A stretch of 64,000 nt of DNA from Candidatus Eiseniibacteriota bacterium (GTDB lineage: Bacteria > Eisenbacteria > RBG-16-71-46 > CAIMUX01 > WJJG01): NCBI GenBank assembly GCA_030628905.1, contig DAOVQB010000001.1, positions 41,375-105,374 of the forward strand, in the 5' to 3' direction. The notes under the pieces are model-generated. The model had not been told where the DNA came from. It ran no database searches and saw only the letters and a program-made list of their open reading frames with translations. The translations under genes were made by a program, and so were the position numbers. Shown one piece after another: positions 1-64,000 of this stretch (within the stretch, counting starts at the first letter, position 1; the number at the start of each line of letters is the position of its first letter).

Positions 1-1127
1 GATTCGAAGCAGCCAGCAGTGAGCTGCAAGAGGCGCAAAGGGAGATTACCGAGACCAGGGCCCGGATTGACCAGCTCCTTCAAGCCGAAGGTGATCTCAT
101 TGAGCAGCGGGAGGTCCGCAGCGTAGAGGTGGAACGTTTGTCCCAGGAGCATAGCCGCCATGAGGATACGCTGGCGGCCATCGAGAAAGTCCTGCGTGAG
201 AAGCATCGCGAACTCTCTGACATCGAGGAATCCTTGCGCCATGACGAGGTACGGTTCGCCCATTTCGAGTCTGAGAAGCAGCGCTTGATCGACCGGATCG
301 AGGAGCAGCACGGAGTAGATCTGACGACACTTCCTCCGCTGCAGCCGGCAGCGGCAGGGTCGCTGGAGAGGGGTGGGGATGCCCAGGGAGCAGGTGGTGA
401 TCCATTGCAGGGCATGACCGAGGAGGAGGCCGGGGAAAAACTGGAAGCGCTTCGGCGCGACCGCGACCGCCTGGGCCCAGTCAACCAGCTGGCGATCGAG
501 GAGTACGCGAGCAAGCGTGAGCATGTCCACTTTGTCAAGTCGCAGCGTGATGATCTGCTCCAGTCCCGAGAGTCTCTCCTGGCCGCGATCGAGCGGATAA
601 ACTCCGAGGCTCGCAGCCTATTCGAGGACACCTTCGGGAAGGTTCGCGAGAATTTTTCCACGACCTTTGAGACGCTCTTTCCGGGCGGGGAGGCACAGCT
701 GCGGTTGGTGGGAGATGATCCGTTGGAAGCGGACATCGAGATTATGGCCCGGCCGCGTGGCAAGCGGCTTGAGAGCATCCAGCTGCTTTCCAGTGGCGAG
801 CGGGCGCTGACTGCGACCGCGCTTCTCTTCAGCCTCTACCTCGTCAAGCCGTCGCCCTTCTGCGTCCTCGACGAGGTGGATGCGCCTTTGGATGATGCGA
901 ACATCGACCGGTTTCTGGCGCTTCTGAGAGCCTTCAGCAACAAGACGCAGTTCATCGTGATCACCCACAACAAGAGAACCATGGAAATGGCTGACACGCT
1001 ATACGGCGTGACGATGCAAGAGCCGGGTATTTCCAGGATTGTTAGTGTCCGATTGGAAGGTAGTGAACTCATAACCAATGACCCCGACGGCAGGGAAGAG
1101 GCTCTGCCGAAGATGTCGACCTCATAG
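1..1127 (+). CDS. smc: Chromosome segregation protein SMC, C-terminal part (5' end lies outside the window)
   Basis: The translation carries a coiled-coil region followed by the ABC signature and Walker B/D-loop region 'LSSGERALTATALLFSLYLVKPSPFCVLDEVDAPLDDANIDRF...FIVITHNKRTMEMADTLYGVTMQEPGISRIV', typical of the SMC C-terminal head. The reading frame is open from base 1. Confidence 0.9.
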   Translation, partial: FEAASSELQEAQREITETRARIDQLLQAEGDLIEQREVRSVEVERLSQEHSRHEDTLAAIEKVLREKHRELSDIEESLRHDEVRFAHFESEKQRLIDRIEEQHGVDLTTLPPLQPAAAGSLERGGDAQGAGGDPLQGMTEEEAGEKLEALRRDRDRLGPVNQLAIEEYASKREHVHFVKSQRDDLLQSRESLLAAIERINSEARSLFEDTFGKVRENFSTTFETLFPGGEAQLRLVGDDPLEADIEIMARPRGKRLESIQLLSSGERALTATALLFSLYLVKPSPFCVLDEVDAPLDDANIDRFLALLRAFSNKTQFIVITHNKRTMEMADTLYGVTMQEPGISRIVSVRLEGSELITNDPDGREEALPKMSTS

Positions 1128-1129
1128 CG

Positions 1130-2179
1130 ATGAAGGTTCCCAGCTGGCTCGCGAGGATTCGTGATCCCTCGGCCGGGGCCGAGATGTCGTTCCTCGATCA
1201 TCTCGACGAGTTGCGCTCGGTGCTCATCTCTTCTGTAGTGGCGTTGCTCGTACTCGGTATCGGTGGATGGTTCATCTCCGGATGGCTGATGGATTTTCTC
1301 ATCGACCACGCAGGCCTTGGGAAAGCGCAGTTCATCAAGCCGCAGGAAGCATTCTTCACGCGCTTCAAAATCTCATTGGTAGCTGGATTTATTGTCGGTC
1401 TGCCGTATATCGCTCTTCAAGTCTGGAGCTTTGTCGTTCCGGGTCTCCTGAAGCGCGAGAAGCGGGTTGTGCTGCCCTTGGTGTTCTGGTCGACGCTACT
1501 GTTCCTCATGGGTGCGGCCTTTTCATTCCTCATACTGACACCCATCATGTTGCGGTTCCTGTCAGGCTTCGGGACGCCGGTTGTCATAGCCAACCTCGCG
1601 GTTGGCTATGTGCTCGACTTCTACATCAGAATGGCCATCGCGTGCGGGGTTCTATTCCAGCTCCCTCTCGTGGTTGCCGTTCTCAGTTTTTTTGGCATCG
1701 TCACTCCTGGCTTCCTGAAGTCCATGTGGCGACAGGCGATTATCGTGATCCTGATCGCCTCGGCCATTGTGACCCCTGCCGATATGCTCTCGCAGTTGGT
1801 ACTCGGCTTGCCGATCATCCTGCTCTATTTCGCCAGCATCTTCGTCTCGGCCGCAATCTGCAGGGCGAAGGGGGATGGTGAGGATGGAGGGGATGGCGAG
1901 GATGGAGGGGATGGCGAGGATGGAGGGGATGGCGAGGATGGAGAAGGAGAGGCGGACGAAGCTGGGAGAGAGCCGGATGAAGGCTCTGGCGGGGCGCCGG
2001 ATGAAGAGCCTAGTGGAGCTGCGGATGAAGGCTCTGGCGGGGCGCCGGATGAAGGGCCCGGTGGAGCTGGGGTTTCCCCTCGGGATGAGGTGGAGGAAGG
2101 GTCGGAGACAACAGATGCTCGCGATGGCGAGAAGCGCGATCAGAAACACCTTCACCCTCCGGAGGACTGGACCATCTAG
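1130..2179 (+). CDS. tatC: Sec-independent translocase TatC with an unusual ~100-aa acidic (GDGEDG)n C-terminal tail. The true start is probably the internal ATG at ~1184.
   Basis: The N-terminal region 'FLDHLDELRSVLI...' and a six-transmembrane-helix pattern match TatC. The tail is acidic low complexity encoded by an 18-bp x4 DNA repeat at 1871-1945. Confidence 0.85.
   Translation: MKVPSWLARIRDPSAGAEMSFLDHLDELRSVLISSVVALLVLGIGGWFISGWLMDFLIDHAGLGKAQFIKPQEAFFTRFKISLVAGFIVGLPYIALQVWSFVVPGLLKREKRVVLPLVFWSTLLFLMGAAFSFLILTPIMLRFLSGFGTPVVIANLAVGYVLDFYIRMAIACGVLFQLPLVVAVLSFFGIVTPGFLKSMWRQAIIVILIASAIVTPADMLSQLVLGLPIILLYFASIFVSAAICRAKGDGEDGGDGEDGGDGEDGGDGEDGEGEADEAGREPDEGSGGAPDEEPSGAADEGSGGAPDEGPGGAGVSPRDEVEEGSETTDARDGEKRDQKHLHPPEDWTI
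1871..1945 (+). repeat. 18-bp tandem repeat (gggatggcgaggatggag) x4 inside tatC, encoding (GDGEDG)n
   Basis: Direct reading of the DNA. Confidence 0.9.
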
Positions 2180-2217
2180 TCGGAACGGGTGGGAAGGCGT
2201 GCCCGAAAGGAGCCAGC

Positions 2218-3036
2218 ATGTCCGGTCGCAGTAAAGCCAAGGGGCGCAGATCGCTCCCGCGGAAGCAGGATGAGGCGCTGCTCGCGATAGATGTCGGCAA
2301 TACCCAGACCGTTCTGGGTGTATTTGCTGGAGAGCAGCTCATCTCTCTCTGGCGCATGAGTTCGAGGCTCGCTCGAACGGGCGATGAGCTGAGCGTTCTC
2401 GTTGAATCGCTCTGCCGCACGCACCTCGAGGAAATCCGCCGCTCGGGGCGTGTGGTGATCGGCTCTGTGGTGCCGATGCTGACGCAGGAGTTTGAGGCCA
2501 TGACGCATCGCCTGTTCGAGGCCCGGCCGCTGATTGTCACCAACGAGGTACGCTGTGGGGTTCAGTTCGATCTGCCCGATCCGACTTCCATAGGTGCGGA
2601 TCGGATCGCGAATGCAGCTGCTGTGGCCGGCGGATCACTGCCGGCGATTGTAGTTGACCTCGGAACGGCGACAACCTTTGACGTGGTGAATGGCCGCGGG
2701 CATTACATCGGCGGCGCGATCGCTCCCGGGATCCGAACGTCCGCAGACGAGCTGTTCCGGCGTGCTGCAAGGCTGGCGAAGGTGGAGATCCGCAAGCCAC
2801 GGCGTCGCATCGGCCGGACCACAGAGGAAAGCATCCAATCGGGTATCTTCTACAGCGCCGTGGGCACCATCGACGGCATCGTCAGAGAGCTGGAAGCAGA
2901 ACTGCGCTGTTCAGCCCGCGTAATCGCAACCGGGGGACTGGCACCGCTGGTTGCCCCGTCATCCAGGGTCATTCAGGAGGTGGACGAAGCGCTCACCCTC
3001 CGCGGGTTCGCGCGGATCGATTCCTTGAACCGCTGA
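2218..3036 (+). CDS. coaX: Type III pantothenate kinase
   Basis: The motif 'LLAIDVGNTQT' (CoaX N-terminal phosphate-binding motif) is present. Bvg accessory factor / type III PanK family hallmarks 'ATGGLA' and 'DxLTLRG' are at the C-terminus. Confidence 0.85.
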   Translation: MSGRSKAKGRRSLPRKQDEALLAIDVGNTQTVLGVFAGEQLISLWRMSSRLARTGDELSVLVESLCRTHLEEIRRSGRVVIGSVVPMLTQEFEAMTHRLFEARPLIVTNEVRCGVQFDLPDPTSIGADRIANAAAVAGGSLPAIVVDLGTATTFDVVNGRGHYIGGAIAPGIRTSADELFRRAARLAKVEIRKPRRRIGRTTEESIQSGIFYSAVGTIDGIVRELEAELRCSARVIATGGLAPLVAPSSRVIQEVDEALTLRGFARIDSLNR

Positions 3037-4296
3037 TGGTGTGACTTTGAGTGCATCGCGGTACACCTGCTCTACCTCCCCGGCAATGTGCTCCCAGGCA
3101 TAGCGGCGAACATAGGCCTGTCCATTTCTCCCCATGCGTCTCCGGCGCGTGGCATTACCCAATAGAATCTCCAAACGATGCTTGAGTGCAGATGCGGAGC
3201 CGGGCTGGAAATAGACGGCGGCCTCTGCTCCCCTCATCGTCTCGCGGTAGCCGGGAATGTCGGAGGCCACGATCGGCAGCCCACTGGCCATGGCCTCCAG
3301 AAGGGAAATACCGAAGCTCTCGCCGTCAACGGATGGGGCGACGAAGATATCTGCTTCCTGGTAGTAGTGCGGCAGCTCCCGCCGGTCCACAGCTCCGAGG
3401 AAGGTCACAGGAAGGCGTCTGTCTGCCACGAACCTTTCCAGGCCCGCCCGCTCCGGGCCGTCGCCGACGATCGTGAGTCGGGGATCGGGGCGCCCCTGGC
3501 GGGCTGTCACCAACTGCTCTGCCCCACTGCGGCGAAGGCGATCAAAGGCATCGAGTAGCGTGCGGAGCCCCTTGCGGGGGTCCAGGCGGCCTGCATAGAG
3601 GAAGTGCGTCTGACCGGTTGACCGCGAGCCGCTTGATTCCCGGCGCGGCCGGAAGCGGGAGAGATCAATGCCATTTGGTATGACTTTATAGTGCCCAGGG
3701 AAATGCCGTGAGACGTAGTGTGCTGCCACTTGAGAGACGGCGAGCCTGCGCGCCAGTCGGCGAGCAAAGGGCCTGAGCCATGTGGCAAAACCCTGATAGC
3801 CCCAGTGCGGTTTCTCACCCCCCGTGTGAAAGGTCCCGATCTTGACTCCCGGAAGGCGATGGATGGCCCAGAGGGGCAGAAAGGGTTCCAAGGGCGATTG
3901 GACGTGCACGACATCTGGGGATTCCGGCAGCAGGCGTGATAGCTTCGACGACCATCTCCCGCCGAAGGTGATGCATGCCCGCCCGCCATTTGAGGGGACG
4001 CGGACCGTGCGACCCACCCGGAGGACCCGGACATTGGGAGGATCGGGCTCGGGCTGATGACCGTTGCCGAGCGGTGTACCGGTCAGGATGCAAACCCGGT
4101 GGCCACGGGCAGCCAGCGAGGCTGCCAGGTGCCAGACATGCTCTGTGATGCCGCCGTGGAAGGGCAGATATGACTGACTCACGAGACAGATGTGCAGGGC
4201 TCTGTTGGCCACCTCTCCTCCCGCTTGCGTTCGGTCAGAGACCCAATCAAGCCTACGAAGATCGCTTCCCAGCGACAACCTTCTTGTTGCACGCAC
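2959..4296 (-). CDS. Glycosyltransferase family 4 (GT-B, group 1). The start codon is uncertain; a GTG near 4212 is possible.
   Basis: The N-terminal domain reads 'HICLVSQSYLPFHGGITEHVWHLAASLAARGHRVCILTG' and the C-terminal motif is 'EGFGISLLEAMASGLPIVASDIPG' (the E-x7-E region of GT4 enzymes). Confidence 0.8.
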   Translation of the reverse strand: MRATRRLSLGSDLRRLDWVSDRTQAGGEVANRALHICLVSQSYLPFHGGITEHVWHLAASLAARGHRVCILTGTPLGNGHQPEPDPPNVRVLRVGRTVRVPSNGGRACITFGGRWSSKLSRLLPESPDVVHVQSPLEPFLPLWAIHRLPGVKIGTFHTGGEKPHWGYQGFATWLRPFARRLARRLAVSQVAAHYVSRHFPGHYKVIPNGIDLSRFRPRRESSGSRSTGQTHFLYAGRLDPRKGLRTLLDAFDRLRRSGAEQLVTARQGRPDPRLTIVGDGPERAGLERFVADRRLPVTFLGAVDRRELPHYYQEADIFVAPSVDGESFGISLLEAMASGLPIVASDIPGYRETMRGAEAAVYFQPGSASALKHRLEILLGNATRRRRMGRNGQAYVRRYAWEHIAGEVEQVYRDALKVTPSAVQGIDPREPAEGERFVHLLNDPG

Positions 4297-4337
4297 GTGA
4301 TGAGTTTCCTACCTTTTGAAGCGGCTGGAGAGGTTGG

Positions 4338-4736
4338 GTGGGCACCATGGATGTAATTCGATTGAAAGAAATTACGGTCTTCCCGCTCCTCGGGGTGGGG
4401 GTTCTGGAAAAGGCATGGGTGCAGAAAGTTACCCTGGATATAGAACTCCACCTTGACCTCTCGAAGGCTGGCCTGAGTGATGCCATCGAGGATACGATTG
4501 ATTACCAACGCATCTATGAACTCGTCCGTGAGGTAAGCGAAGAGCGCAAGTACCATCTGGTTGAGACCTTGGCCCACCAGATTGCGGCTGCCATCCGTGC
4601 TCACCATAGCGTGGAACGTATCGTGGTCCGCGTGCGCAAGCTGAGCCTTCCTTTTGATGCGCACCTCAACTGTGTCGAGATCGAGATCTCCGAGCCAGGC
4701 AGGTTGCCCGATGGAATCTCCAGTCCGAGCGAATAG
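4338..4736 (+). CDS. folB: Dihydroneopterin aldolase
   Basis: The ~120-aa protein 'MDVIRLKEITVFPLLGVGVLEKAWVQKVTLDIELHLDL...YQRIYELV...' fits the FolB fold family and sits next to folK. Confidence 0.8.
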   Translation: MGTMDVIRLKEITVFPLLGVGVLEKAWVQKVTLDIELHLDLSKAGLSDAIEDTIDYQRIYELVREVSEERKYHLVETLAHQIAAAIRAHHSVERIVVRVRKLSLPFDAHLNCVEIEISEPGRLPDGISSPSE

Positions 4737-4842
4737 CTGGATGTCGATGAGGGTGCCGCGCGCTCATGAGTGAGCAGATCGCGGTCTGTGGCAGGTTGAG
4801 TGGCCTACTGATGGGGTTCGGTGGACCGCCCTTGCCAGCAAC

Positions 4843-5427
4843 TTGCAGGGGAGGCAGATGGACAGGAGGAAGCCCGCGCCTCGAGCGATTCGAGAAGCTG
4901 CGGCGGAGCGGATTGCAGCCGTGGCCCTGGGTAGCAACCTCGGATCGCGCCAGCAGTACTTGAACTTGGCCCGCAGGTCCATCGCCGCCCGGTTGGGAGA
5001 TGTAGTCTGTAGCTCTAGCATTTACGAGACTCAGCCGGTTGGTCCGTCCGGGCAGGGGAAGTATCTGAACCAGGTCGTTGTAATCGACACACCGCGGGAG
5101 CCAGAGGAACTAGTCGAACTGGCCCTGGCCATCGAAAAGGAGCTGGGGCGAAAACGCGGCGTCCGTTGGGGGGGGCGCTGCATCGACTTGGATCTGCTCC
5201 TTCACGGTAGCCGCGTGCGTTCATCGGACGGCCTCACCTTGCCTCACGCAAGGATGCACCAGCGGGCGTTCGTACTCGTTCCCTTGGCGGAGGTACTGCC
5301 CGACTGGCGGCACCCGCTTCTCGATCAGACCGTCTGCCAGATGTGTGCCGCCTGTGGGGACGGCGGCGTCGAGCGCTGGGACTGCGGCAGGGTTCCGCAT
5401 GGGGCACTGACACGGACCGGGGCATGA
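4843..5427 (+). CDS. folK: 2-amino-4-hydroxy-6-hydroxymethyldihydropteridine pyrophosphokinase (HPPK)
   Basis: The translation 'AVALGSNLGSR...SSIYETQPVGP...QYLNQVVVIDT...GGRCIDLDLLL...' is the canonical HPPK motif set. Confidence 0.85.
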   Translation: MQGRQMDRRKPAPRAIREAAAERIAAVALGSNLGSRQQYLNLARRSIAARLGDVVCSSSIYETQPVGPSGQGKYLNQVVVIDTPREPEELVELALAIEKELGRKRGVRWGGRCIDLDLLLHGSRVRSSDGLTLPHARMHQRAFVLVPLAEVLPDWRHPLLDQTVCQMCAACGDGGVERWDCGRVPHGALTRTGA

Positions 5428-6107
5428 TGCCTGGAATGGAGGGTGAACTGGTCGTGAAGGGAGAGCAGAGCACACCGCTTTACTTCATCGCGATCGAGGG
5501 TGTTATCGGCGTTGGCAAAACCTCGCTAGCGAAACGCCTGGCCGATTACCTGGGCGGTTGCTTACTGCTGGAACAGGTTGAGGAGAACCCGTTCCTGCAG
5601 CATTTCTACCAGGATCGACGGGCCTATGCCTTCCAAACGCAGATCTTTTTCCTCCTGTGCCGTTACCGGCAGCAGAGGGAATTCCTGCAACGGGACCTCT
5701 TCCGAGGGCCTGTCGTAAGCGACTACATGTTTCAGAAGGATCGCGTCTTTGCCAACATCAATCTGAGTGATTCCGAGCTTGATATGTACAATCAGATCTT
5801 TACGCTCATGGAGCGCGATCAGCCAAGACCGGATCGCGTGATCTTTCTGAGGGCGACTGTGGATACGCTGCTCGATCGAATCAGTAAGCGTGACCGGGAG
5901 TATGAGAAGGAAATGGACCCTGAGTACCTCGAGACGCTGGCTGAAGCGTATACGTATTTTTTCGCTCACTATACTGGTGCGCCGGTCATGGTCGTGAATT
6001 CGAACGAACTCGATTTCAGACGTGATCTTTCTCTTGTGTCGGATTTGTGGAAGGCGGTTATTGAACACCGGGCGGGAACAGCCGTGTATAATCCGCCTTC
6101 GGATTGA
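5424..6107 (+). CDS. Deoxynucleoside kinase (dGK/dCK family)
   Basis: The P-loop 'IAIEGVIGVGKTSLAKRL', the ERS-like region and a lid region are present. The start ATG overlaps the folK stop (ATGA). Confidence 0.8.
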   Translation: MMPGMEGELVVKGEQSTPLYFIAIEGVIGVGKTSLAKRLADYLGGCLLLEQVEENPFLQHFYQDRRAYAFQTQIFFLLCRYRQQREFLQRDLFRGPVVSDYMFQKDRVFANINLSDSELDMYNQIFTLMERDQPRPDRVIFLRATVDTLLDRISKRDREYEKEMDPEYLETLAEAYTYFFAHYTGAPVMVVNSNELDFRRDLSLVSDLWKAVIEHRAGTAVYNPPSD

Positions 6108-6158
6108 CGCCGTGTTGTTTCTAAGATGCTCCCATGATGTCTAATATGTGGAGGGCAG

Positions 6159-6977
6159 ATGAAAGTGCCAGGTAGGATGACAGCGCGGCGGTTGATCCGG
6201 TGGAAGAAGAAGGCTCGCAAGATCTCCGTGTTGACTTGCTATGACTTCACGATGGCCCGGCTCCTTGATCGTGCGCGGGTGCCGGTCATCTTGGTCGGGG
6301 ACAGCCTGGGACAGGTCGTCCTCGGGTATGATTCGACCCTTCCGGTCACGTTGGACGAGATGATCCTGCACACGCGGGCCGTTGCGCGGGCGAAGCCATG
6401 GGGCATGATCGTAACGGATATGCCGTTTCTGACCTTTCAGGTGAGTGCTGAAAAGGCCCTGGAGGCGGCTGGCAGAATCGTGGCAGAGGGCAGATGCGAT
6501 GCCGTCAAGATCGAGGGCGGGGAACGATCAGTACCGGCGATACGGCGCATAGTTGAGGCAGGCATTCCCGTCATGGGACACCTGGGGCTCACCCCGCAAT
6601 CGATCTTGGCCTTGGGGGGTTACCGCGTGCAGGGACGGAAGAAGGCCGAGCGGGAGGTATTGAAGCGCGACGCCGAGAGGCTGCAGGATGGCGGGTGCTT
6701 TGCAATCGTCCTGGAAGCGATACCGGCAACGCTCGCGGGCGAGATCACGGCTATGTTAAAGATCCCGACAATTGGAATAGGAGCCGGACCGCTCTGTGAC
6801 GGGCAGGTTCTAGTGCTCCACGACATGTTGGGGTTGTTCACGGAATTCGAGCCGCGCTTTGTCCGGCGGTTTATGGAAGGAGCTGTTCTAGTAGAGAAAG
6901 CCTTGCGGGAATACGTAGAAGCGGTCGAAAAGGGTCGCTTTCCAGGACCGGAACACAGCTTCGAAATAGACGATTGA
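6159..6977 (+). CDS. panB: 3-methyl-2-oxobutanoate hydroxymethyltransferase (ketopantoate hydroxymethyltransferase)
   Basis: The translation 'ISVLTCYDFTMARLLD...ILVGDSLGQVVLGYDSTLPVTLDEMILHTRAV...VKIEGG' matches PanB. Confidence 0.9.
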   Translation: MKVPGRMTARRLIRWKKKARKISVLTCYDFTMARLLDRARVPVILVGDSLGQVVLGYDSTLPVTLDEMILHTRAVARAKPWGMIVTDMPFLTFQVSAEKALEAAGRIVAEGRCDAVKIEGGERSVPAIRRIVEAGIPVMGHLGLTPQSILALGGYRVQGRKKAEREVLKRDAERLQDGGCFAIVLEAIPATLAGEITAMLKIPTIGIGAGPLCDGQVLVLHDMLGLFTEFEPRFVRRFMEGAVLVEKALREYVEAVEKGRFPGPEHSFEIDD

Positions 6978-6988
6978 GGGGAAGCACT

Positions 6989-8338
6989 ATGGCGACGGAG
7001 AAGAAGCAACCTAGCAAGATGCGCAAGAAGCAGGCTGGCAAGAAGCAGGCTGGCAAGGAGCAGGCTGGCAAGAAGCAGGCTGGCAAGGAGCAGGCTGGCA
7101 AGAAGCAGGCCGGCAAGAAGCCAACCAAGGAGCGAACGAAGGAGCGAAGGAAGATGCCGACCAAGCAGGCTAATAAGAAAACCACCAAGCAGCCTATCAA
7201 GAAGCGCACGAAACAGGTTACCAAGAAGACCACCAAGAAACCTACCAAGAAGACTACCATGAAGCGCACCACGAAGGCTAAGACTACTGCCACGAGGCTT
7301 GTCAAAAGGGTGAAGACCGCTGTTCGCGGAGCCAAAAGGAAAACCAAGGTAGCTAGGAGAATCGTTGCGGACAAGGCTGGGGCGGGGGTGCAGAGTACCA
7401 CGCGAGGGAGCCCGTCTGCAGTCAAGGCGAGTATCGGCGCTGCGACGACAAAGCGGTTCCAATCGGCGGAATCGCAGCGACGGTTCTCACGCCAGATGTG
7501 TGAAGAGGGCAAAAAGATCGGCTTTGTTCCAACCATGGGCGCCTTTCACGATGGCCACATATCTCTCATGAGGAAAGCGCGCAGCCAGAACGACGTCGTG
7601 GTAGTGAGCATCTTCGTCAATCCGCTGCAGTTCGGCCCGGGGGAAGATTTCAATCGCTATCCAAGGGACCTCGCGCGCGACATGGATCAGGCTCGGGAGG
7701 TTGGGGTAGATGCCGTTTTCGTTCCGGATGTCTCCGAGATGTACCCTCAAGGATTCACAACAGAGGTCATGGTAGGCCCGATGGCCAAGCGGATGTGCGG
7801 CGCGGACAGACTGGGACACTTCAACGGTGTGTGCACAGTGATCATGAAGCTGCTCGGGATTGTGCAACCCGATCGCATGTACTTGGGCCAGAAGGATGCG
7901 CAACAGCTTGTGATCATCCAACGGATGATCGAGGATCTGAGTGTGAATACGAAGGTAGTAGCTGTTGCTACCGTGAGAGAGAAAGATGGCCTTGCAATGA
8001 GTTCGCGCAACGCTCTCCTGAGCTTGGAGGAACGAGCGCAGGCGCCGAGGCTCTACGAGGCGCTGCGGTTGGCCCAGCGCGAGATCCTCCTCGAAGAGGT
8101 GCGTGATCCACGGCAGCTCCAAGCGCGCATGCGCGACCACATTCTGCGGGATGAGGTCTTTAGGATCGATTACATAGCAATGGTGGATCCCGAGACACTC
8201 GTGGATCGCTCAGTTCTGACGGGACGCACCCTGATTGCGCTCGCGGCCCATTTGGGCCAGACCAGGCTGATCGACAATATCCTGATCAATGTTCCCGGAG
8301 GGCGGATGGCCGAGGGGATTGGGGCACTGGGGCGCTGA
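6989..8338 (+). CDS. panC: Pantoate--beta-alanine ligase fused to a ~150-aa lysine-rich, histone-H1-like N-terminal extension
   Basis: The C-terminal ~280 aa 'IGFVPTMGAFHDGHISLMRKA...VVVSIFVNPLQFGPGEDFNRYPRDL...MYLGQKDAQQ...' is PanC, with a HxGH-like 'HDGH' motif. The N-terminus is (QAGKK)n followed by TKK/KKT-rich low complexity. The ORF is continuous, and an SD-like 'gagggga' lies before the ATG at 6989. Confidence 0.85.
   Translation: MATEKKQPSKMRKKQAGKKQAGKEQAGKKQAGKEQAGKKQAGKKPTKERTKERRKMPTKQANKKTTKQPIKKRTKQVTKKTTKKPTKKTTMKRTTKAKTTATRLVKRVKTAVRGAKRKTKVARRIVADKAGAGVQSTTRGSPSAVKASIGAATTKRFQSAESQRRFSRQMCEEGKKIGFVPTMGAFHDGHISLMRKARSQNDVVVVSIFVNPLQFGPGEDFNRYPRDLARDMDQAREVGVDAVFVPDVSEMYPQGFTTEVMVGPMAKRMCGADRLGHFNGVCTVIMKLLGIVQPDRMYLGQKDAQQLVIIQRMIEDLSVNTKVVAVATVREKDGLAMSSRNALLSLEERAQAPRLYEALRLAQREILLEEVRDPRQLQARMRDHILRDEVFRIDYIAMVDPETLVDRSVLTGRTLIALAAHLGQTRLIDNILINVPGGRMAEGIGALGR
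7031..7120 (+). repeat. 15-bp tandem repeat (caggctggcaagRag) x6 inside panC, encoding (QAGKK/E)n
   Basis: Direct reading of the DNA. Confidence 0.9.
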
Positions 8339-8367
8339 GGTAGCCGCCCGAATAGAAGAGGCTTCAG

Positions 8368-9531
8368 ATGCAGGAGCGCGGGCTAGCAGTAGTGATCTTG
8401 GGAGCGGAGCACGGGGCAAAGAAAGTGGTCCCCCTGCAGCAGTTACAGCATCCAGTGAATAGGGAGACGGCTCTGCTGCGTATGCTACGCGTGGCGCGGG
8501 ATTTATCACCCGCGCGCATTCTGGTCGTCCTGAAGGATCGAGAGGATGAAACCCGGGAGGCATTGAAGGGGGAGCAATATGAGATCCTTCTTCAGCGAGA
8601 GCAGTGTGAGCTGGGGGACACCCTCCTCTGGGTTGAGGATGCGCTGCAGGGTTTCACGGGCGATCTGTTAGTTCTTAGCAGCAGTGTTTGCCTGCTTCGG
8701 CCTGAGACTCTCCAGGTGCTGATTGAGATGCATGTTGCTGAAGAGAACGCCGGAACGATCCTAACCACCAGGCTGGATGATCCCACCGGTTACGACCGCA
8801 TCGTGCGCGATGAGAAGGGGCGCGTGAACGCGGTCCGGGAGGAAGCGGATCTAAGGCCTGAAGAGGAGCGGATTACTGAAATCAGCTCAGGGGTTGTGGC
8901 TTTCCAGTGCCGGGCTCTGTTTGAAGCGATCCGCCAGATCGAGCCAGACGACAAGCGGCCGCTGCGGTCCCTCGCCGACGCGGTTGGGATGATGCGCTGC
9001 GGTGGCGGTGGGATCGGCACAGTCGCTCTGAGTGATCCCTGGAAGATCCTGACTGGGAACGTGCCCGACTTGCTACTAGGTGCCAACGGCGTTCATGCCA
9101 TGCGCCAGCATGATGAGGGCGCTGGGCCCGTGGGGTGTAGGAGGTGCCATGGTGCATTCGAGATCAGTGCAGAGACAGGCTTGCTTGTAACCGGTGAGCA
9201 TGCTTGTCTTGGTGTGGAGTCCCCAGAATTCAACAACGGACAGCTCGTGGTTTTCCCTCGGCGGCACATTACAAGCCTCCTCTCTCTGAGTGGCGACGAG
9301 ATTTTGGACGTGAGCCGATTGGTGATCTTGGGAGAGGAGACCTTGCGGAAGATCTATCGCTTCGATGCTCTGAATATTGGCTTCACTTCCGGGGATGGCG
9401 AACATCTGGCGATCCAGGTCATCCCGCGCTGGGTGGGAGACCTCAACTTCCTGCCGCTCGTATCCGGGCTGAAGATCGCACCTGAGTCCCCCGCGCGGGC
9501 TTGGGCGCGTTTCCGCGAGGTGATGTCATGA
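8368..9531 (+). CDS. Two-domain protein: a GlmU-like sugar-phosphate nucleotidyltransferase domain fused to a HIT/GalT/Apa2-like C-terminal domain
   Basis: The N-terminal half aligns to the GlmU/NTP_transferase pattern ('DPTGYDRIVRDEKGRVNAVREEADLRPEEERITEISSGVVAF'). The C-terminal half 'QLVVFPRRHITSLLSLSGDEILDV...NIGFTSGDGEHLAIQVIPRWVGDLNFLP' resembles the HIT-superfamily nucleotidyl-transfer core, but the HxHxQ motif reads 'HLAIQ', so it is degenerate. Confidence 0.55.
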   Translation: MQERGLAVVILGAEHGAKKVVPLQQLQHPVNRETALLRMLRVARDLSPARILVVLKDREDETREALKGEQYEILLQREQCELGDTLLWVEDALQGFTGDLLVLSSSVCLLRPETLQVLIEMHVAEENAGTILTTRLDDPTGYDRIVRDEKGRVNAVREEADLRPEEERITEISSGVVAFQCRALFEAIRQIEPDDKRPLRSLADAVGMMRCGGGGIGTVALSDPWKILTGNVPDLLLGANGVHAMRQHDEGAGPVGCRRCHGAFEISAETGLLVTGEHACLGVESPEFNNGQLVVFPRRHITSLLSLSGDEILDVSRLVILGEETLRKIYRFDALNIGFTSGDGEHLAIQVIPRWVGDLNFLPLVSGLKIAPESPARAWARFREVMS

Positions 9532-10172
9532 AGAGGACTGCCAGCAGGCGACCAGCGCGGTCTGGGGCGTATCGCAGGACCCCACGGCGGAGTAGCAGGA
9601 ACCAGAAGAGGAACCCCCCCGGGCTCTTGGGACGCATTGTACGCTGGGCGGTAGGCTCCATTCTCGTAATCATCCTGCTTCTTTTCTTGGCCTCGGTTTT
9701 CGGGTTCCTGGATTACCCCAGAACGGTAGAGCATGGGCCCGGAACCATGGTCTTCATCTCATCTTCATTGCCCCTCGGGGGAGCGGATTGCCCGGATCGG
9801 TCGGACATCGCACAAGGATGCCTCCCATCGGTCGAGATGATCGATGCGAAACACAAGCCGATCCGTGTACACCTGGCCAACGGCTGTGGCGTCAATCGCC
9901 TGGCCGCTTCGATGCGCGCACCATTGCAGCGGGCTGGCTTTGATGTCTGTGGCCTGGGAGATGCGGACCGGTTCGACTATTGCGAAACTCTAATTGTTGA
10001 CCGCGCGGGTGGAGGAGAAGAGGCCCGCGCGGTTTGTGCCTACTTCCAAGAGCGCTGGCATGTGGGCCGTGTTCTCCTGCAGGCCAGGCTTACCCCCGAG
10101 GCCGACGTCCTGATTGTTCTGGGTCGCGACCTAGCGGACCTCGTGGAATCCGGTAATTCCCCGTCACGATAG
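9528..10172 (+). CDS. LytR_C (LytR cell-envelope-related C-terminal) domain protein with an N-terminal transmembrane anchor
   Basis: A basic N-terminus is followed by a TM helix 'AVGSILVIILLLFLASVFGF'. The C-terminus 'RVHLANGCGVNRLAASMRAPLQRAGFDVCGLGDADRFDYCETLIV' is the LytR_C-like pattern. The start overlaps the previous stop. Confidence 0.55.
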   Translation: MKRTASRRPARSGAYRRTPRRSSRNQKRNPPGLLGRIVRWAVGSILVIILLLFLASVFGFLDYPRTVEHGPGTMVFISSSLPLGGADCPDRSDIAQGCLPSVEMIDAKHKPIRVHLANGCGVNRLAASMRAPLQRAGFDVCGLGDADRFDYCETLIVDRAGGGEEARAVCAYFQERWHVGRVLLQARLTPEADVLIVLGRDLADLVESGNSPSR

Positions 10173-10248
10173 CAGCCGCACCAAGTGTATCGTATGGGAC
10201 GCTCAAGGGCGGAATATCCTATGCGCTGGGAGTACATAGCGAGTAAAC

Positions 10249-10746
10249 TTGTTTGTGTACCCGCCTGCCGGATTCGGAGGAAATACAATGCTAGATCCAT
10301 CAACAAGATCCGGAAATAACCGCACAGCAAGGATCATAAACCATGAGTGGATTCCCGCACTGCTCAGCCTTTTCGTAGCGATTTCTATCGCCGGTCAGGT
10401 TCGCGGCGAGGTTATCAGCATCGATGAGAACCCTTGGCCGGGCGGCATTTCCGTGCGGGCGCAAGGCAGCGATGGCGTAGAGATTTCCTATGAGATGACC
10501 TCCTTTTCCATCGAACCCGTAATGATCAATGGTGCATCGATGCAGATCATCTCCATTCCAGGTATTGTCCTGCCGAGTGATGCCGGGGCTCCAAACCTAC
10601 CGACCCTGGGGCTCTTGCGTCCGGGCAGTACACAAGAGAGTGGGATGGCACGGATGATGGGGAAAAAAGTAGCAGGGGGCATCTATTACTGTCGACTAAG
10701 GCGGGGAGCAGAGCAAGGAAGGGGGATGGTCCTTATACTGCGATAG
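10249..10746 (+). pseudogene. Remnant or chimeric gene: a C25-type N-terminal propeptide-like segment joined directly to a C-terminal sorting domain
   Basis: It has a signal-like N-terminus. A block 'ISIDENPWPGGISVRAQGSDGVEISYEMTSFSIEPVMINGASMQIISIPGIVLPSDAGAPNLPTL' parallels the N-terminal region of the 1701-aa C25 protein at 31258-36363. The end 'GGIYYCRLRRGAEQGRGMVLILR' matches the CTD shared by four other genes. No catalytic domain lies between them. Confidence 0.4.
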
Positions 10747-10798
10747 GGATGCACCTGAGCTAGCGGCCCGAATCGTATCCGGAGAAAGGCATGGCTGC

Positions 10799-12646
10799 AT
10801 GAGATGCGGCATAATGACCGTCAAGATCCTGGCTACGTTACTTGTTATGACGGGTGCCTCCAGTGGATTTCCAGCGCCGTCAGGGACCGAGCTGGATTTA
10901 ATGGGACAGGGCACGGGGCTGGGACACGCGCGAAATGGGACGGATCCTTTGGCGGTACGTATTCGCAGTAGGGTTGTTGACCTCGTTCCTATAATAGTCC
11001 CCGGGGACCTGGACGTGATCGCGCTTCACCCAGGGGAGTGGCTGGATGTCTGGATGCCGAGAGAAAGGATCCCTGAAATCGAGGCGCTGGGCTATAAGAT
11101 AGAGATCCTTCCGGCGCTTCCGCGAAGCGTTCCAGAATACTTTCATCGCTATGAAGAGCTGCTCTCGCTTCTTGAGGCTTACTGCGTGAGTTATCCGGAC
11201 ATCACGTACCTGGAGGACATAGGGGACGGGTGGGGGATGATTTACAATGATCCGGATTATCCTTCCTACGACATTTGGGCCTTGAAGATCTCAGACAATG
11301 CGGATTTCGATGAGGCCGAGCCGGTGATTCTCTACACGGGTGTTCATCACGCGCGAGAGCCGGCCACATTGGAGGTTTGCCTGGGAATCGCCGACCATCT
11401 GCTGACCCGCTATGGAACGGATCCTGAAGTGACAAGCTGGGTTGACGAACATGAAACCTGGATCGTGCCCCTGGTTAATCCAGATGGTCACTGGTGCTGC
11501 ACAGACATGGAATGGATGAGTTGGCGCAAGAATGTCCGTGACAACGATGGCAATGGATACCCATCGGTACCCTTCGGGAGCGAGAACCATTGGTGGTACC
11601 CGGATGGTGTCGATCTGAACCGCAACTACGCCTGGCAATGGGGGGGGACCGGTGCCAGCCACGATCCGCTTGAGGTAACTTACTGCGGCCCGTTTGCCTT
11701 CTCTGAGCCTGAAACCCAGGCGATGCGGGAGCTCTACTATGCCGAACTGCCCGTCTTCACGGTTGATTACCACTCCTACGCCGAGGCTGTGTTGTGGCCC
11801 TATGGCTATGAGAGCTGCGTGAACGCTCCGGATGATGGGACGTTGGAGGAAATCGGTACGGGGATCGCCAGTCTGATTCCCCGTTGGGGCGGCAGCGGAA
11901 CGTATGCATCGATGCGCAGCGGCGCGTTCTATCCAGCAGCGGGCACCTCGAGCGATTGGGAGTATGGGGAGTTGAACGTTTTCGCCTACACAATAGAGAC
12001 GTGTACGTGCCTGTACCCCGGAGAAGAGGAGCTGAATCACGCGATCCAAGGAAATGTCGCTGGCGCACTCTTTTTGCAGGAACGTGTAGACGGTCCTGGC
12101 CTGCGCGGCATCATCAGGGTAGAGGGGTTGCCCGCGCAGGGCACGATCACCATTGTCGGGATAGACAATCCGCCCATGAATATGCCGCGCCGCTCGCACT
12201 CGATCCTCGGGGACTACTACAGGATTCTGTCCCCAGGGACCTATGATATCCGCTATACAGTCCCCGGATGGGAGCCGATCCTATGCGAGGATGTAGTTGT
12301 ACCAGAGACAAGCTATGTCACCCTCGACGTGGATTTCGGTAGCTCGGGCATCGTACGGCGAGGCGGCACAGTGGTGGCTGGCATATCAGTCTCTCCGTGC
12401 CCGGTGCTGTGTGGCAGTGCCGCTACCTTCCGCTGGCCGGCGGGCCTCGATAGATGCCTGCTCCAAGTCATTGACACACAGGGGCGTGTGATAGCTGATC
12501 TGAGCCAGGAGACGCATGGCCGGGGGGCAGTCAGTTGGATTCCTCGGCGTGCTTCAGGCCTTCAGGTGAATGCGGGGATCTATTGCGCGCGTCTGAGAAC
12601 AGATGGTTTGCAAGCCACCTGCCGATTCGTAGTTCTGGGACGCTAA
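10799..12646 (+). CDS. Secreted zinc carboxypeptidase (M14 family) with a C-terminal sorting domain
   Basis: The Zn-binding motif 'HHARE' is present, along with '...LVNPDGHW...'. A signal peptide is present. The CTD is 'GIYCARLRTDGLQATCRFVVLGR'. Confidence 0.8.
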   Translation: MRCGIMTVKILATLLVMTGASSGFPAPSGTELDLMGQGTGLGHARNGTDPLAVRIRSRVVDLVPIIVPGDLDVIALHPGEWLDVWMPRERIPEIEALGYKIEILPALPRSVPEYFHRYEELLSLLEAYCVSYPDITYLEDIGDGWGMIYNDPDYPSYDIWALKISDNADFDEAEPVILYTGVHHAREPATLEVCLGIADHLLTRYGTDPEVTSWVDEHETWIVPLVNPDGHWCCTDMEWMSWRKNVRDNDGNGYPSVPFGSENHWWYPDGVDLNRNYAWQWGGTGASHDPLEVTYCGPFAFSEPETQAMRELYYAELPVFTVDYHSYAEAVLWPYGYESCVNAPDDGTLEEIGTGIASLIPRWGGSGTYASMRSGAFYPAAGTSSDWEYGELNVFAYTIETCTCLYPGEEELNHAIQGNVAGALFLQERVDGPGLRGIIRVEGLPAQGTITIVGIDNPPMNMPRRSHSILGDYYRILSPGTYDIRYTVPGWEPILCEDVVVPETSYVTLDVDFGSSGIVRRGGTVVAGISVSPCPVLCGSAATFRWPAGLDRCLLQVIDTQGRVIADLSQETHGRGAVSWIPRRASGLQVNAGIYCARLRTDGLQATCRFVVLGR

Positions 12647-12671
12647 GCGGGGGGGCGCCAGCGTGAACGTT

Positions 12672-13109
12672 TCACCGAATCGAGCCGCAGCAAGTGTATA
12701 TCCTCCACCAATCAGGCTCTTCGGGATTTCCTGTGGCTGAAGAGACCGCACATCCGAAAATGCGTACGGTTGCATCGTTGCAATCGAAGAATCCCTTTTT
12801 GTAAAGCAGCATTATGGCGTCATCGGTCGCCTCGTACAATGTGAGTAGCCGGCTTTCTGCTTTGTGCAGAGCCGTTTCCGCGCGCTCGACAGCAGCAACA
12901 TCCACGAAGCATTCGAGCAGACAGTCGCGTCCTTTCAGAGTTATTGGAAGCACCGACTTGAGGATGGAGATTTTATTCCCTAAAGAGCGCTCCGAAGACC
13001 TTACGCAAGAGAGAGGAACCCGTATGGTGAGGGGAATGAGATCGGCGCTAACTTCATTATGCTTGGCCCGGGGAGACATATGCTTGGCCCGGGGAGACAT
13101 GGTTCCCAA
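12672..13109 (-). pseudogene. PAS-domain fragment, probably a remnant of a sensor kinase, with a 21-bp tandem duplication near its 5' end
   Basis: The translation 'ERAETALHKAESRLLTLYEATDDAIMLLYKKGFFDCNDATVRIFG' is PAS-like. No kinase domain follows. The duplication is 'atgcttggcccggggagacat' x2 at 13059-13100. Confidence 0.3.
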
Positions 13110-13287
13110 AGAGGCTCAGTTCTTATTCCACGCCGACATGGCCTGCATCAGGTGGGCGGCCCTGCGTTGCGCTTCCGCGGTGGAGAGGTTGCCCTGCCAG
13201 TGAATCATCCACCCTGCAATCAGGCGGTGCACTTCACGTCAACTACCCCGCCATGCGCGCGGGTGAGGTACGCGGCGTGCATGGCCG

Positions 13288-14109
13288 CTAGCCCTGTGGC
13301 GTACATGCGGAGCGCATGGGGGGGGTGCCGGGGCCTCCCTGCGTCTCCAGCCTCAGCGAGAGCTGCTCCTCAAGGCTCGAGAGCAGGTGGAGGCAAAGCG
13401 CGACCTGAAACTCGGCTGTGGCCTGCGGGAAGTCCACCGGTTTCCAGGCCGCAGGAGGATCATCACGTTGGAGCGGATTGAAGCCACGGGACTCAAGCAA
13501 TCCGGCCACTATCAGCTCAGCATATAGCTGCGCGGTTTGGTGATGGGAGACCCCAAAGAGTTCCCGATCTCGTGCTGCTTTGAGAAGCGCGCGCCATTTC
13601 TCTGCACGTGCGCCCAAGGCAATCGCGAGCTGAGAGCTTGGAGCGGCCTTGGTTGCCTCGGCAAGTTCTTGCACAGTGAAGAACTCGGCGAAGCCCTCGG
13701 CGCGTTCAAGGCTGCCCATCGTTTGCCGGCATGTCTCCTCGTCGCTGACCAGGATCACCCACCGCCGCGGGTGCCGGCGGGTCTCTTGCAGAAACGTCTG
13801 AGCGAGTGCGGGAGCGTTTGAGGCAGTACGATCGAGTAGTCGGTGGGCGGGAAAACCGCACTGGCCGACCAGGTACTGCCGCGCCAAGTCATCTGTGGGA
13901 AGGAGCAGGTCACAGTCATTTCGCGCACCTGTTGCGATCGCCTCAGGCCATCCGGGCGGCTGCCGGCGCTCAGCCAGCCGCCGGATGCAAATGGCGCTCA
14001 GGCGAACTCGCCAGCCGGGGATTGACAGGAAATCCAGTCCCAGTGACCGGCGGTGGGTCGTCTCCCGGAGACCCACACCTAGACAAAGTGGAGTATCGCG
14101 TCTGATCAT
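13288..14109 (-). CDS. Hypothetical protein with no recognisable family
   Basis: The call rests on a long ORF on the same strand just downstream of recQ. The composition is Arg/Leu-rich and no motif was recognised. Confidence 0.35.
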   Translation of the reverse strand: MIRRDTPLCLGVGLRETTHRRSLGLDFLSIPGWRVRLSAICIRRLAERRQPPGWPEAIATGARNDCDLLLPTDDLARQYLVGQCGFPAHRLLDRTASNAPALAQTFLQETRRHPRRWVILVSDEETCRQTMGSLERAEGFAEFFTVQELAEATKAAPSSQLAIALGARAEKWRALLKAARDRELFGVSHHQTAQLYAELIVAGLLESRGFNPLQRDDPPAAWKPVDFPQATAEFQVALCLHLLSSLEEQLSLRLETQGGPGTPPMRSACTPQG

Positions 14110-14140
14110 CTCGGATGCCAGTTGACTGTGCTCCGCGGCA

Positions 14141-16270
14141 TCAGGAGGTCACCGGCTCTCCTCCTACGACGTCGGATTGCGCAGGGGAACTCCCGCAATG
14201 GTCCGCGATTGCTTTCAGGAACAGCTCGCCGTACTCGGCTTGCTTCTTGTTTCCCACGCCGTGAACTTGCAGGAAGCCTGCGGGTGTCGAGGGACGGCGG
14301 CGAGCCATATCGCGCAGGGCGGCGTCACTGAATACCACGAACGGCGGAACGCCTTTCTGGCGGGCAAGCCGGAGGCGCAGATTGCGCAGTTCCTGAAACA
14401 GCTCGGAGTCGACATCGTCCCAGGAATCAACAGCAACCTGGGGCTTTCTTTTGTGCTTCTCGGCCGGCTTGAGGAGTCGTGGTTCCTCCTGACCGCGGAT
14501 CACACGCCAACCCTTGGGTGTGACTCTAAGGATGTTGTACTCGCCGTACTTGCGGAGGCATTCCTGGCTGATGAGTTGGTCGATCCAGTCGCGTAGTGTG
14601 CCGTAGCGATACTGTGCTAGCAAGCCATACGTACTAAGGCGATCGTGGTTGTTTTGCAGAATGCGTTTATCTGTTGATCCGGCCACGACCTTCGCCGTGT
14701 AATCGCTGCCAAAACGCTCCTTGAGGCGCAAGACGCAGGACAGGATTTTCTGGGCCGGGACGAGGGAATCATCGACCAGATCGAGATCTCCGAGGCAGAA
14801 GTCGCATGCATCGCACCGCTCCTTGGCCAACTCCTGCCCGAAGTAGTGCAGGATGGTCTTGTGCCTACAGGATACACCCGTACAGTAAGCCAGCATATCA
14901 TGAGCTTTGGCCAGTGCCACCGAGACGGCCTCCTCGGCGGTCTCGCTAGGTCTCTGGGGGGCACCTGCGGTTGTGGCCTCCGCGGATCGGCCGGCGCTTG
15001 CCAGGGGCTCCATGGTCGCTGCCTCCGCAGACCCACTGGCCTTTGCAGAGGCCGTGGCGGTTGCCCCCTCCGTAGGCTTACCCAGGATGCGTTGCCAGAT
15101 GGTGTAGTCCTGGAGTGAGTAGAAAAGGCAGCACTCGGCTTCCAGCCCATCGCGCCCCGCACGACCGCTCTCCTGCTGGTAGTGTTCCAGGGATTTGGGC
15201 ATGCCGGCGTGAATTACGTAGCGCACGTTGGACTTGTCGATCCCCATGCCGAACGCGACAGTGGCAACGATAATGTCGCTTTCTTCGCGGATGAAGGCCT
15301 CCTGGCTGTTCTTGCGCTCGACGGCCTCCATGCCGGCATGATAGGGAAGGCTGCGGTAGCCAAGCTGGCTCAGCTGCCCGCTGAGGAGTTCCACATCCTT
15401 CCTGGTAATGCAATAAATAATGCCTGATTCACCTCGGTGCCGGTCGATAACCTCGCGAAGCTGCTGAATTTTACTGCGGCCGGCATGGCGGCGGGCAACA
15501 CGATAGATCAGATTCGGACGGTCAAAGGAACCCACCAGAACCTCGGGCGAGTCAAGACCCAATTGACGGACGATGTCCGTGCGGACATGTTCCGTAGCTG
15601 TTGCCGTGTAACAGTGGACTGCCTTGCCAGGAAACACTTCCTTCAGGATGCGCAGCTCTCGATATTCGGGGCGGAAATCATGTCCCCACATACTGATGCA
15701 GTGCGCTTCGTCGACCGCGACAAAGGAGAGGTCGGTATTGCGCAGAAAGCCGATGAAGGCGTCTTGGACCAAGCGTTCCGGGGCAACGTAGAGTATTTTC
15801 AACCGGCCGGCGCGCGCTGTGGACATAATCGCGCGGCGTTCTTCAGGGGGGAGGCTGCTATTGAGACAAGCCGCTGCGACACCACACTGAACCAGAGCGT
15901 CCACCTGATCTTTCATCAGCGAGATGAGGGGCGAGACGACGACGGCCATGCCCGGCATCGCCAAGGCGGGAACCTGAAAGCACAGCGATTTGCCTCCACC
16001 CGTGGGCAGAACTACCAGCGAGTCGCGCTTGCGGAGAATGCTGGCCATGGCCTCCCGCTGAAGGGGCAGGAAAGCGCCATAGCCCCAGTAGGCTTTCATG
16101 ACGGCGAGCAGATCCGTCAAGTCACGTTCCTCTGCAATGAAATCGTGGTCTGGTTCCGCGGCAATGAAAACGTGCCCGTGTAACAGGCAGCGGGCGCGGT
16201 CCGTGACGACGATCCAAGATGGAGCACCTGACTCTAGAAGTCCTCCTCTGACTAGCCATAGACGTGCCAA
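14141..16270 (-). CDS. recQ: ATP-dependent DNA helicase RecQ. The true start is possibly the internal Met at ~16099.
   Basis: The helicase motifs 'YWGYGAFLPLQREAM', 'LVVLPTGGGKSLCFQVPA', 'DEAHCISMWGHDFRPEY' are present. The Zn-binding Cys cluster 'CRHKTILHYFGQ...CDACDFC' is present. The C-terminus is an HRDC domain. A low-complexity Ala/Ser/Thr-rich insert lies between the RecQ-Ct and HRDC regions. Confidence 0.9.
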   Translation of the reverse strand: MARLWLVRGGLLESGAPSWIVVTDRARCLLHGHVFIAAEPDHDFIAEERDLTDLLAVMKAYWGYGAFLPLQREAMASILRKRDSLVVLPTGGGKSLCFQVPALAMPGMAVVVSPLISLMKDQVDALVQCGVAAACLNSSLPPEERRAIMSTARAGRLKILYVAPERLVQDAFIGFLRNTDLSFVAVDEAHCISMWGHDFRPEYRELRILKEVFPGKAVHCYTATATEHVRTDIVRQLGLDSPEVLVGSFDRPNLIYRVARRHAGRSKIQQLREVIDRHRGESGIIYCITRKDVELLSGQLSQLGYRSLPYHAGMEAVERKNSQEAFIREESDIIVATVAFGMGIDKSNVRYVIHAGMPKSLEHYQQESGRAGRDGLEAECCLFYSLQDYTIWQRILGKPTEGATATASAKASGSAEAATMEPLASAGRSAEATTAGAPQRPSETAEEAVSVALAKAHDMLAYCTGVSCRHKTILHYFGQELAKERCDACDFCLGDLDLVDDSLVPAQKILSCVLRLKERFGSDYTAKVVAGSTDKRILQNNHDRLSTYGLLAQYRYGTLRDWIDQLISQECLRKYGEYNILRVTPKGWRVIRGQEEPRLLKPAEKHKRKPQVAVDSWDDVDSELFQELRNLRLRLARQKGVPPFVVFSDAALRDMARRRPSTPAGFLQVHGVGNKKQAEYGELFLKAIADHCGSSPAQSDVVGGEPVTS

Positions 16271-16317
16271 TCCAGCTCCGAGAGGAAGAAGACACGCCTG
16301 AACGCATTGTCACCATA

Positions 16318-18162
16318 CTATCGTAGTAGAATCATCCGGGTAGACTCAACCAATCCGCCATTGATCTTGATCCGGCAGAAGTAGGCCCCGGCGGGGAGCG
16401 CAGCACCGTTCTCGGAGCGGCCATCCCACTGGACTACATGATTGCCGGCAGCCTGCAGTCCGACAAGGAGCAAGCGTAGCAAGCGGCCCTGCAGGTCACA
16501 GATTGCAACTTCCACTTGCGCCTGCTCTGCCAGACGGAAATGTATCGCCGCTCCACGGGACCCCTCCGCGCACGGGTTTGGGACGCATCTCAAGAATCCT
16601 GCATTCTGCACTGCGAACAGATCCTCATCTGCAAGACCTCCGGACTCCACATACTCATCCGCGCCCATATCGGGAGTGACCGGATCCCGGAGATCGTAGT
16701 CTATGTCGGTTGTGATCCCCACGAGCGGGGTTCCTGCTTCGATGCATGCGCTACCGGATTCCAGGTGAAGATCCTCCATATTCAAGCCCGGATCCCCAGA
16801 AAGCGAATGCTCATCTCGTGGCGCATATCCAGGGGCAGCCAGCAAGTCAGCAAGTGTATTGTAGAGCTCAGTGCCGATCATGGCCACAAAGCGGTTATCC
16901 AAAGGCTCCTCGGAATTGACACTCAGGAAATTGTAATCGCTTTCGGCGAATGCATCGGCAGCGTTGATCCTCAAGGCGTAGTGCCCGTCATCAGGATCAC
17001 CACCAGTTCTCTCATTGAGGATGATGTTGTTCTTGAGTTCATGATCGGTGAGTTCCCGTGAAGATCTCAAGCAGTAAGACTTTGTTCCCCTCGTATCAAC
17101 TCCTCCCATGTAAAGCGTATTGTAGAGGAAACGGTTGTTTGTGCCGTCACCTGAAGATATGTTAAGGCAAACGCTGCTGTTAGCTGATATTCCAGGAAAC
17201 AGATAAACGATGTTGTCGTAAACAACATTGCCATCGGAATTCCCGTACAAGTAAATCCCTTTTGAGCCGGACAATTCACTGTGCCTAAGATCGTGGATGT
17301 AATTGTGGTGGATATTAGTGCCGCTGTTAGTTCCGCCGACACTTATGCCATAAACTGAACTGCGAGCCATCTCGAAGGTTTGATAGATCTGATTTCCCTC
17401 TATGTCACAATCAACAACATTCGCATCGAGCTTGATCCCCATCTTCTGCCAGTCCCGGATGGTGTTGCCCGCGATGCGGAAATCGCGAAGTTCCATGCCG
17501 GTGTCGCAGTCGAGGAAAACACCGAAGGTGGAGCCTCCAACGATTTCGCAGTTAGAGAGAATGAAGCTATCCATTCCGAGGGATGGCTGGGGTACTTGAT
17601 AAGTGGAGCAATAGACAGGGGTGGACCAACCACTATCGTAGGGTGGCTCGCTGATGCTGTGGATGATTAGATTGTCTAGGCTGCAGTTATCAGAACCGTT
17701 TGATAGCCAGAAGACGAATACATCATCATCGGCGTTGCGATAGCCGCTGACGGTCATGTTCCTGGTATCCTGAACGGATTCATGGGGGCTGCCATTGAAG
17801 GTGATATGGTCAGAATTGTGGATACGGAAGGCAGAACTGAACTCGCCGGTGATGGTTACGTTGATTGCTACGATAGCATCAACATCGGGGCGAAATACCA
17901 CTGGACTCTCCGAGGTGGCATCAACATCAGAAATGATCAGATTGTCGTTCTCTTCGTAGACGCCATCTCGAATCAGAAAGGTAACGCCGCCATCGCCAAC
18001 GCCCTGCGTGTTGAGGTCCGCGATCGCGTCTTCCAGGGTTGCGTAGTGGGGCGATACGCCGCCAATGTACTTGAGCCCTGTGAGTTGAGCCTCTGCATGG
18101 GGAGGCGCCAGAATGACACAGAAGAGTCCAGCCAACAGCAACGCAAGTCTCTGAATATTCAT
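16318..18162 (-). CDS. Secreted right-handed parallel beta-helix repeat protein with a C-terminal sorting domain
   Basis: A signal peptide 'MNIQRLALLLAGLFCVILAPPHAEA' is present. Repeated 'G.N.I.(H/D)N.I' beta-helix rungs occur, for example 'NIHHNYIHDL', 'GNVVYDNIVY'. The CTD is 'GAYFCRIKINGGLVESTRMILLR'. Confidence 0.7.
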   Translation of the reverse strand: MNIQRLALLLAGLFCVILAPPHAEAQLTGLKYIGGVSPHYATLEDAIADLNTQGVGDGGVTFLIRDGVYEENDNLIISDVDATSESPVVFRPDVDAIVAINVTITGEFSSAFRIHNSDHITFNGSPHESVQDTRNMTVSGYRNADDDVFVFWLSNGSDNCSLDNLIIHSISEPPYDSGWSTPVYCSTYQVPQPSLGMDSFILSNCEIVGGSTFGVFLDCDTGMELRDFRIAGNTIRDWQKMGIKLDANVVDCDIEGNQIYQTFEMARSSVYGISVGGTNSGTNIHHNYIHDLRHSELSGSKGIYLYGNSDGNVVYDNIVYLFPGISANSSVCLNISSGDGTNNRFLYNTLYMGGVDTRGTKSYCLRSSRELTDHELKNNIILNERTGGDPDDGHYALRINAADAFAESDYNFLSVNSEEPLDNRFVAMIGTELYNTLADLLAAPGYAPRDEHSLSGDPGLNMEDLHLESGSACIEAGTPLVGITTDIDYDLRDPVTPDMGADEYVESGGLADEDLFAVQNAGFLRCVPNPCAEGSRGAAIHFRLAEQAQVEVAICDLQGRLLRLLLVGLQAAGNHVVQWDGRSENGAALPAGAYFCRIKINGGLVESTRMILLR

Positions 18163-18501
18163 AGCTGCAATCCTTTCCGCCTAGGGCGTTTGATGTAGCT
18201 CAGTGCTGCAGGCTCCACGCTGGCCCAGTGAGGACCAGTAAGACCGCAACATAATTGTACTACAGGGGTAGGGGAGGAGTCCATGAGCTAGCAGAACAGA
18301 TTGTGGTCGCAAGATTTGATCTGTGGCTGAGGCATTTCTGGTCCGGGAGGGCCCCGCCTACTCGGGGAATTCCTGATGGACCAGGTTGCCATTGCGTTAG
18401 CTGCTCTCAAACAGCTGCCGGAACTCGTGCGTCGAGGAGCTGTGCCTGCCGAGGGTCAGGGAGCGCAAGATGCTTTGCTGTATGCCTCAATGGCATGCGG
18501 G

Positions 18502-20130
18502 CTACTGAAGGAGCTCGTTCTTTACAAACAACGTTCTCTCCGTATTTGGAATATTCATCCTCTTCCAGTCGCAGGTCTCATAATTGTGCAAGAAGTCATG
18601 CCACTCGTCATCTTCCAATAATCTCGATTCGTTTTCTAGTTTTGTGCTGACAACAATCATATTTATTCTCTGCTCATCCAAGAATTCTCGGAAAGCATTC
18701 TTTTTAACGTAAACGCCCACACTACGGAATCTATCGCCAAAATAGATATCATACCCAGGCCGGGCCGCAAGGAGTCTGACTTCCTTTGCGATACTAAGTG
18801 ACCTGATTATGTTGATCGTCTCCATGTTGGCCATGCCTGCATTCAGTGTCAAATGACCTGGGGTATTGTACTCGCAGAGAAAAGGAGTAAAAGACAGTAC
18901 TATGAATGCTGTGAAAAGTTGTTTCATGCCGTTGGGATTCTTGGCCGCATTCCGGAGCACGAGAAGCGCTGCTCCACTGATGAGGAGAGTACACGGAAGC
19001 AGAAGGTAGTGAGTGCGGGGGAAAATAATAATACATGAGACAAGTCCTGGTATGGAGCATAATGCAATGTGCAGCAGGAAAATGCTGCGCTCTTGGATGG
19101 CCTTGTTGAGTCCGATGAACCAATCGTTCTTGAACCGCAATAGAAACGCTATCACAACTGCGGGAAATAGGAGACCCTCGGCTATCCAGAAGATCTTTGG
19201 GGTAATAGGCATGATGATGTTATAGTGAGGGAAAAGTAGTTTCGGAATAGTGAGTGGGGTTCGGAGGATGTTGTAACAAAGGTGATAGAGAAAATATAGA
19301 GGATTGGCCACGAAAGAAGAGAAGATGCTGTGAGCATTACCGAAGTGTTCCGAAGAGATAGTATCCCAATGAGTCCAGGGGTTAAGGTTGGAGTCGGTAC
19401 AAGTTGCCCAGTTTACAGAGAAGTGTTGGCGGAATGCCAGAAAGCTCCTATCGGCTTCTCCAGCAAAAGCAGGCAGGCCAAAGATGGCGATGAGAGCCGA
19501 AGAAGAACAAACAAATATGAGCAGAGCTAGCAGTTCTGAAGAAAAGTGAAATTGTCGGAAATTGCGAACAAGAAGGATGATGTAGAGGATGATCAAAAGC
19601 TCGAATGAGAGGATAAGATTAGGGCAGACGAAAGAAGACAGTAGCGAACCGAGAGAAACTAATAGTGTAGCGATAGTGGGCGATCGAAAGTGAGAGGCGA
19701 GAATGAAGAATGGCAGAAGCGTCAGAAGGGAGAAGTGCACGTACTTCGGGCGTAGAGGAAGATTAGAAAAGGAGATGAGGAAGTAGGCGGAGACGAGTAG
19801 GGCGGCAAGCGGGCGCAACTTGTAGGTTCTGAGGAACACGTAGATAAAGAGGGGAATGGCGATGGTGAGGAGACGATAGTTAAGATAAAAGAGGCTAACG
19901 GGGTCGGGCCGAAGTAGGGATAGCACGAAATACCACAGGGAATAGAGAGGTGCGAGTAGAGGGCCGGGAAGTCCGTGAATGGGGATTTGAAGGCCATTTG
20001 ACAGGTAAACACTTTCATCAGCTAGAACGATGTCCATGAAGCTCTCTAGCGCGAAGGTGAATTTGAAACCTGAGACCAGGAGGATTGCGACAGCAAAGAG
20101 ATCAAACCTGAAGGCGTTGGACTGCTTCAT
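18502..20130 (-). CDS. Polytopic integral membrane protein of low GC, possibly an O-antigen-polymerase or glycosyltransferase-like membrane enzyme, carried on an AT-rich island
   Basis: More than 10 hydrophobic segments are present. GC is markedly lower than in neighbouring genes and codon usage is A/T-rich. No soluble catalytic motif was recognised. Confidence 0.55.
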   Translation of the reverse strand: MKQSNAFRFDLFAVAILLVSGFKFTFALESFMDIVLADESVYLSNGLQIPIHGLPGPLLAPLYSLWYFVLSLLRPDPVSLFYLNYRLLTIAIPLFIYVFLRTYKLRPLAALLVSAYFLISFSNLPLRPKYVHFSLLTLLPFFILASHFRSPTIATLLVSLGSLLSSFVCPNLILSFELLIILYIILLVRNFRQFHFSSELLALLIFVCSSSALIAIFGLPAFAGEADRSFLAFRQHFSVNWATCTDSNLNPWTHWDTISSEHFGNAHSIFSSFVANPLYFLYHLCYNILRTPLTIPKLLFPHYNIIMPITPKIFWIAEGLLFPAVVIAFLLRFKNDWFIGLNKAIQERSIFLLHIALCSIPGLVSCIIIFPRTHYLLLPCTLLISGAALLVLRNAAKNPNGMKQLFTAFIVLSFTPFLCEYNTPGHLTLNAGMANMETINIIRSLSIAKEVRLLAARPGYDIYFGDRFRSVGVYVKKNAFREFLDEQRINMIVVSTKLENESRLLEDDEWHDFLHNYETCDWKRMNIPNTERTLFVKNELLQ

Positions 20131-20440
20131 GATCGACCCGAATCCTCAAAAGGCTTCCATGGACTTGCCTTGAAGAGTCAAGGAAGATATGGGCGTAAAG
20201 AAACTCGGGGGCAGACAAGGTACAAGCACTAGTCGCGATCAAAGGGGCCCTGGTGGACAAGGCCGGTGATGCAGGAATCAAAATGAGGTCTCTGACCAGA
20301 TGGAAAATGCCATCCCCAGAGAAATATCCCACGGATTGCCTTTGAGTTCAAGGGAAACAGGAAGCCTGCATTGGAGATGAAAAGGTAAACTATTGATCAT
20401 GACCAGCGGCAAAAGATTGGTGCTGCCGGCCAGATCTCCA

Positions 20441-21451
20441 TTAACGCCGCACTTGCTCGGCGCCGCGAGCCATGAGATCCGGGATGGGCAGGTGATAGGG
20501 ACATTTCTCCAGGCACTCGCCGCATGCCGTGCAGTCGGAATATTTCTTCTCCAGGCCTGCCAATCGTTCGAGGGCCCAATCGATCAGGTCGTAGCGCTCA
20601 TAGTAGGCATGGAGCAGCAGCAGCATCGGGATATGGAGCCCGTTCGGGCAGGGCATGCAGTAGCCGCAGCGGCGGCAGAAGCGGCCACCCCAGCGTTCCT
20701 TCTCACATGCGAGGGCGAGGAGCTCTGCATGGTTCGGTGGCCTGAGCCGCTCGCCGACCGCGGCGTTCTCCTCAACCTGAGCTATGCTGTCCATTCCTGG
20801 GATAACAACATCGATTCCCCGGGTTAGTTCGAAGCGCAGCGCTGCTGGCACATGGGTGAGCGCCCCGCCAGCGGCCGGTTTCATGGCAATGATCCCGACC
20901 CCTGCCTCCGTGGCAGCAGGGATGACATCATCGGACCATTCGATCTCAATCGGGTTGAACGGGTGCTGCACAGTATCGAAGGCGCCCGTCTGGATAGCCG
21001 CTATCAAGGCTGGCCGGCTGTGACTGGTGATGCCCAGGAAACCAACCTTGCCCTGCTCACGCGCTCGCGCCAGGGCTTCGTAAGCCCCACCCGGCGCCAG
21101 CACCTGCGCCAACTCCTTATCTGAGCCTATGGCATGGAGTTGATAGATATCGATGAAGTCCGTTTGAAGGTCGCGCAAGCTCGTCTCGATCTCCTTGGCC
21201 ATACCGGCAGCGTCGCGGGAGAGGGCCTTTGAGGCCAAAATGAACTCGCTGCGCCGGCTGCTCAGCGCGCGGCCGATCTTCTCCTCGCTGTCGGTGTACC
21301 CGCGGGCTGTGTCGATGAAGGTGATCCCGCAATCGAGCGCCTTGTGGAGCACGAGCGCGGAATCATCAAAGCTGAGACCTTGGATCGGAATGCCACCCAG
21401 GCCAACGACGGACACATCCAGGCTGGTCTTGCCCAAGATTCGCGTTTCCAT
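20441..21451 (-). CDS. Aldo/keto reductase with a C-terminal 4Fe-4S cluster-binding domain
   Basis: The AKR core is 'ILGKTSLDVSVVGLGG...FIDTARGY...'. The C-terminal Cys clusters are 'CRRCGYCMPCPNG' and 'CTACGECLEKCP'. Confidence 0.85.
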   Translation of the reverse strand: METRILGKTSLDVSVVGLGGIPIQGLSFDDSALVLHKALDCGITFIDTARGYTDSEEKIGRALSSRRSEFILASKALSRDAAGMAKEIETSLRDLQTDFIDIYQLHAIGSDKELAQVLAPGGAYEALARAREQGKVGFLGITSHSRPALIAAIQTGAFDTVQHPFNPIEIEWSDDVIPAATEAGVGIIAMKPAAGGALTHVPAALRFELTRGIDVVIPGMDSIAQVEENAAVGERLRPPNHAELLALACEKERWGGRFCRRCGYCMPCPNGLHIPMLLLLHAYYERYDLIDWALERLAGLEKKYSDCTACGECLEKCPYHLPIPDLMARGAEQVRR

Positions 21452-21607
21452 GGGGCCATTCTAGTATGCTTCGCCCGGGGAATCGAGGCTTGGAACGGCC
21501 AATCCTCTTGAGGAAGAGATATGGTATCATTAGTAGTTGGGTTGGCTGGTCATCCTGCATGGCTGGCGGTTCCACGGATCCAGGTCACACACCGAGGGGG
21601 AGCTGCG

Positions 21608-24478
21608 ATGATCACGAGACGCCTTTTGCTGTCAGTCATTTCAATCATGCTGCTCGCTGTGCTATTTGCATGGCCGTTCGCGGCCATGGGCAACGCGACG
21701 CCCTGCGAGGCCATGGGAAGCGCGACGCCCTACGAGGCCATCCCAAGCAGCTCACTTCATTCCCACGTCTTGGGCGCCCAAACGACGGCGCCCACCGGGC
21801 GAATTGCCATCAAGTTCACGGACGAGAGCGGCCTGGTGGTGGAAGGGGGTTGTCTCGATCCCTCATCCCCGCATGCACAGCGCATGACTGATTTCCTTGC
21901 GGCTACCGCCCCGGCCTTCAGCCTACAGCGCCACTTCTCGCGCACCACGGCTGAGCTTGAGGCCGAGCGCCTTTTCGCGGAGCAGCGGGTGGGAGGACGG
22001 CTGCCCAACCTCAATCGCTACGCGCACCTCGATCCCACGCGAGCGGTTTCCCGCGCAGAATTGATGGAGACCTTGGAAGCGTTGCTGACCGATCCGGCTA
22101 TTGAGACTGCTTTCCTAGAGCCGGTGGCGGTGCCAGCCGCGCTCGGGTTTGATGCCTTCCATGGCACCTTCGAGCCGGAGATTCACCTGATGAATTCGCC
22201 GTCGGGCCGGACCCCCGACTTCACCGCTCTCCAAGGCTACCTCGGCCCGGCACCCGATGGCGTGGATGCCGAAGGGGTCTGGGGTATTCCAGGCGGTCGC
22301 GGCCAGACCGTCCAGGTGCTCGATATCGAAGGCGCTTGGCTCTGGGAACATGAGGATCTGCCGGATCCTTTCTTCACGGCCGGCGGCGTAGTCGGGGATC
22401 TGGGCTGGCGCAACCATGGCACAGCCGTTGCTGGCGAGATCCGGGGCACCGCCAACGGCTATGGCGTGAGCGGAATCAGCCATGAGGTGCAGATTGGCGG
22501 TGTCTCCATCGCGGAGCTGTGGGTCGCCGATGCGATCAACACGGCTGCCGCCAATCTGGAGTTGGGCGGCATCTACCTAATAGAGCTTCACGCTCCTGGA
22601 CCCAACGCCACTGGCTCAGGTCAGTTTGGCTACGTATGCATGGAATACTGGCAAGACAACTTCGATGCCATCCAGATCGCCACGGCCTGCGGGCGCATCT
22701 GCTGCGAAGCGGCCGGCAATGGGGAACAGGACCTGGATGCCCCGGTCTATCAGGGCCTGTTTGACCGCAACGTGCGCGACTCAGGCGCGATCATCTGCGG
22801 CGCCTCAAACGGAAGTAGTCTCGATCCCGCCTGGTATACGAACTACGGATCGCGCGTGGATCTTCATGGCTGGGGCTACAGCGTGGTCACCTGCGGCTAC
22901 GGAGATCTGCAAGGTGGGGATGAGGAGGAGTGGTATACCGAATCGTTTGCGGGCACCTCGAGTGCCACGCCGATCGTCACCGGATCAGTGGCTTGCATTC
23001 AGGGATTGGTTAAGGATGCCTTTGGGATCTGTCTGGAAGCCAAACTCGCGCGCGATATCCTGGTAGATACCGGCACGCCGCAGACCGGCAGCCAGCATAT
23101 CGGCCCGCGACCGAACCTGACGGCAGCGTGGTCCTTGGCTCAGAACGGCGTTGGGGCGGTCTATGGTGTGATTACCGACCTGAGCACGGGTCTCCCAGTC
23201 CAGGACGTTTCGGTGGTTGCGCAGGAGACAGGGGCGTTTACACAATCGGCCGCTGACGGCAGCTACTGCCTGCCGTTCCTGGTCGGTACCTATGCGCTTG
23301 ACTATGATTCCTTCTTCTACGAGCCGACTAATGAACTCGTGTCAGTGACCTCCGGGGATAGCACTGAGGTGAATGTGGCTCTGGTACGCAGAGCCACTGC
23401 CGAGATCACAGGGAGAGTCCTAGAGGATGATGCCCACACGCCGCTTGCCGATGTGCGCGTGACTCCACTGGATGTACCCCTGCCGGGCACTGTCACGGGC
23501 CCCGGTGGCTACTGGTTGCTGGAGGGTGTCCCGGTGGATCGAACCTATGGCTTCCTGTTCGACGGGCTGCCCCTCTACGGCGCGGATTTCAGGGAGCTGC
23601 ACGTGGAGGAGGGCGATACTGCCATCGTCGACTTCAACGTACAGCTTGCGCATGTTGCGGAGGATTTCGAGCTGGATGACGGTGGCTTTACAGTCACCGG
23701 CGATCCGATATGGGCCCATGGTACGCCGACAGCGGGCGGGCCTGCGTCCGGCTTCAGCGGCGAGAAGTGCTGGGGCGTTGGAATGGACGACAACTACGGT
23801 GACAATGTATACGGATGCCTGATCAGTCCGGCTTTTGATTTCTCCGGAGAGGAAGAACTGCTGCTCAGCTTCCACTACTGGTGTGAAACCGAATCGGGTT
23901 TTGATGGCGCGAATCTGCAGATCTGGGATGCTGGCACATCCGACTGGGTGACACTGATACCCCTGATGGGCTATCCGACGATAACCATGAGCGGGGTAGG
24001 CTATGAGAGTGGATGGTCCGGATCGACCGGCGGTTGGATCGGGACGGTCTTTGACTTGACCGACTACATCTCCGAGGAGGTGACCTTCCGCGTTCAGTTC
24101 GGCTCTGACGGCGGCCTCAATGACCTGGGCTTCTGGGTGGATGATATTGCTTTCGACACAGGTGATGTCTTTTCTGGAGTGCCTGAGACGGTACTTGAGG
24201 TCGGTTTCGGAATCATGGGCCACGCCCCAAACCCGCTGCATTGCACCACCCGCATTACGCTGGCCCTGCCCAGTTCAGGCGAAGTGAGCGTGGCGGTCTT
24301 TGATGCACCGGGACGGCTGATTCGTACACTCTACGATGGGTCTCTACCTGCGGGCCGCTCGGAGTTGATCTGGGACGGCTGCGATGATCGAGGGGCGCTG
24401 GCTGTCAGTGGCGTCTACTTCATCCGGATGGATGCCAATGGGCGCTCTTCGTCGCGACGGGTCATTCTGACCCGTTAG
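21608..24478 (+). CDS. Secreted subtilisin-like serine protease (S8) with carboxypeptidase-regulatory-like and MAM-like domains and a C-terminal sorting domain
   Basis: The catalytic triad context is D 'VQVLDIEG', H 'NHGTAVAG', S 'GTSSATPIVTG'. A signal peptide 'MITRRLLLSVISIMLLAVLFAWPFAAMG' is present. The CTD is 'GVYFIRMDANGRSSSRRVILTR'. A 27-bp in-frame tandem duplication sits at 21683-21736. Confidence 0.85.
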   Translation: MITRRLLLSVISIMLLAVLFAWPFAAMGNATPCEAMGSATPYEAIPSSSLHSHVLGAQTTAPTGRIAIKFTDESGLVVEGGCLDPSSPHAQRMTDFLAATAPAFSLQRHFSRTTAELEAERLFAEQRVGGRLPNLNRYAHLDPTRAVSRAELMETLEALLTDPAIETAFLEPVAVPAALGFDAFHGTFEPEIHLMNSPSGRTPDFTALQGYLGPAPDGVDAEGVWGIPGGRGQTVQVLDIEGAWLWEHEDLPDPFFTAGGVVGDLGWRNHGTAVAGEIRGTANGYGVSGISHEVQIGGVSIAELWVADAINTAAANLELGGIYLIELHAPGPNATGSGQFGYVCMEYWQDNFDAIQIATACGRICCEAAGNGEQDLDAPVYQGLFDRNVRDSGAIICGASNGSSLDPAWYTNYGSRVDLHGWGYSVVTCGYGDLQGGDEEEWYTESFAGTSSATPIVTGSVACIQGLVKDAFGICLEAKLARDILVDTGTPQTGSQHIGPRPNLTAAWSLAQNGVGAVYGVITDLSTGLPVQDVSVVAQETGAFTQSAADGSYCLPFLVGTYALDYDSFFYEPTNELVSVTSGDSTEVNVALVRRATAEITGRVLEDDAHTPLADVRVTPLDVPLPGTVTGPGGYWLLEGVPVDRTYGFLFDGLPLYGADFRELHVEEGDTAIVDFNVQLAHVAEDFELDDGGFTVTGDPIWAHGTPTAGGPASGFSGEKCWGVGMDDNYGDNVYGCLISPAFDFSGEEELLLSFHYWCETESGFDGANLQIWDAGTSDWVTLIPLMGYPTITMSGVGYESGWSGSTGGWIGTVFDLTDYISEEVTFRVQFGSDGGLNDLGFWVDDIAFDTGDVFSGVPETVLEVGFGIMGHAPNPLHCTTRITLALPSSGEVSVAVFDAPGRLIRTLYDGSLPAGRSELIWDGCDDRGALAVSGVYFIRMDANGRSSSRRVILTR

Positions 24479-24645
24479 GGCAGTGTGCATTGCCGAAACC
24501 TCGTCTGCCGTGATTTTACTGGATATGCAGCGACGGGCGAGGTTATGGGGAGACATAGAGGCAGGGCTGTGGCAGGGAACTGATTGGGAAGTCTGGGCTA
24601 CCCGGGGTCCACTCCCTGCTTGACTTCCATCCGGTAATGTACAAT

Positions 24646-24710
24646 CTTTTGCACCGTGCTTTTGCACCGTGCTTTTGCACCGCGCTTTTGCATCGCGCTT
24701 TTGCATCGCG
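24646..24710. repeat. 13-bp tandem repeat (cttttgcaYcgYg) x5, intergenic, ~130 bp upstream of the 24843 gene
   Basis: Direct reading of the DNA. Three variant units differ by 1-2 transitions. Confidence 0.9.
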
Positions 24711-24842
24711 AGCTGGCAGCACCAGATCGATCGCGCGAGCAATGACGTTTGCGCCGAGGATTATAACCGCATCATGGCTGGCACTCAGTCGACCTTTGCG
24801 CGAGAGGACTGATCGTATAATCAGTGGGAAAGGAGTAAGGGT

Positions 24843-25649
24843 ATGAAAACAAGCATCCTTTTGGCTATGGCCTTCTCGTTGCTGTTGGCCTCAAACGCTT
24901 ATGCAGGTTGGATAATTGAATCTAATACTACAATGCAGGATGGAGAGAAGAGCAAGGAGGTTGTCTACATCCAGGACAACAAGATGAAGGTAGTCTCATG
25001 GGAAGGGCAAAGCATCGGGCAAATCATGATTTTCGATATTGAGAAGGGAACTATGTGCGTATGCATGCCTGAGCGAAAGGTCTACTTCTGTAGCACGCCA
25101 GATGAGCTCAAGAAGAGCTCAGAAGAGATGGCCAATAAAATGAAAGAGGCCATGATGGCCAAAATGCCTCCCGAGCAACGGGAGGCCTACAAAAAGATGA
25201 TGGAAATGGAAGCCGGGGAAAAAGAAGCCGCGCCTGAGAAAAAGGCTACTTATAAGGTAAAGAAAACCTCGGAGAAAGCCTACATAGCCGGCTTCTCGAC
25301 GGTAAAGCACCAGGTGTTTATGAACGGGGAACTGGACCAAGAGCTATGGCTCGCCTCCAAGGTGAAAGCTGTAGACGAGTTGGATATGGGCAAGATGATA
25401 AACATGATGAAGGGCATGTCGGATTCAGGAGAGCATGTGTCTTTTTCGTCCACCCAGGAGTGCCTGGAGCTTATGCGCCAGGGTTTTCCGATCAAGACGG
25501 TGCATTATGAAGAGGGTGAACAATCCCAGGTCGAGGAAGCCGTCCGGATTGAAAAAAAGAAGATCCCGGCCTCTGAGCTCAAGCCGCCGGAAGGCTACAA
25601 GGAACTGACCATGGAGGAAGTCTACGGCATGATGAGAGGCGGGCACTGA
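24843..25649 (+). CDS. Secreted or lipoprotein-like protein of low GC, DUF4412-like (Bacteroidota-type), Lys/Glu/Met-rich
   Basis: The signal peptide is 'MKTSILLAMAFSLLLASNAYA'. The mature start 'GWIIESNTTMQDGEK...' resembles DUF4412 lipoproteins. GC is about 45% against a genome background above 60%. Confidence 0.5.
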   Translation: MKTSILLAMAFSLLLASNAYAGWIIESNTTMQDGEKSKEVVYIQDNKMKVVSWEGQSIGQIMIFDIEKGTMCVCMPERKVYFCSTPDELKKSSEEMANKMKEAMMAKMPPEQREAYKKMMEMEAGEKEAAPEKKATYKVKKTSEKAYIAGFSTVKHQVFMNGELDQELWLASKVKAVDELDMGKMINMMKGMSDSGEHVSFSSTQECLELMRQGFPIKTVHYEEGEQSQVEEAVRIEKKKIPASELKPPEGYKELTMEEVYGMMRGGH

Positions 25650-25951
25650 GCCTTTGGATCTTCAGTCCCCGCCGATTGGCGGAATCATGATCCGGCCGGA
25701 AGCAGATGGCTGGTGAGAAATGCGGACTAGACTGGTTTTACGGATACACAGGTGTATGCTTCAGGGAGAATGCGAACGGAACGACGATAGCGCAACGCAC
25801 TGGATGGCCTTGACACTGCGCTGGCTCGAATAGGAACTGACGGGCCGCCGTAAGCGCTGCGTCATGGCCGTTTTCCCCCATCTGGCTTGGGTTTTCCATC
25901 AGGACTGCGAGATGCAGGGAGTTGTTCCTTCGACTGCGCTCAGCGCAGGGC

Positions 25952-27175
25952 TCAGGATAGGTCCTGCGCCAAGGCCCTGAGATCAAAACTCTGGTCCAGC
26001 AGACGATCGCTGTGGGCTGAGACGTCGCGGCCCGCGGAGATCAGCTGCTTCAATGACTGAACGTTGCGCCTGTCGCCCAGTAGGATAGCGCCGATGATCT
26101 TGCCGTCGCGCAGTGTCAACCGCCGGTAGAGACCGCTTGCGGGGTCCGCATCTCGCAGAACGACGAATTCATCAGCCGTGGCCGTCGCCTCTCCCAGGGA
26201 GGTGAGGTCAATGCCGGCGATCTTGAGGGTGGTAGCGGGTACGGTGCCGTTGTAGGTGGCACTGCCGTCAGTGACCATGTTTGCTGCGGCGACCTGGGCT
26301 TGTTGGATGGCAGCGGGGATGATGCCGTAGATGACCCCCTCGAACTCAGTCGCATCGCCGGCTGCGTAGATGTCGGTGGCGCCGGTGCGCAGATGTTCAT
26401 CCACCACTACGCCGCGATTAACTTCCAACCCGGCTTCCCGCGCCAACTCAAGGCGCGAGCGGATGCCGGCGGAGATCAGCACCAGTTCGCCATCCACCAA
26501 GGCCCCGTCCCTGAGCCGCACCCCCGTCGCACGCTCATCGCCTAGAATGGCTTCGATTACAGCGCCGGTCAGGATGCGCATCCCTTGCGCTTGCAAGAGC
26601 GATTGTAGAACCTGCGCTCCCTCTGCGTCCAATTGGCGCGGTAGTAGATGAGGGGCGAACTCGATCACCGTCACCTCCAGGCCGGCGGTGCGCAGCGCCC
26701 GTGCCGTCTCCAGCCCCAGCAGCCCCCCGCCGATGACCGCCGCGGTGGAAGAGTCTTGTGCGCGCTTTCTAATGGCCTGAGCATCGTCCAGCGTGCGCAG
26801 TACAAAAACACCAGCTTTGTCGGCCCCCGCGAAGGGCGGCACAAAGGGCCGGGCGCCGGTCGCGAGCAGCAACCGATCGTAACTGGCGCTGTTTCCGTCG
26901 GCCAACATCAAGCTGTGTTCGGCTGTATCCAACGCGGCCACTTGCGCGCCCAAGTGAACCTGGATGCCTCTGGCTGCGTACCACTCCGGCGGCCGAAAGT
27001 AGAGCGCGCCCGTCTCGATCTGACCGGCGATGAATTCCCACAAGCGGGGGCGCTGATAATATGGCTGAGGCTCTGCACCAAAGATGAGCACCTCGGCTGC
27101 CGGGTCGGCACGCACGATGCTTTGCGCCGCCGTTACGCCCGCGACGCCGTTGCCTATAATGATGTGTCTGCTCAT
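25952..27175 (-). CDS. NAD(P)H:rubredoxin (flavorubredoxin) oxidoreductase, a pyridine nucleotide-disulfide oxidoreductase of the NorW/RdxR type
   Basis: The FAD-binding N-terminus is 'IIIGNGVAGVTAA' and a second dinucleotide-binding motif is 'AAVIGGGLLGLETA'. The stop overlaps the start of the FDP gene. Confidence 0.8.
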   Translation of the reverse strand: MSRHIIIGNGVAGVTAAQSIVRADPAAEVLIFGAEPQPYYQRPRLWEFIAGQIETGALYFRPPEWYAARGIQVHLGAQVAALDTAEHSLMLADGNSASYDRLLLATGARPFVPPFAGADKAGVFVLRTLDDAQAIRKRAQDSSTAAVIGGGLLGLETARALRTAGLEVTVIEFAPHLLPRQLDAEGAQVLQSLLQAQGMRILTGAVIEAILGDERATGVRLRDGALVDGELVLISAGIRSRLELAREAGLEVNRGVVVDEHLRTGATDIYAAGDATEFEGVIYGIIPAAIQQAQVAAANMVTDGSATYNGTVPATTLKIAGIDLTSLGEATATADEFVVLRDADPASGLYRRLTLRDGKIIGAILLGDRRNVQSLKQLISAGRDVSAHSDRLLDQSFDLRALAQDLS

Positions 27176-28359
27176 GGGTGCAAGTCCAGGGTGTTGTGTT
27201 TCTGTGCGATGGCGGTCGCCAACTTGTCCAGCGCCCCGAGATCTTGGTCTTTGGGGTACCCCTGAATCACAACCGGGTCCAACACCTCCGCCTTCAGGTT
27301 GGGGATCATGCCCGCGAGTTGCTGAACCATCTTGCCACCCCAGCCGTAGGACCCGATGATCGATACGAATTTCACCTTGGGCCGCAGGGCGTTCGCCAGG
27401 TAGGTCGCGTGGACGACGGCCGGATGCGCGCCGGTCAGGACGGTGGGCGATCCAATCACGATGGTGGCACAGTCCACCAGCGCCATGGCCAATTCACCAA
27501 TGTCGGTGACGGCCAGGTTGAACAGTTTCACCGTCACCCCTTTATCGACCAGGGCATCCAGCAGGTAGCGAACCATCTCGCGCGTGCTGCCGTGCATCGA
27601 GATGTAGGGCAACACGACGATGTTCTTTGGCTCGTCAAAAACCCAACTGCGGTACGCCTCCAGGATGAATTCGGGCCCATCGTACATCGGGCCGTGGCTG
27701 GGGGCGATGAGAGCGATTTCGTGCCTCTGGACGTTCTCCAGATTCTTTTGGATGATCTTGCGAAACGGCATCATGATTTCGGCATAGTAGCGTTTGGCTG
27801 CTTCATAGGTCAGCCCTTGATCGGTGACGTACAAGTCGGTGGTGGCCAGGTGAGAACCGAATAAGTCGCAGGGAAAGAGGATTTTGTCCTCCCGCAGGTA
27901 GGTTAGCATGGTTTCGGGCCAGTGCACCCACGGCGCGTGGATGAACTCGAGGGTTTTATCGCCCAATGACAATGTTGCGCCATTGTCCACCTTGAGAATG
28001 CGATCTTCCGGGGCCAACCCCATGTCTACCAGCATCCCTTTGCACTTGGGCGTGCAGACAACTTGCGCCTCGCGGTGTCTGGCAAGAATCTGCGGCAGCG
28101 TGCCAGAATGGTCCTGCTCGGCGTGGTTGGCGATGACGTAGTCGATACGCTCCAGGTTCAGGTGGCGTAGACGCTCAAGCAGAACGTGTGACATAGTGGG
28201 ATCAACGGTGTCTATCAGGGCGGTTTTTTCGCTTCCCTGGACCAGGTAGGCGTTGTAACTGGTGCCGTCGGGGAGTGGAGTCAGATCGTCAAACAGCCGA
28301 CGATCCCAGTCAACGGCTCCGACCCAGTAGAGACGGTCCATAATCTTTCTCGGCTTCAT
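27172..28359 (-). CDS. Flavodiiron protein (rubredoxin:oxygen/nitric-oxide oxidoreductase class; metallo-beta-lactamase-like plus flavodoxin domains)
   Basis: The di-iron ligands are 'VIANHAEQDHSG'. The motif 'FPCDLFGSH' is present. The C-terminal flavodoxin-like region is 'IVVLPYISMHGSTREM...SPTVLTGAHP'. Confidence 0.9.
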   Translation of the reverse strand: MKPRKIMDRLYWVGAVDWDRRLFDDLTPLPDGTSYNAYLVQGSEKTALIDTVDPTMSHVLLERLRHLNLERIDYVIANHAEQDHSGTLPQILARHREAQVVCTPKCKGMLVDMGLAPEDRILKVDNGATLSLGDKTLEFIHAPWVHWPETMLTYLREDKILFPCDLFGSHLATTDLYVTDQGLTYEAAKRYYAEIMMPFRKIIQKNLENVQRHEIALIAPSHGPMYDGPEFILEAYRSWVFDEPKNIVVLPYISMHGSTREMVRYLLDALVDKGVTVKLFNLAVTDIGELAMALVDCATIVIGSPTVLTGAHPAVVHATYLANALRPKVKFVSIIGSYGWGGKMVQQLAGMIPNLKAEVLDPVVIQGYPKDQDLGALDKLATAIAQKHNTLDLHP

Positions 28360-28368
28360 GATTGTTCC

Positions 28369-28635
28369 TCACTCTGTTTTCTCGAATATGTCCTTGCCGA
28401 CGCCACATTCGGAACAAACCCAATCATCGGATAGTTCCTGAAATGACGTAGCGAGGACGATACCGCGTGTCCTCGTGGCAAATGCCACGTTGATGACGTC
28501 GAAGCCCTCATCCACCTCGCTCAAGTGGAGAGTGACGGGCCGCCCGGCCCAATTGTGCCAGTAGGCCACGACGATTCGTTCGGGAGCGCATGGGCTCCGG
28601 TAACCAGGCCGAGGCTGCAAAGCAGACTGCAACAA
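28369..28635 (-). CDS. Rubredoxin-like small protein with only the C-terminal CxxCG knuckle conserved
   Basis: The C-terminus '[29 protein letters not shown]' matches the rubredoxin consensus G-I-x-P-G-T-x-F-E-D-L-P-D-D-W-x-C-P-x-C-G-x-x-K-D-x-F. The expected N-terminal CxxCG is replaced ('RPVTL'). The true start is unclear. Confidence 0.4.
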
Positions 28636-28701
28636 GCATGATGCATGATCGCATTGGGGTTTCTCCTGAAATCAGCTACCCCTCGGTGAGCAGCTCATTT
28701 C

Positions 28702-29691
28702 TCACGAGAACTCCACCCCGCACCTGTCGGCGATGCGCCGCGCCAGGACAAGAAAGTCCCTTTCGCAGTCGCGCACAGCCTGCATGTGCGCACCAATTGC
28801 GCGATCGGCAGGCTTCAGGTGAAACATCGGTTTGCGGGCCTCCATGGCGAGCGGCATCAGGCTGCGGTAATGCTTCAGCGTGGCTAGTTTCTGCTCATCC
28901 TGTTCCATGGCCGGCGCATCAGTTGCCCGGTCTCCAAGAACCGAGAACCGATACTCGCCGGGGATGCGATCCATCCAGCGCGAGTAGGCTTGTACCGGAC
29001 GGTCGAGCCGCACCGCGTGCTGTAGCACGACGTAGCCCGCGGGCTGCATCTCGCCCTTCGGTAGGTCCAACTCGGGTTCGGGGTTCTTGTCATAACGCTC
29101 TTGCCACTCCTCACGCCATTTGCGAAGCGTCGGGCCAAGGTTGCGAAGGCCCTGGAGGGAGAAGAGGTCGGGAGCCAAAGGAACCACCACGTGCTCGGCC
29201 GCGATGAGGGCAGCGCGGTTGATGGCGCCCAGGTTCGGGCCGACATCGATCAGGAGCAGATCCGCTTCGCGATCCATTACCGCCATAGCCATCAGACGGT
29301 GGAAGGCCGAAATGACGCGGAATGCGGCTACCTGCCGGTCAAGGCAGTTCGGCCACTCGCGCGAGAGCCGATCCTCGAAGGTGGACAGCCCCAGATCGCC
29401 GATAACGAGCCCCAAGTCATCGGCGATGTCTTCCACATGAGGTAGAGAGACGTCTCCAGTTCCGTCGAGCATCGGCTGTACGGCCCCCAGCACGGTATCG
29501 GGATGCTTTCCGTCCGGCCATAGATCCTCCAGCCGTTCCTCCGCGAGGAACATGGAGCTGAGGTTGGCCTGAGGGTCCAGATCGGCTGCCAGGACCCGGA
29601 CTCCACGGTTCGCGAACATCCATGCCAGGTGGTAGACGAGCGTGGTCTTGCCGACACCACCCTTATTATTGAACAAGGCGATGGTCGTCAT
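28702..29691 (-). CDS. ParA/MinD-superfamily P-loop ATPase with an extended C-terminal region of about 100 aa
   Basis: The deviant Walker A is 'NNKGGVGKTTLVYHLA'. 'ADLDPQANLS' and the Walker B region 'LLLIDVGPNLG' are present. The start ATG overlaps the stop of the upstream AlbA_2 gene (ATGA). Confidence 0.8.
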   Translation of the reverse strand: MTTIALFNNKGGVGKTTLVYHLAWMFANRGVRVLAADLDPQANLSSMFLAEERLEDLWPDGKHPDTVLGAVQPMLDGTGDVSLPHVEDIADDLGLVIGDLGLSTFEDRLSREWPNCLDRQVAAFRVISAFHRLMAMAVMDREADLLLIDVGPNLGAINRAALIAAEHVVVPLAPDLFSLQGLRNLGPTLRKWREEWQERYDKNPEPELDLPKGEMQPAGYVVLQHAVRLDRPVQAYSRWMDRIPGEYRFSVLGDRATDAPAMEQDEQKLATLKHYRSLMPLAMEARKPMFHLKPADRAIGAHMQAVRDCERDFLVLARRIADRCGVEFS

Positions 29692-30869
29692 GGGTGCCTC
29701 CGGATGGTCGTGAGCACTGCCGTGTCCTGGAAATCGAACTCGGGGGGCGGATTGCCATTGTCTGCAAGAGCCTTTCTCGCCATTGGGATGCCCACACCGA
29801 AGCGTTGGATATACCCGAGCACGGCCAGGGCTTCAGCGACGAGGGGATTGCGGTAGTCCGTGACCCCTGTACCGAAGTTCTCCGGCGTAACCTGGCCGTA
29901 TAACCCGCCGGGGCTGTGGATCTCCACTCGGTCGGAAAACCAGTAGACATGCACGGGCGCGTTGCTCGTCTCGTAGTTGCGGTGGACCAGGGCGTTGCGA
30001 ACAAGTTGCTGCAATGCAACGGCCGCATAGTCTGGCTGCCGCTTCTCGCGCGCACCCGAAGTGATATCGGTCGCGACTGAGATGTTCAAATCGATAAGAT
30101 CATCAAGCTGTCGCGCAACCTCGTTCAAGGGGCCAACAAGGCGCTTCTGATGCTTGATTGGATCAGCCAGCTCCGTACCGTCGATGCCAAGAAACTGGAT
30201 ATACGCACTTGGAATCCAGCGGAGAGGGTCTCTCCCCGCCACGAGCACGGCACCATAGCATGGTGTCTCGCCGGTGATGAGTCGAAGTGAGGCAAGCTGC
30301 TGCTTGACGTGCCAGTCGTTCGCTGTCAGGACCTCTTCTGCGAATGCGGAGGGCAAATACTCCCGCTGTAGAAAATTGAGGTCGAGGTCGTCGAGCGTGG
30401 CGTCGAGGGCCCGCCGGCGATCGAAAGGAAGATCCGCCGCGCGCCGTCGCTCGATGAGACGCCGCTCATTGTCGGGCGTTGCTTCACGCGTGCTCGGCCC
30501 CACACGTACCCAGCAACGACCCTGGTAGCGAACAGGTGGGTCGCGCGAGGGGTCCACCTGGACAATCGCCACTTTGCAGCCATCGAGAACTCGCTGGTCG
30601 ACTTCCATCGAGGGAATCGGGAGAATCCCACTGTTGCGCATGTCAGCCAGAAGTTTCAGAAGGTCATCATCGATCTCGATGTTCGCACAGGTTCCGTCAT
30701 TCTCGACGCCGACAAAGACAATGCCCGGTTTGCCATCACCGGGAAGATCATTCGCGAACGCACAAATCGCCTTGCGGATAGCGCTGCGGTCCCCTGCAGT
30801 CCGCTTCCGCTCAGCACTTGGCGATTCCAGGTCCTTCAACAGATCGAGAAGTCGGGCATCGTCAAGCAT
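29688..30869 (-). CDS. AlbA_2 (Schlafen-like 'divergent AAA') plus HATPase_c_4 two-domain protein, a COG2865-type putative transcriptional regulator/ATP-binding protein
   Basis: The N-terminus is 'LLDLLKDLESPSAERKRT...IRKAICAFANDLPGDGKPGIVFVGVENDGT' (AlbA_2). The C-terminus is 'LQQLVRNALVHRNYETSNAPVHVYWFSDRVEIHSPGGL' (HATPase_c_4 / RecG-C-like). Confidence 0.75.
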   Translation of the reverse strand: MLDDARLLDLLKDLESPSAERKRTAGDRSAIRKAICAFANDLPGDGKPGIVFVGVENDGTCANIEIDDDLLKLLADMRNSGILPIPSMEVDQRVLDGCKVAIVQVDPSRDPPVRYQGRCWVRVGPSTREATPDNERRLIERRRAADLPFDRRRALDATLDDLDLNFLQREYLPSAFAEEVLTANDWHVKQQLASLRLITGETPCYGAVLVAGRDPLRWIPSAYIQFLGIDGTELADPIKHQKRLVGPLNEVARQLDDLIDLNISVATDITSGAREKRQPDYAAVALQQLVRNALVHRNYETSNAPVHVYWFSDRVEIHSPGGLYGQVTPENFGTGVTDYRNPLVAEALAVLGYIQRFGVGIPMARKALADNGNPPPEFDFQDTAVLTTIRRHP

Positions 30870-31257
30870 GGCTGGTCTCCCTCCTTGCAGCGCTAGTCAT
30901 CTTAGTGGCCCTCCGTGTTCAAGGCTAGTGGTAGGACCACCCCGGACAGCCTAGTGCGGTGTGTCATGCCTTGAATCATCCAGCGCTCCCCAGGTATTTT
31001 CCAGCCAAATGGTGTGATCCGTAACTATTTGGAAATACAGGGATTACCTCGCATCCTGTGTATTGGATCGGCTGGGAATTGGCTAGGCTGTACCGATTCG
31101 GAGCCAAACGAACCAATCAAGCGATCTGTGTTCTTCGCCGGTTGTCATCACAAGGGTTCCCCCACAGCTCGACCTCAGCCCTACAGCGCCACCAGTCGCT
31201 CTCCGTGGCACGCCAACCACGCCTTGAGGGCCGTGAGTGGCTCGCAGGGCGCGGTTT

Positions 31258-34200
31258 TCAGCGCAGAAACAGCATGCGTTGGCACTGTTGCCGGCCGTCG
31301 GCTTCCAGCACATAGAAATAGACACCGCTGCCCACATGGCGGGCGCCAGCATCGCGGCCGTTCCAGCTACACAGGTGTTGCCCGCGCGGCATGGGGCCGT
31401 GGATCAATGTGCGCAGGAGACGTCCATTGGCATCGAAAACCTGCAGGCGTACGTTCGACGGTCTGGGTAGGTCGAATCGGATGCGTGCACAGGCATCTTC
31501 TGTGCCGAATGGGTTTGGACTGCTCTGGTGCAGCGCCAGGCAGGTAGGTAGCGCGGATGTGTCCCCAACCCCGGCAGCGCCGGGCGTGGAAGTGAAGACT
31601 TGTACATCATCGATGTACCAGCCATCTCCGAAGGCGGCATAGTCGCTCCCGAAACGGAAGCGTAGTTGCACCGTGCCCGTTACGCCCTCGATTGAGAAGC
31701 AGGCTTCCTGCCAGTCGAATGTGCCAGAGTAGAACGGCAACTCGGATGGGAAGGGCCCCGGCCCCTGCGGACGGTTGCGCACGAGGTTCGGATAACCGCC
31801 GACCGGTGAGATGTGTGTCCAGTCGCCGCCATCCACGGATATCTCGATTAGGCCTCCGTCATAGCCATAGGGTGGATACCAGGCACTGTCCTCCGCGTCC
31901 ATCCAGTGCCAGAAGGTCAATTCGCTGTTGCCCGCGAGCGGGAAGGGTTCGCTCACCAGGGCGCCGTCGGCGAAGGGCTCGTAATCACCGCCACTGTCAT
32001 CGCCGAATTTCCAGGCCCAGTTGCCGCCCGGTGTATGGTTCTCCTCCTCTGACAGATGCCATTGGTCCACGAAATCCTCCGTGACCACGTAGTGCGTCCA
32101 GGCGCCGGTCCCGCCTTCCATATCATCCGTGAAGAGCACTGGAAGAATCCAGAAGGCATAGATCTCCTCCGGCGGGTTGGGAGGATCGGTTGAGGCATTG
32201 CCGCCCACGTCGCGACCGCTGAGGTAGTAGTGGACCAAGGTGGTGTAGGGCTGGCCGGGAATGGAAGCCTTGTAGATGTTATCCCCCTGCTCCTCCAGCG
32301 GAATCGTCATCCATCCGCTGCCATTTGCGTTGTAGATCAGTGAGAGCTCTTCGAAATCTGAGTATTCAATGACGGTGGAGTAGATGTCATAGGGCCCTTG
32401 TGTGTCGGGGGTACTCGGGTAGTCAGTCGTTGCGCTGAAGGTTGGCGGCAGGGTGTCCTGGAGTGCGAAATTGATATTCGTCGCTTGCTCTTCGGCGATG
32501 ACAACCGCCCAGGCTGTGTCAGGGGCGAAGCTGGGATGCCGCGCGACTACCGTGTAGGTTCCCACCAGGACGCCGCCGCTATAGATCCCGTTCGAAGCGG
32601 CCGTCAACTGCTCACCGCTTTCAAGAAGATGGACAGTGGCCTGCCCCAAAGGAGTGCCACCGTTGGTATCGTTGGTGATCATCCCGGCGAGAGTTCCTCT
32701 CGGCTGGCAGGTGAGTGTGAGGAACTTGATGGCCCGTCCGCTTTGGATGAGTCTCCCGCCTGCGTTGTAGTAACCATAGTAGCTGTACATCAAGCCGTCG
32801 GTTTGATCTCCATTCTCGATTCCGACCGTACAGTAGTGCTGGATATGGTCGCTGTTGTTGAAGGTATCGTACTGGAAGAGGATGACGCCGTCACCGGTAG
32901 GAGTTGGGTAGTGGATCGGATCGTAGAGGATAGCCTCGAAATTCTGAACGGTGTTGCCTAGACGGTTTTTCACGCGGGCCCATTGAACAATGTAGCGGTG
33001 GTTGTCGGCGTCAAACCAATGATAGACCGTGTTGCTTCCGGAGGGATAGAGATCGTCCCACATGGGTGCGATCATGTAGTTGGGTGCACCGGCTGCCGGG
33101 ATGTTCCAATTGCGGCGATTGGTCAAGTATGTTGAGCCCATGGCCATCCATCCATTCGAGCAGATCGTGGCGCGCGTGAATGTCTCGCCGTAGTAAGTGA
33201 ATGGGAACGGCAGATCGATCGTCTCTGATTTTTCGTCTGTCATCGCCAGGGAGCTCCCGCTGCCCCCGTGGTTGGGATCGAGCTCGATCCATTCATAGGT
33301 GGGTGCTTGAGGGAAGGCGAGATCGGTATCGTCGAAGGCATAGTAGCCATAGGCGTCCGCTCCTGTCGGATCGTCCGCGTTTGGAGTGCCGATAGGCAAG
33401 GCCAAGTGGACCGTGTCCGTGAGCCCGCTGGAGAACTGCAGGGCGAGCACCATGGGAGCGATATGGCCGTTATAGCAGTAATTGGAAACAGTCAGGCCGA
33501 AGCGGTCTGCCGTGTTTTCCCCCACTGAATCCGCAGGGATTATCCCAAAGGATCCGTATCCATCGTCGACCGTCACCCACGGACTTTCGGAAATCAGGGC
33601 TCCGGTAACGCTGCTGGCTCCCGCACCGCCGAGGTTCAGGATCCGCACACTGATCTCCCCAGTCTCTCCCGGATCGATAGTGTCGCCAAAGCCCCATAGA
33701 GTAACGCCGTCGCAAGCGAAGTCGGCCGAAACAACTTGGATTTCGAGGAGTGCATGCCAGCTATCAGCCCCCGACTGCAGCTCCAGTCCCAAACGGATCA
33801 GGTGGCCATGTGGCGCGGCCGGGTCGATATGAATGTCGAAATCATCCTCGCTCCAGGCCGTTTCGCCACTGGGGATGTCACCGAAGGCTTCGGTGGCGTC
33901 GAGAATCGTGGTGTAGGGGTCGCCCGCAGCGGTGAGGGTGCCGGTTACTTCCGTGGCGACTTGAGTGCCGAAGTTCTCGACCAGCACCGGGATCTCAATC
34001 GTCTCGCCTGGATTGGGCACGTGGTCGCGGTTCCCGTTGCTGGATCCGAGCGTGTCATCGTCGATCAGATGTGTGTTGTAGGCGACATGTCTTTCGTGCT
34101 GCGTCACATTGATGGCTGCCAGATAGGGGTGGTGATCATGCTTGGTCACAGTGAGCTTCATCTCGCCCTCGGAGGGCGTGGTGACTGGCAGCTCGATAGA

Positions 34201-36363
34201 GCCGTCGGCGCAGGTGTATCCTCCCACGTGCGTGCATCCCTCCATCCAAAGGCAGACATATGCCTCCTCGCAGGGGAGACCATCGGCCGTGACGTGAATC
34301 GTCACGGTATTCGTTCCGATGGGGAGTTGTGTGGGGTGATCAACCTCGATGGCCTGCGGAACAGCGGTCCAGAGCTCGCCAGCCGAATCGCCCATCAGGT
34401 TGTTCCAATGTGAATAGGTTCGTACAGCCCCCATGTTGGCTTCAGCATAGTTGACATAAAGTTCGTACTTGGCGCGCGTTAGGGCAGCGCCGAAGTGAAA
34501 CATGTTTTCCCAGAAGATGCCCCGCCAAATGCCATAGACCACACAGTTGTTGTAGCGGGTGTGCGTGCCCGTTGTTGCGGTTCCGATACTGGCAATGCCC
34601 CCGGTCGGAGTGTTGGGGGGTACGCCGGCGCGGATCCATGCCTCGCTGCGCGCCAGGCCCTGGTTGAAGGAACCGGTGTCACAGGTAAGATTGACCGCGA
34701 AGGGCATCTTCCAGCCGTTTTGCAAGGCCAGGATGTGTCCCGTGCTGAAGCCGCTCATGTTGTAATAGCCGCGGTAGCTGAAGACAGTGTCGCCGCGATT
34801 AATGCAGTTGCGGATGCCACTGACCCAGGGCGATGTGAAAACAGTGTCAATATCTGCGTAGCCGTAGGAGCTAAGTCGCGTCTTGAGCCACTGCGCGATT
34901 TGAATGCAGGTATATCCGGAATAGGAGGGGTCGCCCACGAGACATGCGCGCGTATACCAATCCGTCTCCGCCATATAGGGAGTGCTTTCATAGCCAACGA
35001 TCTTGGTGACATAAAGCTGCAGGCCATCGACCGAGTCGACGGAGATGCGGCCGATGTGGGCATCGGGGAGCAGATCGTCTCCATCGAGCTTGACATAGGG
35101 GTGGTCGGCCGATCCGCCTCCGTAGAGCCAACAGGGGATCGATATATCGCCATTGGCATCTCCGATAAGTGTGATGTATTCAGGCGGGTTGTCCCAAGTT
35201 GCATAGGCGAACCTGAGCCAGTCTTGAATGTCTTCCTTGCTTGCTCCGGTCTCCGTGGTCGTTACCAGGTGGACTTCGTAGCCCTTGCGTGCACGCCATT
35301 CAACGAGCGGTTCGAGGGCGGCAAGGATTTCGGGGTCATCCGGACAGATGATGACATAGGTTCCCAGGGAGACGACTTGAGCGTTGCGAGAGCCCGTATG
35401 GCTGCAAGAACCCGTATAGTTAACGACCAAGTTGCGGTAGAGCTGATCAAAGGAAGAGGAGAGGACCGGATGAATGCGGGGCGCGCTGTTGCGCACGTCT
35501 TGGCCGGAGAATGTGATCTGGATCTGGATGCGCGTGGCGACCTCGAGGGTTTCTCGGGCAGGGTCATAGCGGACCGGGTGGATGGTGATCGGCACCACCC
35601 GCAGGCCGCGTGCGATTGCCGGGTCCCCCAGGTGCGCCCACTGCGCTGGATGATCGGCCGCAGGAGCATCGGCAGCATAGGCATTGCGATTGATGACGAA
35701 GCCTGATGCCTCATCGGGCTGTACTGGTAGGGGCCGGAAACCGGCAACCTCTGTTGTCTCTAGGCTCACAATCTCAAGGTGGGCGGCAACGCAAGCGGGG
35801 ATCTCAATCAGCCGGGAGAAGGACGGAAGCATCGGTGCACCCACCTGACCGGTGAAACCGCCACCCCCGATCTCCAGGATGGGGAAGCTCCCGGCCTCGA
35901 TCTGCAGGACGTGAAAGGTCTCGCCCGCGATCTCCAGTGGGAGGGCATGTAGGGAGGGCAGCTCGAACTCGAGCACAAGACCCTCTTCTATCGAACCAAG
36001 CGTGTGAATGGAGGGCGTCTCCTGCCGACTTGAAGCCCTGGAGAGAAGTGCAAGTTCCCTGTACTTGGGAGCGGCAGTAACGCGAGGGACAGTTGGGACG
36101 CAGGGCGCGAGCTGCTGCCGCAAGGCGCTTGCAAGCAGCGTCGGGATCTTGGATCCGCCCGGGTCAGTGACCATGGAGTCAGCGTGCGGTGAAGTACCAG
36201 CGTTCACGGACGACCCGCCGGATGCAAGGGTTGTGGTCGTCAGTATGGCAATGGCAAGGGGCGTCAGGCGCCGATGCATGTGTTCCTCCCGAGCGGAAGT
36301 GACCTGGGCCAAAAGGGGGGGAGCAGAAGCCCAGCATGAGCCAAGGCAACCGATTTCATACAA
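31258..36363 (-). CDS. Giant (1701 aa) secreted peptidase C25 (gingipain-like) multidomain protein with a C-terminal sorting domain
   Basis: The signal peptide is 'MHRRLTPLAIAILTTTTLASGGSSVNA'. The C25 core carries 'YITLIGDANGD...GRISVDS', 'YRGYYNMSGFSTGH' (His region) and 'AVNLTCDTGSF' (Cys region). Multiple beta-sandwich-like domains follow. The CTD is 'GVYFYVLEADGRQQCQRMLFLR'. Confidence 0.8.
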   Translation of the reverse strand: MYEIGCLGSCWASAPPLLAQVTSAREEHMHRRLTPLAIAILTTTTLASGGSSVNAGTSPHADSMVTDPGGSKIPTLLASALRQQLAPCVPTVPRVTAAPKYRELALLSRASSRQETPSIHTLGSIEEGLVLEFELPSLHALPLEIAGETFHVLQIEAGSFPILEIGGGGFTGQVGAPMLPSFSRLIEIPACVAAHLEIVSLETTEVAGFRPLPVQPDEASGFVINRNAYAADAPAADHPAQWAHLGDPAIARGLRVVPITIHPVRYDPARETLEVATRIQIQITFSGQDVRNSAPRIHPVLSSSFDQLYRNLVVNYTGSCSHTGSRNAQVVSLGTYVIICPDDPEILAALEPLVEWRARKGYEVHLVTTTETGASKEDIQDWLRFAYATWDNPPEYITLIGDANGDISIPCWLYGGGSADHPYVKLDGDDLLPDAHIGRISVDSVDGLQLYVTKIVGYESTPYMAETDWYTRACLVGDPSYSGYTCIQIAQWLKTRLSSYGYADIDTVFTSPWVSGIRNCINRGDTVFSYRGYYNMSGFSTGHILALQNGWKMPFAVNLTCDTGSFNQGLARSEAWIRAGVPPNTPTGGIASIGTATTGTHTRYNNCVVYGIWRGIFWENMFHFGAALTRAKYELYVNYAEANMGAVRTYSHWNNLMGDSAGELWTAVPQAIEVDHPTQLPIGTNTVTIHVTADGLPCEEAYVCLWMEGCTHVGGYTCADGSIELPVTTPSEGEMKLTVTKHDHHPYLAAINVTQHERHVAYNTHLIDDDTLGSSNGNRDHVPNPGETIEIPVLVENFGTQVATEVTGTLTAAGDPYTTILDATEAFGDIPSGETAWSEDDFDIHIDPAAPHGHLIRLGLELQSGADSWHALLEIQVVSADFACDGVTLWGFGDTIDPGETGEISVRILNLGGAGASSVTGALISESPWVTVDDGYGSFGIIPADSVGENTADRFGLTVSNYCYNGHIAPMVLALQFSSGLTDTVHLALPIGTPNADDPTGADAYGYYAFDDTDLAFPQAPTYEWIELDPNHGGSGSSLAMTDEKSETIDLPFPFTYYGETFTRATICSNGWMAMGSTYLTNRRNWNIPAAGAPNYMIAPMWDDLYPSGSNTVYHWFDADNHRYIVQWARVKNRLGNTVQNFEAILYDPIHYPTPTGDGVILFQYDTFNNSDHIQHYCTVGIENGDQTDGLMYSYYGYYNAGGRLIQSGRAIKFLTLTCQPRGTLAGMITNDTNGGTPLGQATVHLLESGEQLTAASNGIYSGGVLVGTYTVVARHPSFAPDTAWAVVIAEEQATNINFALQDTLPPTFSATTDYPSTPDTQGPYDIYSTVIEYSDFEELSLIYNANGSGWMTIPLEEQGDNIYKASIPGQPYTTLVHYYLSGRDVGGNASTDPPNPPEEIYAFWILPVLFTDDMEGGTGAWTHYVVTEDFVDQWHLSEEENHTPGGNWAWKFGDDSGGDYEPFADGALVSEPFPLAGNSELTFWHWMDAEDSAWYPPYGYDGGLIEISVDGGDWTHISPVGGYPNLVRNRPQGPGPFPSELPFYSGTFDWQEACFSIEGVTGTVQLRFRFGSDYAAFGDGWYIDDVQVFTSTPGAAGVGDTSALPTCLALHQSSPNPFGTEDACARIRFDLPRPSNVRLQVFDANGRLLRTLIHGPMPRGQHLCSWNGRDAGARHVGSGVYFYVLEADGRQQCQRMLFLR

Positions 36364-36469
36364 TTATACCGGTTTGAACCTGACTTCCGAAAGGGCCGGA
36401 TTATTGGTGCATGGCATGTCGGCTGCGGTACTCCACAGGAGATGGAGCCCGCCAGCTCGGGCTGCATGC

Positions 36470-37363
36470 TCAGCGCGACGATTGTCGGCGTTTCGGCGGC
36501 TTGCGCTTGGGTGGCGGTGGCTTCGGATGTGATTTGGCCAACCTCAGTGGCGGCTTCGTGACATGTGGATGGTGGCGCTGATGCCAGATACTGCGCGCCA
36601 ACCGGGGGTGCTGGCCCAGGTAGATACGCCGGGCCCAGACGATCTTGTGAATGCGCGCGTTGCGAGCGGCCCGCAGTTTGTAGGCCCACGAGGCTTTCCA
36701 GAGGCGAGCTCGCGGGTTGTACCAACGCCAGTGGAGATAGAGGCTGCGTGCAAAACGAGGGTGGATCCGCAGATGGTGATAGACCCGCCACCAGGCACGA
36801 TAGAGTGGCGGGTGCGCGGCAAGATAACCCACATAGGCAATCATGACCGGATCGGAACCGGTGTAGGTCGGTTCTACTTCCTCCGCAAAGAGCGCCTCAG
36901 CTTCCTCGGGGTGGCCCTCGAGATAGGCCATCGCCTCTCCATGCGTATCAAGAAGGGATTCGTCCTCTCCGGCCAGACGTTCCACTTCCTCGACTCGCTC
37001 GGCGAAATCGGGGTCGGCCGCCATAAGGCTGTCGAGGGCAGCCATGTGGGTCTCGGCATCAGCTTCCTCTGCGGCCGCTTCATCCAGCTCCGTCTGCCGC
37101 TCCAATAGGACCGGATCTTTCTCGTAGGCCTTGTTCAGAGAAGTCTCCTGCTCGGCGAATTCGGGGTTCGCTTCCAGGGAATCCTCCTCGGCGGGCGAAC
37201 TGGCAGAATCCGAGTAGCAGGCCGCCGGCAGTAGGGCCACTAGCAAGGCCGCCGGCAGTAGGGCCACTAGCAAGGCCGCTGGCAGTAGGGCCACTAGCAA
37301 GGCCGCTGGCCGTAGGACCACCATGATTCCGTGCCTCATTATAATCTCCATCATGATTTTCAT
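36470..37363 (-). CDS. Putative lipoprotein with a tandemly repeated signal-region (LLVALLPAA x3-4), an acidic central region and a basic Trp/Arg/His-rich C-terminus
   Basis: An SD-like 'gggaaag' lies before the ATG at 37363. The lipobox-like sequence is 'LLPAAC'. A 27-bp x ~3.7 DNA repeat sits at 37221-37325. The C-terminus has repeated 'HPR(F/L)ARS' units and a 'KPPPPKRKPPKRR' tail. Confidence 0.5.
   Translation of the reverse strand: MKIMMEIIMRHGIMVVLRPAALLVALLPAALLVALLPAALLVALLPAACYSDSASSPAEEDSLEANPEFAEQETSLNKAYEKDPVLLERQTELDEAAAEEADAETHMAALDSLMAADPDFAERVEEVERLAGEDESLLDTHGEAMAYLEGHPEEAEALFAEEVEPTYTGSDPVMIAYVGYLAAHPPLYRAWWRVYHHLRIHPRFARSLYLHWRWYNPRARLWKASWAYKLRAARNARIHKIVWARRIYLGQHPRLARSIWHQRHHPHVTKPPLRLAKSHPKPPPPKRKPPKRRQSSR
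37221..37325 (-). repeat. 27-bp tandem repeat x ~3.7 within the lipoprotein signal-peptide coding region
   Basis: Direct reading of the DNA: gccgccggcagtagggccactagcaag and variants. Confidence 0.85.
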
Positions 37364-37581
37364 CGTCTTTCCCTGCCAGACTGGAGCCACAGGCGCCCCT
37401 GGAATGTGAAGCCCCCCCCTTGCGGGGTCACCTCTGGTATCGGCCGGCTCTGAGTGCACGATTACGGTGGAGTCCATTGCGGTGCCACTTTTGCGCATGC
37501 ATGGTCGAGCAACGAGTGGTAGTTTCTTTACGGGGTGCCGTGGACTGGGAAATGGGCATCCTTCCTGAAGTTGGAGGTCTC

Positions 37582-39300
37582 ATGATTCGACTCAAGATCC
37601 CTGCACTGTTGATCTGCCTATTTGCTCTCACCCAAGCAGTGGCCCAAACGTCGGAGGCATCGGTCAATCTGCTGGATGTGATGAGTGCAGAACTCGACCG
37701 CTCCATGGAGAATCTGGCCGAGGCATCTGAAGTCCCCATGTATTACCTGCAGTACGCGGTCACGGAGAGGTGCGCCTATGACGTTAGCGTGCAGAATGGG
37801 GGATTCCGTGAACCCCATAGATCGCATCGACGCTATCTGGACGTCAATCTGCGGGTCGGGTCCATGGAATTGGACAATACGCATGAGATCCGCGGGGGGA
37901 GCTGGCGCGACAACTATGCGCCGCGGAGGATGGTTGACTTCCCATTGGACGCAGATCCCCAGAGTATCCGCGCCGCGCTGTGGAACGAGACCGAGTATCA
38001 ATACCGCCAGGCGCAGGAACGCTTCACCAAGGTGCTGAACAACCGGCGAGTAAAAGTAGAGGAGCAGGATCTCTCTAATGACTTCTCTCCCGCCCAGCCG
38101 CAGCAATTCATGGAGCCGGTTGTGGTGACAGAGATCGATGCGGCCCATTGGCGCGGCATCCTGGAGCGTGTGGGCCGCTACCTTGCAGATGTCCCCTTCG
38201 CCCGCACGTCGCGCGCATCCTTCTCGGCCATTGACAAGATCACCTACATGGTCAATAGCGAGGGCTGCAGGCTCCAGCACTTGAATCACTACCTCCGCTT
38301 TTCGTTCTCGATCAGCGGCATGGCTCAAGACGGGATGATCCTCGACCGCTTACAGTCCTATGCCGCAGTCGCGGTGGAGAACCTGCCTGACGAAGCGACC
38401 GTGCTGCAGGATGCCAGACGACTCGTTGCTGAACTCGAGGCCCTGATCGATGCGCCGATTGTAGAGCCATATATCGGTCCCGCGATCCTGCGTGGTCGGG
38501 CGAGCGGCGTCTTCTTCCACGAGATCTTTGGCCATCGGATCGAAAGCCACCGGCAGAAGAGCGAGAACGAGGGCCAGACCTTCACGAAGAAGGTCGGGGA
38601 GCAGATTCTACCAGAGTTCATCAGTGTTTATGACGATGCCACCCTAGCGCAGTTCGAGGGTACCGACCTCAGAGGTTACTATAAGTTTGACGATGAGGGT
38701 ACGCTGGCCGAGCGAGTCACCGTGGTAGAAAAAGGCATCCTGAAGAGCTTTCTGACAACACGCTCCCCGATCGAGAACTTCCCGCGCAGCAACGGCCACG
38801 CCCGGCGGCAAGCGGGTTATAGTGTGGTTGCGCGCCAGGGGAATCTGATCGTGCAGTCCGAGAAGAGCGTGCCTTATGAGGAACTGCGTGCGCTGCTGAT
38901 TGCGGAATGCAAGCAACAGGGCAAGCCGTACGGACTGATCTTCGATGACATCTCCGGTGGGTTCACGATGACCGGCCGCCGGGGCCCGCAGGCCTTCAAG
39001 GTCAAACCACTCCTCGTCTACCGTGTCCATGCCGACGGCAGGCCCGACGAGGTCGTGCGCGGGGTGGATATCGTCGGCACTCCGCTCACGAGCTTTAGCA
39101 AGATTCTGATGGCGGCGCGGGATGATGCTGTCTTCAACGGAACCTGTGGGGCGGAGTCGGGCGGCGTACCGGTCTCAGCGATATCACCGAGCCTTCTCGT
39201 AGCTGAGATCGAGGTGGAGAAGCGTCGGAAGGGTCAGGATAGACCACCTATCTTGCCTCCTCCCGGACACAGTGGTGAGCAGGAAAGGCGGATGCCATGA
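37582..39300 (+). CDS. TldD-family (peptidase U62) metalloprotease with an N-terminal signal peptide
   Basis: The signal is 'MIRLKIPALLICLFALTQAVAQ' with an SD 'ggaggt' upstream. The TldD zinc motif is 'GVFFHEIFGHRIESH' (HExxxH). The C-terminal Gly-rich TldD/PmbA core is 'DDISGGF'. Confidence 0.75.
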   Translation: MIRLKIPALLICLFALTQAVAQTSEASVNLLDVMSAELDRSMENLAEASEVPMYYLQYAVTERCAYDVSVQNGGFREPHRSHRRYLDVNLRVGSMELDNTHEIRGGSWRDNYAPRRMVDFPLDADPQSIRAALWNETEYQYRQAQERFTKVLNNRRVKVEEQDLSNDFSPAQPQQFMEPVVVTEIDAAHWRGILERVGRYLADVPFARTSRASFSAIDKITYMVNSEGCRLQHLNHYLRFSFSISGMAQDGMILDRLQSYAAVAVENLPDEATVLQDARRLVAELEALIDAPIVEPYIGPAILRGRASGVFFHEIFGHRIESHRQKSENEGQTFTKKVGEQILPEFISVYDDATLAQFEGTDLRGYYKFDDEGTLAERVTVVEKGILKSFLTTRSPIENFPRSNGHARRQAGYSVVARQGNLIVQSEKSVPYEELRALLIAECKQQGKPYGLIFDDISGGFTMTGRRGPQAFKVKPLLVYRVHADGRPDEVVRGVDIVGTPLTSFSKILMAARDDAVFNGTCGAESGGVPVSAISPSLLVAEIEVEKRRKGQDRPPILPPPGHSGEQERRMP

Positions 39301-41021
39301 TGAAGACAAGTATGCGAATCCTCTGGCTGCAGATCGCCTTTCTGACCCTTGCGCCTATTGCGATAGGTCACGATTCGGGCGATCCCGTTTTTGAGGCCAT
39401 GGAACTCGAGCTCGACCGCTCCATGGACCAGCTCGTTCTGGGGGGCATGTCGCAACCCTATTTCCTCGGCTATCGGATCCAGGATAGTCAGATGGTAATG
39501 GTGGAGGCGAGATATGGCGCCCTTGTGCAGGCCGAGAGCAACAGGAATCGATATCTCTACATCGACCTCAAAGTGGGCGCTCCGAACTTTGACAACAGCG
39601 GATTCATCGGCAATTGGAGTGATGTGTATAACATGCGCGAAGAGCTTCCCGTGGAAGATGATATCAGGAGTTTGCGCCATCACATCTGGCTTCACACCGA
39701 TCATGCTTACAAGACCGCGCTGGAGAACATGGCGCGCAAGCAGGCGTATCTACAAACCCATCCGGCGAAGGAGGAAATTCCAGATTTCGCGGCGGCTAAC
39801 GGATTCGTCCATATGGATGAACCGGTTGGCTTGGATGTGGATCTGGGGCTCTGTGAGTCGAGAGTCCGTGCCGCGGCCCAAGCCCTGCGGGAGTTCCCGG
39901 GCTTGCAGGATTGGAACGTTCGCTACACGCACGGGGCGGCCAATAACCGCTACCTGAATTCGGAAGGGATCTGCTATCTGAAGGGGATTCAGTTCCAATA
40001 CCTCTTGGTTGCTGCCACCGCGCAAGCACCGGATGGTCAGCGCCTAAGCCATTTTCTGCAGTACGCGCTGAGCAGCGATGACGAATTGCCAGCGCAGGAG
40101 GTCCTGATTGAAGATATCCGCACCATGGCCGGCGAGCTGCAGGCCATGATTGCCGCGCCAACGCTGGATGAGTATGCGGGACCTGTACTGTTCGACGGTT
40201 TCGCTGCGGCGCAGCTGCTCTCCCAGCTATTCGTCAACCAGCTTTCCCCAGCGAGAGAGCCATTGGTCGCGGAGGATTGGATGAAGCAGTACCTGCCCGA
40301 TCCCAAGCTCACCGGGAGACTCAATCGCCGGGTCTTGGCGGACTTCGTGGTGATTACAGACGAACCGAGCCTGAAGAAATGGGAGGGACGCTCTTGCGCC
40401 GGACATCAGAAGGTGGATGACGAGGGTGTGAGATGCCAGGACATCACGCTCGTCAAGGGAGGGCGGCTTCTTGCGCTCCCGATGACGCGCCGCCCGAGCA
40501 AGAAACTGAAGGAATCGAACGGACATGCGCGGATGCTACCCAATCAGATGATCGTGCCTGGGATCACCAACCTGGTGCTTCGAGGTGAGCAGACGAAGAA
40601 GGACCTGCGCAATGAACTCAGGCGGCTGTGCAAGGAGTTTGGCAATGAATATGGCCTGCTGATCACACGACTGGAGGATCCGGAGGTCACACAGCGCTAT
40701 CGGCGGATAGAGCCGGGGCGTGAGGAGCAGGACCTGCTGACGGCCCCGGTGGTCATGTACCGGATCTACGCGGAGGACGGGCGCATGGAACCTGTGCGAG
40801 GTCTGGGGTTCGATGAGGCATCGGTCCGCGCGCTGCGGGATGTGGCTGCGGTGGGCCAGGATGCGAAGGGCACCAACCTCAGGCAACCAAGCGGATTCCG
40901 GGGTCTCTCCTATCCGGCAACGATCATCACTCCCTCGATCCTAATCGAGGAGATGGAGTTCACTGACGCCATCGTGCGCGAACCGCTTCCGCTGAGCGGT
41001 ATTCCGATCATCGAGCAGTAG
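39297..41021 (+). CDS. TldE/PmbA-like partner of the TldD-family protein (lacks HExxxH), with a signal peptide. Its start overlaps the TldD-like stop.
   Basis: It is a paralog of the upstream gene with the same overall length and fold pattern. The signal is 'MMKTSMRILWLQIAFLTLAPIAIG'. There is no metal-binding HExxxH, as in PmbA. Confidence 0.7.
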   Translation: MMKTSMRILWLQIAFLTLAPIAIGHDSGDPVFEAMELELDRSMDQLVLGGMSQPYFLGYRIQDSQMVMVEARYGALVQAESNRNRYLYIDLKVGAPNFDNSGFIGNWSDVYNMREELPVEDDIRSLRHHIWLHTDHAYKTALENMARKQAYLQTHPAKEEIPDFAAANGFVHMDEPVGLDVDLGLCESRVRAAAQALREFPGLQDWNVRYTHGAANNRYLNSEGICYLKGIQFQYLLVAATAQAPDGQRLSHFLQYALSSDDELPAQEVLIEDIRTMAGELQAMIAAPTLDEYAGPVLFDGFAAAQLLSQLFVNQLSPAREPLVAEDWMKQYLPDPKLTGRLNRRVLADFVVITDEPSLKKWEGRSCAGHQKVDDEGVRCQDITLVKGGRLLALPMTRRPSKKLKESNGHARMLPNQMIVPGITNLVLRGEQTKKDLRNELRRLCKEFGNEYGLLITRLEDPEVTQRYRRIEPGREEQDLLTAPVVMYRIYAEDGRMEPVRGLGFDEASVRALRDVAAVGQDAKGTNLRQPSGFRGLSYPATIITPSILIEEMEFTDAIVREPLPLSGIPIIEQ

Positions 41022-41030
41022 GGGACCTGC

Positions 41031-41170
41031 AAGTCTGGCGCCTGGACCACGCGCCTGGCGTCTGGACAGCAAGCCTAGCGCCCGGATCGCGAGCCTAGCG
41101 TCTGGACAGCAAGCCTGGAATCCAGACAGCAAACCTGGCATCTGGATGGCAAGCTCGGTCTGGAGCTGGT
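41031..41170. repeat. Imperfect ~20-bp tandem repeat array (cYRgcRtcYggaYRgcaRRc) x6-7, intergenic between the TldE-like gene and tatA
   Basis: Direct reading of the DNA. Confidence 0.8.
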
Positions 41171-41270
41171 CCTCCAGTCCATGATAGTGTACCCTGCAGT
41201 TGGATGCGCAGCCCCTGAGGGAGGTGTCCGGATACCTCGCCACGGCTGGCGGGCTGCAAGGAGGTAGCGA

Positions 41271-41504
41271 ATGGAATGGAAGATTCCCACACTCTTCTTC
41301 GGCTCACTCGGGATTCAAGAGATTCTGGTAGTGCTGGTGATTCTACTGCTGCTCTTTGGCGGTAGGAAGATCCCCGAGCTGGCGCGAGGACTGGGCCGCG
41401 GGATCACTGAGTTCAAACGAGGGATTCACGAGCCTCCGGAGAAGGATCCCGAAGCACTCCCGACGGAGACAACGCGTTCAAACCACGACACAAAGGATAC
41501 CTAG
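41271..41504 (+). CDS. tatA: Twin-arginine translocase subunit TatA/E
   Basis: A TM helix plus amphipathic helix reads '[39 protein letters not shown]', the TatA consensus. Confidence 0.8.
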
Positions 41505-41632
41505 GTCCGCAATTTCCCACCAACGATCCACTGCCCCGTGCGTATCTGCATGCCCTCACCATCGTCATACGCGTCCCACTGAGCCCCAAAGGTAACCGAG
41601 GAGCCGAGGCGGGGTCTGGTGAGAAGTCCGCC

Positions 41633-42841
41633 CTAAACGAGTGCGGAGCAAAGCACCTTGCGCACCGCCAGGATCACATCCTCCACATCCCGATTGCTCA
41701 AACCCGGCGAAAGCGGAAGCGAAAGCGTACGTTCTCCCACCCACTCGGCATTCGGGAAATCCCCCTCCCCGTAACCGTAGCGCTCGCGGTAGTAGGGGTG
41801 GAGGTGCAGGGCACGGTAATGGACGCCAGTGCCGATGCCCTCTGCGTGAAGCGCTTGGAGCACCTGGTCCCGGCTGATGCGCAGCTGATCCAGATCGAGC
41901 AAGATGATGAAGAGATGCCGTGCGTGGCGATCTCCTTGCGCTGGCTCCGGCGGAATCCGGAGCGGCAGATCCGACAGGCCCTCTGTGTACCGGCGCCAAA
42001 TTTCATCCCGGCGCTTCAGATTCGCCTCGACGCGGGCCAGCTGGTGGATCCCGAGGGCGGCTTGCATATCCGTCATGTTGTACTTGAATCCTGGGAATGT
42101 CACCTCATAGTGCCGGAAGCCTTCGTCCGAGTAGCGCTTCCATGCATCCCGCGAGAGCCCGTGAAGGCCGGCCACCTTGATCCAGTCGGCGATCTGGGGA
42201 TCATCGGTACTTACCATCCCACCTTCGCCGGTGATGACATTCTTGGTTACATAGAAGCTGAAGACCGTGCAATCGCTGATGCTGCCGATCTTGCGTCCCT
42301 GGTGGGCGGCTTCAATGGCATGGGCGGCATCCTCCACGATACGCAGCTTCCGGTCGCGAGCCAGCGCCTGGAGCGCTGTCATGTCTGCCGTCCGCCCAGC
42401 GAAGTGCACGGGGAGTAGCGCGCGTGTGCGCTGGGTCATCTTCTCGCTGGCGCGCTCCGCATCGATACAGAGCGTCTCGCGATCGCAGTCTGCAAAGACC
42501 GGCGTGGCGCCAAGGTGTGTGATGACATTGGCCGTCGAGGCAAAGGTCATCGGGCAAGTGATCACCTCATCACCTGGCTTGACCCCGATTGCGATCATTG
42601 AGAGGTGCAGTCCTGCCGTGCAGGAATTGAGTGCCATGGCGTAGCGCGAGCCCACGTACTCACAGAAGGCTTTCTCAAAGGCAGCTACGCGGGGGCCGGT
42701 GCCCAGCCAGCCGGAGCGGATGGTGGCCTCCACCTCCCGGATTTCCTCTTCGCGGATGTCCGGCTTCCCAAAGATGAGGTACTCGGTCCGCACAGGCCGG
42801 CCACCATCGATCGCCAGTCTCGCGCTGCCATCGTCTGCCAT
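41633..42841 (-). CDS. DegT/DnrJ/EryC1/StrS-family PLP-dependent sugar aminotransferase
   Basis: The translation 'LIFGKPDIREEEIREVEATIRSGWLGTGPRVAAFEKAFCEYVGSRYAMALNSCTAGLHLSMIAIGVKPGDEVI' matches the family, and the Lys-containing 'FSFYVTKNV' is present. The start is taken as the internal Met. The ORF is open up to 42937. Confidence 0.85.
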   Translation of the reverse strand: MADDGSARLAIDGGRPVRTEYLIFGKPDIREEEIREVEATIRSGWLGTGPRVAAFEKAFCEYVGSRYAMALNSCTAGLHLSMIAIGVKPGDEVITCPMTFASTANVITHLGATPVFADCDRETLCIDAERASEKMTQRTRALLPVHFAGRTADMTALQALARDRKLRIVEDAAHAIEAAHQGRKIGSISDCTVFSFYVTKNVITGEGGMVSTDDPQIADWIKVAGLHGLSRDAWKRYSDEGFRHYEVTFPGFKYNMTDMQAALGIHQLARVEANLKRRDEIWRRYTEGLSDLPLRIPPEPAQGDRHARHLFIILLDLDQLRISRDQVLQALHAEGIGTGVHYRALHLHPYYRERYGYGEGDFPNAEWVGERTLSLPLSPGLSNRDVEDVILAVRKVLCSALV

Positions 42842-42984
42842 CTGCGCCTCCTCGTGCTCCTTCCCGCCCGCATGGGGTACACCCTTCTGCCCTGTCCGTT
42901 CCCGCCTGCGTGGAGTACACACTTCTGCCTTGCGCACTACTCGCCCGGCCTCTGCTGTGTTTCTCTGGTTTGCGTCCTCTTCTA

Positions 42985-44007
42985 CTACCCGCGGTCCTCA
43001 CGGAAGGATCGGATCCATTGGGCCAGCCGGTGCACAGGGTCTGTCTTCTCCCAGCGGGCGAAGCGGGTCTTGACTCCGCCGAAGGATTCCTTGAAGGACT
43101 CGACGGCGGCGATCCCCGCGCTCGGGAGCATGTCGTAGATCCTGCATCCGTCTCGGATTGCGTCTTGGATGATCCGATCCTGGATCAACACATTGGGGCG
43201 CAGATTGCGCGCGTCGTGGTCGAAGTAGCCCGCCTGATAGTGCGCGATGCCATTCCAGCAGCACGTGAAAGTGCCCCCGATGACGCGACCCTCGAAGCGC
43301 GCTACATACAGTTTCACTGATTCTCCACCCACGCTCATCATGGCCTGGTAGAAGCCAAGCGGATAGATCAGCCGCGGCCGTTGCTCCCATGTCCGCATGC
43401 GCTTGAGATAGAGTTCATACACGCAGCGCACATCGGCATCCTCGCGTGAAAGCTCCACATGGACACCCTTGCGGGTCAATCTGCGGATATCATTCCGTTT
43501 GCGGGTCGTTAGGATCCCATTCCAGAAGTCCTCGACGGTTCGCGGCAGCTCCAACAGGTGCGTGGTTTCCCAGGCTCGTGAGACACCGGTGCTGGCAGGA
43601 GCGTCCGGGCCTTCAGCCTGAGTCGTGGCATCGGCTCCTTCCTGAAAGGGATTGCCGATCACGACTAGTGATCCAGATTTGCGGGCAAGGTTTCTGATCA
43701 CCGCATCCCACACCAGTGGGGATGTGGTTGGGATCGGGCCTCCATAGAGAAAGGGAAAAGAGCTGTGTAGCGTGCTCAGGAGCCCGCCCAGGCGGCGCCA
43801 CCGGAAGAGAGGCAATGCATATGCCTCGCCATCGATCTCAAGGATCCGGGAGAGGTCGCTCAGTTGAGGGAAGGCCGACGTGAGGATGCGCGCCCACGTG
43901 CGGGTGTGATAAAAAGTGGCCTCCGCGCGGTTCTCGAGGATGTTCTGGAAGCGGGCATCGTCGATTCCCTGCTCCGCGCGCCATTGCCGAGTGCCGCCTC
44001 CACCCAT
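42985..44007 (-). CDS. FemAB-like / GNAT-fold acyltransferase (Acetyltransf_6-like)
   Basis: It is a ~340-aa protein with a duplicated GNAT-like architecture ('...LYVARFEGRVIGGTFTCCWNGIAHYQAGYFD...'). It sits next to a DegT aminotransferase, consistent with amino-sugar N-acylation. Confidence 0.55.
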   Translation of the reverse strand: MGGGGTRQWRAEQGIDDARFQNILENRAEATFYHTRTWARILTSAFPQLSDLSRILEIDGEAYALPLFRWRRLGGLLSTLHSSFPFLYGGPIPTTSPLVWDAVIRNLARKSGSLVVIGNPFQEGADATTQAEGPDAPASTGVSRAWETTHLLELPRTVEDFWNGILTTRKRNDIRRLTRKGVHVELSREDADVRCVYELYLKRMRTWEQRPRLIYPLGFYQAMMSVGGESVKLYVARFEGRVIGGTFTCCWNGIAHYQAGYFDHDARNLRPNVLIQDRIIQDAIRDGCRIYDMLPSAGIAAVESFKESFGGVKTRFARWEKTDPVHRLAQWIRSFREDRG

Positions 44008-44068
44008 GGTTCTCTCCGCGAGGGGCTTCAGGCGGAGCTGACCCTCCGGAAGCGTCCCGCAACGTGGC

Positions 44069-45883
44069 CTACATCGAGGCCACGGAAAGCCGATAGTCCT
44101 CGATTTTCGCGCTGCGCCGCAGGTCGTTCATCCAGGTTCCGAGCAGGCGATTCTGCTTCTCTTGGAGCAATCCCATGCGCGCTTGCTCCTTTGCTTCGGC
44201 AAAAGCGGCCTCGTCGATTTCGGGAAGGCTCAGCGTCTCGACGACAAAGGCGCCCTGGTTGCCCGACACAACATAGGGAACCAGTCCGATCTCGCCGAGC
44301 GCAAAGGCGGCACCGGTGAGCTGAGGCTCACTGCCGAGCCCCCGCAGAAAGCCCAGGGACGTGGCCTCCGCAGCTATGCCGTGGATCGCGAGGGATTCCT
44401 GCGCTGCGGCCTCTTCCAACGACATGCCCTGCCGGCACAACTCCAGGATGGCAACCGCCCTCTGCTCAGCAATCTCCTTGCGTTTTTCAAGCATGCAGGC
44501 GTTCAGCACGCGCAGGCGGACTTCATCGAGCGAAGCAGGCTGCGGTGGCCGGCGTTCGTCCAAGAAGAAGAGGTACCAGGTATCTTTCGTCTGAACCGGC
44601 TTGCTGATCTCGCCCGGTTTGGCACGCAGGGCGAAATCCTTGGCTGCAGCGACATTGGCCAGCCCCCGAATGAATCCTTGGGGGTCAAAGAGTCCCGTAT
44701 TGTGAATGGTAAGATCCATCTTCTCGGCCATAGACGCAAAGCCGTGCACATGGGCGCTGTCGGCCATGTCCGCCATGCGCTCGCGCAGATTGGCGTTGGT
44801 CTGAGTAGACATCTTGAGTGGGATGAAGATGTCAGCGATCTTGACCTTCTCGACGTCGTCCTCCGTGATCCTTTCTTCCACCTTGATCAGATGGAAACCA
44901 TCGGAGGAAGCGATCACCTCACTGACCTCGCCGATGGGGAGACTGAAGGCCGCCTCGGCAACCTCCTTCTGAGAGATCTGTACCTTGGTCAGAAAGGTTG
45001 CCTCTTCGCCGCCCAGCCGGCTGGGGGGAGCAAAGGAGAAAGCCTTGACGAGGATGCCGAAATCCTCACCCCGCTTCAGCTCCGTGTAGGCTTCATTGAT
45101 CTCCATTTGTGCATCAGAGCTGTCCTCAAAGGAGATGGTCTTGTCGATACGGACGTACTGCAACGCAACACGGTCGGGGTGGCTGAAGTCGTCTGGATGC
45201 TCATGCAGATAGGCCTCCAGGGCGGCGTAGTCAGCCTCCTCGGTTTTGATGCTGGTGTACGGAACCTTGATATAGGCCAACTCGATTTTCGCATTCTGAT
45301 CCAGCCAAGACTGCCTGACCTCCTGGGCGGAGACCTTTACCCCGCAGAGCATCTGGAGCTGCAGCTTCTCGAACGCGACCATCTCTCGCTGCTCGGCTTC
45401 CAGCGGTATGGTATTTGTGCGGGGATCGGCCAGCCAGCCCTGGTATTTCTGGATGTCGAAGGCTCCCTCCGTCTGGAAGGCTGGGTTTATGCGGAAGCGG
45501 GGGGGAGGGTTGTTGATCAGGGCGATGGCTACCTCCCGATCAGTCACGCGGATCTTGCAGTCTCTGACTTCCTGCCGAATCAGGGCGCGGTCGACAAGGT
45601 TGTCCCATGTGCGGGATGTGAGCATCAGCTCGATCGAGTCGTCCGGACGCTGCCCGGTTTGCTGTTCGTAGATGACCCGTGCCTGGACGATGGCATCAGA
45701 GAAATCACGAACCATCACTTTCTCGCCATTGATCTTGGCCAGGACACCCTGCTCGCCGCGGCGGCTTCCTCCCTTGGTGGAGAAATCCGCACCCCAGGCC
45801 AGGAAGATGAGGCCGATGAAGGCGACAACTGTAATCCAGAGGATCACCTTCGTGTTTTCACGCATGCTTTCAAAAACCGCCAT
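44069..45883 (-). CDS. ppiD: Periplasmic chaperone / peptidyl-prolyl isomerase PpiD
   Basis: The N-terminal TM anchor is 'KVILWITVVAFIGLIFLAW'. A SurA-like N-domain is present, with a parvulin-like region in the middle. Confidence 0.75.
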   Translation of the reverse strand: MAVFESMRENTKVILWITVVAFIGLIFLAWGADFSTKGGSRRGEQGVLAKINGEKVMVRDFSDAIVQARVIYEQQTGQRPDDSIELMLTSRTWDNLVDRALIRQEVRDCKIRVTDREVAIALINNPPPRFRINPAFQTEGAFDIQKYQGWLADPRTNTIPLEAEQREMVAFEKLQLQMLCGVKVSAQEVRQSWLDQNAKIELAYIKVPYTSIKTEEADYAALEAYLHEHPDDFSHPDRVALQYVRIDKTISFEDSSDAQMEINEAYTELKRGEDFGILVKAFSFAPPSRLGGEEATFLTKVQISQKEVAEAAFSLPIGEVSEVIASSDGFHLIKVEERITEDDVEKVKIADIFIPLKMSTQTNANLRERMADMADSAHVHGFASMAEKMDLTIHNTGLFDPQGFIRGLANVAAAKDFALRAKPGEISKPVQTKDTWYLFFLDERRPPQPASLDEVRLRVLNACMLEKRKEIAEQRAVAILELCRQGMSLEEAAAQESLAIHGIAAEATSLGFLRGLGSEPQLTGAAFALGEIGLVPYVVSGNQGAFVVETLSLPEIDEAAFAEAKEQARMGLLQEKQNRLLGTWMNDLRRSAKIEDYRLSVASM

Positions 45884-46159
45884 AACCAGTTCTCCCTACG
45901 ACATATCCTCGGAAAAGGGCCCGCAGATAAGGCTTGCCCCCAAAACCGGCAAAGGAACATTGTATGGTAACGCTCACGTCTCTGCAAGGCCCGTGACAAG
46001 GGTTGGCGGACTCATTGGCGGGCCCGTACTGGGATTGATCGCCCGCGACAGCGGGTACCCCACCCTCTTCTGGGCGGCGGGGTTGTCTCTGGCACTGCTT
46101 GCCCCCCTGATCTTAGTAGCAGACGGCCTCCTTGACCCTCGCAGGCTGGCTTCCTAGAC

Positions 46160-46290
46160 TCGCAGCGAGGCCGCCCAAGGCTGGGGGCGAGGTCGTGCGA
46201 GGCTGCGCAAGGCCGCCCAAGGCTGGGCGAGGTCGTACGAGGCTGCGCAAGGGCGCGCCAAGTCGCGCGAGGCTGGGCGAGGTCTCGCGC
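46160..46290. repeat. Imperfect ~40-bp tandem repeat x3, intergenic upstream of the CorC/CNNM gene
   Basis: Direct reading: cgaggctgcgcaaggccgcccaaggctgggcgaggtcgt(a/g) repeated. Confidence 0.8.
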
Positions 46291-46349
46291 CAGACCACGG
46301 GAGCAAGGTCCTTAACGATGGGCTCAGGCGCGCGACCATCGCGGCCCGC

Positions 46350-47636
46350 GTGGAGCCGTTGGGGGATAAGGTGAATATCACTCTGCTGGCCCTGATGCTG
46401 GCCCTGGTGCTGCTCTCGGCTTTTTTTTCTGGGTCGGAGGCTGCGCTTTTCTCCGTCACGAGGGTGCAAGTGCACCAGATACGCGCACGCCGGGACAAGC
46501 CCTCCCGCAGGATCCTCGCTCTACTTAACAATCCCAGCCGCACACTGACTACGTTGCTTGTTGGCAACAATCTCGTGAACATCGCTCTGTCTTCGATTTG
46601 CACGGTGTTCTGCCTCATGGTGTTCGAGGACAGGAACAGGGCGGTGGAGATCTCGGCCGTGGCCGTCACGCTGACCGTGCTTCTCTTTGGTGAGACGACC
46701 CCCAAGACCCTGGCCGTGAATTACGCCCTGGGGGGTTCCCGGGTGGTCTCCGGGAGCCTGCTGTTCTTCAGCCGGGTGCTGGGTCCCGTTACCCGGTTCG
46801 TCCACGGTCTCTCTATGTTGGTGCTGCGGGCGCTGGGAATGGAGGAGAGTGTTTCAGTTCCGAGAGCATTGATCTCGCGCGCTGAGCTGCGGGCCGTGCT
46901 TGAGGATGTGGACAAGGAAACCTCGGTGATCACTCGCCGTGAGAGCCGCATGGTTCAGAACATCCTCGATTTCTCCCGCCGTACGGCCGAGCAGATCATG
47001 ACACCACGAGTGGATGTCGTTGACCTCAATATGGCCGAGGCGCCCAAGCGATGTGTAGATCTCATGCGCGAGACACGCCACTCGCGCTATCCTGTTTTCG
47101 ATGAGGATCCGGACAATGTGCTCGGATTCGTCAAGGCCAAGGAGTATCTCCTCAATCCCGACAAGGGGATCCGTGAGCTCCTGCGCCCGGTGGTCTTTTT
47201 CCCCGAGACTGCTCCAGTAGACCGCATCTTCTCGGAGATGCAGAGTTCCCGAACTGCGATGGTGATTGTGGTCAACGAGTACGGGGAGACAGTGGGCTTG
47301 GTCACGCGGGAGGACGTGATCGAGGAGATCGTGGGTGACATATACGACGAGTTCGATCTGGAAGAAGTGCCCATCAGGAAGAAAGGGGAGGGTCTCTATA
47401 TTCTCCGGGGACGATCGGATCTCTCAGACCTCAACGAAGAACTGGGGCTAGAGCTTCCGGACGAGTCATCGGTTACGCTCAACGGCTTTCTGTGCGAGGT
47501 GCACGGAAAGATCCCGCGTCCCGGTACGGTGGTGGCGTGGAGAAACCTGCGCTTCCATGTAATGGAAGTGGCCCGCCATCAGGTGCGCAAGGTTCTCCTG
47601 GAGATCCCGGAGGGGAAGCGGGGGGACGAAGCATGA
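46350..47636 (+). CDS. CNNM/CorC/HlyC-family transporter-associated protein (DUF21 + CBS pair + CorC_HlyC)
   Basis: The DUF21 TM region is 'ITLLALMLALVLLSAFFSGSEAALFS' and 'GETTPKTLA'. The CBS region is 'ITRRESRMVQNILDFSRRTAEQIMTPR'. A C-terminal transporter-associated domain is present. Confidence 0.85.
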   Translation: MEPLGDKVNITLLALMLALVLLSAFFSGSEAALFSVTRVQVHQIRARRDKPSRRILALLNNPSRTLTTLLVGNNLVNIALSSICTVFCLMVFEDRNRAVEISAVAVTLTVLLFGETTPKTLAVNYALGGSRVVSGSLLFFSRVLGPVTRFVHGLSMLVLRALGMEESVSVPRALISRAELRAVLEDVDKETSVITRRESRMVQNILDFSRRTAEQIMTPRVDVVDLNMAEAPKRCVDLMRETRHSRYPVFDEDPDNVLGFVKAKEYLLNPDKGIRELLRPVVFFPETAPVDRIFSEMQSSRTAMVIVVNEYGETVGLVTREDVIEEIVGDIYDEFDLEEVPIRKKGEGLYILRGRSDLSDLNEELGLELPDESSVTLNGFLCEVHGKIPRPGTVVAWRNLRFHVMEVARHQVRKVLLEIPEGKRGDEA

Positions 47637-48895
47637 CGGTTGCAGATATCCTCCGTCATCTGATCCTCATCCTACTGGCCCTCGGAGGATCGGCCTACTT
47701 CTCGGCCGCGGAGATGGCGCTCATCTCTGCCAACCCGCTTCGTGTGCGCCAGCGGGCCAAGGCGGGCGTCTCCTCCGCCCAGCGCGTCCGCCGGCTCCTC
47801 GAACGCCGCGAGCACATATTGATCATGTTCCTGATCGGCCAGGCCGGGTTGAACGTATTGAGTGCGGCCATCACGACGGACCTTGTCGACCGGTGGCTGG
47901 GTCACGGATTGGCTGCTCCGATCATCTCGATTGTCTGTGTCACACTAGTGGTTGTTGTGGTTGCCGAGATCGTGCCGAAGGTGATTGGCAAGCGGGAGGG
48001 TGATCGCCTCCTCATGCAGCAGGTTCGGGTTCTGGAGTTTTTGCACTATCTCTTTCTCCCGCTTACACAGTCTGTACATCTCTATGTCAAGTTCCTGCTG
48101 CGGCTCGTGGGTCGCGGCCGCAGTTCGCCATTTGTCACCCGGGAGGAACTCAAACTCCTCGTGCGCGAGGCGCAGATAGAGGATGAGTCGGCCCACCGAG
48201 AGAAGCGGATGCTCGAATCGATCCTGGAGTTCCGCGAAACCGTGGCGCGGGAGATCATGATCCCCATGAACCAGGTGATCGCACTTGAGAAAGGTACGAC
48301 CTGCGAGGTCTGGCGCGCCATGGTTCGCAGGCACGGCTATACACGCATCCCGATCTACAAGAAGCAGATCGACCATGTGATCGGCGTCGTCAATGTCTTT
48401 GATCTGCTCTACGATGCCGACCCCAAGGATTCCGTGGATGACTATGTCCGTGAGATACCGATTGTGCCCGACTCGAAGCGCATCGATCACCTACTCGTGG
48501 AACTGCAGAAGACGCGCAATCCGATGGCGGTTGTGGTCGATGAGTTCGGATCCTGCGGGGGAGTGGTTACGGTGGAGGACATAGTTGAGGAGATCGTAGG
48601 CGAAATGGCCGACGAGCATGAACGGTCCTTCCGCAAGATCCGTCGGCTGGCGCCTGGGGTCTTCATTGTCGAAGGACTTACTGATATCGACGATTTGAAT
48701 CAGCAGCTCGGCCTGCAGCTGCCCCAGGGGCGCTATGACACAGTGGGGGGTCTCGTGCTCAGTCGGGCGGGACGGATTCCGCGCGAGGGGGAGCGGTTCG
48801 GTTTGCAGAACGTCACCTTCGAGGTGCTTGATGCGGATGCTTACGCTGTTCGCGTGGTCAAGGTGACACTGCCGAAGGAGGATCAATCCCGATGA
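47633..48895 (+). CDS. Second CNNM/CorC/HlyC-family paralog. Its start overlaps the previous stop (ATGA).
   Basis: 'ILRHLILILLALGGSAYFSAAEMALIS', '...AEIVPKVIG...' and 'KRMLESILEFRETVAREIMIP' show the same architecture as the upstream gene. Confidence 0.85.
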   Translation: MTVADILRHLILILLALGGSAYFSAAEMALISANPLRVRQRAKAGVSSAQRVRRLLERREHILIMFLIGQAGLNVLSAAITTDLVDRWLGHGLAAPIISIVCVTLVVVVVAEIVPKVIGKREGDRLLMQQVRVLEFLHYLFLPLTQSVHLYVKFLLRLVGRGRSSPFVTREELKLLVREAQIEDESAHREKRMLESILEFRETVAREIMIPMNQVIALEKGTTCEVWRAMVRRHGYTRIPIYKKQIDHVIGVVNVFDLLYDADPKDSVDDYVREIPIVPDSKRIDHLLVELQKTRNPMAVVVDEFGSCGGVVTVEDIVEEIVGEMADEHERSFRKIRRLAPGVFIVEGLTDIDDLNQQLGLQLPQGRYDTVGGLVLSRAGRIPREGERFGLQNVTFEVLDADAYAVRVVKVTLPKEDQSR

Positions 48896-49956
48896 AGAAG
48901 CGGCAACAACCTACCGCGGCGGCCGGAGCGCGCGGCGGGCGGAATCAAACCGGCGCGATATGGAAGAGAAGCGCAAGCACATTCCAGGTGGGCTTGGCCT
49001 TGCTTATCGCGGCGGCTCTAGCCCCATGGGCTGCAGTTGCTAGCGGTGACACGGCTGACTTCCAGAGCATGGCTGGGAACACAACTGCGGCTGTGGTGGC
49101 AGGCAGTGGTGGGGCCATCTACTACTCCTCCGGTAGCCATGTCACGTTTCAACCCTCTTCTGTTGAGAATCTCGAGGTGGATCTGTGGGGCGCTGCGGAA
49201 AACGGGTCGGGCCGCTTCTTTGTGGTGGGGGATGAGGGGACGATTCTGATCTCCAGCGGCGCTCATGGCGCGGCTTTCATCGCAGAAGCCTCCCCGACCA
49301 ATTACGCCCTCTACTGTGTCGTGGCCTTTGCGAGCTGCATGGTGGCTGCGGGAGATGGGGGCACGCTAGTGCGCAGCACCTCGCTATTGGGGGGTGGCTG
49401 GACCTCTCAGAGCACGGGCACACAGAAAACGCTGTATGATCTGGCCCAAGGCAACTCGGTCGCTGTTGCGGTTGGAGAGGGCGGAACAATCCTCAAGGGG
49501 AGCATCCATGGCACTGGATGGACGCCCGTTCCTGATGCACCGGCTCCTGGGGCGGAGCTGCGCGGCATAACGGTGCTGGGAGATCAGCGGTTTCTGGCCG
49601 TGGGCTTGGGGGGCACGGTGATCCGTGGCCTGGCAGATGGATTGAGCTGGGAGGTTTTGACCTTTCCTCCAGAGTGTGATCTGTATGATGTGGCCGCCAG
49701 ACCAGGTGCACAAGCGTTAGTCGTGGCGGTTGGGGAAGGTGGCATGGTGTTCACATCGAGTGATGCGGGCGAGACCTGGGAGCCGGCCGACTCCCCGGTC
49801 AATCGCACCCTTCGAAGCGTCGTTTACACCGGAAATGATTTCCTTGCCGCCGGAGATCACGGAACCTTGCTCCGCTCACTGTACGGAATCGTCTGGGACG
49901 ATCTGACCCCTATCCGCAAGACGAGCTGGGGAAAACTCAAGGGATTGTTCCGCTGA
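48892..49956 (+). CDS. Secreted BNR/Ycf48-like beta-propeller repeat protein
   Basis: A signal-like N-terminus is present. The 'G(E/D)GGT(I/L)L' + 'D.G.TW' units are repeated at least 5 times. The start overlaps the stop of the preceding gene. Confidence 0.55.
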   Translation: MKKRQQPTAAAGARGGRNQTGAIWKRSASTFQVGLALLIAAALAPWAAVASGDTADFQSMAGNTTAAVVAGSGGAIYYSSGSHVTFQPSSVENLEVDLWGAAENGSGRFFVVGDEGTILISSGAHGAAFIAEASPTNYALYCVVAFASCMVAAGDGGTLVRSTSLLGGGWTSQSTGTQKTLYDLAQGNSVAVAVGEGGTILKGSIHGTGWTPVPDAPAPGAELRGITVLGDQRFLAVGLGGTVIRGLADGLSWEVLTFPPECDLYDVAARPGAQALVVAVGEGGMVFTSSDAGETWEPADSPVNRTLRSVVYTGNDFLAAGDHGTLLRSLYGIVWDDLTPIRKTSWGKLKGLFR

Positions 49957-50088
49957 GAGGGTGTTAGGCATGGCATGCGGATACGCGGCGGCAGCAGATG
50001 GGCAGTTAGTAATGCGGGCTCCCGCAGCGCATCTGAGCGCCACTATACTCGACAGCCACGCCGCGTTTGATGTCGTTGATAGGGAATA

Positions 50089-53000
50089 GTGAGTATGGGG
50101 CGGAAGAAGCGGGTCCCCCGAGTGATGGCGGCCCACAGTGTGGGCGTCCGATGGATCACGCTGATCTACTTCTGTTCGGGGATCTGCTCCCTGATCGATG
50201 AAGTCGTTTGGGTCCGCCTGCTCAAGCTGACTTTGGGCAACACCGTCTACGCCTCGAGCATTGTGATTTCGATGTTTATGGGTGGGCTGGCGCTCGGAGC
50301 CCTCCTGATGACCCGCTTTGCAGATCGAGTCGAGCGACCGCTGCGGCTCTATGCGCTCCTCGAAGTCTGCGCTACGTTCTCGGCCCTGTCGTTGCCGATC
50401 GCCCTGCGCTTTGCCGATCAGGGATACCGCTGGTTCTATACACAGGCCCATCCATCGCCCGCGGGGCTGCTCGCTCTCCAGGTGATCGTGTCAGCCGTCC
50501 TGCTATTGGTGCCGGCGATGGTGATGGGCAGCACCCTGCCACTCCTCAGCCGGTATGTCACCGCGGTGCACGACCGGGTAGGACGCCTGGTCGGGCGCCT
50601 CTATGCGCTGAATATGCTGGGGGCCACGCTCGGCACGTTCCTCGCCGGCTTCGTGCTCATCCGCAGTGTCGGGGTGATGGGCACGCTCTACATTGCCGCG
50701 GGCATCAACCTATTGGTTGCTGTGAGCGGGTGGGTTCTTGCCCGCTCCCAGGCGAGCGTTCCCACGGCACCAGCGGACGCTGGGGGGGGGGGCGAGAGCT
50801 GGTCCCTGGCACGGAGGAGAAAGAACGCAAGCGGCTTCTCCTCATGGCAGCCTTCTTTGTTAGTGGCCTTATCAGCATCGGCTATGAGCTTGTCTGGATG
50901 CGGAGTATTGTCATTCCGATCGGCGGGTACACCTATGTTTTCAGCGCCGTTCTGACGATCTACTTGCTTGGCAATGTGGTCGGGGCTGGGATTGGAAGCT
51001 GGCTATCAAAGCGGCTCGTTTCTCCAGCGACCGGCTTTGGAATCAGTCTGACTTGCGTCGGGCTCTTTGGGATCGTCCACATTCCCTGGCTGGGCACCTG
51101 GCATTTGGACCTCGGTCCCCAGCTTCTAGAGGCTCTCTTCGGCGGCCTGCGCCGGACGTTCAGCTTCCAGGCGATGGGTCTGCCGCTGTTCTACAGCACA
51201 CTGCTCTTCTTCATACCCTCGCTAACGATGGGGGTGGGCTTCCCGCTTGCGCTGCAAGCGTGGAGCAACTACGTGGGCAAGGTAGGACAAACGACCGGCA
51301 CGGTCTACGGCGCCAATACAATTGGATCGGTGCTGGGCGGTGTGATGACCGGCTTCGTGCTCATCCCGCTCCTCGGTGCTCAAGTCGCTATCACGGTCCT
51401 GGGGCTTGCGGGGATCTTGCTCGGCGGAGCACTGATCCAGCTTTTTGCTCCGTGTCTAACGCGGCTACAGCGGGCCGGAATCCTCGCATTGGCGGTAGGC
51501 CTGACGATCACCACGATCTTTATTCCATCCGATCTGTTTGAGCGACGTATCGTGAGCACTCCGGGCGACGTGACGTTGGCGGCCCGGGAAGGGGTCACGA
51601 CAACGGTAGCCGTGAAGCGAACTGCGGACGGCACGCTCATCCTGACGTCGGACGGCGTGCATGTCGCCGGCGATGGCCTCCACCGTTCGGCACAGAAGAT
51701 GCTGGGTCATTTAGGGGTGCTCCTCAACACCACTGCCAGCGATGTATTGACGGTGGGGTTTGGATCTGGTGAGACATCGGACTGCCTAGCGCGGCACGGC
51801 CTGAACTGTATAGATTGTGTTGAGATCGCCCCGGAACTGGTGGAGGTCGCACTGGAGTATTTTGGGCATCTTAATCTGGGTGCGGAGCTTGACCACCACG
51901 TCCGAATGATCTACATGGATGCCAAAAACTATCTTCACCTGACCGATCGGAAGTACGACATCATCATCAACGACGCGGATATCCCCAGCTATGCGGGCAG
52001 CGCGCCTATCTTTGCAAGGGAGCATTTCCAGAGCGCCGCGGACCATCTCAATCCCGGTGGGCTCTTCATTACCAAACTCCATCTGACTGGCATCTCCCTC
52101 TCCAGCTTTGACAGCATCCTGGGCACCCTCCTCCAAGTCTTTCCTTATACAACCGTCTGGTTTCCGACTACGAAGGCATTTTCCTTCTTCTATCTCGTCG
52201 GCGCGCAGCAGGAGCAGATGTTCTCGCCGCGGTATGTTGAGGGGGAGCTGAGTAAGGAGGGCGTGCGCGAGAGCGTTGCCTACCTGAACTACAGTAGTAG
52301 CCACGATCTCTTCAGCTGCTACCTTGGCGACCAGAACGACATCCGCCGGTACCTGCGGGAATACAAGGTCAACAGCGATTACAGGCCGTTTGTGGAGTTT
52401 AATCTCGAGCAACGCGGGTCCGGGCTGCTGGATGCAGTCTATGCGCCGTTCTTGCAGGCTGTCAGGCGCGGTTCGCTGGACCGGCACCTCGACTGGAGTG
52501 GCATGTCAGACGGCGAACGGGAGCAGTGGGAGCGGGATCAGGAACGCCACGACCGCGCCGCGTCCTATCTGCTCAAGCTTCCTCGACGCCAAGACAGCTT
52601 CACCCGTATGGCCAGCATCTGCGATGGCTTGCGCATCATGCCGGATCACCCGGCTCTCCGTGATCAGGAGCGCAAGGGGCTGGTCCTAGCTCAGCAGGCC
52701 GTCATGGGTGGTATGAGTGAGCAGCTGCTGGCGGGGGCCGATGCGTTTTTGGTGGAACGGCCGCAGTGCGGATCCGTTTGGTTGATCAGGTCCTGGGCCT
52801 TGGAACGCCGCGGTGACATCAACGGGGCCCTCAAGGCTTGCGAGCGGGCGGAGCAATATGCGCCCGATCGCTATCTTGTGCATACGCAGCTTGGTCGATT
52901 GCTCTTGCGCCTGGATAATTTGGAGGAGGCGGTCGAGCATTACGAGGTGGCGTTGGAGCTCGAGCCGCAAAGCGCCGCGGGGCACGGAGGTCTGGCGCGC

Positions 53001-53378
53001 GTGCTGGTTCGCCAGCAGCACTTCAGGTCGGCGATAAGCCACTACCGCGAGGCTCTGCGCATCGATCCAGATCGGCTGACGACACTCAATGGTCTCGCCT
53101 GGCTCTTGGCGACCTGCCGGGATGCCAGCTTGCGCGATGCAGCCGAAGCCATCAGATTGTCCGAGCGGGCGTGTGAGCTGGCCCAGGGTGAGTGGATGCA
53201 GCTTGACACCAAGGCGGTAGCCTATGCCGCCGCGGGCCGGTACACTGAGGCCGTGGCGACCGCCGAGGAAGCGATCCGGGAGACGCAGGGCGGGCCCGGT
53301 GTGGAGGCTGTGCGGGAGATGCGCGTGCGTCTCGAGCTGTTCAAGGCCCAACAACCGTATGTCGAGGAACACCCCTAG
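50089..53378 (+). CDS. Fused polytopic membrane domain (internally duplicated) plus spermidine-synthase-like aminopropyltransferase domain plus C-terminal TPR repeats. The reading frame is interrupted by a poly-G tract at ~50782-50792 (frameshift or pseudogene).
   Basis: Frame 1 (50089-50955) encodes a 6-7 TM domain. After the G-run, frame 0 (from ~50800) encodes a second, similar TM domain 'LLLMAAFFVSGLISIGYELVWMRS...', then the PABS-like 'VLTVGFGSGETSDCLARHGLNCIDCVEIAPELVEVALEYFG...DIIINDAD' and TPR repeats. Confidence 0.65.
50782..50792 (+). repeat. Homopolymeric G tract (~11 G) at the frameshift point
   Basis: Direct reading: 'gacgctgggggggggggcgagagc'. Confidence 0.9.
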
Positions 53379-53460
53379 TGAGCGACATCACCTAGCGGCT
53401 CCGCTGTTGCGTGCTCAATTCGGTACAAGCTGCACCAAATAGCTAGTTCAGTCAGCCTCC

Positions 53461-54390
53461 CTACTGGAGCAGGCCCTTGATCCGGTAGGCGACCATGCGG
53501 TCTTCATCCGATGCGAGGAGTAGCTCGATTTCGCCCTTGTCGATCGTGACGACGCCGCAGCTCTCGCAGCGCTCTACCTTGATGCTGTCGAACTCGTGCT
53601 CGGTGAGGTACTCGCCGCACTTGGGACAGGTCATCCAGAAGCCCTCATCCCCCAGTTCGAGTTCCCGGTCCGCGCGCGCTCGGTCCAGTTCACGGCGTCT
53701 TTCGGCGATTCCGGCTACGGGAGTATCCAGGAAGCTCTCTTCTTCATCGAATGTCTCATAGGATAGGTCGGATTCGCAGGGCGGCGATTCCTCGGAGGAT
53801 GATTCCTCTGGGCATACGTTTTCTTCGCCGAGAGATGAATCGGATCCAGCTTCCAGATCCGTGATGGCTGGGGTCGGTTCATCAAGGATGCCTGTATCCA
53901 GAGTGGCGGTGCGTTCGGTTTCCATGGCCCGCAAGCGTTCGCTGGTTTCTTCCAGGCGCTGGAGAGCCTCATCGCGTTGCTGGCGCAACTGCTCAAGGTC
54001 CCGTTGCAGGGCGGCAATCCGTTCCTCGGAGGTCTTGATCCTGGCGGCAGATGCGCTTGTCTGCGGAATCGGCCGCTTGGTAAGGCCCTTGGGGGGCCTT
54101 TTGCGTGCGCCAATCCTCTTGGCGGCGGCCACTTTCCTAGCAGGCGTCTTCCGGGAAGCGGTCCTCTTTGGGGCACTCCTGCGGGCAGCAGAACCCTTGG
54201 GGGGCCTTTTACGCGCGCTAGCAGTCTTGGCGGCGGCTCCCTTGCGGGAAATGGTCTTCCTACGCGCAGAGGACCCTCTTGGAGCGCTCTGGCGCCTGGC
54301 CGGCTTCCCGGCAGCCACCTTCCGGCCGGATGCGCCTGTGGCTTTCCTACCGCTTGCTGAACCCCTGGAACGCCTTACTCCAGTCGCCAT
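53461..54390 (-). CDS. Multipartite protein: a basic Ala/Arg/Lys-rich H1-like N-terminal region, then a coiled coil, then an acidic segment, then a C-terminal double CxxC zinc-ribbon (zf-TFIIB-like)
   Basis: '...RKATGASGRKVAAGKPARRQSAPRGSSARRKTISRKGAAAKTASARKRPPKG...' is followed by 'ALQRDLEQLRQQRDEALQRLEETSERLRAMETE' and ends with 'MTCPKCGEYLTEHEFDSIKVERCESCGVVTIDKGEIELLL'. Confidence 0.5.
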   Translation of the reverse strand: MATGVRRSRGSASGRKATGASGRKVAAGKPARRQSAPRGSSARRKTISRKGAAAKTASARKRPPKGSAARRSAPKRTASRKTPARKVAAAKRIGARKRPPKGLTKRPIPQTSASAARIKTSEERIAALQRDLEQLRQQRDEALQRLEETSERLRAMETERTATLDTGILDEPTPAITDLEAGSDSSLGEENVCPEESSSEESPPCESDLSYETFDEEESFLDTPVAGIAERRRELDRARADRELELGDEGFWMTCPKCGEYLTEHEFDSIKVERCESCGVVTIDKGEIELLLASDEDRMVAYRIKGLLQ

Positions 54391-54413
54391 CGTTCACCTC
54401 CGTCGCCGGCTTG

Positions 54414-54908
54414 CTACCAGCGCATGCTAACCACAGGGATCCGCACCGCCCATCCTCGCCCTAGCTCTGAAGATGCCAGGGACTGCATGGGACCGTCCGC
54501 ATCCGGACCGTGGTACTGCGCACTACTCCTCAAGTCGCCCACCCAGGCAAATGGCTGCGCCGCGCTTGCGGATGCGAGCCCGGGTGCTCTAGTGGCGGCA
54601 AAGAGATCGTCATCCCCGCGCCATGCCGTCCAGACACCAAAGGCAAATCCGCCAAAGGTCCCGGCGACCAGTCCCCAGCGCACCACATCCGATTTGGAAT
54701 CCTCGTCGACAACAAGAGTGAGCGTTCCTCCCAAGACCAACCCTGTCATCCCCCCCAGCAGCATGTTCTTGGCCACCGTAAGCAGCGGTTCACGCGCCCG
54801 TACGGAGGAGGGAACTGCCAAGGTTAGGGCTAGGATCAGGGGAAGAAGCGCGCGAGCCACTCGGAGTGGGGAGCTTCCGTGGTTGCCAAGAACCGTGGCA
54901 TGAGCCAT
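54414..54908 (-). CDS. Hypothetical small membrane or exported protein (glycine-zipper-like)
   Basis: The ORF has a signal/TM-like 'LLPLILALTLAVPSSVRA' and 'LLGGMTGLVLGGTLTLVV'. No family was recognised. Confidence 0.35.
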   Translation of the reverse strand: MAHATVLGNHGSSPLRVARALLPLILALTLAVPSSVRAREPLLTVAKNMLLGGMTGLVLGGTLTLVVDEDSKSDVVRWGLVAGTFGGFAFGVWTAWRGDDDLFAATRAPGLASASAAQPFAWVGDLRSSAQYHGPDADGPMQSLASSELGRGWAVRIPVVSMRW

Positions 54909-55248
54909 GACTTATCTCCCGGGATTGTGTCCATAGCCTAACCGCGGGCATTCTAGGAATTGTGCTGCGAGGGTGTCAATCAGAACGGGGATCCCCTGCC
55001 CTAATTATCTGAGGGAGTGGAACTGACCTGACAGGGTCCAGACCTTGAAGCGCGCAGCGAGAACCGCGGCGCGCGATGCCCGAACAGATTGATATTATTG
55101 CAGATCCGCGCGTCTGTTGATCCAATGTCTGCAACGTGGCGGGTATCGTCTCGCGCTGGCAAGTCTCCAGGGCCGGATTTGATTTTTTCCGCGGGAAAGG
55201 GCATGATCGCAGTGAAATCGGGGCGGGGGCGTTCGGCAAGGTTCCCCG

Positions 55249-58200
55249 ATGTTCGTTTCCGGGAGAGAGAGGCACGAGATCGGGGAGGATTCAGTGGCTG
55301 CGGCGCGCTTCGTCCATCTGCACGTGCATACGCAGTATAGCCTGCTGGATGGGGCCTGCAAGATTGAGGACCTGGCCGCGAAGGTCTCTAGCCAGGGGAT
55401 GCCTGCCCTGGCCATCACGGACCACGGGAATGTCTTTGGGGCCATCGTCTTCTACCGCACCATGCAGGAGGCGGGCATCAAACCCATTCTCGGTATGGAG
55501 GCCTACGTCGCACCGGGATCCAGGCATGATCGCGCCAAGCGCCATGGCAGGACAGCTTATCATCTGGTCCTCCTGGCCAAGGATCTCGCGGGCTATCGAA
55601 ACCTCTGCACTCTGGCCTCCATCGGATACCTCGAGGGCTTCTACTACAAACCCCGGGTCGACATGGAAGTCCTGAGCCGTCACAGCGACGGTCTAATCGC
55701 TCTCTCGGGATGCCTCAACGGCGAATTGAATGTGCTGGTCCGGGCGAACCGCATGGAAGAGGCTGAGAAGGTCGCGCGCCACTTCGCTACCCTTTTCAAG
55801 GACCGGTTCTACATCGAACTCCAGGACCACGGGCTCAAGGAGCAGGCGCTGGCCAATGAGCGTCTGATCGAACTGGCCAAGCGCACAGGCTTGCCGCTGG
55901 TGGCAAGCAATGATGCCCATTATATGGAGCAGGAACATGCGCGGGCCCACGATGTCCTGCTCTGCATCCAGACCAACCACCTTCGGGATGATCCCCGCCG
56001 GCTGCGCTTCAATAGTGACCAACTCTTCTTTCGCAGCCCCGCTGAGATGGAGGCCCTTTTCGGGCACGTCCCGGAGGCGCTGGAGAATACGCTGCGCATC
56101 GCGGACGAATGCAACGTGCAGCTGGAGTTCGGCAATCTGAAGCTTCCCAACTTTCCCCTGCCCGAGGGGTTCGCTAGCCTGGATGCTTACCTGGAGCATC
56201 TGGCCTGGGAAGGCGTCAGGCGCCTCTGCGGTGAGCCGGGCGCGGAGTTGCGGGAGCGCTTGCAGCATGAGATCAGCGTCATTCAGCGCATGGGGTATGC
56301 GGGCTATTTCCTCATCGTGCGGGATTTCATCGAGTTCGCGCGGAGCCGGCAGATTCCTGTGGGGCCCGGGCGCGGTTCAGCGGCTGGGAGTTTGGTATCT
56401 TATGCGATCGGCATAACAGGCATCGACCCCATTAAATATAACCTCCTCTTCGAGCGCTTCCTCAATCCCGAGCGCATCAGTATGCCCGATATCGATGTAG
56501 ATTTCTCCGACCGGGGGCGCGCCGAGGTGATCCGCTACGTGGTGGATCGCTACGGGGCGGAGAATGTCTGCCAGATCATCACTTTCGGAACGATGGCTGC
56601 GCGGGCCGTCGTCCGCGATGTCGGCCGGGTGTTGGGCATGACCTATGCAGACGTGGATCGGATTGCCAAGATGATCCCCGCCGAGCCGAAGATGACGCTC
56701 GCCAAGGCCCTCCAACAGGTGCCCGATCTGAAACAGATGGTAGACCTTGACCCCCGCGTCCGGGAACTCCTGGAGATCGCCCAGGTTCTTGAGGGCCTGA
56801 CGCGCCACGCCTCCACGCACGCGGCTGGTGTAGTGATTACCCCGACCCCTCTTACTGAGCATGTCGCGCTCTACCGAACCAAGGATGATGAGATCACCAC
56901 CCAATTCGACATGAATGCCTGCGATGCGATCGGTCTCCTCAAGATGGATTTCCTCGGCCTGAGAACGCTCACCGTGATCCAGGACACGCTTGCTTTTCTG
57001 CGCCGCAAGGGACTTGAGATCGACATCGACAAGATCCCCTTTGACGATAGCGCTGTCTACGATCTCATGTCCCGCGGCGCGACCGTGGGCGTTTTCCAGT
57101 TCGAAAGCACAGGTATGGTTGAGTACCTGAAGAAGCTCCAACCAAGCAACCTTGAGGATCTGATTGCCATGAACGCGCTGTATCGTCCGGGGCCGCTTGG
57201 CTCGGGTATGGTGGAGCTATTCATCGATCGCAAGCATGGCATCAAAGAGATTACCTACGAGCACCCGAGCTTGGAGCCGATCCTGAAGAGCACCTACGGC
57301 GTGATGGTCTACCAGGAGCAGGTCATGCAGATTGCCTCTGCCATGGGTGGTTGCAGTCTCGGGGAGGCCGATCTGCTCCGCCGGGCGATGGGGAAGAAGA
57401 AACAGGATGTGATGGACAGACAGCGGCACAGGTTCGTCCAAGGAGCGGTTGAGCGCAACGTGCCGGTAGAAGTGGCCGAGCAGGTGTTTGATAAGATGGC
57501 CCACTTCGCAGGCTACGGGTTCAATCGATCCCACAGCGCGGGCTATGCGCTCGTAGCCTACCAGACCGCTTACCTCAAGACTTACTACCCGGTCGAGTTC
57601 ATGGCGGCCAGCCTTTCCTCCGAACTCAATGATACCGACCGGCTCGTGGTGCTGCTGGGTGAATGCCGGAGGATGGGCATACCGGTTTTGCCGCCCGATG
57701 TGAACGAAAGCCAAGAGGGCTTCAGCGTGGAGAAGGGCGCCATCCGCTTTGGCCTTGGGGCGATCAAGGGTCTCGGACACGCTGCCGCGGAGGCCCTCCT
57801 GCAGGCCCGGGAGAAAGAAGGGCAGCTGCGTAGTATCTACCACCTCTGCGAGAGCGTGGACAGCCAGGCGCTCAATAAGAAAGCGCTCGAGGGCCTTGTG
57901 CAGTCCGGTGCGCTCAATTCCATGGAAGGTTCTCGAGAACAGATGATCCTGGCGCTGCCGATGGCACTCGATCGCGCAATCTCTGTGCGGCGCGATCGCG
58001 AGCGGGGGCAGTCATCGCTCTTTGGGGGCGAGCCGGACATGATGAGGGAACCTGTATTGCCTGACGCGGAACCGTGGGACTTTTTCGAGGCGCTCAAGCG
58101 GGAGAAGGAGGCGCTCGGGTTATATCTGAGCCGCCACCCGCTTGATCCCTATCGCGAGATGCTTAAACACCTGATGACGGCTCCTTCACCCGCGATCCCA

Positions 58201-58842
58201 GAGATAACCGACGCAACGCCTGTCAAGGTCGCCGGCCTAGTGACTCGTGTTCGGATGGGGACAACGAAGCGCGGCAAGCCGATGGCCTCTTTTACCCTGG
58301 AGGATTTTCTCGGAGGAGTTGATGCCCTCGTCTTCAGCGAGGCGCTTGAGCAGTGCCGGGAGCAGCTGGTTGTCGACGCGGCGCTTTTGGCCATCGGGAG
58401 GGTTAGCGCCCGCGAAGGTCGGACGCCGGTGATCTTCACAGAGCGACTTGTGCCGCTGAAGACGCTCCAATCAGGCGAGGGACTCAGCCTGCACCTTGCG
58501 GTGGAGGGAGATTTGGCCGATCGGGGGATCACGAACCTGCGCGAGTTGCTCTCGCGCTCGAGCGGCGGCAGGGCGCCCGTGTTTCTGCATGTTGATCCGG
58601 GCACACCGCACGGGATGGTCGTGGCCCTCCGTGAAGTGCACATCCGGCCTGAGGGGAGCCTGCTCGAGGCTCTGGCGGACATGCTGGGTCCTCAATCGGT
58701 GCGACTGGCCTATGGTCGGCCCGAGGGCATGCGCACGCAGGATCTCTTCCCTCGCGCAGCGGGCGTTGGATTGCACGCGCAACGGAAAGGGGGTCCGTGT
58801 CATGGGATCAGTGAGGGGGTGGGAAGTGGCAGAGGGCGCTGA
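55249..58842 (+). CDS. dnaE: DNA polymerase III alpha subunit. The start is probably the GTG at ~55295.
   Basis: The PHP N-terminus is 'FVHLHVHTQYSLLDGA...ALAITDHGNVFGA'. The polymerase core carries '...FERFLNPERISMPDIDVDF...', with an OB-fold towards the C-terminus. Confidence 0.9.
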   Translation: MFVSGRERHEIGEDSVAAARFVHLHVHTQYSLLDGACKIEDLAAKVSSQGMPALAITDHGNVFGAIVFYRTMQEAGIKPILGMEAYVAPGSRHDRAKRHGRTAYHLVLLAKDLAGYRNLCTLASIGYLEGFYYKPRVDMEVLSRHSDGLIALSGCLNGELNVLVRANRMEEAEKVARHFATLFKDRFYIELQDHGLKEQALANERLIELAKRTGLPLVASNDAHYMEQEHARAHDVLLCIQTNHLRDDPRRLRFNSDQLFFRSPAEMEALFGHVPEALENTLRIADECNVQLEFGNLKLPNFPLPEGFASLDAYLEHLAWEGVRRLCGEPGAELRERLQHEISVIQRMGYAGYFLIVRDFIEFARSRQIPVGPGRGSAAGSLVSYAIGITGIDPIKYNLLFERFLNPERISMPDIDVDFSDRGRAEVIRYVVDRYGAENVCQIITFGTMAARAVVRDVGRVLGMTYADVDRIAKMIPAEPKMTLAKALQQVPDLKQMVDLDPRVRELLEIAQVLEGLTRHASTHAAGVVITPTPLTEHVALYRTKDDEITTQFDMNACDAIGLLKMDFLGLRTLTVIQDTLAFLRRKGLEIDIDKIPFDDSAVYDLMSRGATVGVFQFESTGMVEYLKKLQPSNLEDLIAMNALYRPGPLGSGMVELFIDRKHGIKEITYEHPSLEPILKSTYGVMVYQEQVMQIASAMGGCSLGEADLLRRAMGKKKQDVMDRQRHRFVQGAVERNVPVEVAEQVFDKMAHFAGYGFNRSHSAGYALVAYQTAYLKTYYPVEFMAASLSSELNDTDRLVVLLGECRRMGIPVLPPDVNESQEGFSVEKGAIRFGLGAIKGLGHAAAEALLQAREKEGQLRSIYHLCESVDSQALNKKALEGLVQSGALNSMEGSREQMILALPMALDRAISVRRDRERGQSSLFGGEPDMMREPVLPDAEPWDFFEALKREKEALGLYLSRHPLDPYREMLKHLMTAPSPAIPEITDATPVKVAGLVTRVRMGTTKRGKPMASFTLEDFLGGVDALVFSEALEQCREQLVVDAALLAIGRVSAREGRTPVIFTERLVPLKTLQSGEGLSLHLAVEGDLADRGITNLRELLSRSSGGRAPVFLHVDPGTPHGMVVALREVHIRPEGSLLEALADMLGPQSVRLAYGRPEGMRTQDLFPRAAGVGLHAQRKGGPCHGISEGVGSGRGR

Positions 58843-59680
58843 TCTGCACGTTCACTCGAGCGCCTCCGACGGCCGCTTCCCGCCGCGCGAGGTGATCCGC
58901 CGCGCCTACGGAGCGGGCTTGTCCGCAGTTGCCTTGACCGATCACGATACGGTTTCCGGTTTGGAGGAAGCCAAGTGCGAGGCCGACCGGCTGGGGATCA
59001 CATTCGTGCCCGGCTGCGAAATCAGCGTTCATCTCCAGAGCCGGGAGATCCATCTACTGGCCTATTATTTCGACGCCAAGCACCCCGAACTCCTTGGGCT
59101 GCTGAGCACGATTCATGAGATGCGCAAGGAAAGGGTCCGGCGGATCGTGCGGAAGCTCAACGACCTGGGACTGCCATTGCAGACCAGCGATGTAGAGACT
59201 GAGGCTTGCGTTTCCGCATCCATTGGACGCAACCACGTTGCGAAGGCGCTCGTTCGCAAGGGCCTAGTGGCAAGCCGGAGAGAGGCCTTCGCATCCTATC
59301 TTGGCGACGGACGAAGCGCTTGCGTCCCAATGGAAACCCCAAAGCCAACAGCTGTGTTGGACATAGTGTGGTCGGTAGGAGGTGTGCCGGTCATCGCCCA
59401 TCCCGGACTATATGGGCTGGAGGATCCCGAGGCTTTCTTCAGAGATTGGGACCTGGGCGGAGTCGAAGTGGGGCATCCCTCCCAGGCAGCAGACGTGCGC
59501 GCAGTGCTGAAGCAGTGGGCCGCCAAGCGCGGCCTCCTGGTTACTGGTGGCTCGGACTGGCATGGTGACGAGTCTGCGCGGTTGGGGATTGGGTGTGAGA
59601 GAGTGGGGTTGGATCTGCTTGACGCACTTCGCGCTCTCCGCCGCTCCCGGGACGATCCGCACGGTCGCCGGCGGCCCTAG
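58802..59680 (+). CDS. Stand-alone PHP-domain phosphoesterase (TrpH/YciV-like), overlapping the 3' end of dnaE in another frame
   Basis: 'ADLHVHSSASDGRFPPREVIRRAYGAGLSAVALTDHDTVSGLEEA...' and '...VIAHPGLYGL...GGSDWHG' carry the PHP metal-ligand His/Asp motifs. Confidence 0.75.
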   Translation: MGSVRGWEVAEGADLHVHSSASDGRFPPREVIRRAYGAGLSAVALTDHDTVSGLEEAKCEADRLGITFVPGCEISVHLQSREIHLLAYYFDAKHPELLGLLSTIHEMRKERVRRIVRKLNDLGLPLQTSDVETEACVSASIGRNHVAKALVRKGLVASRREAFASYLGDGRSACVPMETPKPTAVLDIVWSVGGVPVIAHPGLYGLEDPEAFFRDWDLGGVEVGHPSQAADVRAVLKQWAAKRGLLVTGGSDWHGDESARLGIGCERVGLDLLDALRALRRSRDDPHGRRRP

Positions 59681-60072
59681 TCGTTTTCTGAATCAACAGT
59701 GCGACCGAGAAAGGGCAGCGAGAACCACCTGCCCACCCTGTGAAAAAGGTGGAGGAAGAGCCCGGAGAAGGACGATCTGGCCCTGGTGTTGAGTGCCGCG
59801 CTGCGGGATTCGGCTTCTGTATCGATGTAGTCGTAGAGCGAGTGGATCGTTTCGTGCAGCTCGGTGCGCTCCTTTCCGAGTTCTTCCATCGCACGGCGGT
59901 CGATGAGGGTGAGCTGGCCACCGCGGTGGATGTCGTTGTAGAGCGAGACGAGGTGCTGCAAGGATACCCGGGAAAGCGGGAAGCGATGTGAGTCGTCGAG
60001 CCTTATGTACCAGCTTTCTTGGCGCTCGTCGAAGAGGATTGTGTAGAGATGTTCCGACTGATCCGATTCCAT
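59677..60072 (-). CDS. Hypothetical protein of ~130 aa
   Basis: The call rests on an ORF only. No motif was recognised, and the start is chosen at an internal Met. Confidence 0.25.
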   Translation of the reverse strand: MESDQSEHLYTILFDERQESWYIRLDDSHRFPLSRVSLQHLVSLYNDIHRGGQLTLIDRRAMEELGKERTELHETIHSLYDYIDTEAESRSAALNTRARSSFSGLFLHLFHRVGRWFSLPFLGRTVDSEND

Positions 60073-60111
60073 GCTAGCGTCTCTCCTCAACACTGGCGTA
60101 CGGTGGGATCT

Positions 60112-60834
60112 ATGGCCATGGTTCTTGCTCTGTGTGTGCCCTCGGGCGCCGGACGGGAGGCAACCGCCTGTGTGTTCGCAGAGCTTCCACTGGAGACCCG
60201 CCATGGTTTCCTGCTGCACGCGTTGAGTTATCGGCAACACGAGCCGGCAACTAGAGCAGCCATCCTTTTACACGACTGGGCTCAGGTGGGATCTTCCTGT
60301 TGGGGTGAGCTGCCGGCCGAACTGTGTGCTCGCGGCTTTGACGTACTGATCCCTGACCTTTGCGGTCAAGGCCCGAGTGAAATGCCTGGAATGCTTTGGC
60401 TCTCACGGAGAGATCTCGCCATGCTTGAATGGCTTGATGTGACCGCCCTCTTGGGATGGGTGGGCAGCTCGGTCGATAGCATTGCAGTCCTATGCGTGGG
60501 ATGGGCCGGATGGGTAGCACCTCAGCTGGTCGGCGAGGATTGGCGCGTGCGGCATGTTGTGTGGATTTGTCCTCAAGGCGAAATAGAGGAGGGGCGCAGG
60601 TGGGATCTTCCACACAGAAGCTCGCTGGAACTACTGCTCGTCAGTTCAGAGAAAGAAATCGAGAGTTCGGCACTTGCGGGGGATCTCTTCTCGCGATTGA
60701 ATCCGGGTGTTGAGCTGCGTCTCTTCAGCCAGAGCGAGAGCGGTTGCTCCATTCTGTCCAAGACCTATTTCCGGACGGGCCTGCTGGATTGGCTGTGCGC
60801 GCAGCCCAAGTTCCAGTCGCCTGGCAGGCAGTAG
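60112..60834 (+). CDS. Alpha/beta-hydrolase-fold-like exported protein, possibly non-catalytic (no GxSxG)
   Basis: A signal-like 'MAMVLALCVPSGAG' is present, with an 'AILLHDW' oxyanion-like region. The nucleophile elbow reads 'VLCVGWAGW'. Confidence 0.35.
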   Translation: MAMVLALCVPSGAGREATACVFAELPLETRHGFLLHALSYRQHEPATRAAILLHDWAQVGSSCWGELPAELCARGFDVLIPDLCGQGPSEMPGMLWLSRRDLAMLEWLDVTALLGWVGSSVDSIAVLCVGWAGWVAPQLVGEDWRVRHVVWICPQGEIEEGRRWDLPHRSSLELLLVSSEKEIESSALAGDLFSRLNPGVELRLFSQSESGCSILSKTYFRTGLLDWLCAQPKFQSPGRQ

Positions 60835-60888
60835 GATGCCGCGGGGGACGCGCACCTCCTTTGCAGAACAGATCGGGGAGGCTGAGAC

Positions 60889-62481
60889 ATGCGTTGGTTG
60901 ATCTTGGCGCTGGCGATCCTGGTGGCGCCGGTCAGCAATGCCGCGCTGCCAGGGGCATGCGACGCCAGGACGGATCCACCTTGGGCCCAGCATGTCCGCC
61001 AGGCCCAGACGGCCTTGGAGCTGGGCGACAGAGATGGATCATTGACTGCCATCGATGCGCTCGATGCGGCGCGCCCATCCAGTCCCCTGCCCCCATACCT
61101 TCGAGCGCGACTTGCCGAGAGTGGTGGGGCCTGGGCTGAGGCGTGCATCTTCTACCAGGAGGTGTTTGCATCACCGGAGCGGGAATCCACCCCGGAATGG
61201 ATCCAGTTGGCTGCGGGCCGCTGGGTGAGGGCCCAGCACAAAATTGGTGAATCCCGACTGCGGGCGGTCATGGCGGAGCCGGATTCCCAAAGGCAGCATG
61301 CTGGCCGCTGCCTTATCCTGCCCCTCGAGCCGCTCATCTTGGGAGAGCAGGATGCATCCCAAGAGGCGCAGCTGCGGGTCCTAGGTGTTGCGGCTGCTGC
61401 GTGGATCAATGCCGCACTGACTCAGATGCCGGGGATGAGCGCCGTCGATATTCACACCGCATCTCTGCTGACCAGGGTGTTGGCCAGTAGGGGTGCCCGA
61501 GTCACCGCAGGGTCTTTTTTGAAACCGCTTATGGAGGAGTGTTCCGCTCCGCCGGTCACGACGACGCTCGGCGTGAGCTATCGCCTTGCCAAGCTCGCGC
61601 CTTCCGCGCCGCCGCCCTGGACGCCAGAGGCGACCAGGCCTGCTCACTACCTCGTGGCCTCGCCTTCTGGGGAGTGGACTGATGAGGCTGCCCGCGCCCT
61701 GGCTCACTTCCAAGCCGAGCATGATCTAGCTCCCACTGGCAATCTAGACCCCCAGACGCGCCTGGCGTTGGAGGGGGCTTATCGTCGGGACAATCAAAGG
61801 CTGCTCGCAACGTCCCCGGGAGGAGGCTGGACCGATCCGGCTCAGGTAGCAGCGCGATTGTTGGGGGCAGAGGCTCTGCTGACGGGAACCTTGGAAGCTG
61901 CCGGAAGCAACGTGATCCGATGGAATGTGGTCTGGGTTTCGCCCGAGGATGGCTCGTCTCTCTCCGCATCGATCGATGGGGTATTGCCGGCCGCTCATTT
62001 TCAGGAAGCTTGGGTCCGAATGGTGCGCATGATCCTAAAAGCCTTACCGGCTTGTGCGGCCCAAGGGGACTGCTCTGATCTGGTGGTGGCGGAAACACCT
62101 GATCATGAAGGCTTGCTGGCATACGGGAACGCCGTGCTGCTCACGGGGGATGAGGAGCACCCAGAGGACGCCGCCTTCTACTTCCGGCAGGCGGCCCGCA
62201 GGGGTGCCGGCGACAGGGCCCGGTGGTATGCGATGGCCTGGTCCGCGACTCCCAAGGCCTTGGACGCTCTGGAGCGGCGCTTAGTGCAGGAGACGATTCT
62301 TGGACGACCCCGGTTCGAAGTGCGTTTCCTGCGCAGCCAGAGCCTCTCGCTGGCTGGGGGCCTGCTTCGCCATCCCCTGCCGGAGCCGGTCTCAGGGCCG
62401 CTGCTTCTGCGGGATCCGGGACTGACCTACTTCCCACGGACCAGTTGGCTCAAGGTGATAGGCAGGGCGGAGGGGCCATGA
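60889..62481 (+). CDS. Exported protein with TPR-like helices and a putative peptidoglycan-binding (PG_binding_1-like) domain
   Basis: The signal is 'MRWLILALAILVAPVSNAA'. 'ARALAHFQAEHDLAPTGNLDPQTRLALEG' matches the PGRP/PG_binding_1 consensus. Confidence 0.5.
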   Translation: MRWLILALAILVAPVSNAALPGACDARTDPPWAQHVRQAQTALELGDRDGSLTAIDALDAARPSSPLPPYLRARLAESGGAWAEACIFYQEVFASPERESTPEWIQLAAGRWVRAQHKIGESRLRAVMAEPDSQRQHAGRCLILPLEPLILGEQDASQEAQLRVLGVAAAAWINAALTQMPGMSAVDIHTASLLTRVLASRGARVTAGSFLKPLMEECSAPPVTTTLGVSYRLAKLAPSAPPPWTPEATRPAHYLVASPSGEWTDEAARALAHFQAEHDLAPTGNLDPQTRLALEGAYRRDNQRLLATSPGGGWTDPAQVAARLLGAEALLTGTLEAAGSNVIRWNVVWVSPEDGSSLSASIDGVLPAAHFQEAWVRMVRMILKALPACAAQGDCSDLVVAETPDHEGLLAYGNAVLLTGDEEHPEDAAFYFRQAARRGAGDRARWYAMAWSATPKALDALERRLVQETILGRPRFEVRFLRSQSLSLAGGLLRHPLPEPVSGPLLLRDPGLTYFPRTSWLKVIGRAEGP

Positions 62482-63683
62482 GGGCAGTGTGCCGGAGATG
62501 TTTGGTCAAAGGCATCGCGCACATGCTTGGTGCGGTCGCCTTCTCTCTCTGCTGCTGTTTCGCCACGGGGTCTGCGAGGGCGGAGGGACCCTCCCCTAGG
62601 TCGGCCGGACTGTGGGTCGATGCGGGGAGCTGGGAAGTCTCCGGAGGGGACATTTCCCAGAGCGTGACCGGCCTGTGGATGAACGTTGCCGTCGGGCCGG
62701 ATCTGGAGGCTCGCATCGAGGCGAGCGGATCGCGGGCGGAGAACGATGCCGCCTCGCGCGGGTTCGGACAGGGCCTGACTGGTGCCTTGCTGGTCCGCTA
62801 TCAACCTCGGGGTGAGGATTGGCTACTGCAACTGGGTGCCGGCCTACCCTCGGGCGGGACCGGTCTGAATTCATCTGAGCTGGCTCTGATTCAGCAGATC
62901 GGCGAGCCTGTGCTTGGTTTTCCGGATGCCGATCCGGTCCGGGGCTGGCGCTACCACATGGGCGGGCTCTATGGCGTGGCCCTCTCTCATTGCATGAGCT
63001 GCTATGCGGGAGCGGGCTACGAATTCGCCGCCAGCTTTGAGCCGGTTGGTGATATTCAGCTGGAGCCGGGAAACCGCCTCTCAGGTCTGCTCGGTCTGGA
63101 AGCTGAGCAGCAGGGGCGCGTTCGGGGTGGGCTGCAGTTCATGGCCAGCGCTGAGGGTGCCGAGAAGGCCGATGGCAGAATTACGCGCGACAGCCGCCGG
63201 TTCCTGAGCGCTCGACTGAGCGGGCAAGCCCATCTTGACCCGCTACTCCTGGACATGGCCTGCCAGTTGGCCTCGACCGGTGCCACGCAGCTGGCCGCAC
63301 TGGACGCGTACGATTCGTTTGTGGATGCGGGTCCAGGACGACTTGGCCAGATTGCCATCTCCATAGCTTCCGTTCGCAGTTTTTCACTTGGCGGCCAGTG
63401 GCGCATCCAGCCGTCCGTGACCTGCGACCACCGGAGTTTTACTTCAGAGGGGCTTGCTTATGGAGAGGGTTGGGCGGCCTCCCTCACACCAGAGCTGCGC
63501 CTGACGGCTAACGAGCGGGAAGCTGTACTCTCAGTAGGGAAATGCTGGGGGAAATGGCGCCCCTGGCTGGGTGAAGAACTGGGTCCCAGAGAAGAGATCG
63601 ATGGTCTGCGGGTAACCCTGGAACTGCTGTGGCGGCTCACCGAGGCGGCCGCGAACACGGCTGCGGACGATACCGGGCAATAG
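62478..63683 (+). CDS. Hypothetical exported protein, possibly an outer-membrane beta-barrel
   Basis: The signal is 'MRAVCRRCLVKGIAHMLGAVAFSLCCCFATGSARA'. Alternating amphipathic beta-like segments are rich in G/S/A with aromatic residues. The start overlaps the previous stop. Confidence 0.4.
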   Translation: MRAVCRRCLVKGIAHMLGAVAFSLCCCFATGSARAEGPSPRSAGLWVDAGSWEVSGGDISQSVTGLWMNVAVGPDLEARIEASGSRAENDAASRGFGQGLTGALLVRYQPRGEDWLLQLGAGLPSGGTGLNSSELALIQQIGEPVLGFPDADPVRGWRYHMGGLYGVALSHCMSCYAGAGYEFAASFEPVGDIQLEPGNRLSGLLGLEAEQQGRVRGGLQFMASAEGAEKADGRITRDSRRFLSARLSGQAHLDPLLLDMACQLASTGATQLAALDAYDSFVDAGPGRLGQIAISIASVRSFSLGGQWRIQPSVTCDHRSFTSEGLAYGEGWAASLTPELRLTANEREAVLSVGKCWGKWRPWLGEELGPREEIDGLRVTLELLWRLTEAAANTAADDTGQ

Positions 63684-63793
63684 ATGCGAGCGGAAACCGC
63701 CCGCGCATGACGAAGGTGAGGGCATGCAGATACGTGGCCGCCGCAGAGGGTTGGTGACAAGTCCGGGCTTGGGCAGACTTCGGGAGGGAAGCG

Positions 63794-64000
63794 ATGCGCG
63801 TCAGAGAAGGCGCCCGGGTGGCTGCATTTCTTCTGTTTAGCGGTGTGCTCTCTGCTGGTCTCTGGCAGTGCACCCGTGAGACGACCAGCAGCGGGTCAGC
63901 GGGACTTCAGATCCTCTTGAGCAGTTCTGGCGCGGACTCCTCCACGACCGATTCGGTGGAGATTGAGGTCAAGCGCTCCGGGTCTATTGTGGCGGCCGAC
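63794..64000 (+). CDS. 5' end of an exported protein gene (continues beyond the window)
   Basis: The signal-like region is 'MRVREGARVAAFLLFSGVLSAGLWQC'. Confidence 0.3.
   Translation, partial: MRVREGARVAAFLLFSGVLSAGLWQCTRETTSSGSAGLQILLSSSGADSSTTDSVEIEVKRSGSIVAAD

Follow-up and report, generated by a model that had tools for sequence, protein, structure and literature searches.

In the window, by which we mean the whole 64-kb stretch of DNA that was analysed, panC is a single reading frame whose product would be a complete PanC enzyme behind an N-terminal polycationic tail of 153 aa, most of it predicted to be disordered. The best explanation, to which we assign a probability of about 0.6, is that this tail is ancestral, translated in coupling with panB, reshaped by slippage, and acts as an electrostatic tether. 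Translation of panC would then be coupled to the 3' end of panB, with the ATG at 6989 as its start, and the basic tail would be ancestral in a clade of PanC proteins in which every member with a name belongs to Candidatus Eisenbacteria. In-frame replication slippage would change the length and sequence of the tail very rapidly, and in the lineage of the window it would have been lengthened by 15/30-bp (QAGKK/E) and 12/24-bp (TKK) repeats. We infer that the tail may serve, outside catalysis, as a non-specific electrostatic tether to polyanions (nucleic acids, ribosomes, polyphosphate, anionic membrane). The features of the locus are as follows.

6159..6977, + strand: panB (ketopantoate hydroxymethyltransferase), 272 aa; Pfam PF02548, 364.5 bits; stop codon TGA at 6975-6977
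6976..6981, + strand: Shine-Dalgarno (SD) GAGGGG, read from the sequence, 7 nt 5' of the panC ATG and overlapping the panB stop TGA
6989..8338, + strand: long form of panC, 449 codons plus stop, one uninterrupted ORF that opens with ATG 6989 and closes with the stop codon 8336-8338
6989..7450, + strand: N-terminal polycationic tail, aa 1-154 including the codon that replaces the ancestral Met1 (composition, AF2, frame statistics)
7031..7120, + strand: six 15-bp units encoding QAGKK/QAGKE (repeat-family search and TRF)
7115..7280, + strand: degenerate 12/24-bp tandem arrays with TKE/TKQ/TKK motifs (repeat-family search and TRF periods 12 and 24, 73-85% match)
7286..7369, + strand: predicted lone basic amphipathic helix, aa 100-127, TATRLVKRVKTAVRGAKRKTKVARRIVA (AF2, pLDDT ~60-68)
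7448..7450, + strand: codon 154, ACA (Thr), where the ancestral PanC had its initiator Met (alignment; ATG in 36 of 40 orthologs)
7451..8335, + strand: PanC catalytic core, aa 155-449 (Pfam, TIGR00018 and PDB matches, AF2, invariant columns)
7496..7498, + strand: internal ATG, Met170, in 'MCEEGKKIGFVPTMG'; the 18 nt before it (CGACGGTTCTCACGCCAG) contain no SD; judged an implausible start

The PanC domain and its locus

A first-pass annotation of this DNA had described a basic N-terminal region fused to a complete PanC, and the single ORF, together with the matches to PF02569 and TIGR00018, bears this out. PF02569 was matched with 341 bits (cutoff 20.7) over aa 158-431 and profile positions 4-267 of 268, and TIGR00018 with 313.8 bits (cutoff 212.75) over profile positions 4-283 of 283. 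When the PDB was searched with the PanC sequence, 21 PanC chains were matched, the best at 1.2e-85. The HxGH motif is H187-D-G-H190 (7547-7558) and the SSRN motif occupies residues 338-341; H187-D-G-H190, Q214, the Q305/Q306 region and S338-S-R-N341 are all invariant columns in the alignment of 29 clade sequences. The AF2 model of the core opens with E155-157, H160-172 and E177-182, and its pLDDT is mostly 85-98 from aa 155 onwards. Judged from sequence and model, the C-terminal 295 aa make up an entire PanC with the two-domain fold, starting at strand β1, and the protein is predicted to be a pantoate--beta-alanine ligase, which carries out the ATP-dependent condensation of pantoate and beta-alanine. 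The basic region, previously said to reach 7500, is shorter than that: the tail stops at codon 154 (7448-7450) and the PanC fold runs from Lys155 (7451).

Gene-order comparison placed panC immediately downstream of panB in every clade locus. Rfam searches (E <= 1) and promoter and terminator scans of 6000-8600 gave nothing exceeding background. Two reverse-strand ORFs, 6620..7462 and 6871..7536, were considered as genes and rejected; their only match was Keratin_B2_2 at E = 0.028, under the cutoff, and they are open because the AAG-rich DNA has no stops on the reverse strand. The identical 449-aa PanC is present in the public collection (P0001), where it was found on one contig only.

Composition and repeats of the tail

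The 153-aa tail contains 41 Lys (27%), 13 Arg and 6 Asp plus Glu, which corresponds to a net charge of +48 and a pI of ~12. It also has 20 Ala, 6 Pro, 23 Thr and many Gln. Set beside the K/A/P-rich C-terminal domain of linker histones H1/H5, it is likewise basic and low-complexity, but T/Q-rich rather than A/P-rich. With a pLDDT of ~40 at aa 1-98 and 128-150, the tail is predicted to be disordered except for the one helix. Against the nearest relative (L119) it could be aligned, weakly, only from about aa 122 to the fold, a segment that includes the C-terminal end of the helix.

Lys accounts for 26.6% of the tail compared with 2.1% in the long ORFs of the window, a 13-fold enrichment that runs against the GC bias, and the adjoining PanB C-terminal tails have net charges of -7 to +1 (neutral or acidic). 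On the basis of these two comparisons, the basic composition of the tail is more than a mutational effect. A screen of the 64 kb for at least 8 Lys in 30 aa returned one other segment, a milder K/E-rich patch near 25188, and the idea that Lys-rich tails are general in this genome was rejected within the 64-kb window.

The label "histone-H1-like" given to the tail by the first-pass annotation refers at most to its composition and is no family assignment. The tail alone had no match in Pfam (E <= 1) or NCBIfam, and none of the 172 word-sharing candidates in a search for homologs of the tail alone reached E <= 1e-3. For the globular winged-helix domain of linker histones H1/H5 (Pfam Linker_histone), no Pfam match was found at E <= 1, and the AF2 model has no globular domain in aa 1-154. 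PF07382 of chlamydial Hc2 was not matched by the window tail at E <= 1 either; a precomputed match to it exists for one ortholog only (P0018). Because the tail alone has no homolog, Pfam or NCBIfam match in these searches, we rejected the idea that a known H1-like gene had been fused to panC, as well as an assignment to the H1, Hc2 or AlgP families.

Within the tail, TRF reported a period of 15 bp at 7023-7121, with 6.6 copies, 94% match and a score of 177. This array had been called a perfect 15-bp repeat of six copies, which overstates its regularity: besides the 94% match, the pentamers alternate, and the order over 7031-7120 is QAGKK-QAGKE-QAGKK-QAGKE-QAGKK-QAGKK. The first 60 bp form a perfect 2 x 30-bp duplication, and the final 30 bp carry two base differences, of which one (GCT to GCC) is synonymous. 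The QAGKK/E array has the look of a recent expansion by in-frame slippage. In the tails of four lineages the tandem-repeat periods (15/30, 12/24, 24/48, 12/36 and 30) are all multiples of 3. The copy number of the repeat could be an assembly estimate.

Distribution in the clade and possible function of the tail

About 40 close orthologs, 64-78% identical, were obtained from NCBI, JGI, ENA and Logan; those with names are Candidatus Eisenbacteria, and all clade members are assemblies of uncultured organisms. Similarity of PanC and a common gene order would place the window in the same group. The ortholog comparison, on which the first-pass annotation had let its reading depend, found the extension in every close ortholog, from the panB stop onward: in each of the 40 the N-terminus is extended, or a basic ORF continues in frame to the contig edge or to panB. 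Extension length ranges over 12-238 aa with a median of 32, the net charge is zero or positive in 38 of 38, and an M-x-x-K-K-K opening is frequent. KPARK/TPAKK-type repeats occur in the tails of P0018 and P0024. As a control outside the clade, species-representative genomes were scanned with the clade alignment; all PanC among the matches listed are at most 52% identical and none is a clade member, and the tail was seen in 0 of the 79 non-clade loci among those matches. The sequences P0042-P0120 also have canonical N-termini. From these sequence comparisons, the tail is almost certainly a clade-wide trait; the basic tail would be old, and its long repeat-built version specific to the lineage of the window. 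Function and recent slippage had been posed as alternatives. The slippage part stands for the array, which is lineage-specific, but the two are not mutually exclusive, the basic tail being old and clade-wide.

By our analysis, a polyanion-binding function of the tail, rather than a neutral appendage, has slightly less than an even chance, and by analogy with other basic tails an association of PanC with the nucleoid or with polyanions would be plausible. The alternative that survives best holds that the tail is translated without having any function of its own: the start would have moved up to the panB stop, the coupling would be preserved and the spacer would have turned coding. Any disordered, soluble and non-toxic peptide would then be tolerated, slippage in purine-rich DNA would resize it, and Lys, Ala, Pro and Thr would be what stays soluble. 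We consider this unlikely, although several observations agree with it. The tails span a wide range of lengths and are unalignable even between orthologs that are 70-78% identical in the domain, so that any selection on more than composition is putative. Many are short and barely charged; in several the net charge is 0 to +2 over 12-13 aa, and this speaks against polyanion binding being strongly required throughout the clade. The PanB C-terminus is also variable and low-complexity, with its own repeats in L087, and so the panB-panC junction itself looks prone to expansion. The failure to detect a homolog of the tail alone points in the same direction. On the other hand, no net charge among the 38 tails is negative, in contrast to the neutral or acidic PanB tails, and the Lys content stands far above that of a Lys-poor proteome in spite of the GC bias. 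The opening motif recurs, the tail is kept in every clade member sampled, and close tails differ mainly synonymously (between L093 and L094, 4 changes are synonymous and 1 is non-synonymous, and there is one 3-nt indel).

Start site and translation

The start-site feature that matters most, overlooked by the first-pass annotation, is by alignment the change of the ancestral Met1 to Thr in this genome. When aligned to T. maritima PanC (2ejc), query residue 158 corresponds to chain residue 5, which places query residue 154 at chain Met1. In the non-clade loci, the usual first start lies 27 codons before PTMG, the same position as codon 154 of the window. Since this initiator has been mutated to Thr, every complete enzyme must carry at least some of the tail. 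The canonical Met is missing in P0003 and P0030 as well, and in L087 the ATG abutting panB is the only in-frame start that yields the full fold.

All 15 loci that contain panB have a long-form ATG close to the panB stop, at -4 (the ATGA overlap, 8 loci), -1, +2, +8 (3 loci), +10 or +11 nt, and in all 15 it is preceded by a GGAGG/GAGGGG-type SD irrespective of tail length (13-239 codons). The SD and probable translation proposed earlier for the upstream ATG were thus confirmed, with GAGGGG lying 7 nt 5' of 6989. The 1171 tail codons analysed contain 0 in-frame stops, whereas the other two frames have 23 and 10; for the window tail the numbers are none against 3 and 5. GC3 is high in both parts of the protein, 0.73 in the window tail against 0.70 in the domain, and 0.73-1.0 and 0.70-0.96, respectively, across loci. 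These sequence features make it very probable that the tail is translated. An in-frame TTG at 6974, 5 codons further upstream and overlapping the panB stop (TTGA), is an alternative but less likely start.

It is very unlikely that the start has been mis-called, in which case panC would begin at GTG 7388, ATG 7154 or ATG 7496 (in relatives, at the canonical Met) and the Lys-rich stretch would be an untranslated spacer or a minor product. The canonical Met is present in 36 of the 40 orthologs, often behind GAGGG or GAAGG, and is the annotated start of P0033 and P0034 at NCBI; yet these SD-like purines are only 1-3 nt from the ATG, and the window, P0003 and P0030 have lost the codon altogether. 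In the window, ATG 7154 (with AAGGAG 9 nt upstream) and GTG 7388 (G-runs) could shorten the tail. AAG-rich low-complexity DNA is poor in stops, and two reverse frames are also open here, but the high GC3 of frame 0 is coding-like, and neither the frame 0 stop count, nor the repeat periods in multiples of 3, nor the well-spaced SD and in-frame ATG at the panB stop in 15 of 15 loci, would be expected of such a spacer. Neither a promoter-like site nor an Rfam element turned up in 6000-8600. Met170 (7496), suggested before as a possible start of a canonical PanC, was checked and rejected: it has no SD and lies within helix α1 (H160-172), past strand β1 (E155-157) in the AF2 model, so that starting there would remove β1 and most of α1.

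As the ancestral Met is kept in 36 of the 40 orthologs, a tail-less isoform could still arise in most relatives. Its conservation was not accepted as proof of dual initiation; it is no more conserved than its neighbours, because K155 and R156 are likewise invariant.

Finally, an artefact or gene fusion, in which a separate small H1-like gene was joined to panC (through an assembly or sequencing error or recent loss of a stop codon) or the repeat array was produced by assembly, is extremely improbable: tandem repeats can be mis-sized in short-read assemblies and the window protein occurs on a single contig of the collection, but the ORF is unbroken in the ~40 orthologs from independent assemblies and no separate gene lies upstream of it, no relative examined has a stop codon between tail and domain, no free-standing protein matches the tail alone at E <= 1e-3, and the array, at only 90-100 bp, is under typical read length, whereby its copy number is perhaps slightly off and its existence is not in doubt.

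Implications

Returning to the translated, slippage-reshaped tether that we favour, a more specific and rather improbable proposal is that the tail is a putative module which regulates pantothenate synthesis or determines where in the cell it happens. Three options may be considered. The tail may anchor PanC on the nucleoid, on ribosomes or on polyphosphate granules, or bring about condensate formation. Most clade members may make tailed and untailed isoforms, from the panB-coupled ATG and the ancestral Met, with the tailed form alone in this genome, where the Met is lost. The tail lysines may also act as a sensor of acylation by acyl-CoA or acetyl-phosphate, giving feedback on CoA precursor synthesis.

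If the tail is functional, a housekeeping enzyme of vitamin biosynthesis would bear, throughout an entire candidate phylum, a polycation resembling a histone tail, which would suggest spatial organisation or charge-based regulation of bacterial CoA-precursor synthesis. More generally, a translationally coupled gene junction can create a disordered extension and quickly reshape it through in-frame slippage. In practical terms, public annotation of the panC start is inconsistent, some entries beginning at the canonical Met and some at the upstream ATG, and for expression or modelling of Eisenbacteria PanC, residues 1-154 are best handled as a separate disordered module.

Comparison with known systems

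Our literature search found no report of a PanC bearing such a tail. Canonical PanC (PF02569, TIGR00018; T. maritima 2ejc, E. coli 1iho, M. tuberculosis 1mop) shares with the window protein the full-length core, HxGH and SSRN, the predicted two-domain fold and the panB-panC operon. It has, however, ~273-302 aa and starts 24-28 codons before PTMG, whereas the window PanC is longer by 153 residues at its N-terminus and lacks the ancestral Met. A PanC with an appended region is known in the cyanobacterial bifunctional PanC/(d)CMP kinase (PRK13477). In that protein the added region is a kinase domain, folded and C-terminal; in the window it is N-terminal and disordered, and only the PanC half matches, with 321.6 bits against a cutoff of 524 over profile positions 4-282 of 514.

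The same architecture, a basic low-complexity tail on a folded domain, is found in proteins with PAKKA/KPAA-type tails. As the abstracts have it, DNA binding by M. smegmatis Ku is modulated by its Lys-rich PAKKA-repeat C-terminal tail (PMC3553676), the H1-like AlgP is linked to the spacing of polyphosphate granules (PMC9239181), an intrinsically disordered region of PhaF binds RNA (PMC12818456), and Streptomyces DdbA has an N-terminal H1-like region fused to a DksA-like domain (PMC3643593). According to the abstracts, the partner domains of Ku, DdbA and PhaF act on nucleic acids, unlike PanC, which synthesises a small molecule and is not known to have a role with nucleic acids. These tails are K/A/P-rich while the window tail is K/T/Q/G-rich, and its polyanion binding is putative.

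Chlamydial Hc2 (hctB; PF07382) resembles the window tail in the repeats themselves: according to the abstract, it has tandem pentamer-coding Lys-rich repeats whose variable number alters the size of the protein (PMC2848022), and the window tail is likewise a Lys-rich low-complexity sequence built from tandem pentamer-coding repeats. Since the window tail has no PF07382 match at E <= 1, the resemblance is one of composition and not of homology. Hc2 is a free-standing DNA-condensing protein, whereas the repeats in the window are an appendage on an enzyme.

The panB-panC locus and the enzyme domain

The features at the panB-panC junction are as follows.

6159..6977, forward strand: panB (Pfam PF02548, 364.5 bits), with stop codon TGA at 6975-6977
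6974, forward strand: alternative start TTG, in frame with panC, overlapping the panB stop (TTGA), five codons upstream of the ATG at 6989
6976-6981, forward strand: Shine-Dalgarno (SD) site GAGGGG, 7 nt before ATG 6989 and overlapping the panB stop TGA
6989..8338, forward strand: panC, long form, a single 449-codon ORF downstream of panB

The panC product matches PF02569 (341 bits across aa 158-431) and TIGR00018 (313.8 bits, cutoff 212.75), as well as 21 solved PanC structures, the top one being T. maritima 2ejc (1.2e-85), whose chain residue 5 is paired with query residue 158. In the AlphaFold2 model, built on 29 sequences of the clade of close orthologs, the PanC fold opens with a strand at 155-157, then a helix at 160-172. 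A complete pantoate--beta-alanine ligase occupies residues 155-449, and the first-pass annotation was right that one ORF unites such an enzyme with a basic N-terminal region (the tail, residues 1-153).

Some observations were made on the neighboring genes. The longest ORFs of folK (HPPK) and of a deoxynucleoside-kinase-like (dNK) gene, 4843-5427 and 5343-6107 (forward strand), share 85 nt; within the dNK ORF the Pfam match starts only at aa 49, and so the true start is probably downstream of GTG 5343. Downstream of panC, 8368-9531 (forward strand) holds a gene of about 380-390 aa with an NTP_transferase/IspD-like N-terminal and a HIT/CwfJ_C-like C-terminal part. An NTP_transferase/HIT-type gene also comes next after panC in most clade loci; at loci L081 and L122 the following gene has no recorded NTP_transferase hit. 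Protein P0098, from another lineage, is a 565-aa fusion in which PanC precedes an NTP_transferase domain, as the genes do in the window, which suggests a functional link between the two. Scans of 6000-8600 gave no Rfam family, no promoter-like site and no terminator above background.

Composition and structure of the tail

7023-7121, forward strand: 15-bp tandem repeat (TRF: period 15, 6.6 copies, 94% match)
7031-7120, forward strand: six pentamers, QAGKK, QAGKE, QAGKK, QAGKE, QAGKK and QAGKK
up to 7280, forward strand: degenerate 12/24-bp arrays encoding TKE/TKK motifs
7286-7369, forward strand: lone basic amphipathic helix of the tail, aa 100-127 (AlphaFold2, pLDDT 60-68)
7448-7450, forward strand: Thr codon ACA at the canonical Met position

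The tail contains 41 Lys, 13 Arg and 6 acidic residues, with a net charge of +48 and a pI of about 12. Lys makes up 2.1% of residues across 14 long ORFs of the window, and the tail is enriched 13-fold, against the genome bias. In a Lys screen of open segments of at least 60 aa in six frames of the whole 64-kb window, the tail peaked at 13 K. The only other segment passing the minimum, near 25188 (9 K in 30 aa, 6 acidic), is a K/E-rich patch, YKKMMEMEAGEKEAAPEKKATYKVKKTSEK, within a 268-aa ORF at 24843-25649 (forward strand).

The pLDDT is about 40 at aa 1-98 and 128-150. The predicted 28-residue helix, TATRLVKRVKTAVRGAKRKTKVARRIVA, has a hydrophobic stripe; judging from the model, it could serve in association with membranes, with nucleic acids or with itself, and it appears to be confined to the lineage of the window. 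The repeat had been described as a perfect 15-bp x6 array, which is not exact. The initial 60 bp of the pentamer array are a perfect duplicate of a 30-bp unit and the third unit differs at two bases, which points to recent slippage or duplication acting on the 30-bp unit.

Neither Pfam nor NCBIfam gave any match to the tail alone, even at permissive thresholds, and no homolog was detectable among 5.8 billion proteins (E <= 1e-3). Given these absent matches, the tail belongs to no defined family, linker histones and Hc2 included. Therefore, of the histone-H1-like domain first proposed, the basic lysine-rich composition stands, and "H1-like" is a label for composition only. Reverse-strand ORFs across the region were rejected as genes, being by-products of stop-poor AAG-rich DNA.

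Distribution among relatives

The identical 449-aa protein was found once (P0001) in the protein collection search, together with some 40 PanCs that form a tight clade and are 64-78% identical in the enzyme domain. Named members are 'Candidatus Eisenbacteria', and window and clade loci have the common gene order folK-dNK-panB-panC-NTP_transferase/HIT-LytR_C-tatA. The window is placed with this group on the strength of that gene order and of PanC similarity. Clade proteins are 296-549 aa long, compared with 273-302 aa in nearly every more distant hit; the exceptions are the fusion P0098 and P0103 (321 aa), whose N-terminal surplus is not a basic low-complexity tail. The surplus in the clade is N-terminal, and the net charge of the extension is at least 0 in all 38 measured. 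These tails span 12-238 aa (median 32) with a median net charge per residue of +0.17, scarce hydrophobic residues and a frequent opening M-x-x-K-K-K; that of the window is the third longest and has the highest charge. A basic appendage characterizes the clade as a whole and evolves by in-frame slippage. In the comparison of orthologs that had been suggested, the basic character of the extension is shared; the tail sequence itself aligns with the nearest relative (domain 78% identical) weakly and only over the last 30 residues or so.

Three orthologs with starts called at the canonical Met, the usual PanC initiator position, each have a tail on inspection. P0002 has a basic in-frame ORF upstream, reaching the contig edge (L119); P0033 has a 34-aa tail whose start overlaps the panB stop as ATGA (L083); and P0034 has a 48-aa tail from an SD-preceded ATG 8 nt past that stop (L123). 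Public start-site annotation is inconsistent, since the NCBI entries MFH1144656.1 (L083:3568-3672) and MBD3235563.1 (L123:2357-2503) begin at the canonical Met despite those in-frame, SD-preceded upstream starts.

In a control of 79 non-clade PanC loci from many phyla, among the matches listed, the first start was mostly 24-28 codons before PTMG, and no Lys-rich low-complexity extension was seen in them or in the longer non-clade proteins inspected. The 297-aa non-clade PanC P0067 has a short lysine-rich C-terminal tail, KSKVRSKKVKPKVKIQKF; to judge from this sequence, basic tails may have arisen on PanC more than once, at either end.

Translation and start site

Six independent lines of evidence make it very probable that the tail is translated, as had been expected from the SD-preceded ATG. 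First, each of the 15 loci in which panB is included has an upstream ATG in the panC frame, placed at -4 nt (8 loci, as an ATGA overlap), -1, +2, +8 (3 loci), +10 or +11 relative to the panB stop and with a GGAGG/GAGGGG site 5-10 nt upstream. This proximity holds across tails of 13 to 239 codons. A start near or overlapping the upstream stop with an SD site is the classic arrangement of translationally coupled genes. Second, 1171 tail codons contain no stop in frame 0, versus 23 and 10 in the alternative frames. Third, third-position GC is high in both tails (0.73-1.0) and enzyme domains (0.70-0.96). Fourth, the tandem repeat periods that build the tails in four lineages (15/30, 12/24, 24/48, 12/36 and 30) are all multiples of three. 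Fifth, L093 and L094, the closest pair of tails for which DNA could be compared, are separated by five substitutions, four synonymous and one non-synonymous, and by a single 3-nt indel. Sixth, the canonical Met, which aligns with T. maritima PanC Met1 and with the usual start position, 27 codons ahead of PTMG, has been lost in some members: 36 of 40 orthologs have ATG there, and it is replaced by Thr in the window, P0003 and P0030 and by Leu in P0014. For P0030 (L087), the ATG overlapping the panB stop is the only in-frame start giving a complete fold.

Upstream of the fold, the window offers in-frame starts at ATG 6989, 7019, 7154 and 7259 and at GTG 7310 and 7388; TTG 6974 is less likely than ATG 6989. 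Additional initiation is possible at ATG 7154 (AAGGAG 9 nt upstream), which would keep 99 tail residues, or at GTG 7388, which would keep 21. Met170 (7496), once put forward as giving a canonical PanC, was rejected: it has no SD site and lies inside helix α1, past strand β1, and so the product would be truncated.

In most orthologs the retained canonical Met could give a second, tail-less isoform; Gly usually precedes it and GAGGG/GAAGG often does, at a poorly spaced gap of 1-3 nt between purine run and ATG. Lys155 and Arg156 beside it are invariant, and the Met is conserved no better than they are. In the window the Met is lost, and with it the option of this isoform.

Possible role of the tail

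The analysis shows a complete PanC whose N-terminal appendage is disordered and highly cationic. Basic appendages are common to the clade and are remodelled by in-frame slippage; that of the window lineage is unusually long, and the ancestral start has been lost there. We propose that the most likely role, at a probability of roughly 0.4-0.5, would be to tether the enzyme, by non-specific electrostatic attraction, to nucleic acids, ribosomes, polyphosphate or an anionic membrane. This rests on analogous tails: the lysine-rich PAKKA tail reported for M. smegmatis Ku (PMC3553676), AlgP (PMC9239181), PhaF (PMC12818456), and DdbA, described as an N-terminal H1-like region joined to a DksA-like domain (PMC3643593).

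The main competing reading, somewhat unlikely, makes the tail a by-product, tolerated after the start codon migrated to the panB stop, with any soluble peptide being acceptable there; many relatives have very short tails of weak charge, in keeping with this reading. The PanB C-termini at the same junction bear on it as well. Past the conserved '..FPGPEHSF', they are variable and of low complexity (6-81 aa; 81 aa in L087, A/G/P-rich with an internal repeat). Their net charge (L083:3380-3571, L085, L087, L092 and window 6960-6977) runs from -7 to +1, contrary to the trend in the basic PanC tails starting there, and charge complementarity between the two is conceivable. Since Lys is enriched against the bias, no PanC tail is net acidic and the PanB tails are neutral to acidic, selection, and not mutation alone, appears to account for the basic character. 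A mis-called panC start is very improbable beside the six lines of evidence for translation, and an artefact or gene fusion even more so.

Comparison with known systems

Full-text literature searches turned up neither a PanC with a comparable tail nor any link between Eisenbacteria and lysine-rich extensions. Among bacterial proteins, lysine-rich tails of low complexity are a familiar feature. Size variation driven by repeats is likewise already described for Hc2 (PMC2848022). The novelty of the PanC tail lies in the unexpected carrier protein, its clade-wide presence and its clean origin at a gene junction.

Follow-up and report, generated by a model that had tools for sequence, protein, structure and literature searches.

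In GlmU, a bifunctional GlcNAc-1-P uridylyltransferase/GlcN-1-P acetyltransferase, the N-terminal sugar-1-phosphate uridylyltransferase domain has a Rossmann-like fold and is followed by a helical arm, which normally leads into a left-handed beta-helix (LbetaH) acetyltransferase/trimerisation domain. In the HIT superfamily, Fhit and the Ap4A phosphorylase Rv2613c with its M. avium homologue (PDB 3ano, 3wo5 and 6af2) belong to the HxHxH branch, whereas GalT, Apa1/2 and GDP-L-galactose phosphorylase belong to the HxHxQ branch, whose enzymes consist of two tandem HIT-like halves. GMPPA is an inactive paralogue that regulates the GDP-mannose pyrophosphorylase GMPPB, and the avian Hint-related protein Asw lacks the HIT nucleophile. 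Both are precedents for a fold that keeps its ligand or partner binding after catalysis has been lost, although neither has a sequence relationship beyond the common fold to the protein analyzed here; GMPPA and GMPPB structures appear among its weaker fold matches. We know of no protein that fuses the two fold types with both of them inactivated. Moreover, no description of a combination of GlmU with a 'HIT domain' was found in the literature searched, and we could not find the two-domain GlmU-HIT family described.

The window, that is, the whole 64-kb stretch of DNA analyzed, comes from a Candidatus Eiseniibacteriota bacterium and has a GC content of about 60%. On its forward strand, to which all coordinates below refer, an ORF of 387 codons plus stop (8368–9531) begins with the first start codon downstream of the preceding stop. 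A Shine-Dalgarno-like GAAGAGG (8355–8361), read directly from the sequence, lies 6 nt 5' of the ATG at 8368. The product is identical to NCBI MCK4305434.1, labelled 'hypothetical protein' of Candidatus Eisenbacteria sp. A preliminary description had proposed a GlmU-like domain fused to a HIT/GalT-like domain, forming either a new bifunctional enzyme or a catalytically altered paralog. This interpretation was partly supported: a GlmU-type uridylyltransferase domain (residues 4–232) and a HIT domain (residues 254–387) are indeed present, and catalytic residues are lost in both, in agreement with an altered paralog, but neither the bifunctional enzyme nor the affinity to GalT held. The matches of both halves are far beyond chance.

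The GlmU-type fold of the N-terminal half (8377–9063) was assigned by sequence and structure matches. NCBIfam GlmU equivalog models match about residues 4–232 (E = 4.8e-39), with a best score of 134.3 bits that falls far short of the equivalog cutoff of 611, and a PDB sequence search retrieved the GlmU structure 4aaw (E = 6.7e-27). The AlphaFold model superposes on S. pneumoniae GlmU (1g97) with an rmsd of 2.2 Å over 246 columns (Foldseek E = 2.8e-23); the two proteins are about 30% identical over about 220 residues. The likeness to GlmU includes the sugar-nucleotidyltransferase Rossmann-like fold, the domain boundaries and the GlmU-type helical arm, whose counterpart in alignment and model is a linker helix (residues 233–250; 9064–9117). 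Unlike in GlmU, this helix leads into the HIT-like domain: no hexapeptide-repeat Pfam match for an LbetaH acetyltransferase domain was obtained, and the C-terminal half has a HIT fold. No second glmU was seen within the 64-kb window.

The catalytic motifs of this domain are degenerate. The signature loop LAAGKGTRM is replaced by LGAEHGAKK (residues 11–19; 8398–8424), as the preliminary description had noticed; alignment and motif table give the changes as G→E, K→H, T→A, R→K and M→K, and the model has a pLDDT below 50 at residues 15–21, in the region of this loop. By the same criteria, DLPKVLH is replaced by PLQQLQH (residues 22–28; 8431–8451), and in the signature L-x2-G-x-G-T-R-M-x4-P-K the catalytic Arg has become Lys and the conserved catalytic Lys has become Gln. 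We take R18 and K25 of E. coli GlmU to be the counterparts of Lys18 and this Gln; a literature search on these two E. coli residues returned nothing usable. In the motif table, Q..QLGTGHA is replaced by QREQCELGDT (residues 76–85; 8593–8622), in which the uracil-binding Gln is retained and the Gly-Thr pair of the uracil pocket (M. tuberculosis G88/T89) is changed to Glu-Leu. Similarly, [LIV].GD.PL is replaced by LSSSVCL (residues 103–109; 8674–8694; alignment and motif table), with Ser in place of the Mg2+/ribose-binding Asp (M. tuberculosis D114). The roles of GlmU residues and the M. tuberculosis numbering, including R19/K26, follow PMC9105790. Overall, the motifs LAAGKGTRM, PK, GTG, GD.PL, GYGR and EYY.TD are lost, and Gln76, Glu158 and Asn231 (the Asn of G-V-N) are retained.

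The C-terminal half (residues 254–387; 9127–9528) is, by sequence and fold matches, a HIT-like domain of the Rv2613c type and not an unrelated fold. It matches NCBIfam NF052622 (E = 3.8e-11), Rv2613c (3ano; E = 2e-10) and the M. avium homologue (6af2; E = 7.5e-11). Pfam gave no match to the isolated half even at E ≤ 10, so the assignment was made from NCBIfam, the PDB sequence search and a fold search. The domain is modelled with a pLDDT of 90.6, and its top fold matches are 3wo5, 3ano and 6af2 (E = 1.6e-10 to 5e-10, TM 0.77–0.79), with Rv2613c the best (E = 1.6e-10, TM 0.77), followed by Fhit. In common with the Rv2613c type, the window protein has a CxxC (C257 and C260; 9136–9147), the His of P.RH (here 'PRRH', residues 297–300), the first triad His and the hallmark C-terminal segment PRWxGDxNF...P(E), present as PRWVGDLNF (9424–9450; alignment and family columns). 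C257, C260, H300 and H346 form a probable structural zinc site, judged by comparison with the Cys-x-x-Cys/His/His site of E. coli GalT (C52/C55/H115/H164), which likewise includes the first motif His (PMC5081055).

By contrast with Rv2613c, the active-site residues are replaced. In 'EHLAIQVIPRW' (residues 345–355), the segment H346-L-A348-I-Q350-V-I (9403–9423) aligns residue by residue, and in the family columns, on HLHVHVV of 3ano and 6af2; therefore the central His is Ala and the third His is Gln, which confirms the suspected replacement of the nucleophile. FNNGQL (residues 288–293; 9229–9246) replaces the canonical PYN.GH(L) in the family columns, with Gln for a His that is invariant in canonical proteins, and along the whole invariant (L)N..PYN.GH strand the window protein has E284, E287, F288 and Q292 for the N, P, Y and H. 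Ahead of the triad, the N-L-G-x-x-A-G-A-G loop is shorter, with its six columns missing. The N-terminal segment W-x-P-W-R-x-x-Y, found in most canonical relatives, is absent from all 17 fused sequences compared, in which the GlmU linker helix stands at its place; a literature search on the role of the Ap4A phosphorylase N-terminus yielded nothing usable.

The triad had also been read as a degenerate HxHxQ motif. Likeness to GalT, Apa2 and GDP-L-galactose phosphorylase consists of the superfamily fold and the Gln at the third motif position, and this Gln is a secondary change, because close relatives still have His there. GalT-type structures rank 31st or lower in the fold search (E about 2e-5 or weaker), matching the model much worse than Rv2613c and Fhit. 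GalT-branch enzymes require the central His as uridylyl or adenylyl acceptor (PMC5081055). Membership in the GalT branch was rejected: the window protein lacks the central His and has only one HIT domain (about 135 aa), without the tandem double-HIT arrangement.

To place these changes within the family, we cross-tabulated 196 representatives, 161 with HxHxH and 35 without. A GlmU-N domain was found in none of the 161, whereas 19 of the 35 had a GlmU-N match and 3 more, in the same clade, had a long N-extension that is unrecognisable. The central nucleophile His was missing from every clearly GlmU-fused HIT domain (19/19), and in a column comparison it was present in 0/17 fused versus 47/47 canonical sequences. 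The equivalents of N284, P287, Y288, H292, H348 and H350, as well as two Gly of the six-residue active-site loop, are 100% conserved in canonical sequences (n = 47) and changed in the fused clade (n = 17); the loop itself is deleted in 13/17 fused sequences, including the window protein. C257, C260, H300, H346, P353, R354, W355 and D358 are invariant in all 64 sequences aligned, and N289, N336 and G338 are retained in the HIT-like domain. The nucleophile position is occupied by A, T, V, Q, K, E, R or G across the fused clade, and this free variation argues against a catalytic role there. The third HIT position remains polar or basic (H/Q/R/K).

Clustering at 50% identity gives about 20 clusters with the fusion (representatives scoring E ≤ 1e-30), and five further full-length fusions were found in a set of 5.8 billion proteins. 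In every locus with flanks, including those with an unrecognisable N-domain, the gene order is folK-dNK-panB-panC-[fusion]-LytR_C; panC (pantoate-beta-alanine ligase; 6974–8338) always lies directly 5' of the fusion in relatives. Mis-assembly was rejected, since numerous independent contigs from different samples carry this fusion. There are also split versions, which look ancestral. In L031, another Eisenbacteria MAG, panC, glmU-N, HIT and LytR_C are separate genes, the glmU-N stop and the GTG start of HIT share GTGA (4-nt overlap), and the HIT protein has HLHLH and an N-terminal WAPWRMAY segment. In Cloacimonadota loci, folK, a short glmU and a canonical HIT gene are adjacent. Split forms (L031, L007/L012 and L083/L085) were obtained from a HIT-profile scan of genome contigs, which was swamped by canonical stand-alone HIT genes of many phyla and whose matches did not include the window's own species; when the clade profile was used for a second, word-indexed search of proteins, the matches were mostly canonical HITs and fragments, without taxonomic labels.

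The gene downstream of the fusion (9528–10172) encodes a single-pass membrane protein with an Arg/Lys-rich N-terminal tail, one hydrophobic helix and a LytR_C domain (Pfam E = 1.5e-7, with synteny). Its ATG at 9528 overlaps the TGA stop of the fusion at 9529–9531 (ATGA), in line with the translational coupling proposed earlier. In mycobacteria, membrane-anchored proteins with LytR_C as the only domain influence the permeability of the cell wall, and it is by LytR_C that they bind LCP ligases (PMC11832169). The M. tuberculosis 'solo' proteins VirR and Cei/Rv2700 resemble the downstream protein in having a membrane anchor and LytR_C as sole domain, but they belong to another phylum. No LCP domain was seen near the downstream gene. 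Because folate, nucleoside and pantothenate genes stand together in this operon, the position next to LytR_C or PanC counts as weak evidence for a functional partnership.

The two domains have evolved differently. Intact-class relatives keep every GlmU signature motif, and P0002, the closest relative of the window protein, keeps all N-domain motifs except for G→A in GTG. Identity of the N-domain to outgroup GlmUs is 30% for the window protein versus 45% for P0002, whereas their HIT domains are equally far from outgroups (45–55% versus 50–56% identity); the N-domain of the window protein has evolved faster than that of P0002, and the HIT domain has not. In strongly degenerate members, the N-domain is 15–30% identical to that of intact members and the HIT-like domain 45–56%. 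When the HIT-like domain was placed in a neighbour-joining tree (134 columns, 200 bootstraps), members with an intact N-domain came out basal and the degenerate-N members formed a crown group with P0002; because nodes inside this crown are poorly supported and part of the support values were apparently misassigned after rooting, we do not claim a number of N-domain decays.

We assign a probability of about 0.6 to an account in which neighbouring genes fused, catalysis was lost first in the HIT and then in the GlmU domain, and the resulting pseudoenzyme was retained for binding or scaffolding. The ancestral pair would have been a short glmU, encoding the uridylyltransferase domain without an acetyltransferase domain, and an adjacent, translationally coupled gene for an Rv2613c-type HIT phosphorylase, both in the folK-dNK-panB-panC-...-lytR_C operon of Eisenbacteria-like bacteria. 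The HIT domain of every fused protein lacks the nucleophilic central His, and in most of them a large part of the active site around it is gone too; the fold, the probable zinc site and the PRWxGDxNF segment are retained. Given these losses with the fold kept, the fused HIT domain is most likely non-catalytic and, judged by its residues, very unlikely to be a phosphorylase; it probably serves as a binding or oligomerisation module at the place of the LbetaH domain of GlmU. In a derived sub-clade including the window protein, the GlmU domain would later have lost its own catalytic residues and kept its fold. With losses in both domains, the window protein most likely represents a pseudoenzyme inactivated twice, with neither UDP-GlcNAc synthesis nor cleavage of dinucleoside polyphosphates left to it. 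Ligand binding, regulation or scaffolding is probably what it is kept for, and a plausible partner is the LytR_C membrane protein translated along with it. An apparently complete series is preserved in metagenomes, from separate short glmU and canonical HIT genes, through fusions in which the HIT domain is dead and the GlmU domain intact and fusions with both domains dead (the window protein being the mildest case), to fusions with an N-domain past recognition; the family thereby offers a clean natural case of a pseudoenzyme arising step by step once two genes had fused.

Missing canonical residues are no proof that all chemistry is gone, and an altered enzyme, which we regard as fairly unlikely, might act in either domain: the N-domain on a different NTP or sugar-phosphate, with Lys18/Lys19 in place of Arg, or the HIT-like domain by direct phosphorolysis or hydrolysis of a nucleotide conjugate without a covalent intermediate. 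The R→K change at residue 18 is conservative and Gln76, Glu158 and Asn231 are kept, so nucleotide binding or weak transfer is conceivable. Within the family, conservation is highest in the HIT-like domain, whose N289, N336, G338 and polar or basic third position fit ligand binding and could also fit unconventional catalysis; in addition, the N-domain of intact-class relatives looks fully functional. Altered chemistry is, however, difficult to reconcile with the simultaneous loss in the N-domain of the phosphate-loop Gly (to Glu), the Lys (to Gln) and the metal/ribose Asp (to Ser), with the deletion of the active-site loop, or with the drift of sister-lineage N-domains beyond recognition.

A more specific role for the proposed pseudoenzyme, unlikely as it stands, is that of a cytoplasmic nucleotide or nucleotide-sugar sensor. 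Such a sensor would bind, for example, UDP-GlcNAc, UTP or Np4N without turnover and relay the state of the cell-wall precursor or stress-nucleotide pool to the envelope through the LytR_C protein; alternatively, it would regulate the upstream adenylate-forming PanC. If so, extant lineages would keep every step from an enzyme pair to a signalling pseudoenzyme.

We consider it improbable that the gene is functionless and decaying, its frame being kept only by its place in an essential, translationally coupled operon. In favour of decay are the loss of catalytic residues from both domains, the faster evolution of the N-domain than in the closest relative, and the GC content of about 60%, at which long reading frames stay open more easily. 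Decay does not account, however, for a HIT-like domain whose rate of evolution does not exceed that in the closest intact-N relative and that is 45–56% identical across lineages whose N-domains share less than 30%. Many independent lineages have also retained the full length, the motifs that form the fold and the ATGA junction, and the domain model is confident.

A new bifunctional enzyme, with NDP-sugar pyrophosphorylase and GalT-like NDP-sugar phosphorylase/transferase activities, is highly improbable: both folds are present and fused and the third-position Gln superficially resembles that of HxHxQ, but the HIT domain belongs with Rv2613c and Fhit, GalT structures being far lower in rank, its Gln derives from His, the nucleophile is missing in every fused member, as are here further residues that canonical proteins keep invariant and the active-site loop, and three GlmU residues, the catalytic Arg and Lys and the Asp that binds Mg, are gone from the window N-domain.

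Family members are named 'hypothetical protein', 'ATP adenylyltransferase' or 'GlmU' in databases, and in metabolic reconstructions automatic labels of GlmU or Ap4A phosphorylase would wrongly credit Eisenbacteria-like genomes with those activities.

The fusion ORF (8368-9531, forward strand; 387 aa) begins at the first start codon following a stop, with a GAAGAGG site 6 nt upstream of its ATG, and its product is identical to NCBI MCK4305434.1, which is annotated "hypothetical protein" and comes from a Candidatus Eisenbacteria MAG. In profile searches, GlmU equivalog models matched residues 4-232 (E 4.8e-39) with a score of 134 bits, which falls far short of the 611 set as the equivalog cutoff; solved GlmU structures matched the same residues in a PDB sequence search (E 6.7e-27), and S. 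pneumoniae GlmU (1g97) superposed on the full-length AlphaFold model (pLDDT 74) with an rmsd of 2.2 Å over 246 columns (E 2.8e-23). Residues 265-373 matched Rv2613c (3ano), an Ap4A phosphorylase, and the homologous M. avium protein (6af2) (E about 1e-10), as well as NCBIfam NF052622, "ATP adenylyltransferase" (E 3.8e-11); Pfam alone did not recognize this C-terminal half. A separate model of the HIT-like domain, computed for residues 250-387 from an alignment of 64 sequences (pLDDT 90.6), had Rv2613c (E 1.6e-10, TM 0.77) and then Fhit as its best fold matches, with GalT-type enzymes far down the ranking. These matches bear out the anatomy of the preliminary description, a GlmU-like domain followed by a HIT fold, but not the GalT-like affinity it gave the C-terminal half, which belongs to the HxHxH (Rv2613c/Fhit-like) branch.

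The central His of the HIT triad is the nucleotidyl acceptor in Hint and Fhit. It has the same role in GalT (His166/His186; PMC5081055). Residue-by-residue alignment placed GEHLAIQVIPRWVGDLNF of the window protein on AEHLHVHVVPRWGGDANF of Rv2613c, showing that the first His is retained, the central His is replaced by Ala, as had been proposed, and the third by Gln. Comparison of 17 fused with 47 canonical (HxHxH, Rv2613c-type) sequences shows by alignment columns that the loss is wider than a single residue: positions 284, 287, 288, 292, 348, and 350, which are N, P, Y, H, H, and H in all 47 canonical sequences, are all altered in the fused clade. The N-terminal W.PWR..Y segment is missing in 17/17 fused sequences, and a 6-column loop preceding the triad is deleted in 13. 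By contrast, none of the 64 sequences deviates at C257, C260, H300, H346, P353, R354, W355, or D358. In E. coli GalT, C52, C55, H115, and H164 make up the structural zinc site, and H164 is also the His that opens the HPH motif (PMC5081055). C257, C260, H300, and H346 match that site in position and form a predicted zinc site in the fused HIT-like domain, which would explain the survival of the first triad His.

The signature Arg and Lys of GlmU are catalytic. In comparison with GlmU of S. pneumoniae and with relatives, the N-terminal motifs of the window protein are LGAEHGAKK for LAAGKGTRM (confirming the degenerate signature noted earlier, with Arg changed to Lys), PLQQLQH for DLPKVLH, QCELGDT for QLGTGHA, LSSSVCL for [LIV].GD.PL, GYDR for GYGR, and PLRSLAD for GEYY.TD. 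In M. tuberculosis GlmU numbering, G15, T18, R19 (now Lys), K26, G88, T89, and D114 are lost, and Q83, E166, and N239 are retained (contact roles in PMC9105790).

A word-indexed protein search found five other full-length fusions (37-51% identity). Exhaustive profile searching, with the C-terminal domain as query, returned 22 representatives at E <= 1e-30, most of them fused proteins or fragments of such, and thousands of stand-alone Rv2613c-like HIT proteins ranked behind them. We classified 196 representatives bearing the PRW motif. HxHxH was present in 161, none of which had a GlmU-like N-domain; among the other 35, 19 had a significant GlmU-N match, three had a long unrecognizable N-extension and fell in the same clade, three were tandem double-HIT proteins, and ten were short fragments. 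Thus, within these 196 representatives, GlmU-N fusion and nucleophile loss invariably coincide. The family also includes tandem double-HIT proteins (P0069, P0103, P0126, P0162, P0185, and P0189) that, judging from their sequences, represent independent triad losses after duplication; in at least the first four, one copy has HxHxH or HxHxQ and the other a degenerate triad. By eye, HxHxH is retained in other fusions, with Nudix-like (P0123), phosphoribosyltransferase-like (P0141), and RNase H-like (P0100) domains.

The N-domain motifs divide the fusions into two classes. The intact class (P0002, P0003, P0005, P0006, P0048, P0059, P0081, L093, L094, L097, and L098) retains every GlmU signature, except for one G→A in GTG of P0002, the closest relative of the window protein. 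The signatures are lost in the degenerate class (the window protein, P0051-P0055, P0057, P0058, P0060, P0062, and L089), of which the window protein is, by its motifs, the mildest case; in several members the N-domain was undetectable by profile search. The HIT-like domains of P0002 and the window protein are 63% identical and equally distant from outgroups, whereas their N-domains share 45% and 30% identity, respectively, with outgroup GlmUs, indicating that constraint was relaxed or changed specifically in the window N-domain; its HIT-like domain is constrained at least as much as in relatives. Across the degenerate class, HIT-like domains are 45-56% identical versus 15-30% for N-domains, and the dead HIT-like domain is therefore the conserved core of the family.

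The fusion recurs in the other full-length proteins and in all loci with flanks, each of which, across samples and including those with degenerate N-domains, has the order folK-dNK-panB-panC-[fusion]-LytR_C. In relatives, called genes overlap by 4 nt on either side of the fusion; in the window, the LytR_C ATG (9528) overlaps the fusion TGA. The gene thus sits in a conserved, translationally coupled operon, as the preliminary description had it for LytR_C. Split forms also exist. In another Eisenbacteria MAG (L031), panC is followed by a short glmU, a HIT gene, and LytR_C; the glmU stop and HIT start share GTGA, and the HIT protein has HLHLH and the N-terminal WAPWRMAY segment. In Cloacimonadota and related contigs, folK, a short glmU, and a canonical HIT gene are adjacent. 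Two unclassified MAGs (L083, 5085-6951; L085, 5156-6837) have panC, canonical HIT, and LytR_C without an intervening glmU-like gene; therefore HIT, not glmU, is the constant neighbor of panC and LytR_C. The short glmU of the pairs (L031, 5165-6489; L007, 3074-4428; also L012, L101, and L107) encodes the uridylyltransferase domain without the LbetaH acetyltransferase, and its conserved position directly upstream of a canonical HIT gene suggests two functionally linked working enzymes. In the simplest history, neighboring, already coupled glmU and HIT genes would have fused, the HIT domain would then have been inactivated, and the GlmU domain later, in a derived group. A neighbor-joining tree fits this history in outline, with poor support inside the crown group.

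Judged by alignment, both domains of the window protein are missing residues required by their respective enzyme families: it has the fold features of GlmU, Rv2613c-type phosphorylases, and GalT-type transferases but not their defining catalytic features. We favor, at a probability of about 60%, a pseudoenzyme in which both domains have been inactivated but a non-catalytic role persists; it would catalyze neither ancestral reaction and would act through binding. It might be an oligomerization module, as the HIT-like domain occupies the place of the trimerizing LbetaH domain of GlmU, or a nucleotide or nucleotide-sugar sensor. A third possibility (the three could be combined) is that it associates with the LytR_C membrane protein, which has an Arg/Lys-rich N-terminal tail expected to be cytoplasmic; this specific partnership is much less probable than the general reading. 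An envelope link is plausible by analogy, because the LytR_C-only proteins VirR and Cei influence cell-wall permeability in M. tuberculosis (PMC11832169). Altered but real catalysis is an unlikely alternative to a non-catalytic role, and plain decay of the gene, against which the conservation pattern argues, is still less likely. The bifunctional pyrophosphorylase/phosphorylase first envisaged is very improbable, given the residues lost in both domains. GMPPA and the Hint-like protein Asw are inactive paralogues, to which the window protein may at most be compared. Neither the GlmU-HIT architecture nor its graded decay seems to have been described in the literature searched; they represent a new combination of known folds, so far from uncultured Eisenbacteria-like bacteria.

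The folK-dNK-panB-panC cluster is conserved in all relatives examined. The first 85 nt of the listed dNK ORF (5343-6107) lie within the end of folK (4843-5427), and the Pfam dNK domain does not begin until residue 49; translation of dNK therefore probably starts at a later codon. In the product of the panC ORF (6974-8338), the Pfam PanC domain does not begin until residue 163 and is preceded by an N-terminal extension of ~150 aa (6974-7450). This extension has a high content of Lys, Thr, Gln, and Ala (KKQAGKEQAGKKQAG..., TKKTTKKPTKK...), and tandem repeats of 15, 12, and 24 nt (7023-7280) encode it. PanC of L001 and L004 (305-310 aa) has no such extension, and alignment to L087 PanC begins at residue 61, so the extension may be partly common to both. 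Downstream, an M14 zinc carboxypeptidase (10799-12646; Pfam E 2e-56) and the product of the small ORF that immediately precedes its gene (10249-10746) end in similar C-terminal motifs, GIYYCRLRRG... and GIYCARLRTDG..., which look like a common sorting or secretion tail.

Follow-up and report, generated by a model that had tools for sequence, protein, structure and literature searches.

Background

Membrane glycosyltransferases of the GT-C class are marked by a catalytic Asp after the first transmembrane helix (TM1) and by a lipid-linked donor (PMC11127046), and some characterised GT-C enzymes carry no Pfam domain and have partner genes that are unlinked (PMC8035078). The described enzymes closest to the one analysed here are the Gtr-type or three-component enzymes (GtrC-like, GT136 ORF12, YfhO, GtlB and CsdB), the PMT/ArnT-like enzymes (GT39/GT83) and the oligosaccharyltransferases STT3, AglB and PglB (GT66), in the last of which a GT-C transmembrane module is followed by a C-terminal extracytoplasmic alpha/beta domain. 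As to base composition, enterobacterial O-antigen genes (wzx/wzy/gtr) are typically low in GC. A statement to this effect is not found in PMC7685785.

Enzymes of this kind set the structure of surface antigens and phage receptors. Here we describe a low-GC patch in a 64-kb stretch of DNA (hereafter, the window) from the barely studied phylum Eisenbacteria, whose single membrane-protein gene would, if our reading is true, pass from a "hypothetical protein" to a predicted envelope-glycan-modifying enzyme.

Results and discussion

Base composition of the patch and its surroundings

A window-wide GC scan confirmed that GC falls between a beta-helix gene and an aldo-keto reductase gene: positions 18200-20440 have 48.8% GC versus 59.4% for the whole window, the lowest value of all 2,241-nt windows (z = -6.4, taking as reference the 2,241-nt windows outside 16-21 kb). 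The gene within this patch (18502-20130, reverse strand) has 46.8% GC, the lowest among the 44 ORFs of the window, rather than the 40-45% of the original prediction, and the background is about 59-60% instead of above 60%. The trough is also wider than the ~2.2 kb first proposed, since it extends over the part of the beta-helix gene that encodes the first, N-terminal three quarters of its product (50.3% GC in 16800-18162, and 49.4% in 16800-20440 as a whole). Both flanks had been described as AT-rich; this holds for the 310-nt intergenic stretch upstream of the gene, on the aldo-keto reductase side (20131-20440, reverse strand, 50.3% GC), but not for the 339-nt stretch between the gene and the beta-helix gene (18163-18501, reverse strand), which at 57.5% is near background. 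The upstream stretch presumably serves as promoter and 5' leader, with a GAGGA some 11 nt ahead of the ATG; neither a consensus promoter nor an Rfam match was found in 20131-20440. No terminator-like site, tRNA or repeat was found in 18163-18501, and no Rfam family at either border.

The GC3s of the gene is 0.534, compared with an ORF mean of 0.669 (SD 0.059; z about -2.3), and only one ORF has a lower value, namely, the 120-aa ORF at 59206-59568, which we take to be spurious. The dinucleotide signature (delta*) of 18501-20500 is the second most deviant among the 2-kb windows (z = 2.3). Given its own protein sequence and the codon usage of the window, the gene is expected to have 52.2% GC (z = -2.2 for the observed-minus-expected difference), and of its 12.6-point GC deficit about 7 points (57%) are due to the amino acids that it encodes, codon choice adding about 5. 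The low GC of the gene has two sources, a Leu/Phe/Ile/Asn-rich protein and a real codon-usage anomaly. The practical value for the window is modest: a striking composition dip receives an ordinary explanation, over half of it being amino-acid composition.

The neighbouring genes encode, by their Pfam matches, RecQ, the beta-helix protein, the aldo-keto reductase and an S8 protease with sorting tails, the last being two genes away. The beta-helix gene (16318-18162, reverse strand) encodes a secreted protein with a FlgD_ig/T9SS-type C-terminal sorting domain (Pfam FlgD_ig and TIGR04183 matches). We considered a two-gene island that includes this gene and rejected it: the codon deviation is small (52.5% GC versus 55.8% expected from its amino acids, a codon effect of -3.2 points), the part encoding the C-terminal sorting domain has a normal GC of 58.9%, and the gene never co-occurs with relatives of its neighbour in the other loci sampled. 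The beta-helix gene is probably native rather than part of an island.

Predicted GT-C fold of the gene product

The ORF at 18502-20130 encodes 542 aa, and its product is identical to KAY24_13360, a "hypothetical protein" of a Candidatus Eisenbacteria MAG. Pfam, NCBIfam, PHROGs and a PDB profile search gave nothing usable for its annotation; the sole Pfam match, PSI_8, was judged spurious. Both hydropathy and the structural model indicate a polytopic protein with ~11 TM helices, which bears out the earlier estimate of more than 10, and the hydropathy and the distribution of K/R charges fit the positive-inside rule. The predicted topology has a cytoplasmic N-terminus, with the conserved motifs described below and a C-terminal alpha/beta domain in the periplasm; the K/R distribution places the loops with D33, D38-E39, R228, H283, N287 and H374 outside in this predicted topology.

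An AlphaFold model computed from a 9-sequence alignment has a pLDDT of 80.4 and a pTM of 0.82, with low confidence in residues 303-345 and 410-431. Its top three Foldseek matches are STT3 and PglB, with probabilities of 0.99-1.0 over the full length (542-571 aligned columns). The predicted model shows the features by which the GT-C fold is recognised: a TM bundle with the first extracytoplasmic loop formed as juxtamembrane helices, a number of TM helices within the range of 7-13 with conserved residues that are extracytoplasmic in the predicted topology, and acidic residues (D33, D38 and E39) in the loop after TM1, 9-15 residues past that helix. The protein had been thought to have no recognisable soluble domain; the model, by contrast, has an alpha/beta domain of high confidence at residues ~434-542 (pLDDT 87), and two periplasmic loop regions, residues 29-77 and 218-310, are helical. 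The C-terminal domain (residues 434-542, encoded by 18505-18831, reverse strand) is similar to the globular domain at the C-terminus of AglB/STT3 and of AftA, and has no WWDYG motif. Since no sequence link to any characterised GT-C family was found, the GT-C assignment rests on predicted structure. We consider it reasonably probable that the protein is an integral-membrane glycosyltransferase of the GT-C fold, taken together with the mechanism proposed below and with transfer or drift as the account of its low GC.

The protein resembles the PMT/ArnT-like enzymes in its ~11 TM helices and, as in PMTs, an inside N-terminus and outside C-terminus. PMTs have a DE motif in loop 1, of which the D38-E39 pair in the predicted loop 1 is reminiscent. 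However, neither the protein (E <= 0.1) nor 85 of its relatives (E <= 0.01) match PMT (PF02366) or PMT_2 (PF13231), the protein has no MIR domain, and its C-terminal alpha/beta domain is missing from PMTs and ArnT. At the profile level no similarity to PMT_2 was seen, hhalign of the family against one PMT_2 protein giving a probability of 0.5%. With the Gtr-type enzymes the protein shares the polytopic, here predicted, GT-C fold and the acidic residues after TM1, and relatives of the gene adjoin GtrA- or GtrB-like genes in glycan clusters (see below); it differs from them in having no detectable sequence similarity, a motif set of its own (R-P-E, A-F-x-Q-H, H...N and P-R-x-H-Y) together with the AglB-like C-terminal domain, and no partner genes nearby in the window. 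As for STT3, AglB and PglB, the likeness lies in the predicted arrangement of a GT-C TM module and then a C-terminal extracytoplasmic alpha/beta domain, whereas the protein here counts 11 TM helices against their 13, and its C-terminal domain, at about 110 aa, is much smaller.

A large family with conserved motifs predicted to be periplasmic

A word-indexed homologue search returned 9 proteins only, and its profile version no more. An exhaustive HMM search, however, found at least 2,073 representatives of 50%-identity clusters at E <= 1e-3 (968 at E <= 1e-30), which rules out the tiny family that the word-indexed search implied. Among the best 150 listed members, nearly all are full-length matches of about 480-640 aa, with a few fragments and one protein of 863 aa. 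The members are spread patchily over many phyla and their relationships are star-like, identities being 30-43% throughout; for instance, Chloroflexota members are 32-40% identical to one another, no closer than to members from other phyla, and the nearest homologue of the Eisenbacteria protein is 43% identical to it. One member bears the UniRef name [quoted passage not shown]. Pfam gave weak matches to DUF6541 in 3 of 85 members and to DUF6056 in one, and nothing else, and a PDB profile search with the family was empty. The family is large and has no name in the libraries searched (Pfam, NCBIfam, PHROGs and PDB sequences), so that, if the assignment is true, a large and widespread GT-C family is flagged.

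Motif conservation was counted over 154 members. Residues D33, D38-E39, Y63, R228, A232, H283 and N287 each occur in at least 96% of these, and all are located in predicted periplasmic segments. The first periplasmic loop (residues 33-67; 19930-20034, reverse strand) contains D33, D38-E39, Y42, P61-L-Y63 and W66-Y67, with D33 found in 149, D38 in 152, E39 in 148 and Y63 in 153 of the 154 members. By analogy, its acidic residues just after TM1 are predicted to form the catalytic site, a position that agrees with that of the catalytic Asp in GT-C enzymes (PMC11127046). Between TM7 and TM8, a large helical region in the periplasm (residues 218-310; 19201-19479, reverse strand) carries R228 (151/154), A232-F-x-Q-H236 (A232 in 154/154), H283 (152/154) and N287 (153/154), and the periplasmic turn between TM9 and TM10 carries P371-R-T-H374-Y375 (19006-19020, reverse strand; P in 148, H in 141 and Y in 149 of the 154 members).

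Genomic contexts of relatives and proposed mechanism

The loci of relatives were collected with a 12-sequence alignment, which restricts the sample to members that have the pattern AF[GR]QHFS[LV]N. In Tolypothrix (locus L022), a GtrA_DPMS_TM and Glycos_transf_2 fusion gene adjoins the family gene upstream, followed by an NAD-dependent epimerase gene. Locus L001 encodes a GtrB-like GT2 of 335 aa that ends in two TM helices, along with a GT4, an epimerase and a TylF methyltransferase; in L002 and L003 the family gene is flanked by GT4 genes inside a Wzm/Wzt cluster; and in Magnetominusculus (L012) it shares an operon with genes for a GT-C protein of the PMT_2 family, a DegT aminotransferase and a radical SAM protein. 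A "Wzt" cluster that blast gave as common to L002, L020, L021 and L023 was discarded as generic ABC-ATPase similarity, a real Wzm/Wzt pair being present only in L002/L003.

The occurrence of some members in glycan clusters beside GtrA/GtrB-like genes suggests, by analogy, that the family modifies periplasmic glycans using a polyprenyl-phosphate sugar donor. On the model of ArnT, PMT and the Gtr-type enzymes, a GtrB/ArnC-like GT2 would make a polyprenyl-phosphate-linked sugar on the cytoplasmic face and a GtrA-like protein would flip it; the lipid-linked sugar would then bind in the groove that the TM bundle forms with the first periplasmic loop, and D33 and D38-E39 after TM1 would activate the acceptor hydroxyl. 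The acceptor, located outside the cytoplasm, would be a glycan of the cell envelope or possibly a protein that is secreted, and the C-terminal domain would probably help to hold it. A linked polyprenyl-phosphate glycosyltransferase and flippase, as in three-component systems, are found in the relatives L022 and L001 and not in the window, where queries with the GtrA-GT2 fusion, the GtrB-like GT2 and the Wzt-type ABC ATPase had no blastp match among all ORFs. Since the gene stands alone here, the genes for donor synthesis, if any, must lie elsewhere. The analysis shows the base composition, the modelled fold, the family, its motifs and the surroundings of related genes; for this gene we infer the donor type and the acceptor, as we do its topology and the transfer event discussed below.

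The Foldseek matches to STT3 and PglB raise another reading, namely, that the enzyme is oligosaccharyltransferase-like and moves a preassembled glycan en bloc from polyprenyl-diphosphate to a protein or other acceptor. Its C-terminal domain would then act as in AglB, PglB and STT3, and possible acceptors are the secreted proteins with FlgD_ig tails whose genes lie to either side (the beta-helix protein, and the S8 protease two genes off). However, the WWDYG motif is absent from all 154 members (0/154 with the regular expression WWD[YWF]G), Pfam STT3 matches neither the protein nor 85 relatives, none of the family loci has an obvious acceptor gene of the oligosaccharyltransferase type, and the family contexts, including the GtrA-GT2 fusion in L022, point to monosaccharide donors linked to polyprenyl monophosphate. 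We regard en bloc transfer as quite unlikely. In a more speculative view, the family might stand as a sister group, within bacteria, to the oligosaccharyltransferases, with WWDYG lost or never present.

The original prediction had left the choice between a polymerase/ligase-type and a glycosyltransferase-like enzyme, and of these the GT-C model favours the latter. An O-antigen/EPS polymerase (Wzy) or a WaaL-type ligase would account for a polytopic protein with a large periplasmic loop and for the presence of relatives in polysaccharide clusters, but neither the protein nor 85 of its relatives have a Wzy_C (PF04932) or O-antigen-ligase Pfam match, the structure matches include no Wzy, WaaL or SEDS structure, and the cluster in L002 exports through a Wzm/Wzt ABC transporter, a pathway that needs no Wzy. 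This reading is therefore highly improbable.

An altered motif in the Eisenbacteria copy

The family motif R-P-E, in the periplasmic turn between TM5 and TM6, is near-invariant (R in 148 and E in 149 of 154 members). In the Eisenbacteria protein its site is occupied by C-P-N (TGC CCT AAT; residues 169-171, 19618-19626, reverse strand), and this is the only one of the 154 members without both R and E; W244 is also lost. The loss of R-P-E and W244 suggests that this copy may have altered or reduced activity. Alternatively, judging from the sequence, C-P-N may be a natural active-site variant with a changed donor or acceptor specificity. Under a broader reading, the protein would belong to an undescribed GT-C family with its own motif set (D-x4-DE, R-P-E, A-F-x-Q-H, H-x3-N and P-R-x-H-Y, plus the AglB-like C-terminal domain) that travels as a mobile low-GC cassette, with the C-P-N copy as a specificity variant; we hold this combination to be doubtful. 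At the codon level, the TGC of C169 is one G:C-to-A:T transition away from the Arg codon CGC, while a single transition of this type separates the AAT of N171 from GAT (Asp, as 3 members have at this site) and two changes separate it from the majority Glu codon.

Horizontal transfer or a native gene

The composition of the patch had been taken to indicate horizontal acquisition. This is plausible though unproven: the claim was overstated in that 57% of the GC deficit is an amino-acid effect and marks of mobility are lacking, and it finds indirect backing in the patchy distribution of the family and in the composition of its members elsewhere. In five independent loci, namely, the window, L014, L018, L022 and L023 (z = -3.5, -5.6, -2.8 and -6.1 for the last four, respectively), GC3 is at its lowest in the family gene, and in L014, L018, L020, L022, L023 and L024 it lies 10-18 GC points under its flanks. 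Although GC, codon usage and dinucleotides all deviate as expected for an island, the locus has no integrase, transposase, IS or flanking repeats, only short repeats at chance level; no tRNA was found in the 64 kb, and no relatives were found in plasmid and phage collections. The homology search proposed for finding the family and its donor revealed the large GT-C-like family and no donor, because the nearest relative is as distant as 43% identity. For the flanking genes, relatives in the collections reach at most 40% identity for the aldo-keto reductase (from metagenome contigs) and 61% for RecQ (from mixed phyla), and the best RecQ relative (P0155, locus L105), the one locus examined, shares no neighbours with the window.

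The gene could instead be native or anciently resident, its low GC being due to the AT-rich codons of a hydrophobic protein and to AT-biased mutation in a gene that is poorly expressed or losing function. Amino acids alone predict 52.2% GC, i.e., 7 of the 12.6 points; the neighbouring beta-helix and DUF4412 genes are low in GC too, mostly through amino-acid composition; island hallmarks are absent and the flank at 18163-18501 has normal GC; and the loss of R-P-E, with C169 one G:C-to-A:T transition from Arg CGC and N171 likewise from the minority Asp codon GAT, would fit a gene that is losing function. Against this, the ORFs at 27172, 39297 and 44069, none of which is a polytopic membrane protein by Pfam, have a GC2 of 0.37-0.39 and yet keep a GC3s of 0.70-0.75, and decay is at odds with an ORF that is intact over 542 aa with all motifs besides R-P-E preserved. 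Moreover, the dinucleotide signature is atypical as well, and equally extreme GC3 deficits are seen in unrelated genomes, a recurrence that mobility explains more easily than independent decay. A native origin is possible, then, if rather unlikely, and drift towards AT under weak selection has to be reckoned with as an alternative to transfer.

The best explanation of the codon-usage anomaly is that the gene, from a family moving between phyla, was acquired horizontally in the fairly recent past. The family may spread as a low-GC cassette of one gene by which surface glycans are decorated anew, which would, if true, be a simple route to surface variation. In this it is like the O-antigen genes, as a patchily distributed envelope-glycan enzyme with GC and GC3 well under those of the host, but it differs from them in standing alone, with housekeeping and secreted-protein genes of no related function around it, rather than in a cluster or prophage. 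In one of the relatives' loci, L020, an IS605 OrfB/TnpB gene lies close to the family gene.

The AT-rich gene encodes a predicted GT-C glycosyltransferase of a large family

The ORF at 18502-20130 (-) encodes a 542-residue protein identical to KAY24_13360, a 'hypothetical protein' of a Candidatus Eisenbacteria MAG, whose locus was recovered three times from one sample set. Pfam, NCBIfam and PHROGs gave no annotation for it, and a profile search of PDB sequences returned nothing. With nine homologues as input, AlphaFold gave a confident model (mean pLDDT 80.4, pTM 0.82) that is weak at residues 303-345 and 410-431, and a Foldseek search with this model ranked STT3 and PglB first (probability 0.99-1.0), upholding the 'glycosyltransferase-like' option of the original prediction. 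The other option, a polymerase or ligase, is rejected, as no Wzy, WaaL or SEDS protein was among the structure-search matches. Hydropathy and the model agree on about 11 TM helices. The first loop (residues 29-77) is acidic; a helical periplasmic region is predicted at residues 218-310, and in the model residues 434-542 form a C-terminal alpha/beta domain. Because the N-terminus is basic, it is probably cytoplasmic by the positive-inside rule.

A word-indexed search found only nine relatives. An exhaustive HMM search gave far more: with sequences clustered at 50% identity, 2,073 cluster representatives matched at E <= 1e-3, of which 968 reached E <= 1e-30. Of the 2,073, the best 150 are nearly all full-length matches of about 480-640 aa; the exceptions are a handful of fragments and a protein of 863 aa. 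Conserved in the 154 aligned members (numbering of the window protein) are D33, D38-E39 and Y42; P61-L-Y63 and W66-Y67; R101; R169-P-E171; R228, A232-F-x-Q-H236, H283 and N287; P371-R-x-H-Y375; and P416, K476 and D507. All of these positions except R101 fall in predicted periplasm-facing segments, and the acidic cluster lies directly after TM1, where the proposed catalytic Asp of GT-C enzymes sits (PMC11127046). The WWDYG motif of oligosaccharyltransferases (OSTs) occurs in none of the 154 members. Pfam searches of 85 members yielded just weak matches to DUF6541 (three members) and DUF6056 (one member), hhalign of the family against a genuine PMT_2 protein detected no similarity, and a Candidatus Vecturithrix member carries the UniRef name 'Glycosyltransferase RgtA/B/C/D-like domain-containing protein'. 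When tested against PMT/PMT_2, STT3 and Wzy/WaaL, the family belonged to none of them; its predicted fold, topology and acidic loop-1 motif place it in the GT-C superfamily. The closest known systems are PMT/ArnT and OSTs by structure, and the GT-C enzymes of Gtr-type or multi-component periplasmic glycosylation by function. The protein belongs to a large family that is unnamed in the libraries searched.

Genomic context of the relatives and proposed mechanism

Scanning GTDB species genomes with a sequence pattern recovered 16 family loci, from Nitrospirota (Magnetominusculus), Chloroflexota, Cyanobacteria, a deltaproteobacterium and an Actinomycetota MAG. Four context types among these loci and metagenome contigs point to glycan biosynthesis. 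In Tolypothrix (L022), a GtrA plus GT2 fusion lies immediately upstream of the family gene and an NAD-dependent epimerase gene downstream. Locus L001 encodes a GtrB-like GT2 of 335 aa that ends in two TM helices, together with a GT4, an epimerase, a TylF methyltransferase and three further polytopic proteins; in L002/L003, the family gene is flanked by GT4 genes within a Wzm/Wzt cluster that also holds GT2 and epimerase genes; and in Magnetominusculus (L012) it shares an operon with genes for a PMT_2 GT-C protein, DegT and a radical SAM enzyme. In Magnetominusculus and in one metagenome contig (L009 517-11264, L012 8301-13449 and L001 2097-8759), the neighbours of the family gene code for proteins roughly 500-715 aa long, of which several are polytopic membrane proteins. 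One neighbour is a PMT_2 GT-C protein and the others have no Pfam match, an arrangement that suggests multi-GT-C glycan loci.

The family gene is solitary among unrelated genes in this window and in L014, L017, L018, L020, L021, L023 and L024. Where the family gene falls below its flanks in GC (L014, L018, L020, L022, L023 and L024), it usually stands alone, surrounded by housekeeping genes. No GtrA, GtrB or Wzm/Wzt homologue was found in the 64-kb window; a DegT/EryC1 sugar aminotransferase gene and a FemAB-type (Acetyltransf_6) gene, possibly of an amino-sugar pathway, lie at 41633-44007 (-), about 21 kb from the GT-C gene. In Gram-positive systems, GT-C enzymes that lack Pfam domains are documented, and so are partner genes at unlinked sites (PMC8035078).

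The analysis shows the fold, the motifs, the contexts of the relatives and a predicted outward orientation of the motifs; the mechanism is inferred. In it, a GtrB/ArnC-like GT2 would make a polyprenyl-phosphate sugar, a GtrA-like protein would flip it, and the enzyme would bind this donor between loop 1 and the TM bundle. The main functional rival, OST-like en bloc transfer of a glycan to protein, draws support from the Foldseek ranking, the AglB-like domain and the genes for secreted proteins close by on both sides, but the missing WWDYG motif and the GtrA-GT2 neighbour in Tolypothrix count against it. Under the preferred single-sugar transfer, D33 and D38-E39 would activate the acceptor hydroxyl, the C-terminal domain might help to bind the acceptor, and the sugar would pass to an envelope glycan outside the cytoplasm.

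Composition of the region

The predicted GC trough at 18200-20440 is borne out: its GC content is 48.8%, against 59.4% for the whole window, the minimum among all same-size windows (z = -6.4 relative to windows outside 16-21 kb). However, the gene itself has 46.8% GC rather than the 40-45% claimed; of the two spacers said to be AT-rich, 20131-20440 is (50.3%) and 18163-18501 is not (57.5%); and the trough is wider than proposed, running across most of the beta-helix gene (50.3% at 16800-18162). GC at codon positions 1, 2 and 3 is 0.50, 0.36 and 0.55 in the GT-C gene, and 0.65, 0.45-0.50 and 0.69-0.74 in the flanking genes.

To separate protein composition from codon choice, we recoded every protein of the window at the codon frequencies of the window itself. 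The GC content thus expected for the GT-C gene is 52.2%, so that about 7 of its 12.6 missing GC points are due to the amino-acid make-up of the protein (17% Leu, 9% Phe, 8.5% Ile, 5% Asn). Synonymous codon choice accounts for about 5.4 points (z = -2.2 versus other ORFs). Its GC3s is 0.534 (window ORF mean 0.669, SD 0.059); the only lower value belongs to a 120-aa ORF at 59206-59568, taken to be spurious, and three other ORFs with similarly low second-position GC hold a GC3s of 0.70-0.75. In dinucleotide signature, 18501-20500 deviates (z = 2.3) more than every other 2-kb window but one. The strong skews in GC and AT at 19-20 kb are as would be expected from a T-/C-rich coding strand for hydrophobic residues. 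Hence the dip is real, beyond chance, yet over half of it simply follows from the type of protein encoded, and the compositional 'island' means less than its appearance suggests. A second dip (49.4%) coincides with a DUF4412 gene at 24843-25649 (+); the amino acids of its product would by themselves give 51.8% GC, which makes this dip mostly compositional.

Origin of the gene

We consider horizontal acquisition of the gene slightly favoured, at a little better than even chance, and assign most of the remainder to intrinsic AT-richness with AT-biased drift. The codon-level anomaly and the atypical dinucleotide signature argue for acquisition. So does a pattern across the family, in several unrelated phyla: within its locus, the family gene ranks lowest in GC3 in the window, L014 (z = -3.5), L018 (-5.6), L022 (-2.8) and L023 (-6.1), and it lies 10-18 GC points under its flanks in six loci (L014, L018, L020, L022, L023 and L024). 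Also in favour, the family gene matches its flanks in the Magnetominusculus clade, where the orthologues are evidently inherited vertically, being 69-95% identical; the five Chloroflexota members are 32-40% identical to one another, no closer than to members from other phyla; and one cyanobacterial copy lies near an IS605 OrfB/TnpB gene. On the other side, neither tRNA or integrase genes nor IS elements or flanking repeats were found at the window locus, and plasmid and phage collections contained no family relative. A homology search, proposed as a route to the donor lineage, reached a nearest relative just 43% identical to the window protein, so no donor can be named. Among the neighbours, best identities in the collections are at most 40% for the aldo-keto reductase and 61% for RecQ, with no synteny, and the lineage has no close relatives there; the RecQ value marks it as deeply isolated.

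A variant of the R-P-E motif

The window protein is the sole one of the 154 members to lack both R169 and E171: the near-invariant R-P-E is replaced by C-P-N (TGC CCT AAT, 19618-19626 (-)). Residue 244 is C instead of the usual W. The C169 codon (TGC) is one G:C-to-A:T transition away from the Arg codon CGC. A single transition of this kind also separates the N171 codon (AAT) from GAT, the Asp codon that three members have at this site, but it is two changes away from the majority Glu codon; these changes run in the same direction as the low GC of the gene. The other active-site motifs are preserved and the reading frame is unbroken over its full length, and C-P-N may represent a specificity variant or early relaxed selection.

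Other features of the window

No tRNA gene was detected in the 64 kb, and no Rfam family scored above its gathering score. A Schlafen AlbA_2/HATPase_c_4 gene adjoins a ParA/MinD-like AAA_31 ATPase gene at 28702-30869 (-); unrelated to the GT-C gene, the two could be a defence or mobile-element-type pair. The secreted beta-helix protein (16318-18162 (-)) and a secreted S8 protease with a MAM-like domain (21521-24478 (+)) both end in a C-terminal FlgD_ig/T9SS-type sorting domain. The beta-helix part of the former gene has about 50% GC and its sorting tail a normal 58.9%. Near the 5' end of the protease ORF, a tandem 27-nt repeat (21673-21726 (+), two copies, 81% identical) encodes a duplicated peptide, MGNATPCEA / MGSATPYEA, in the signal-peptide region.
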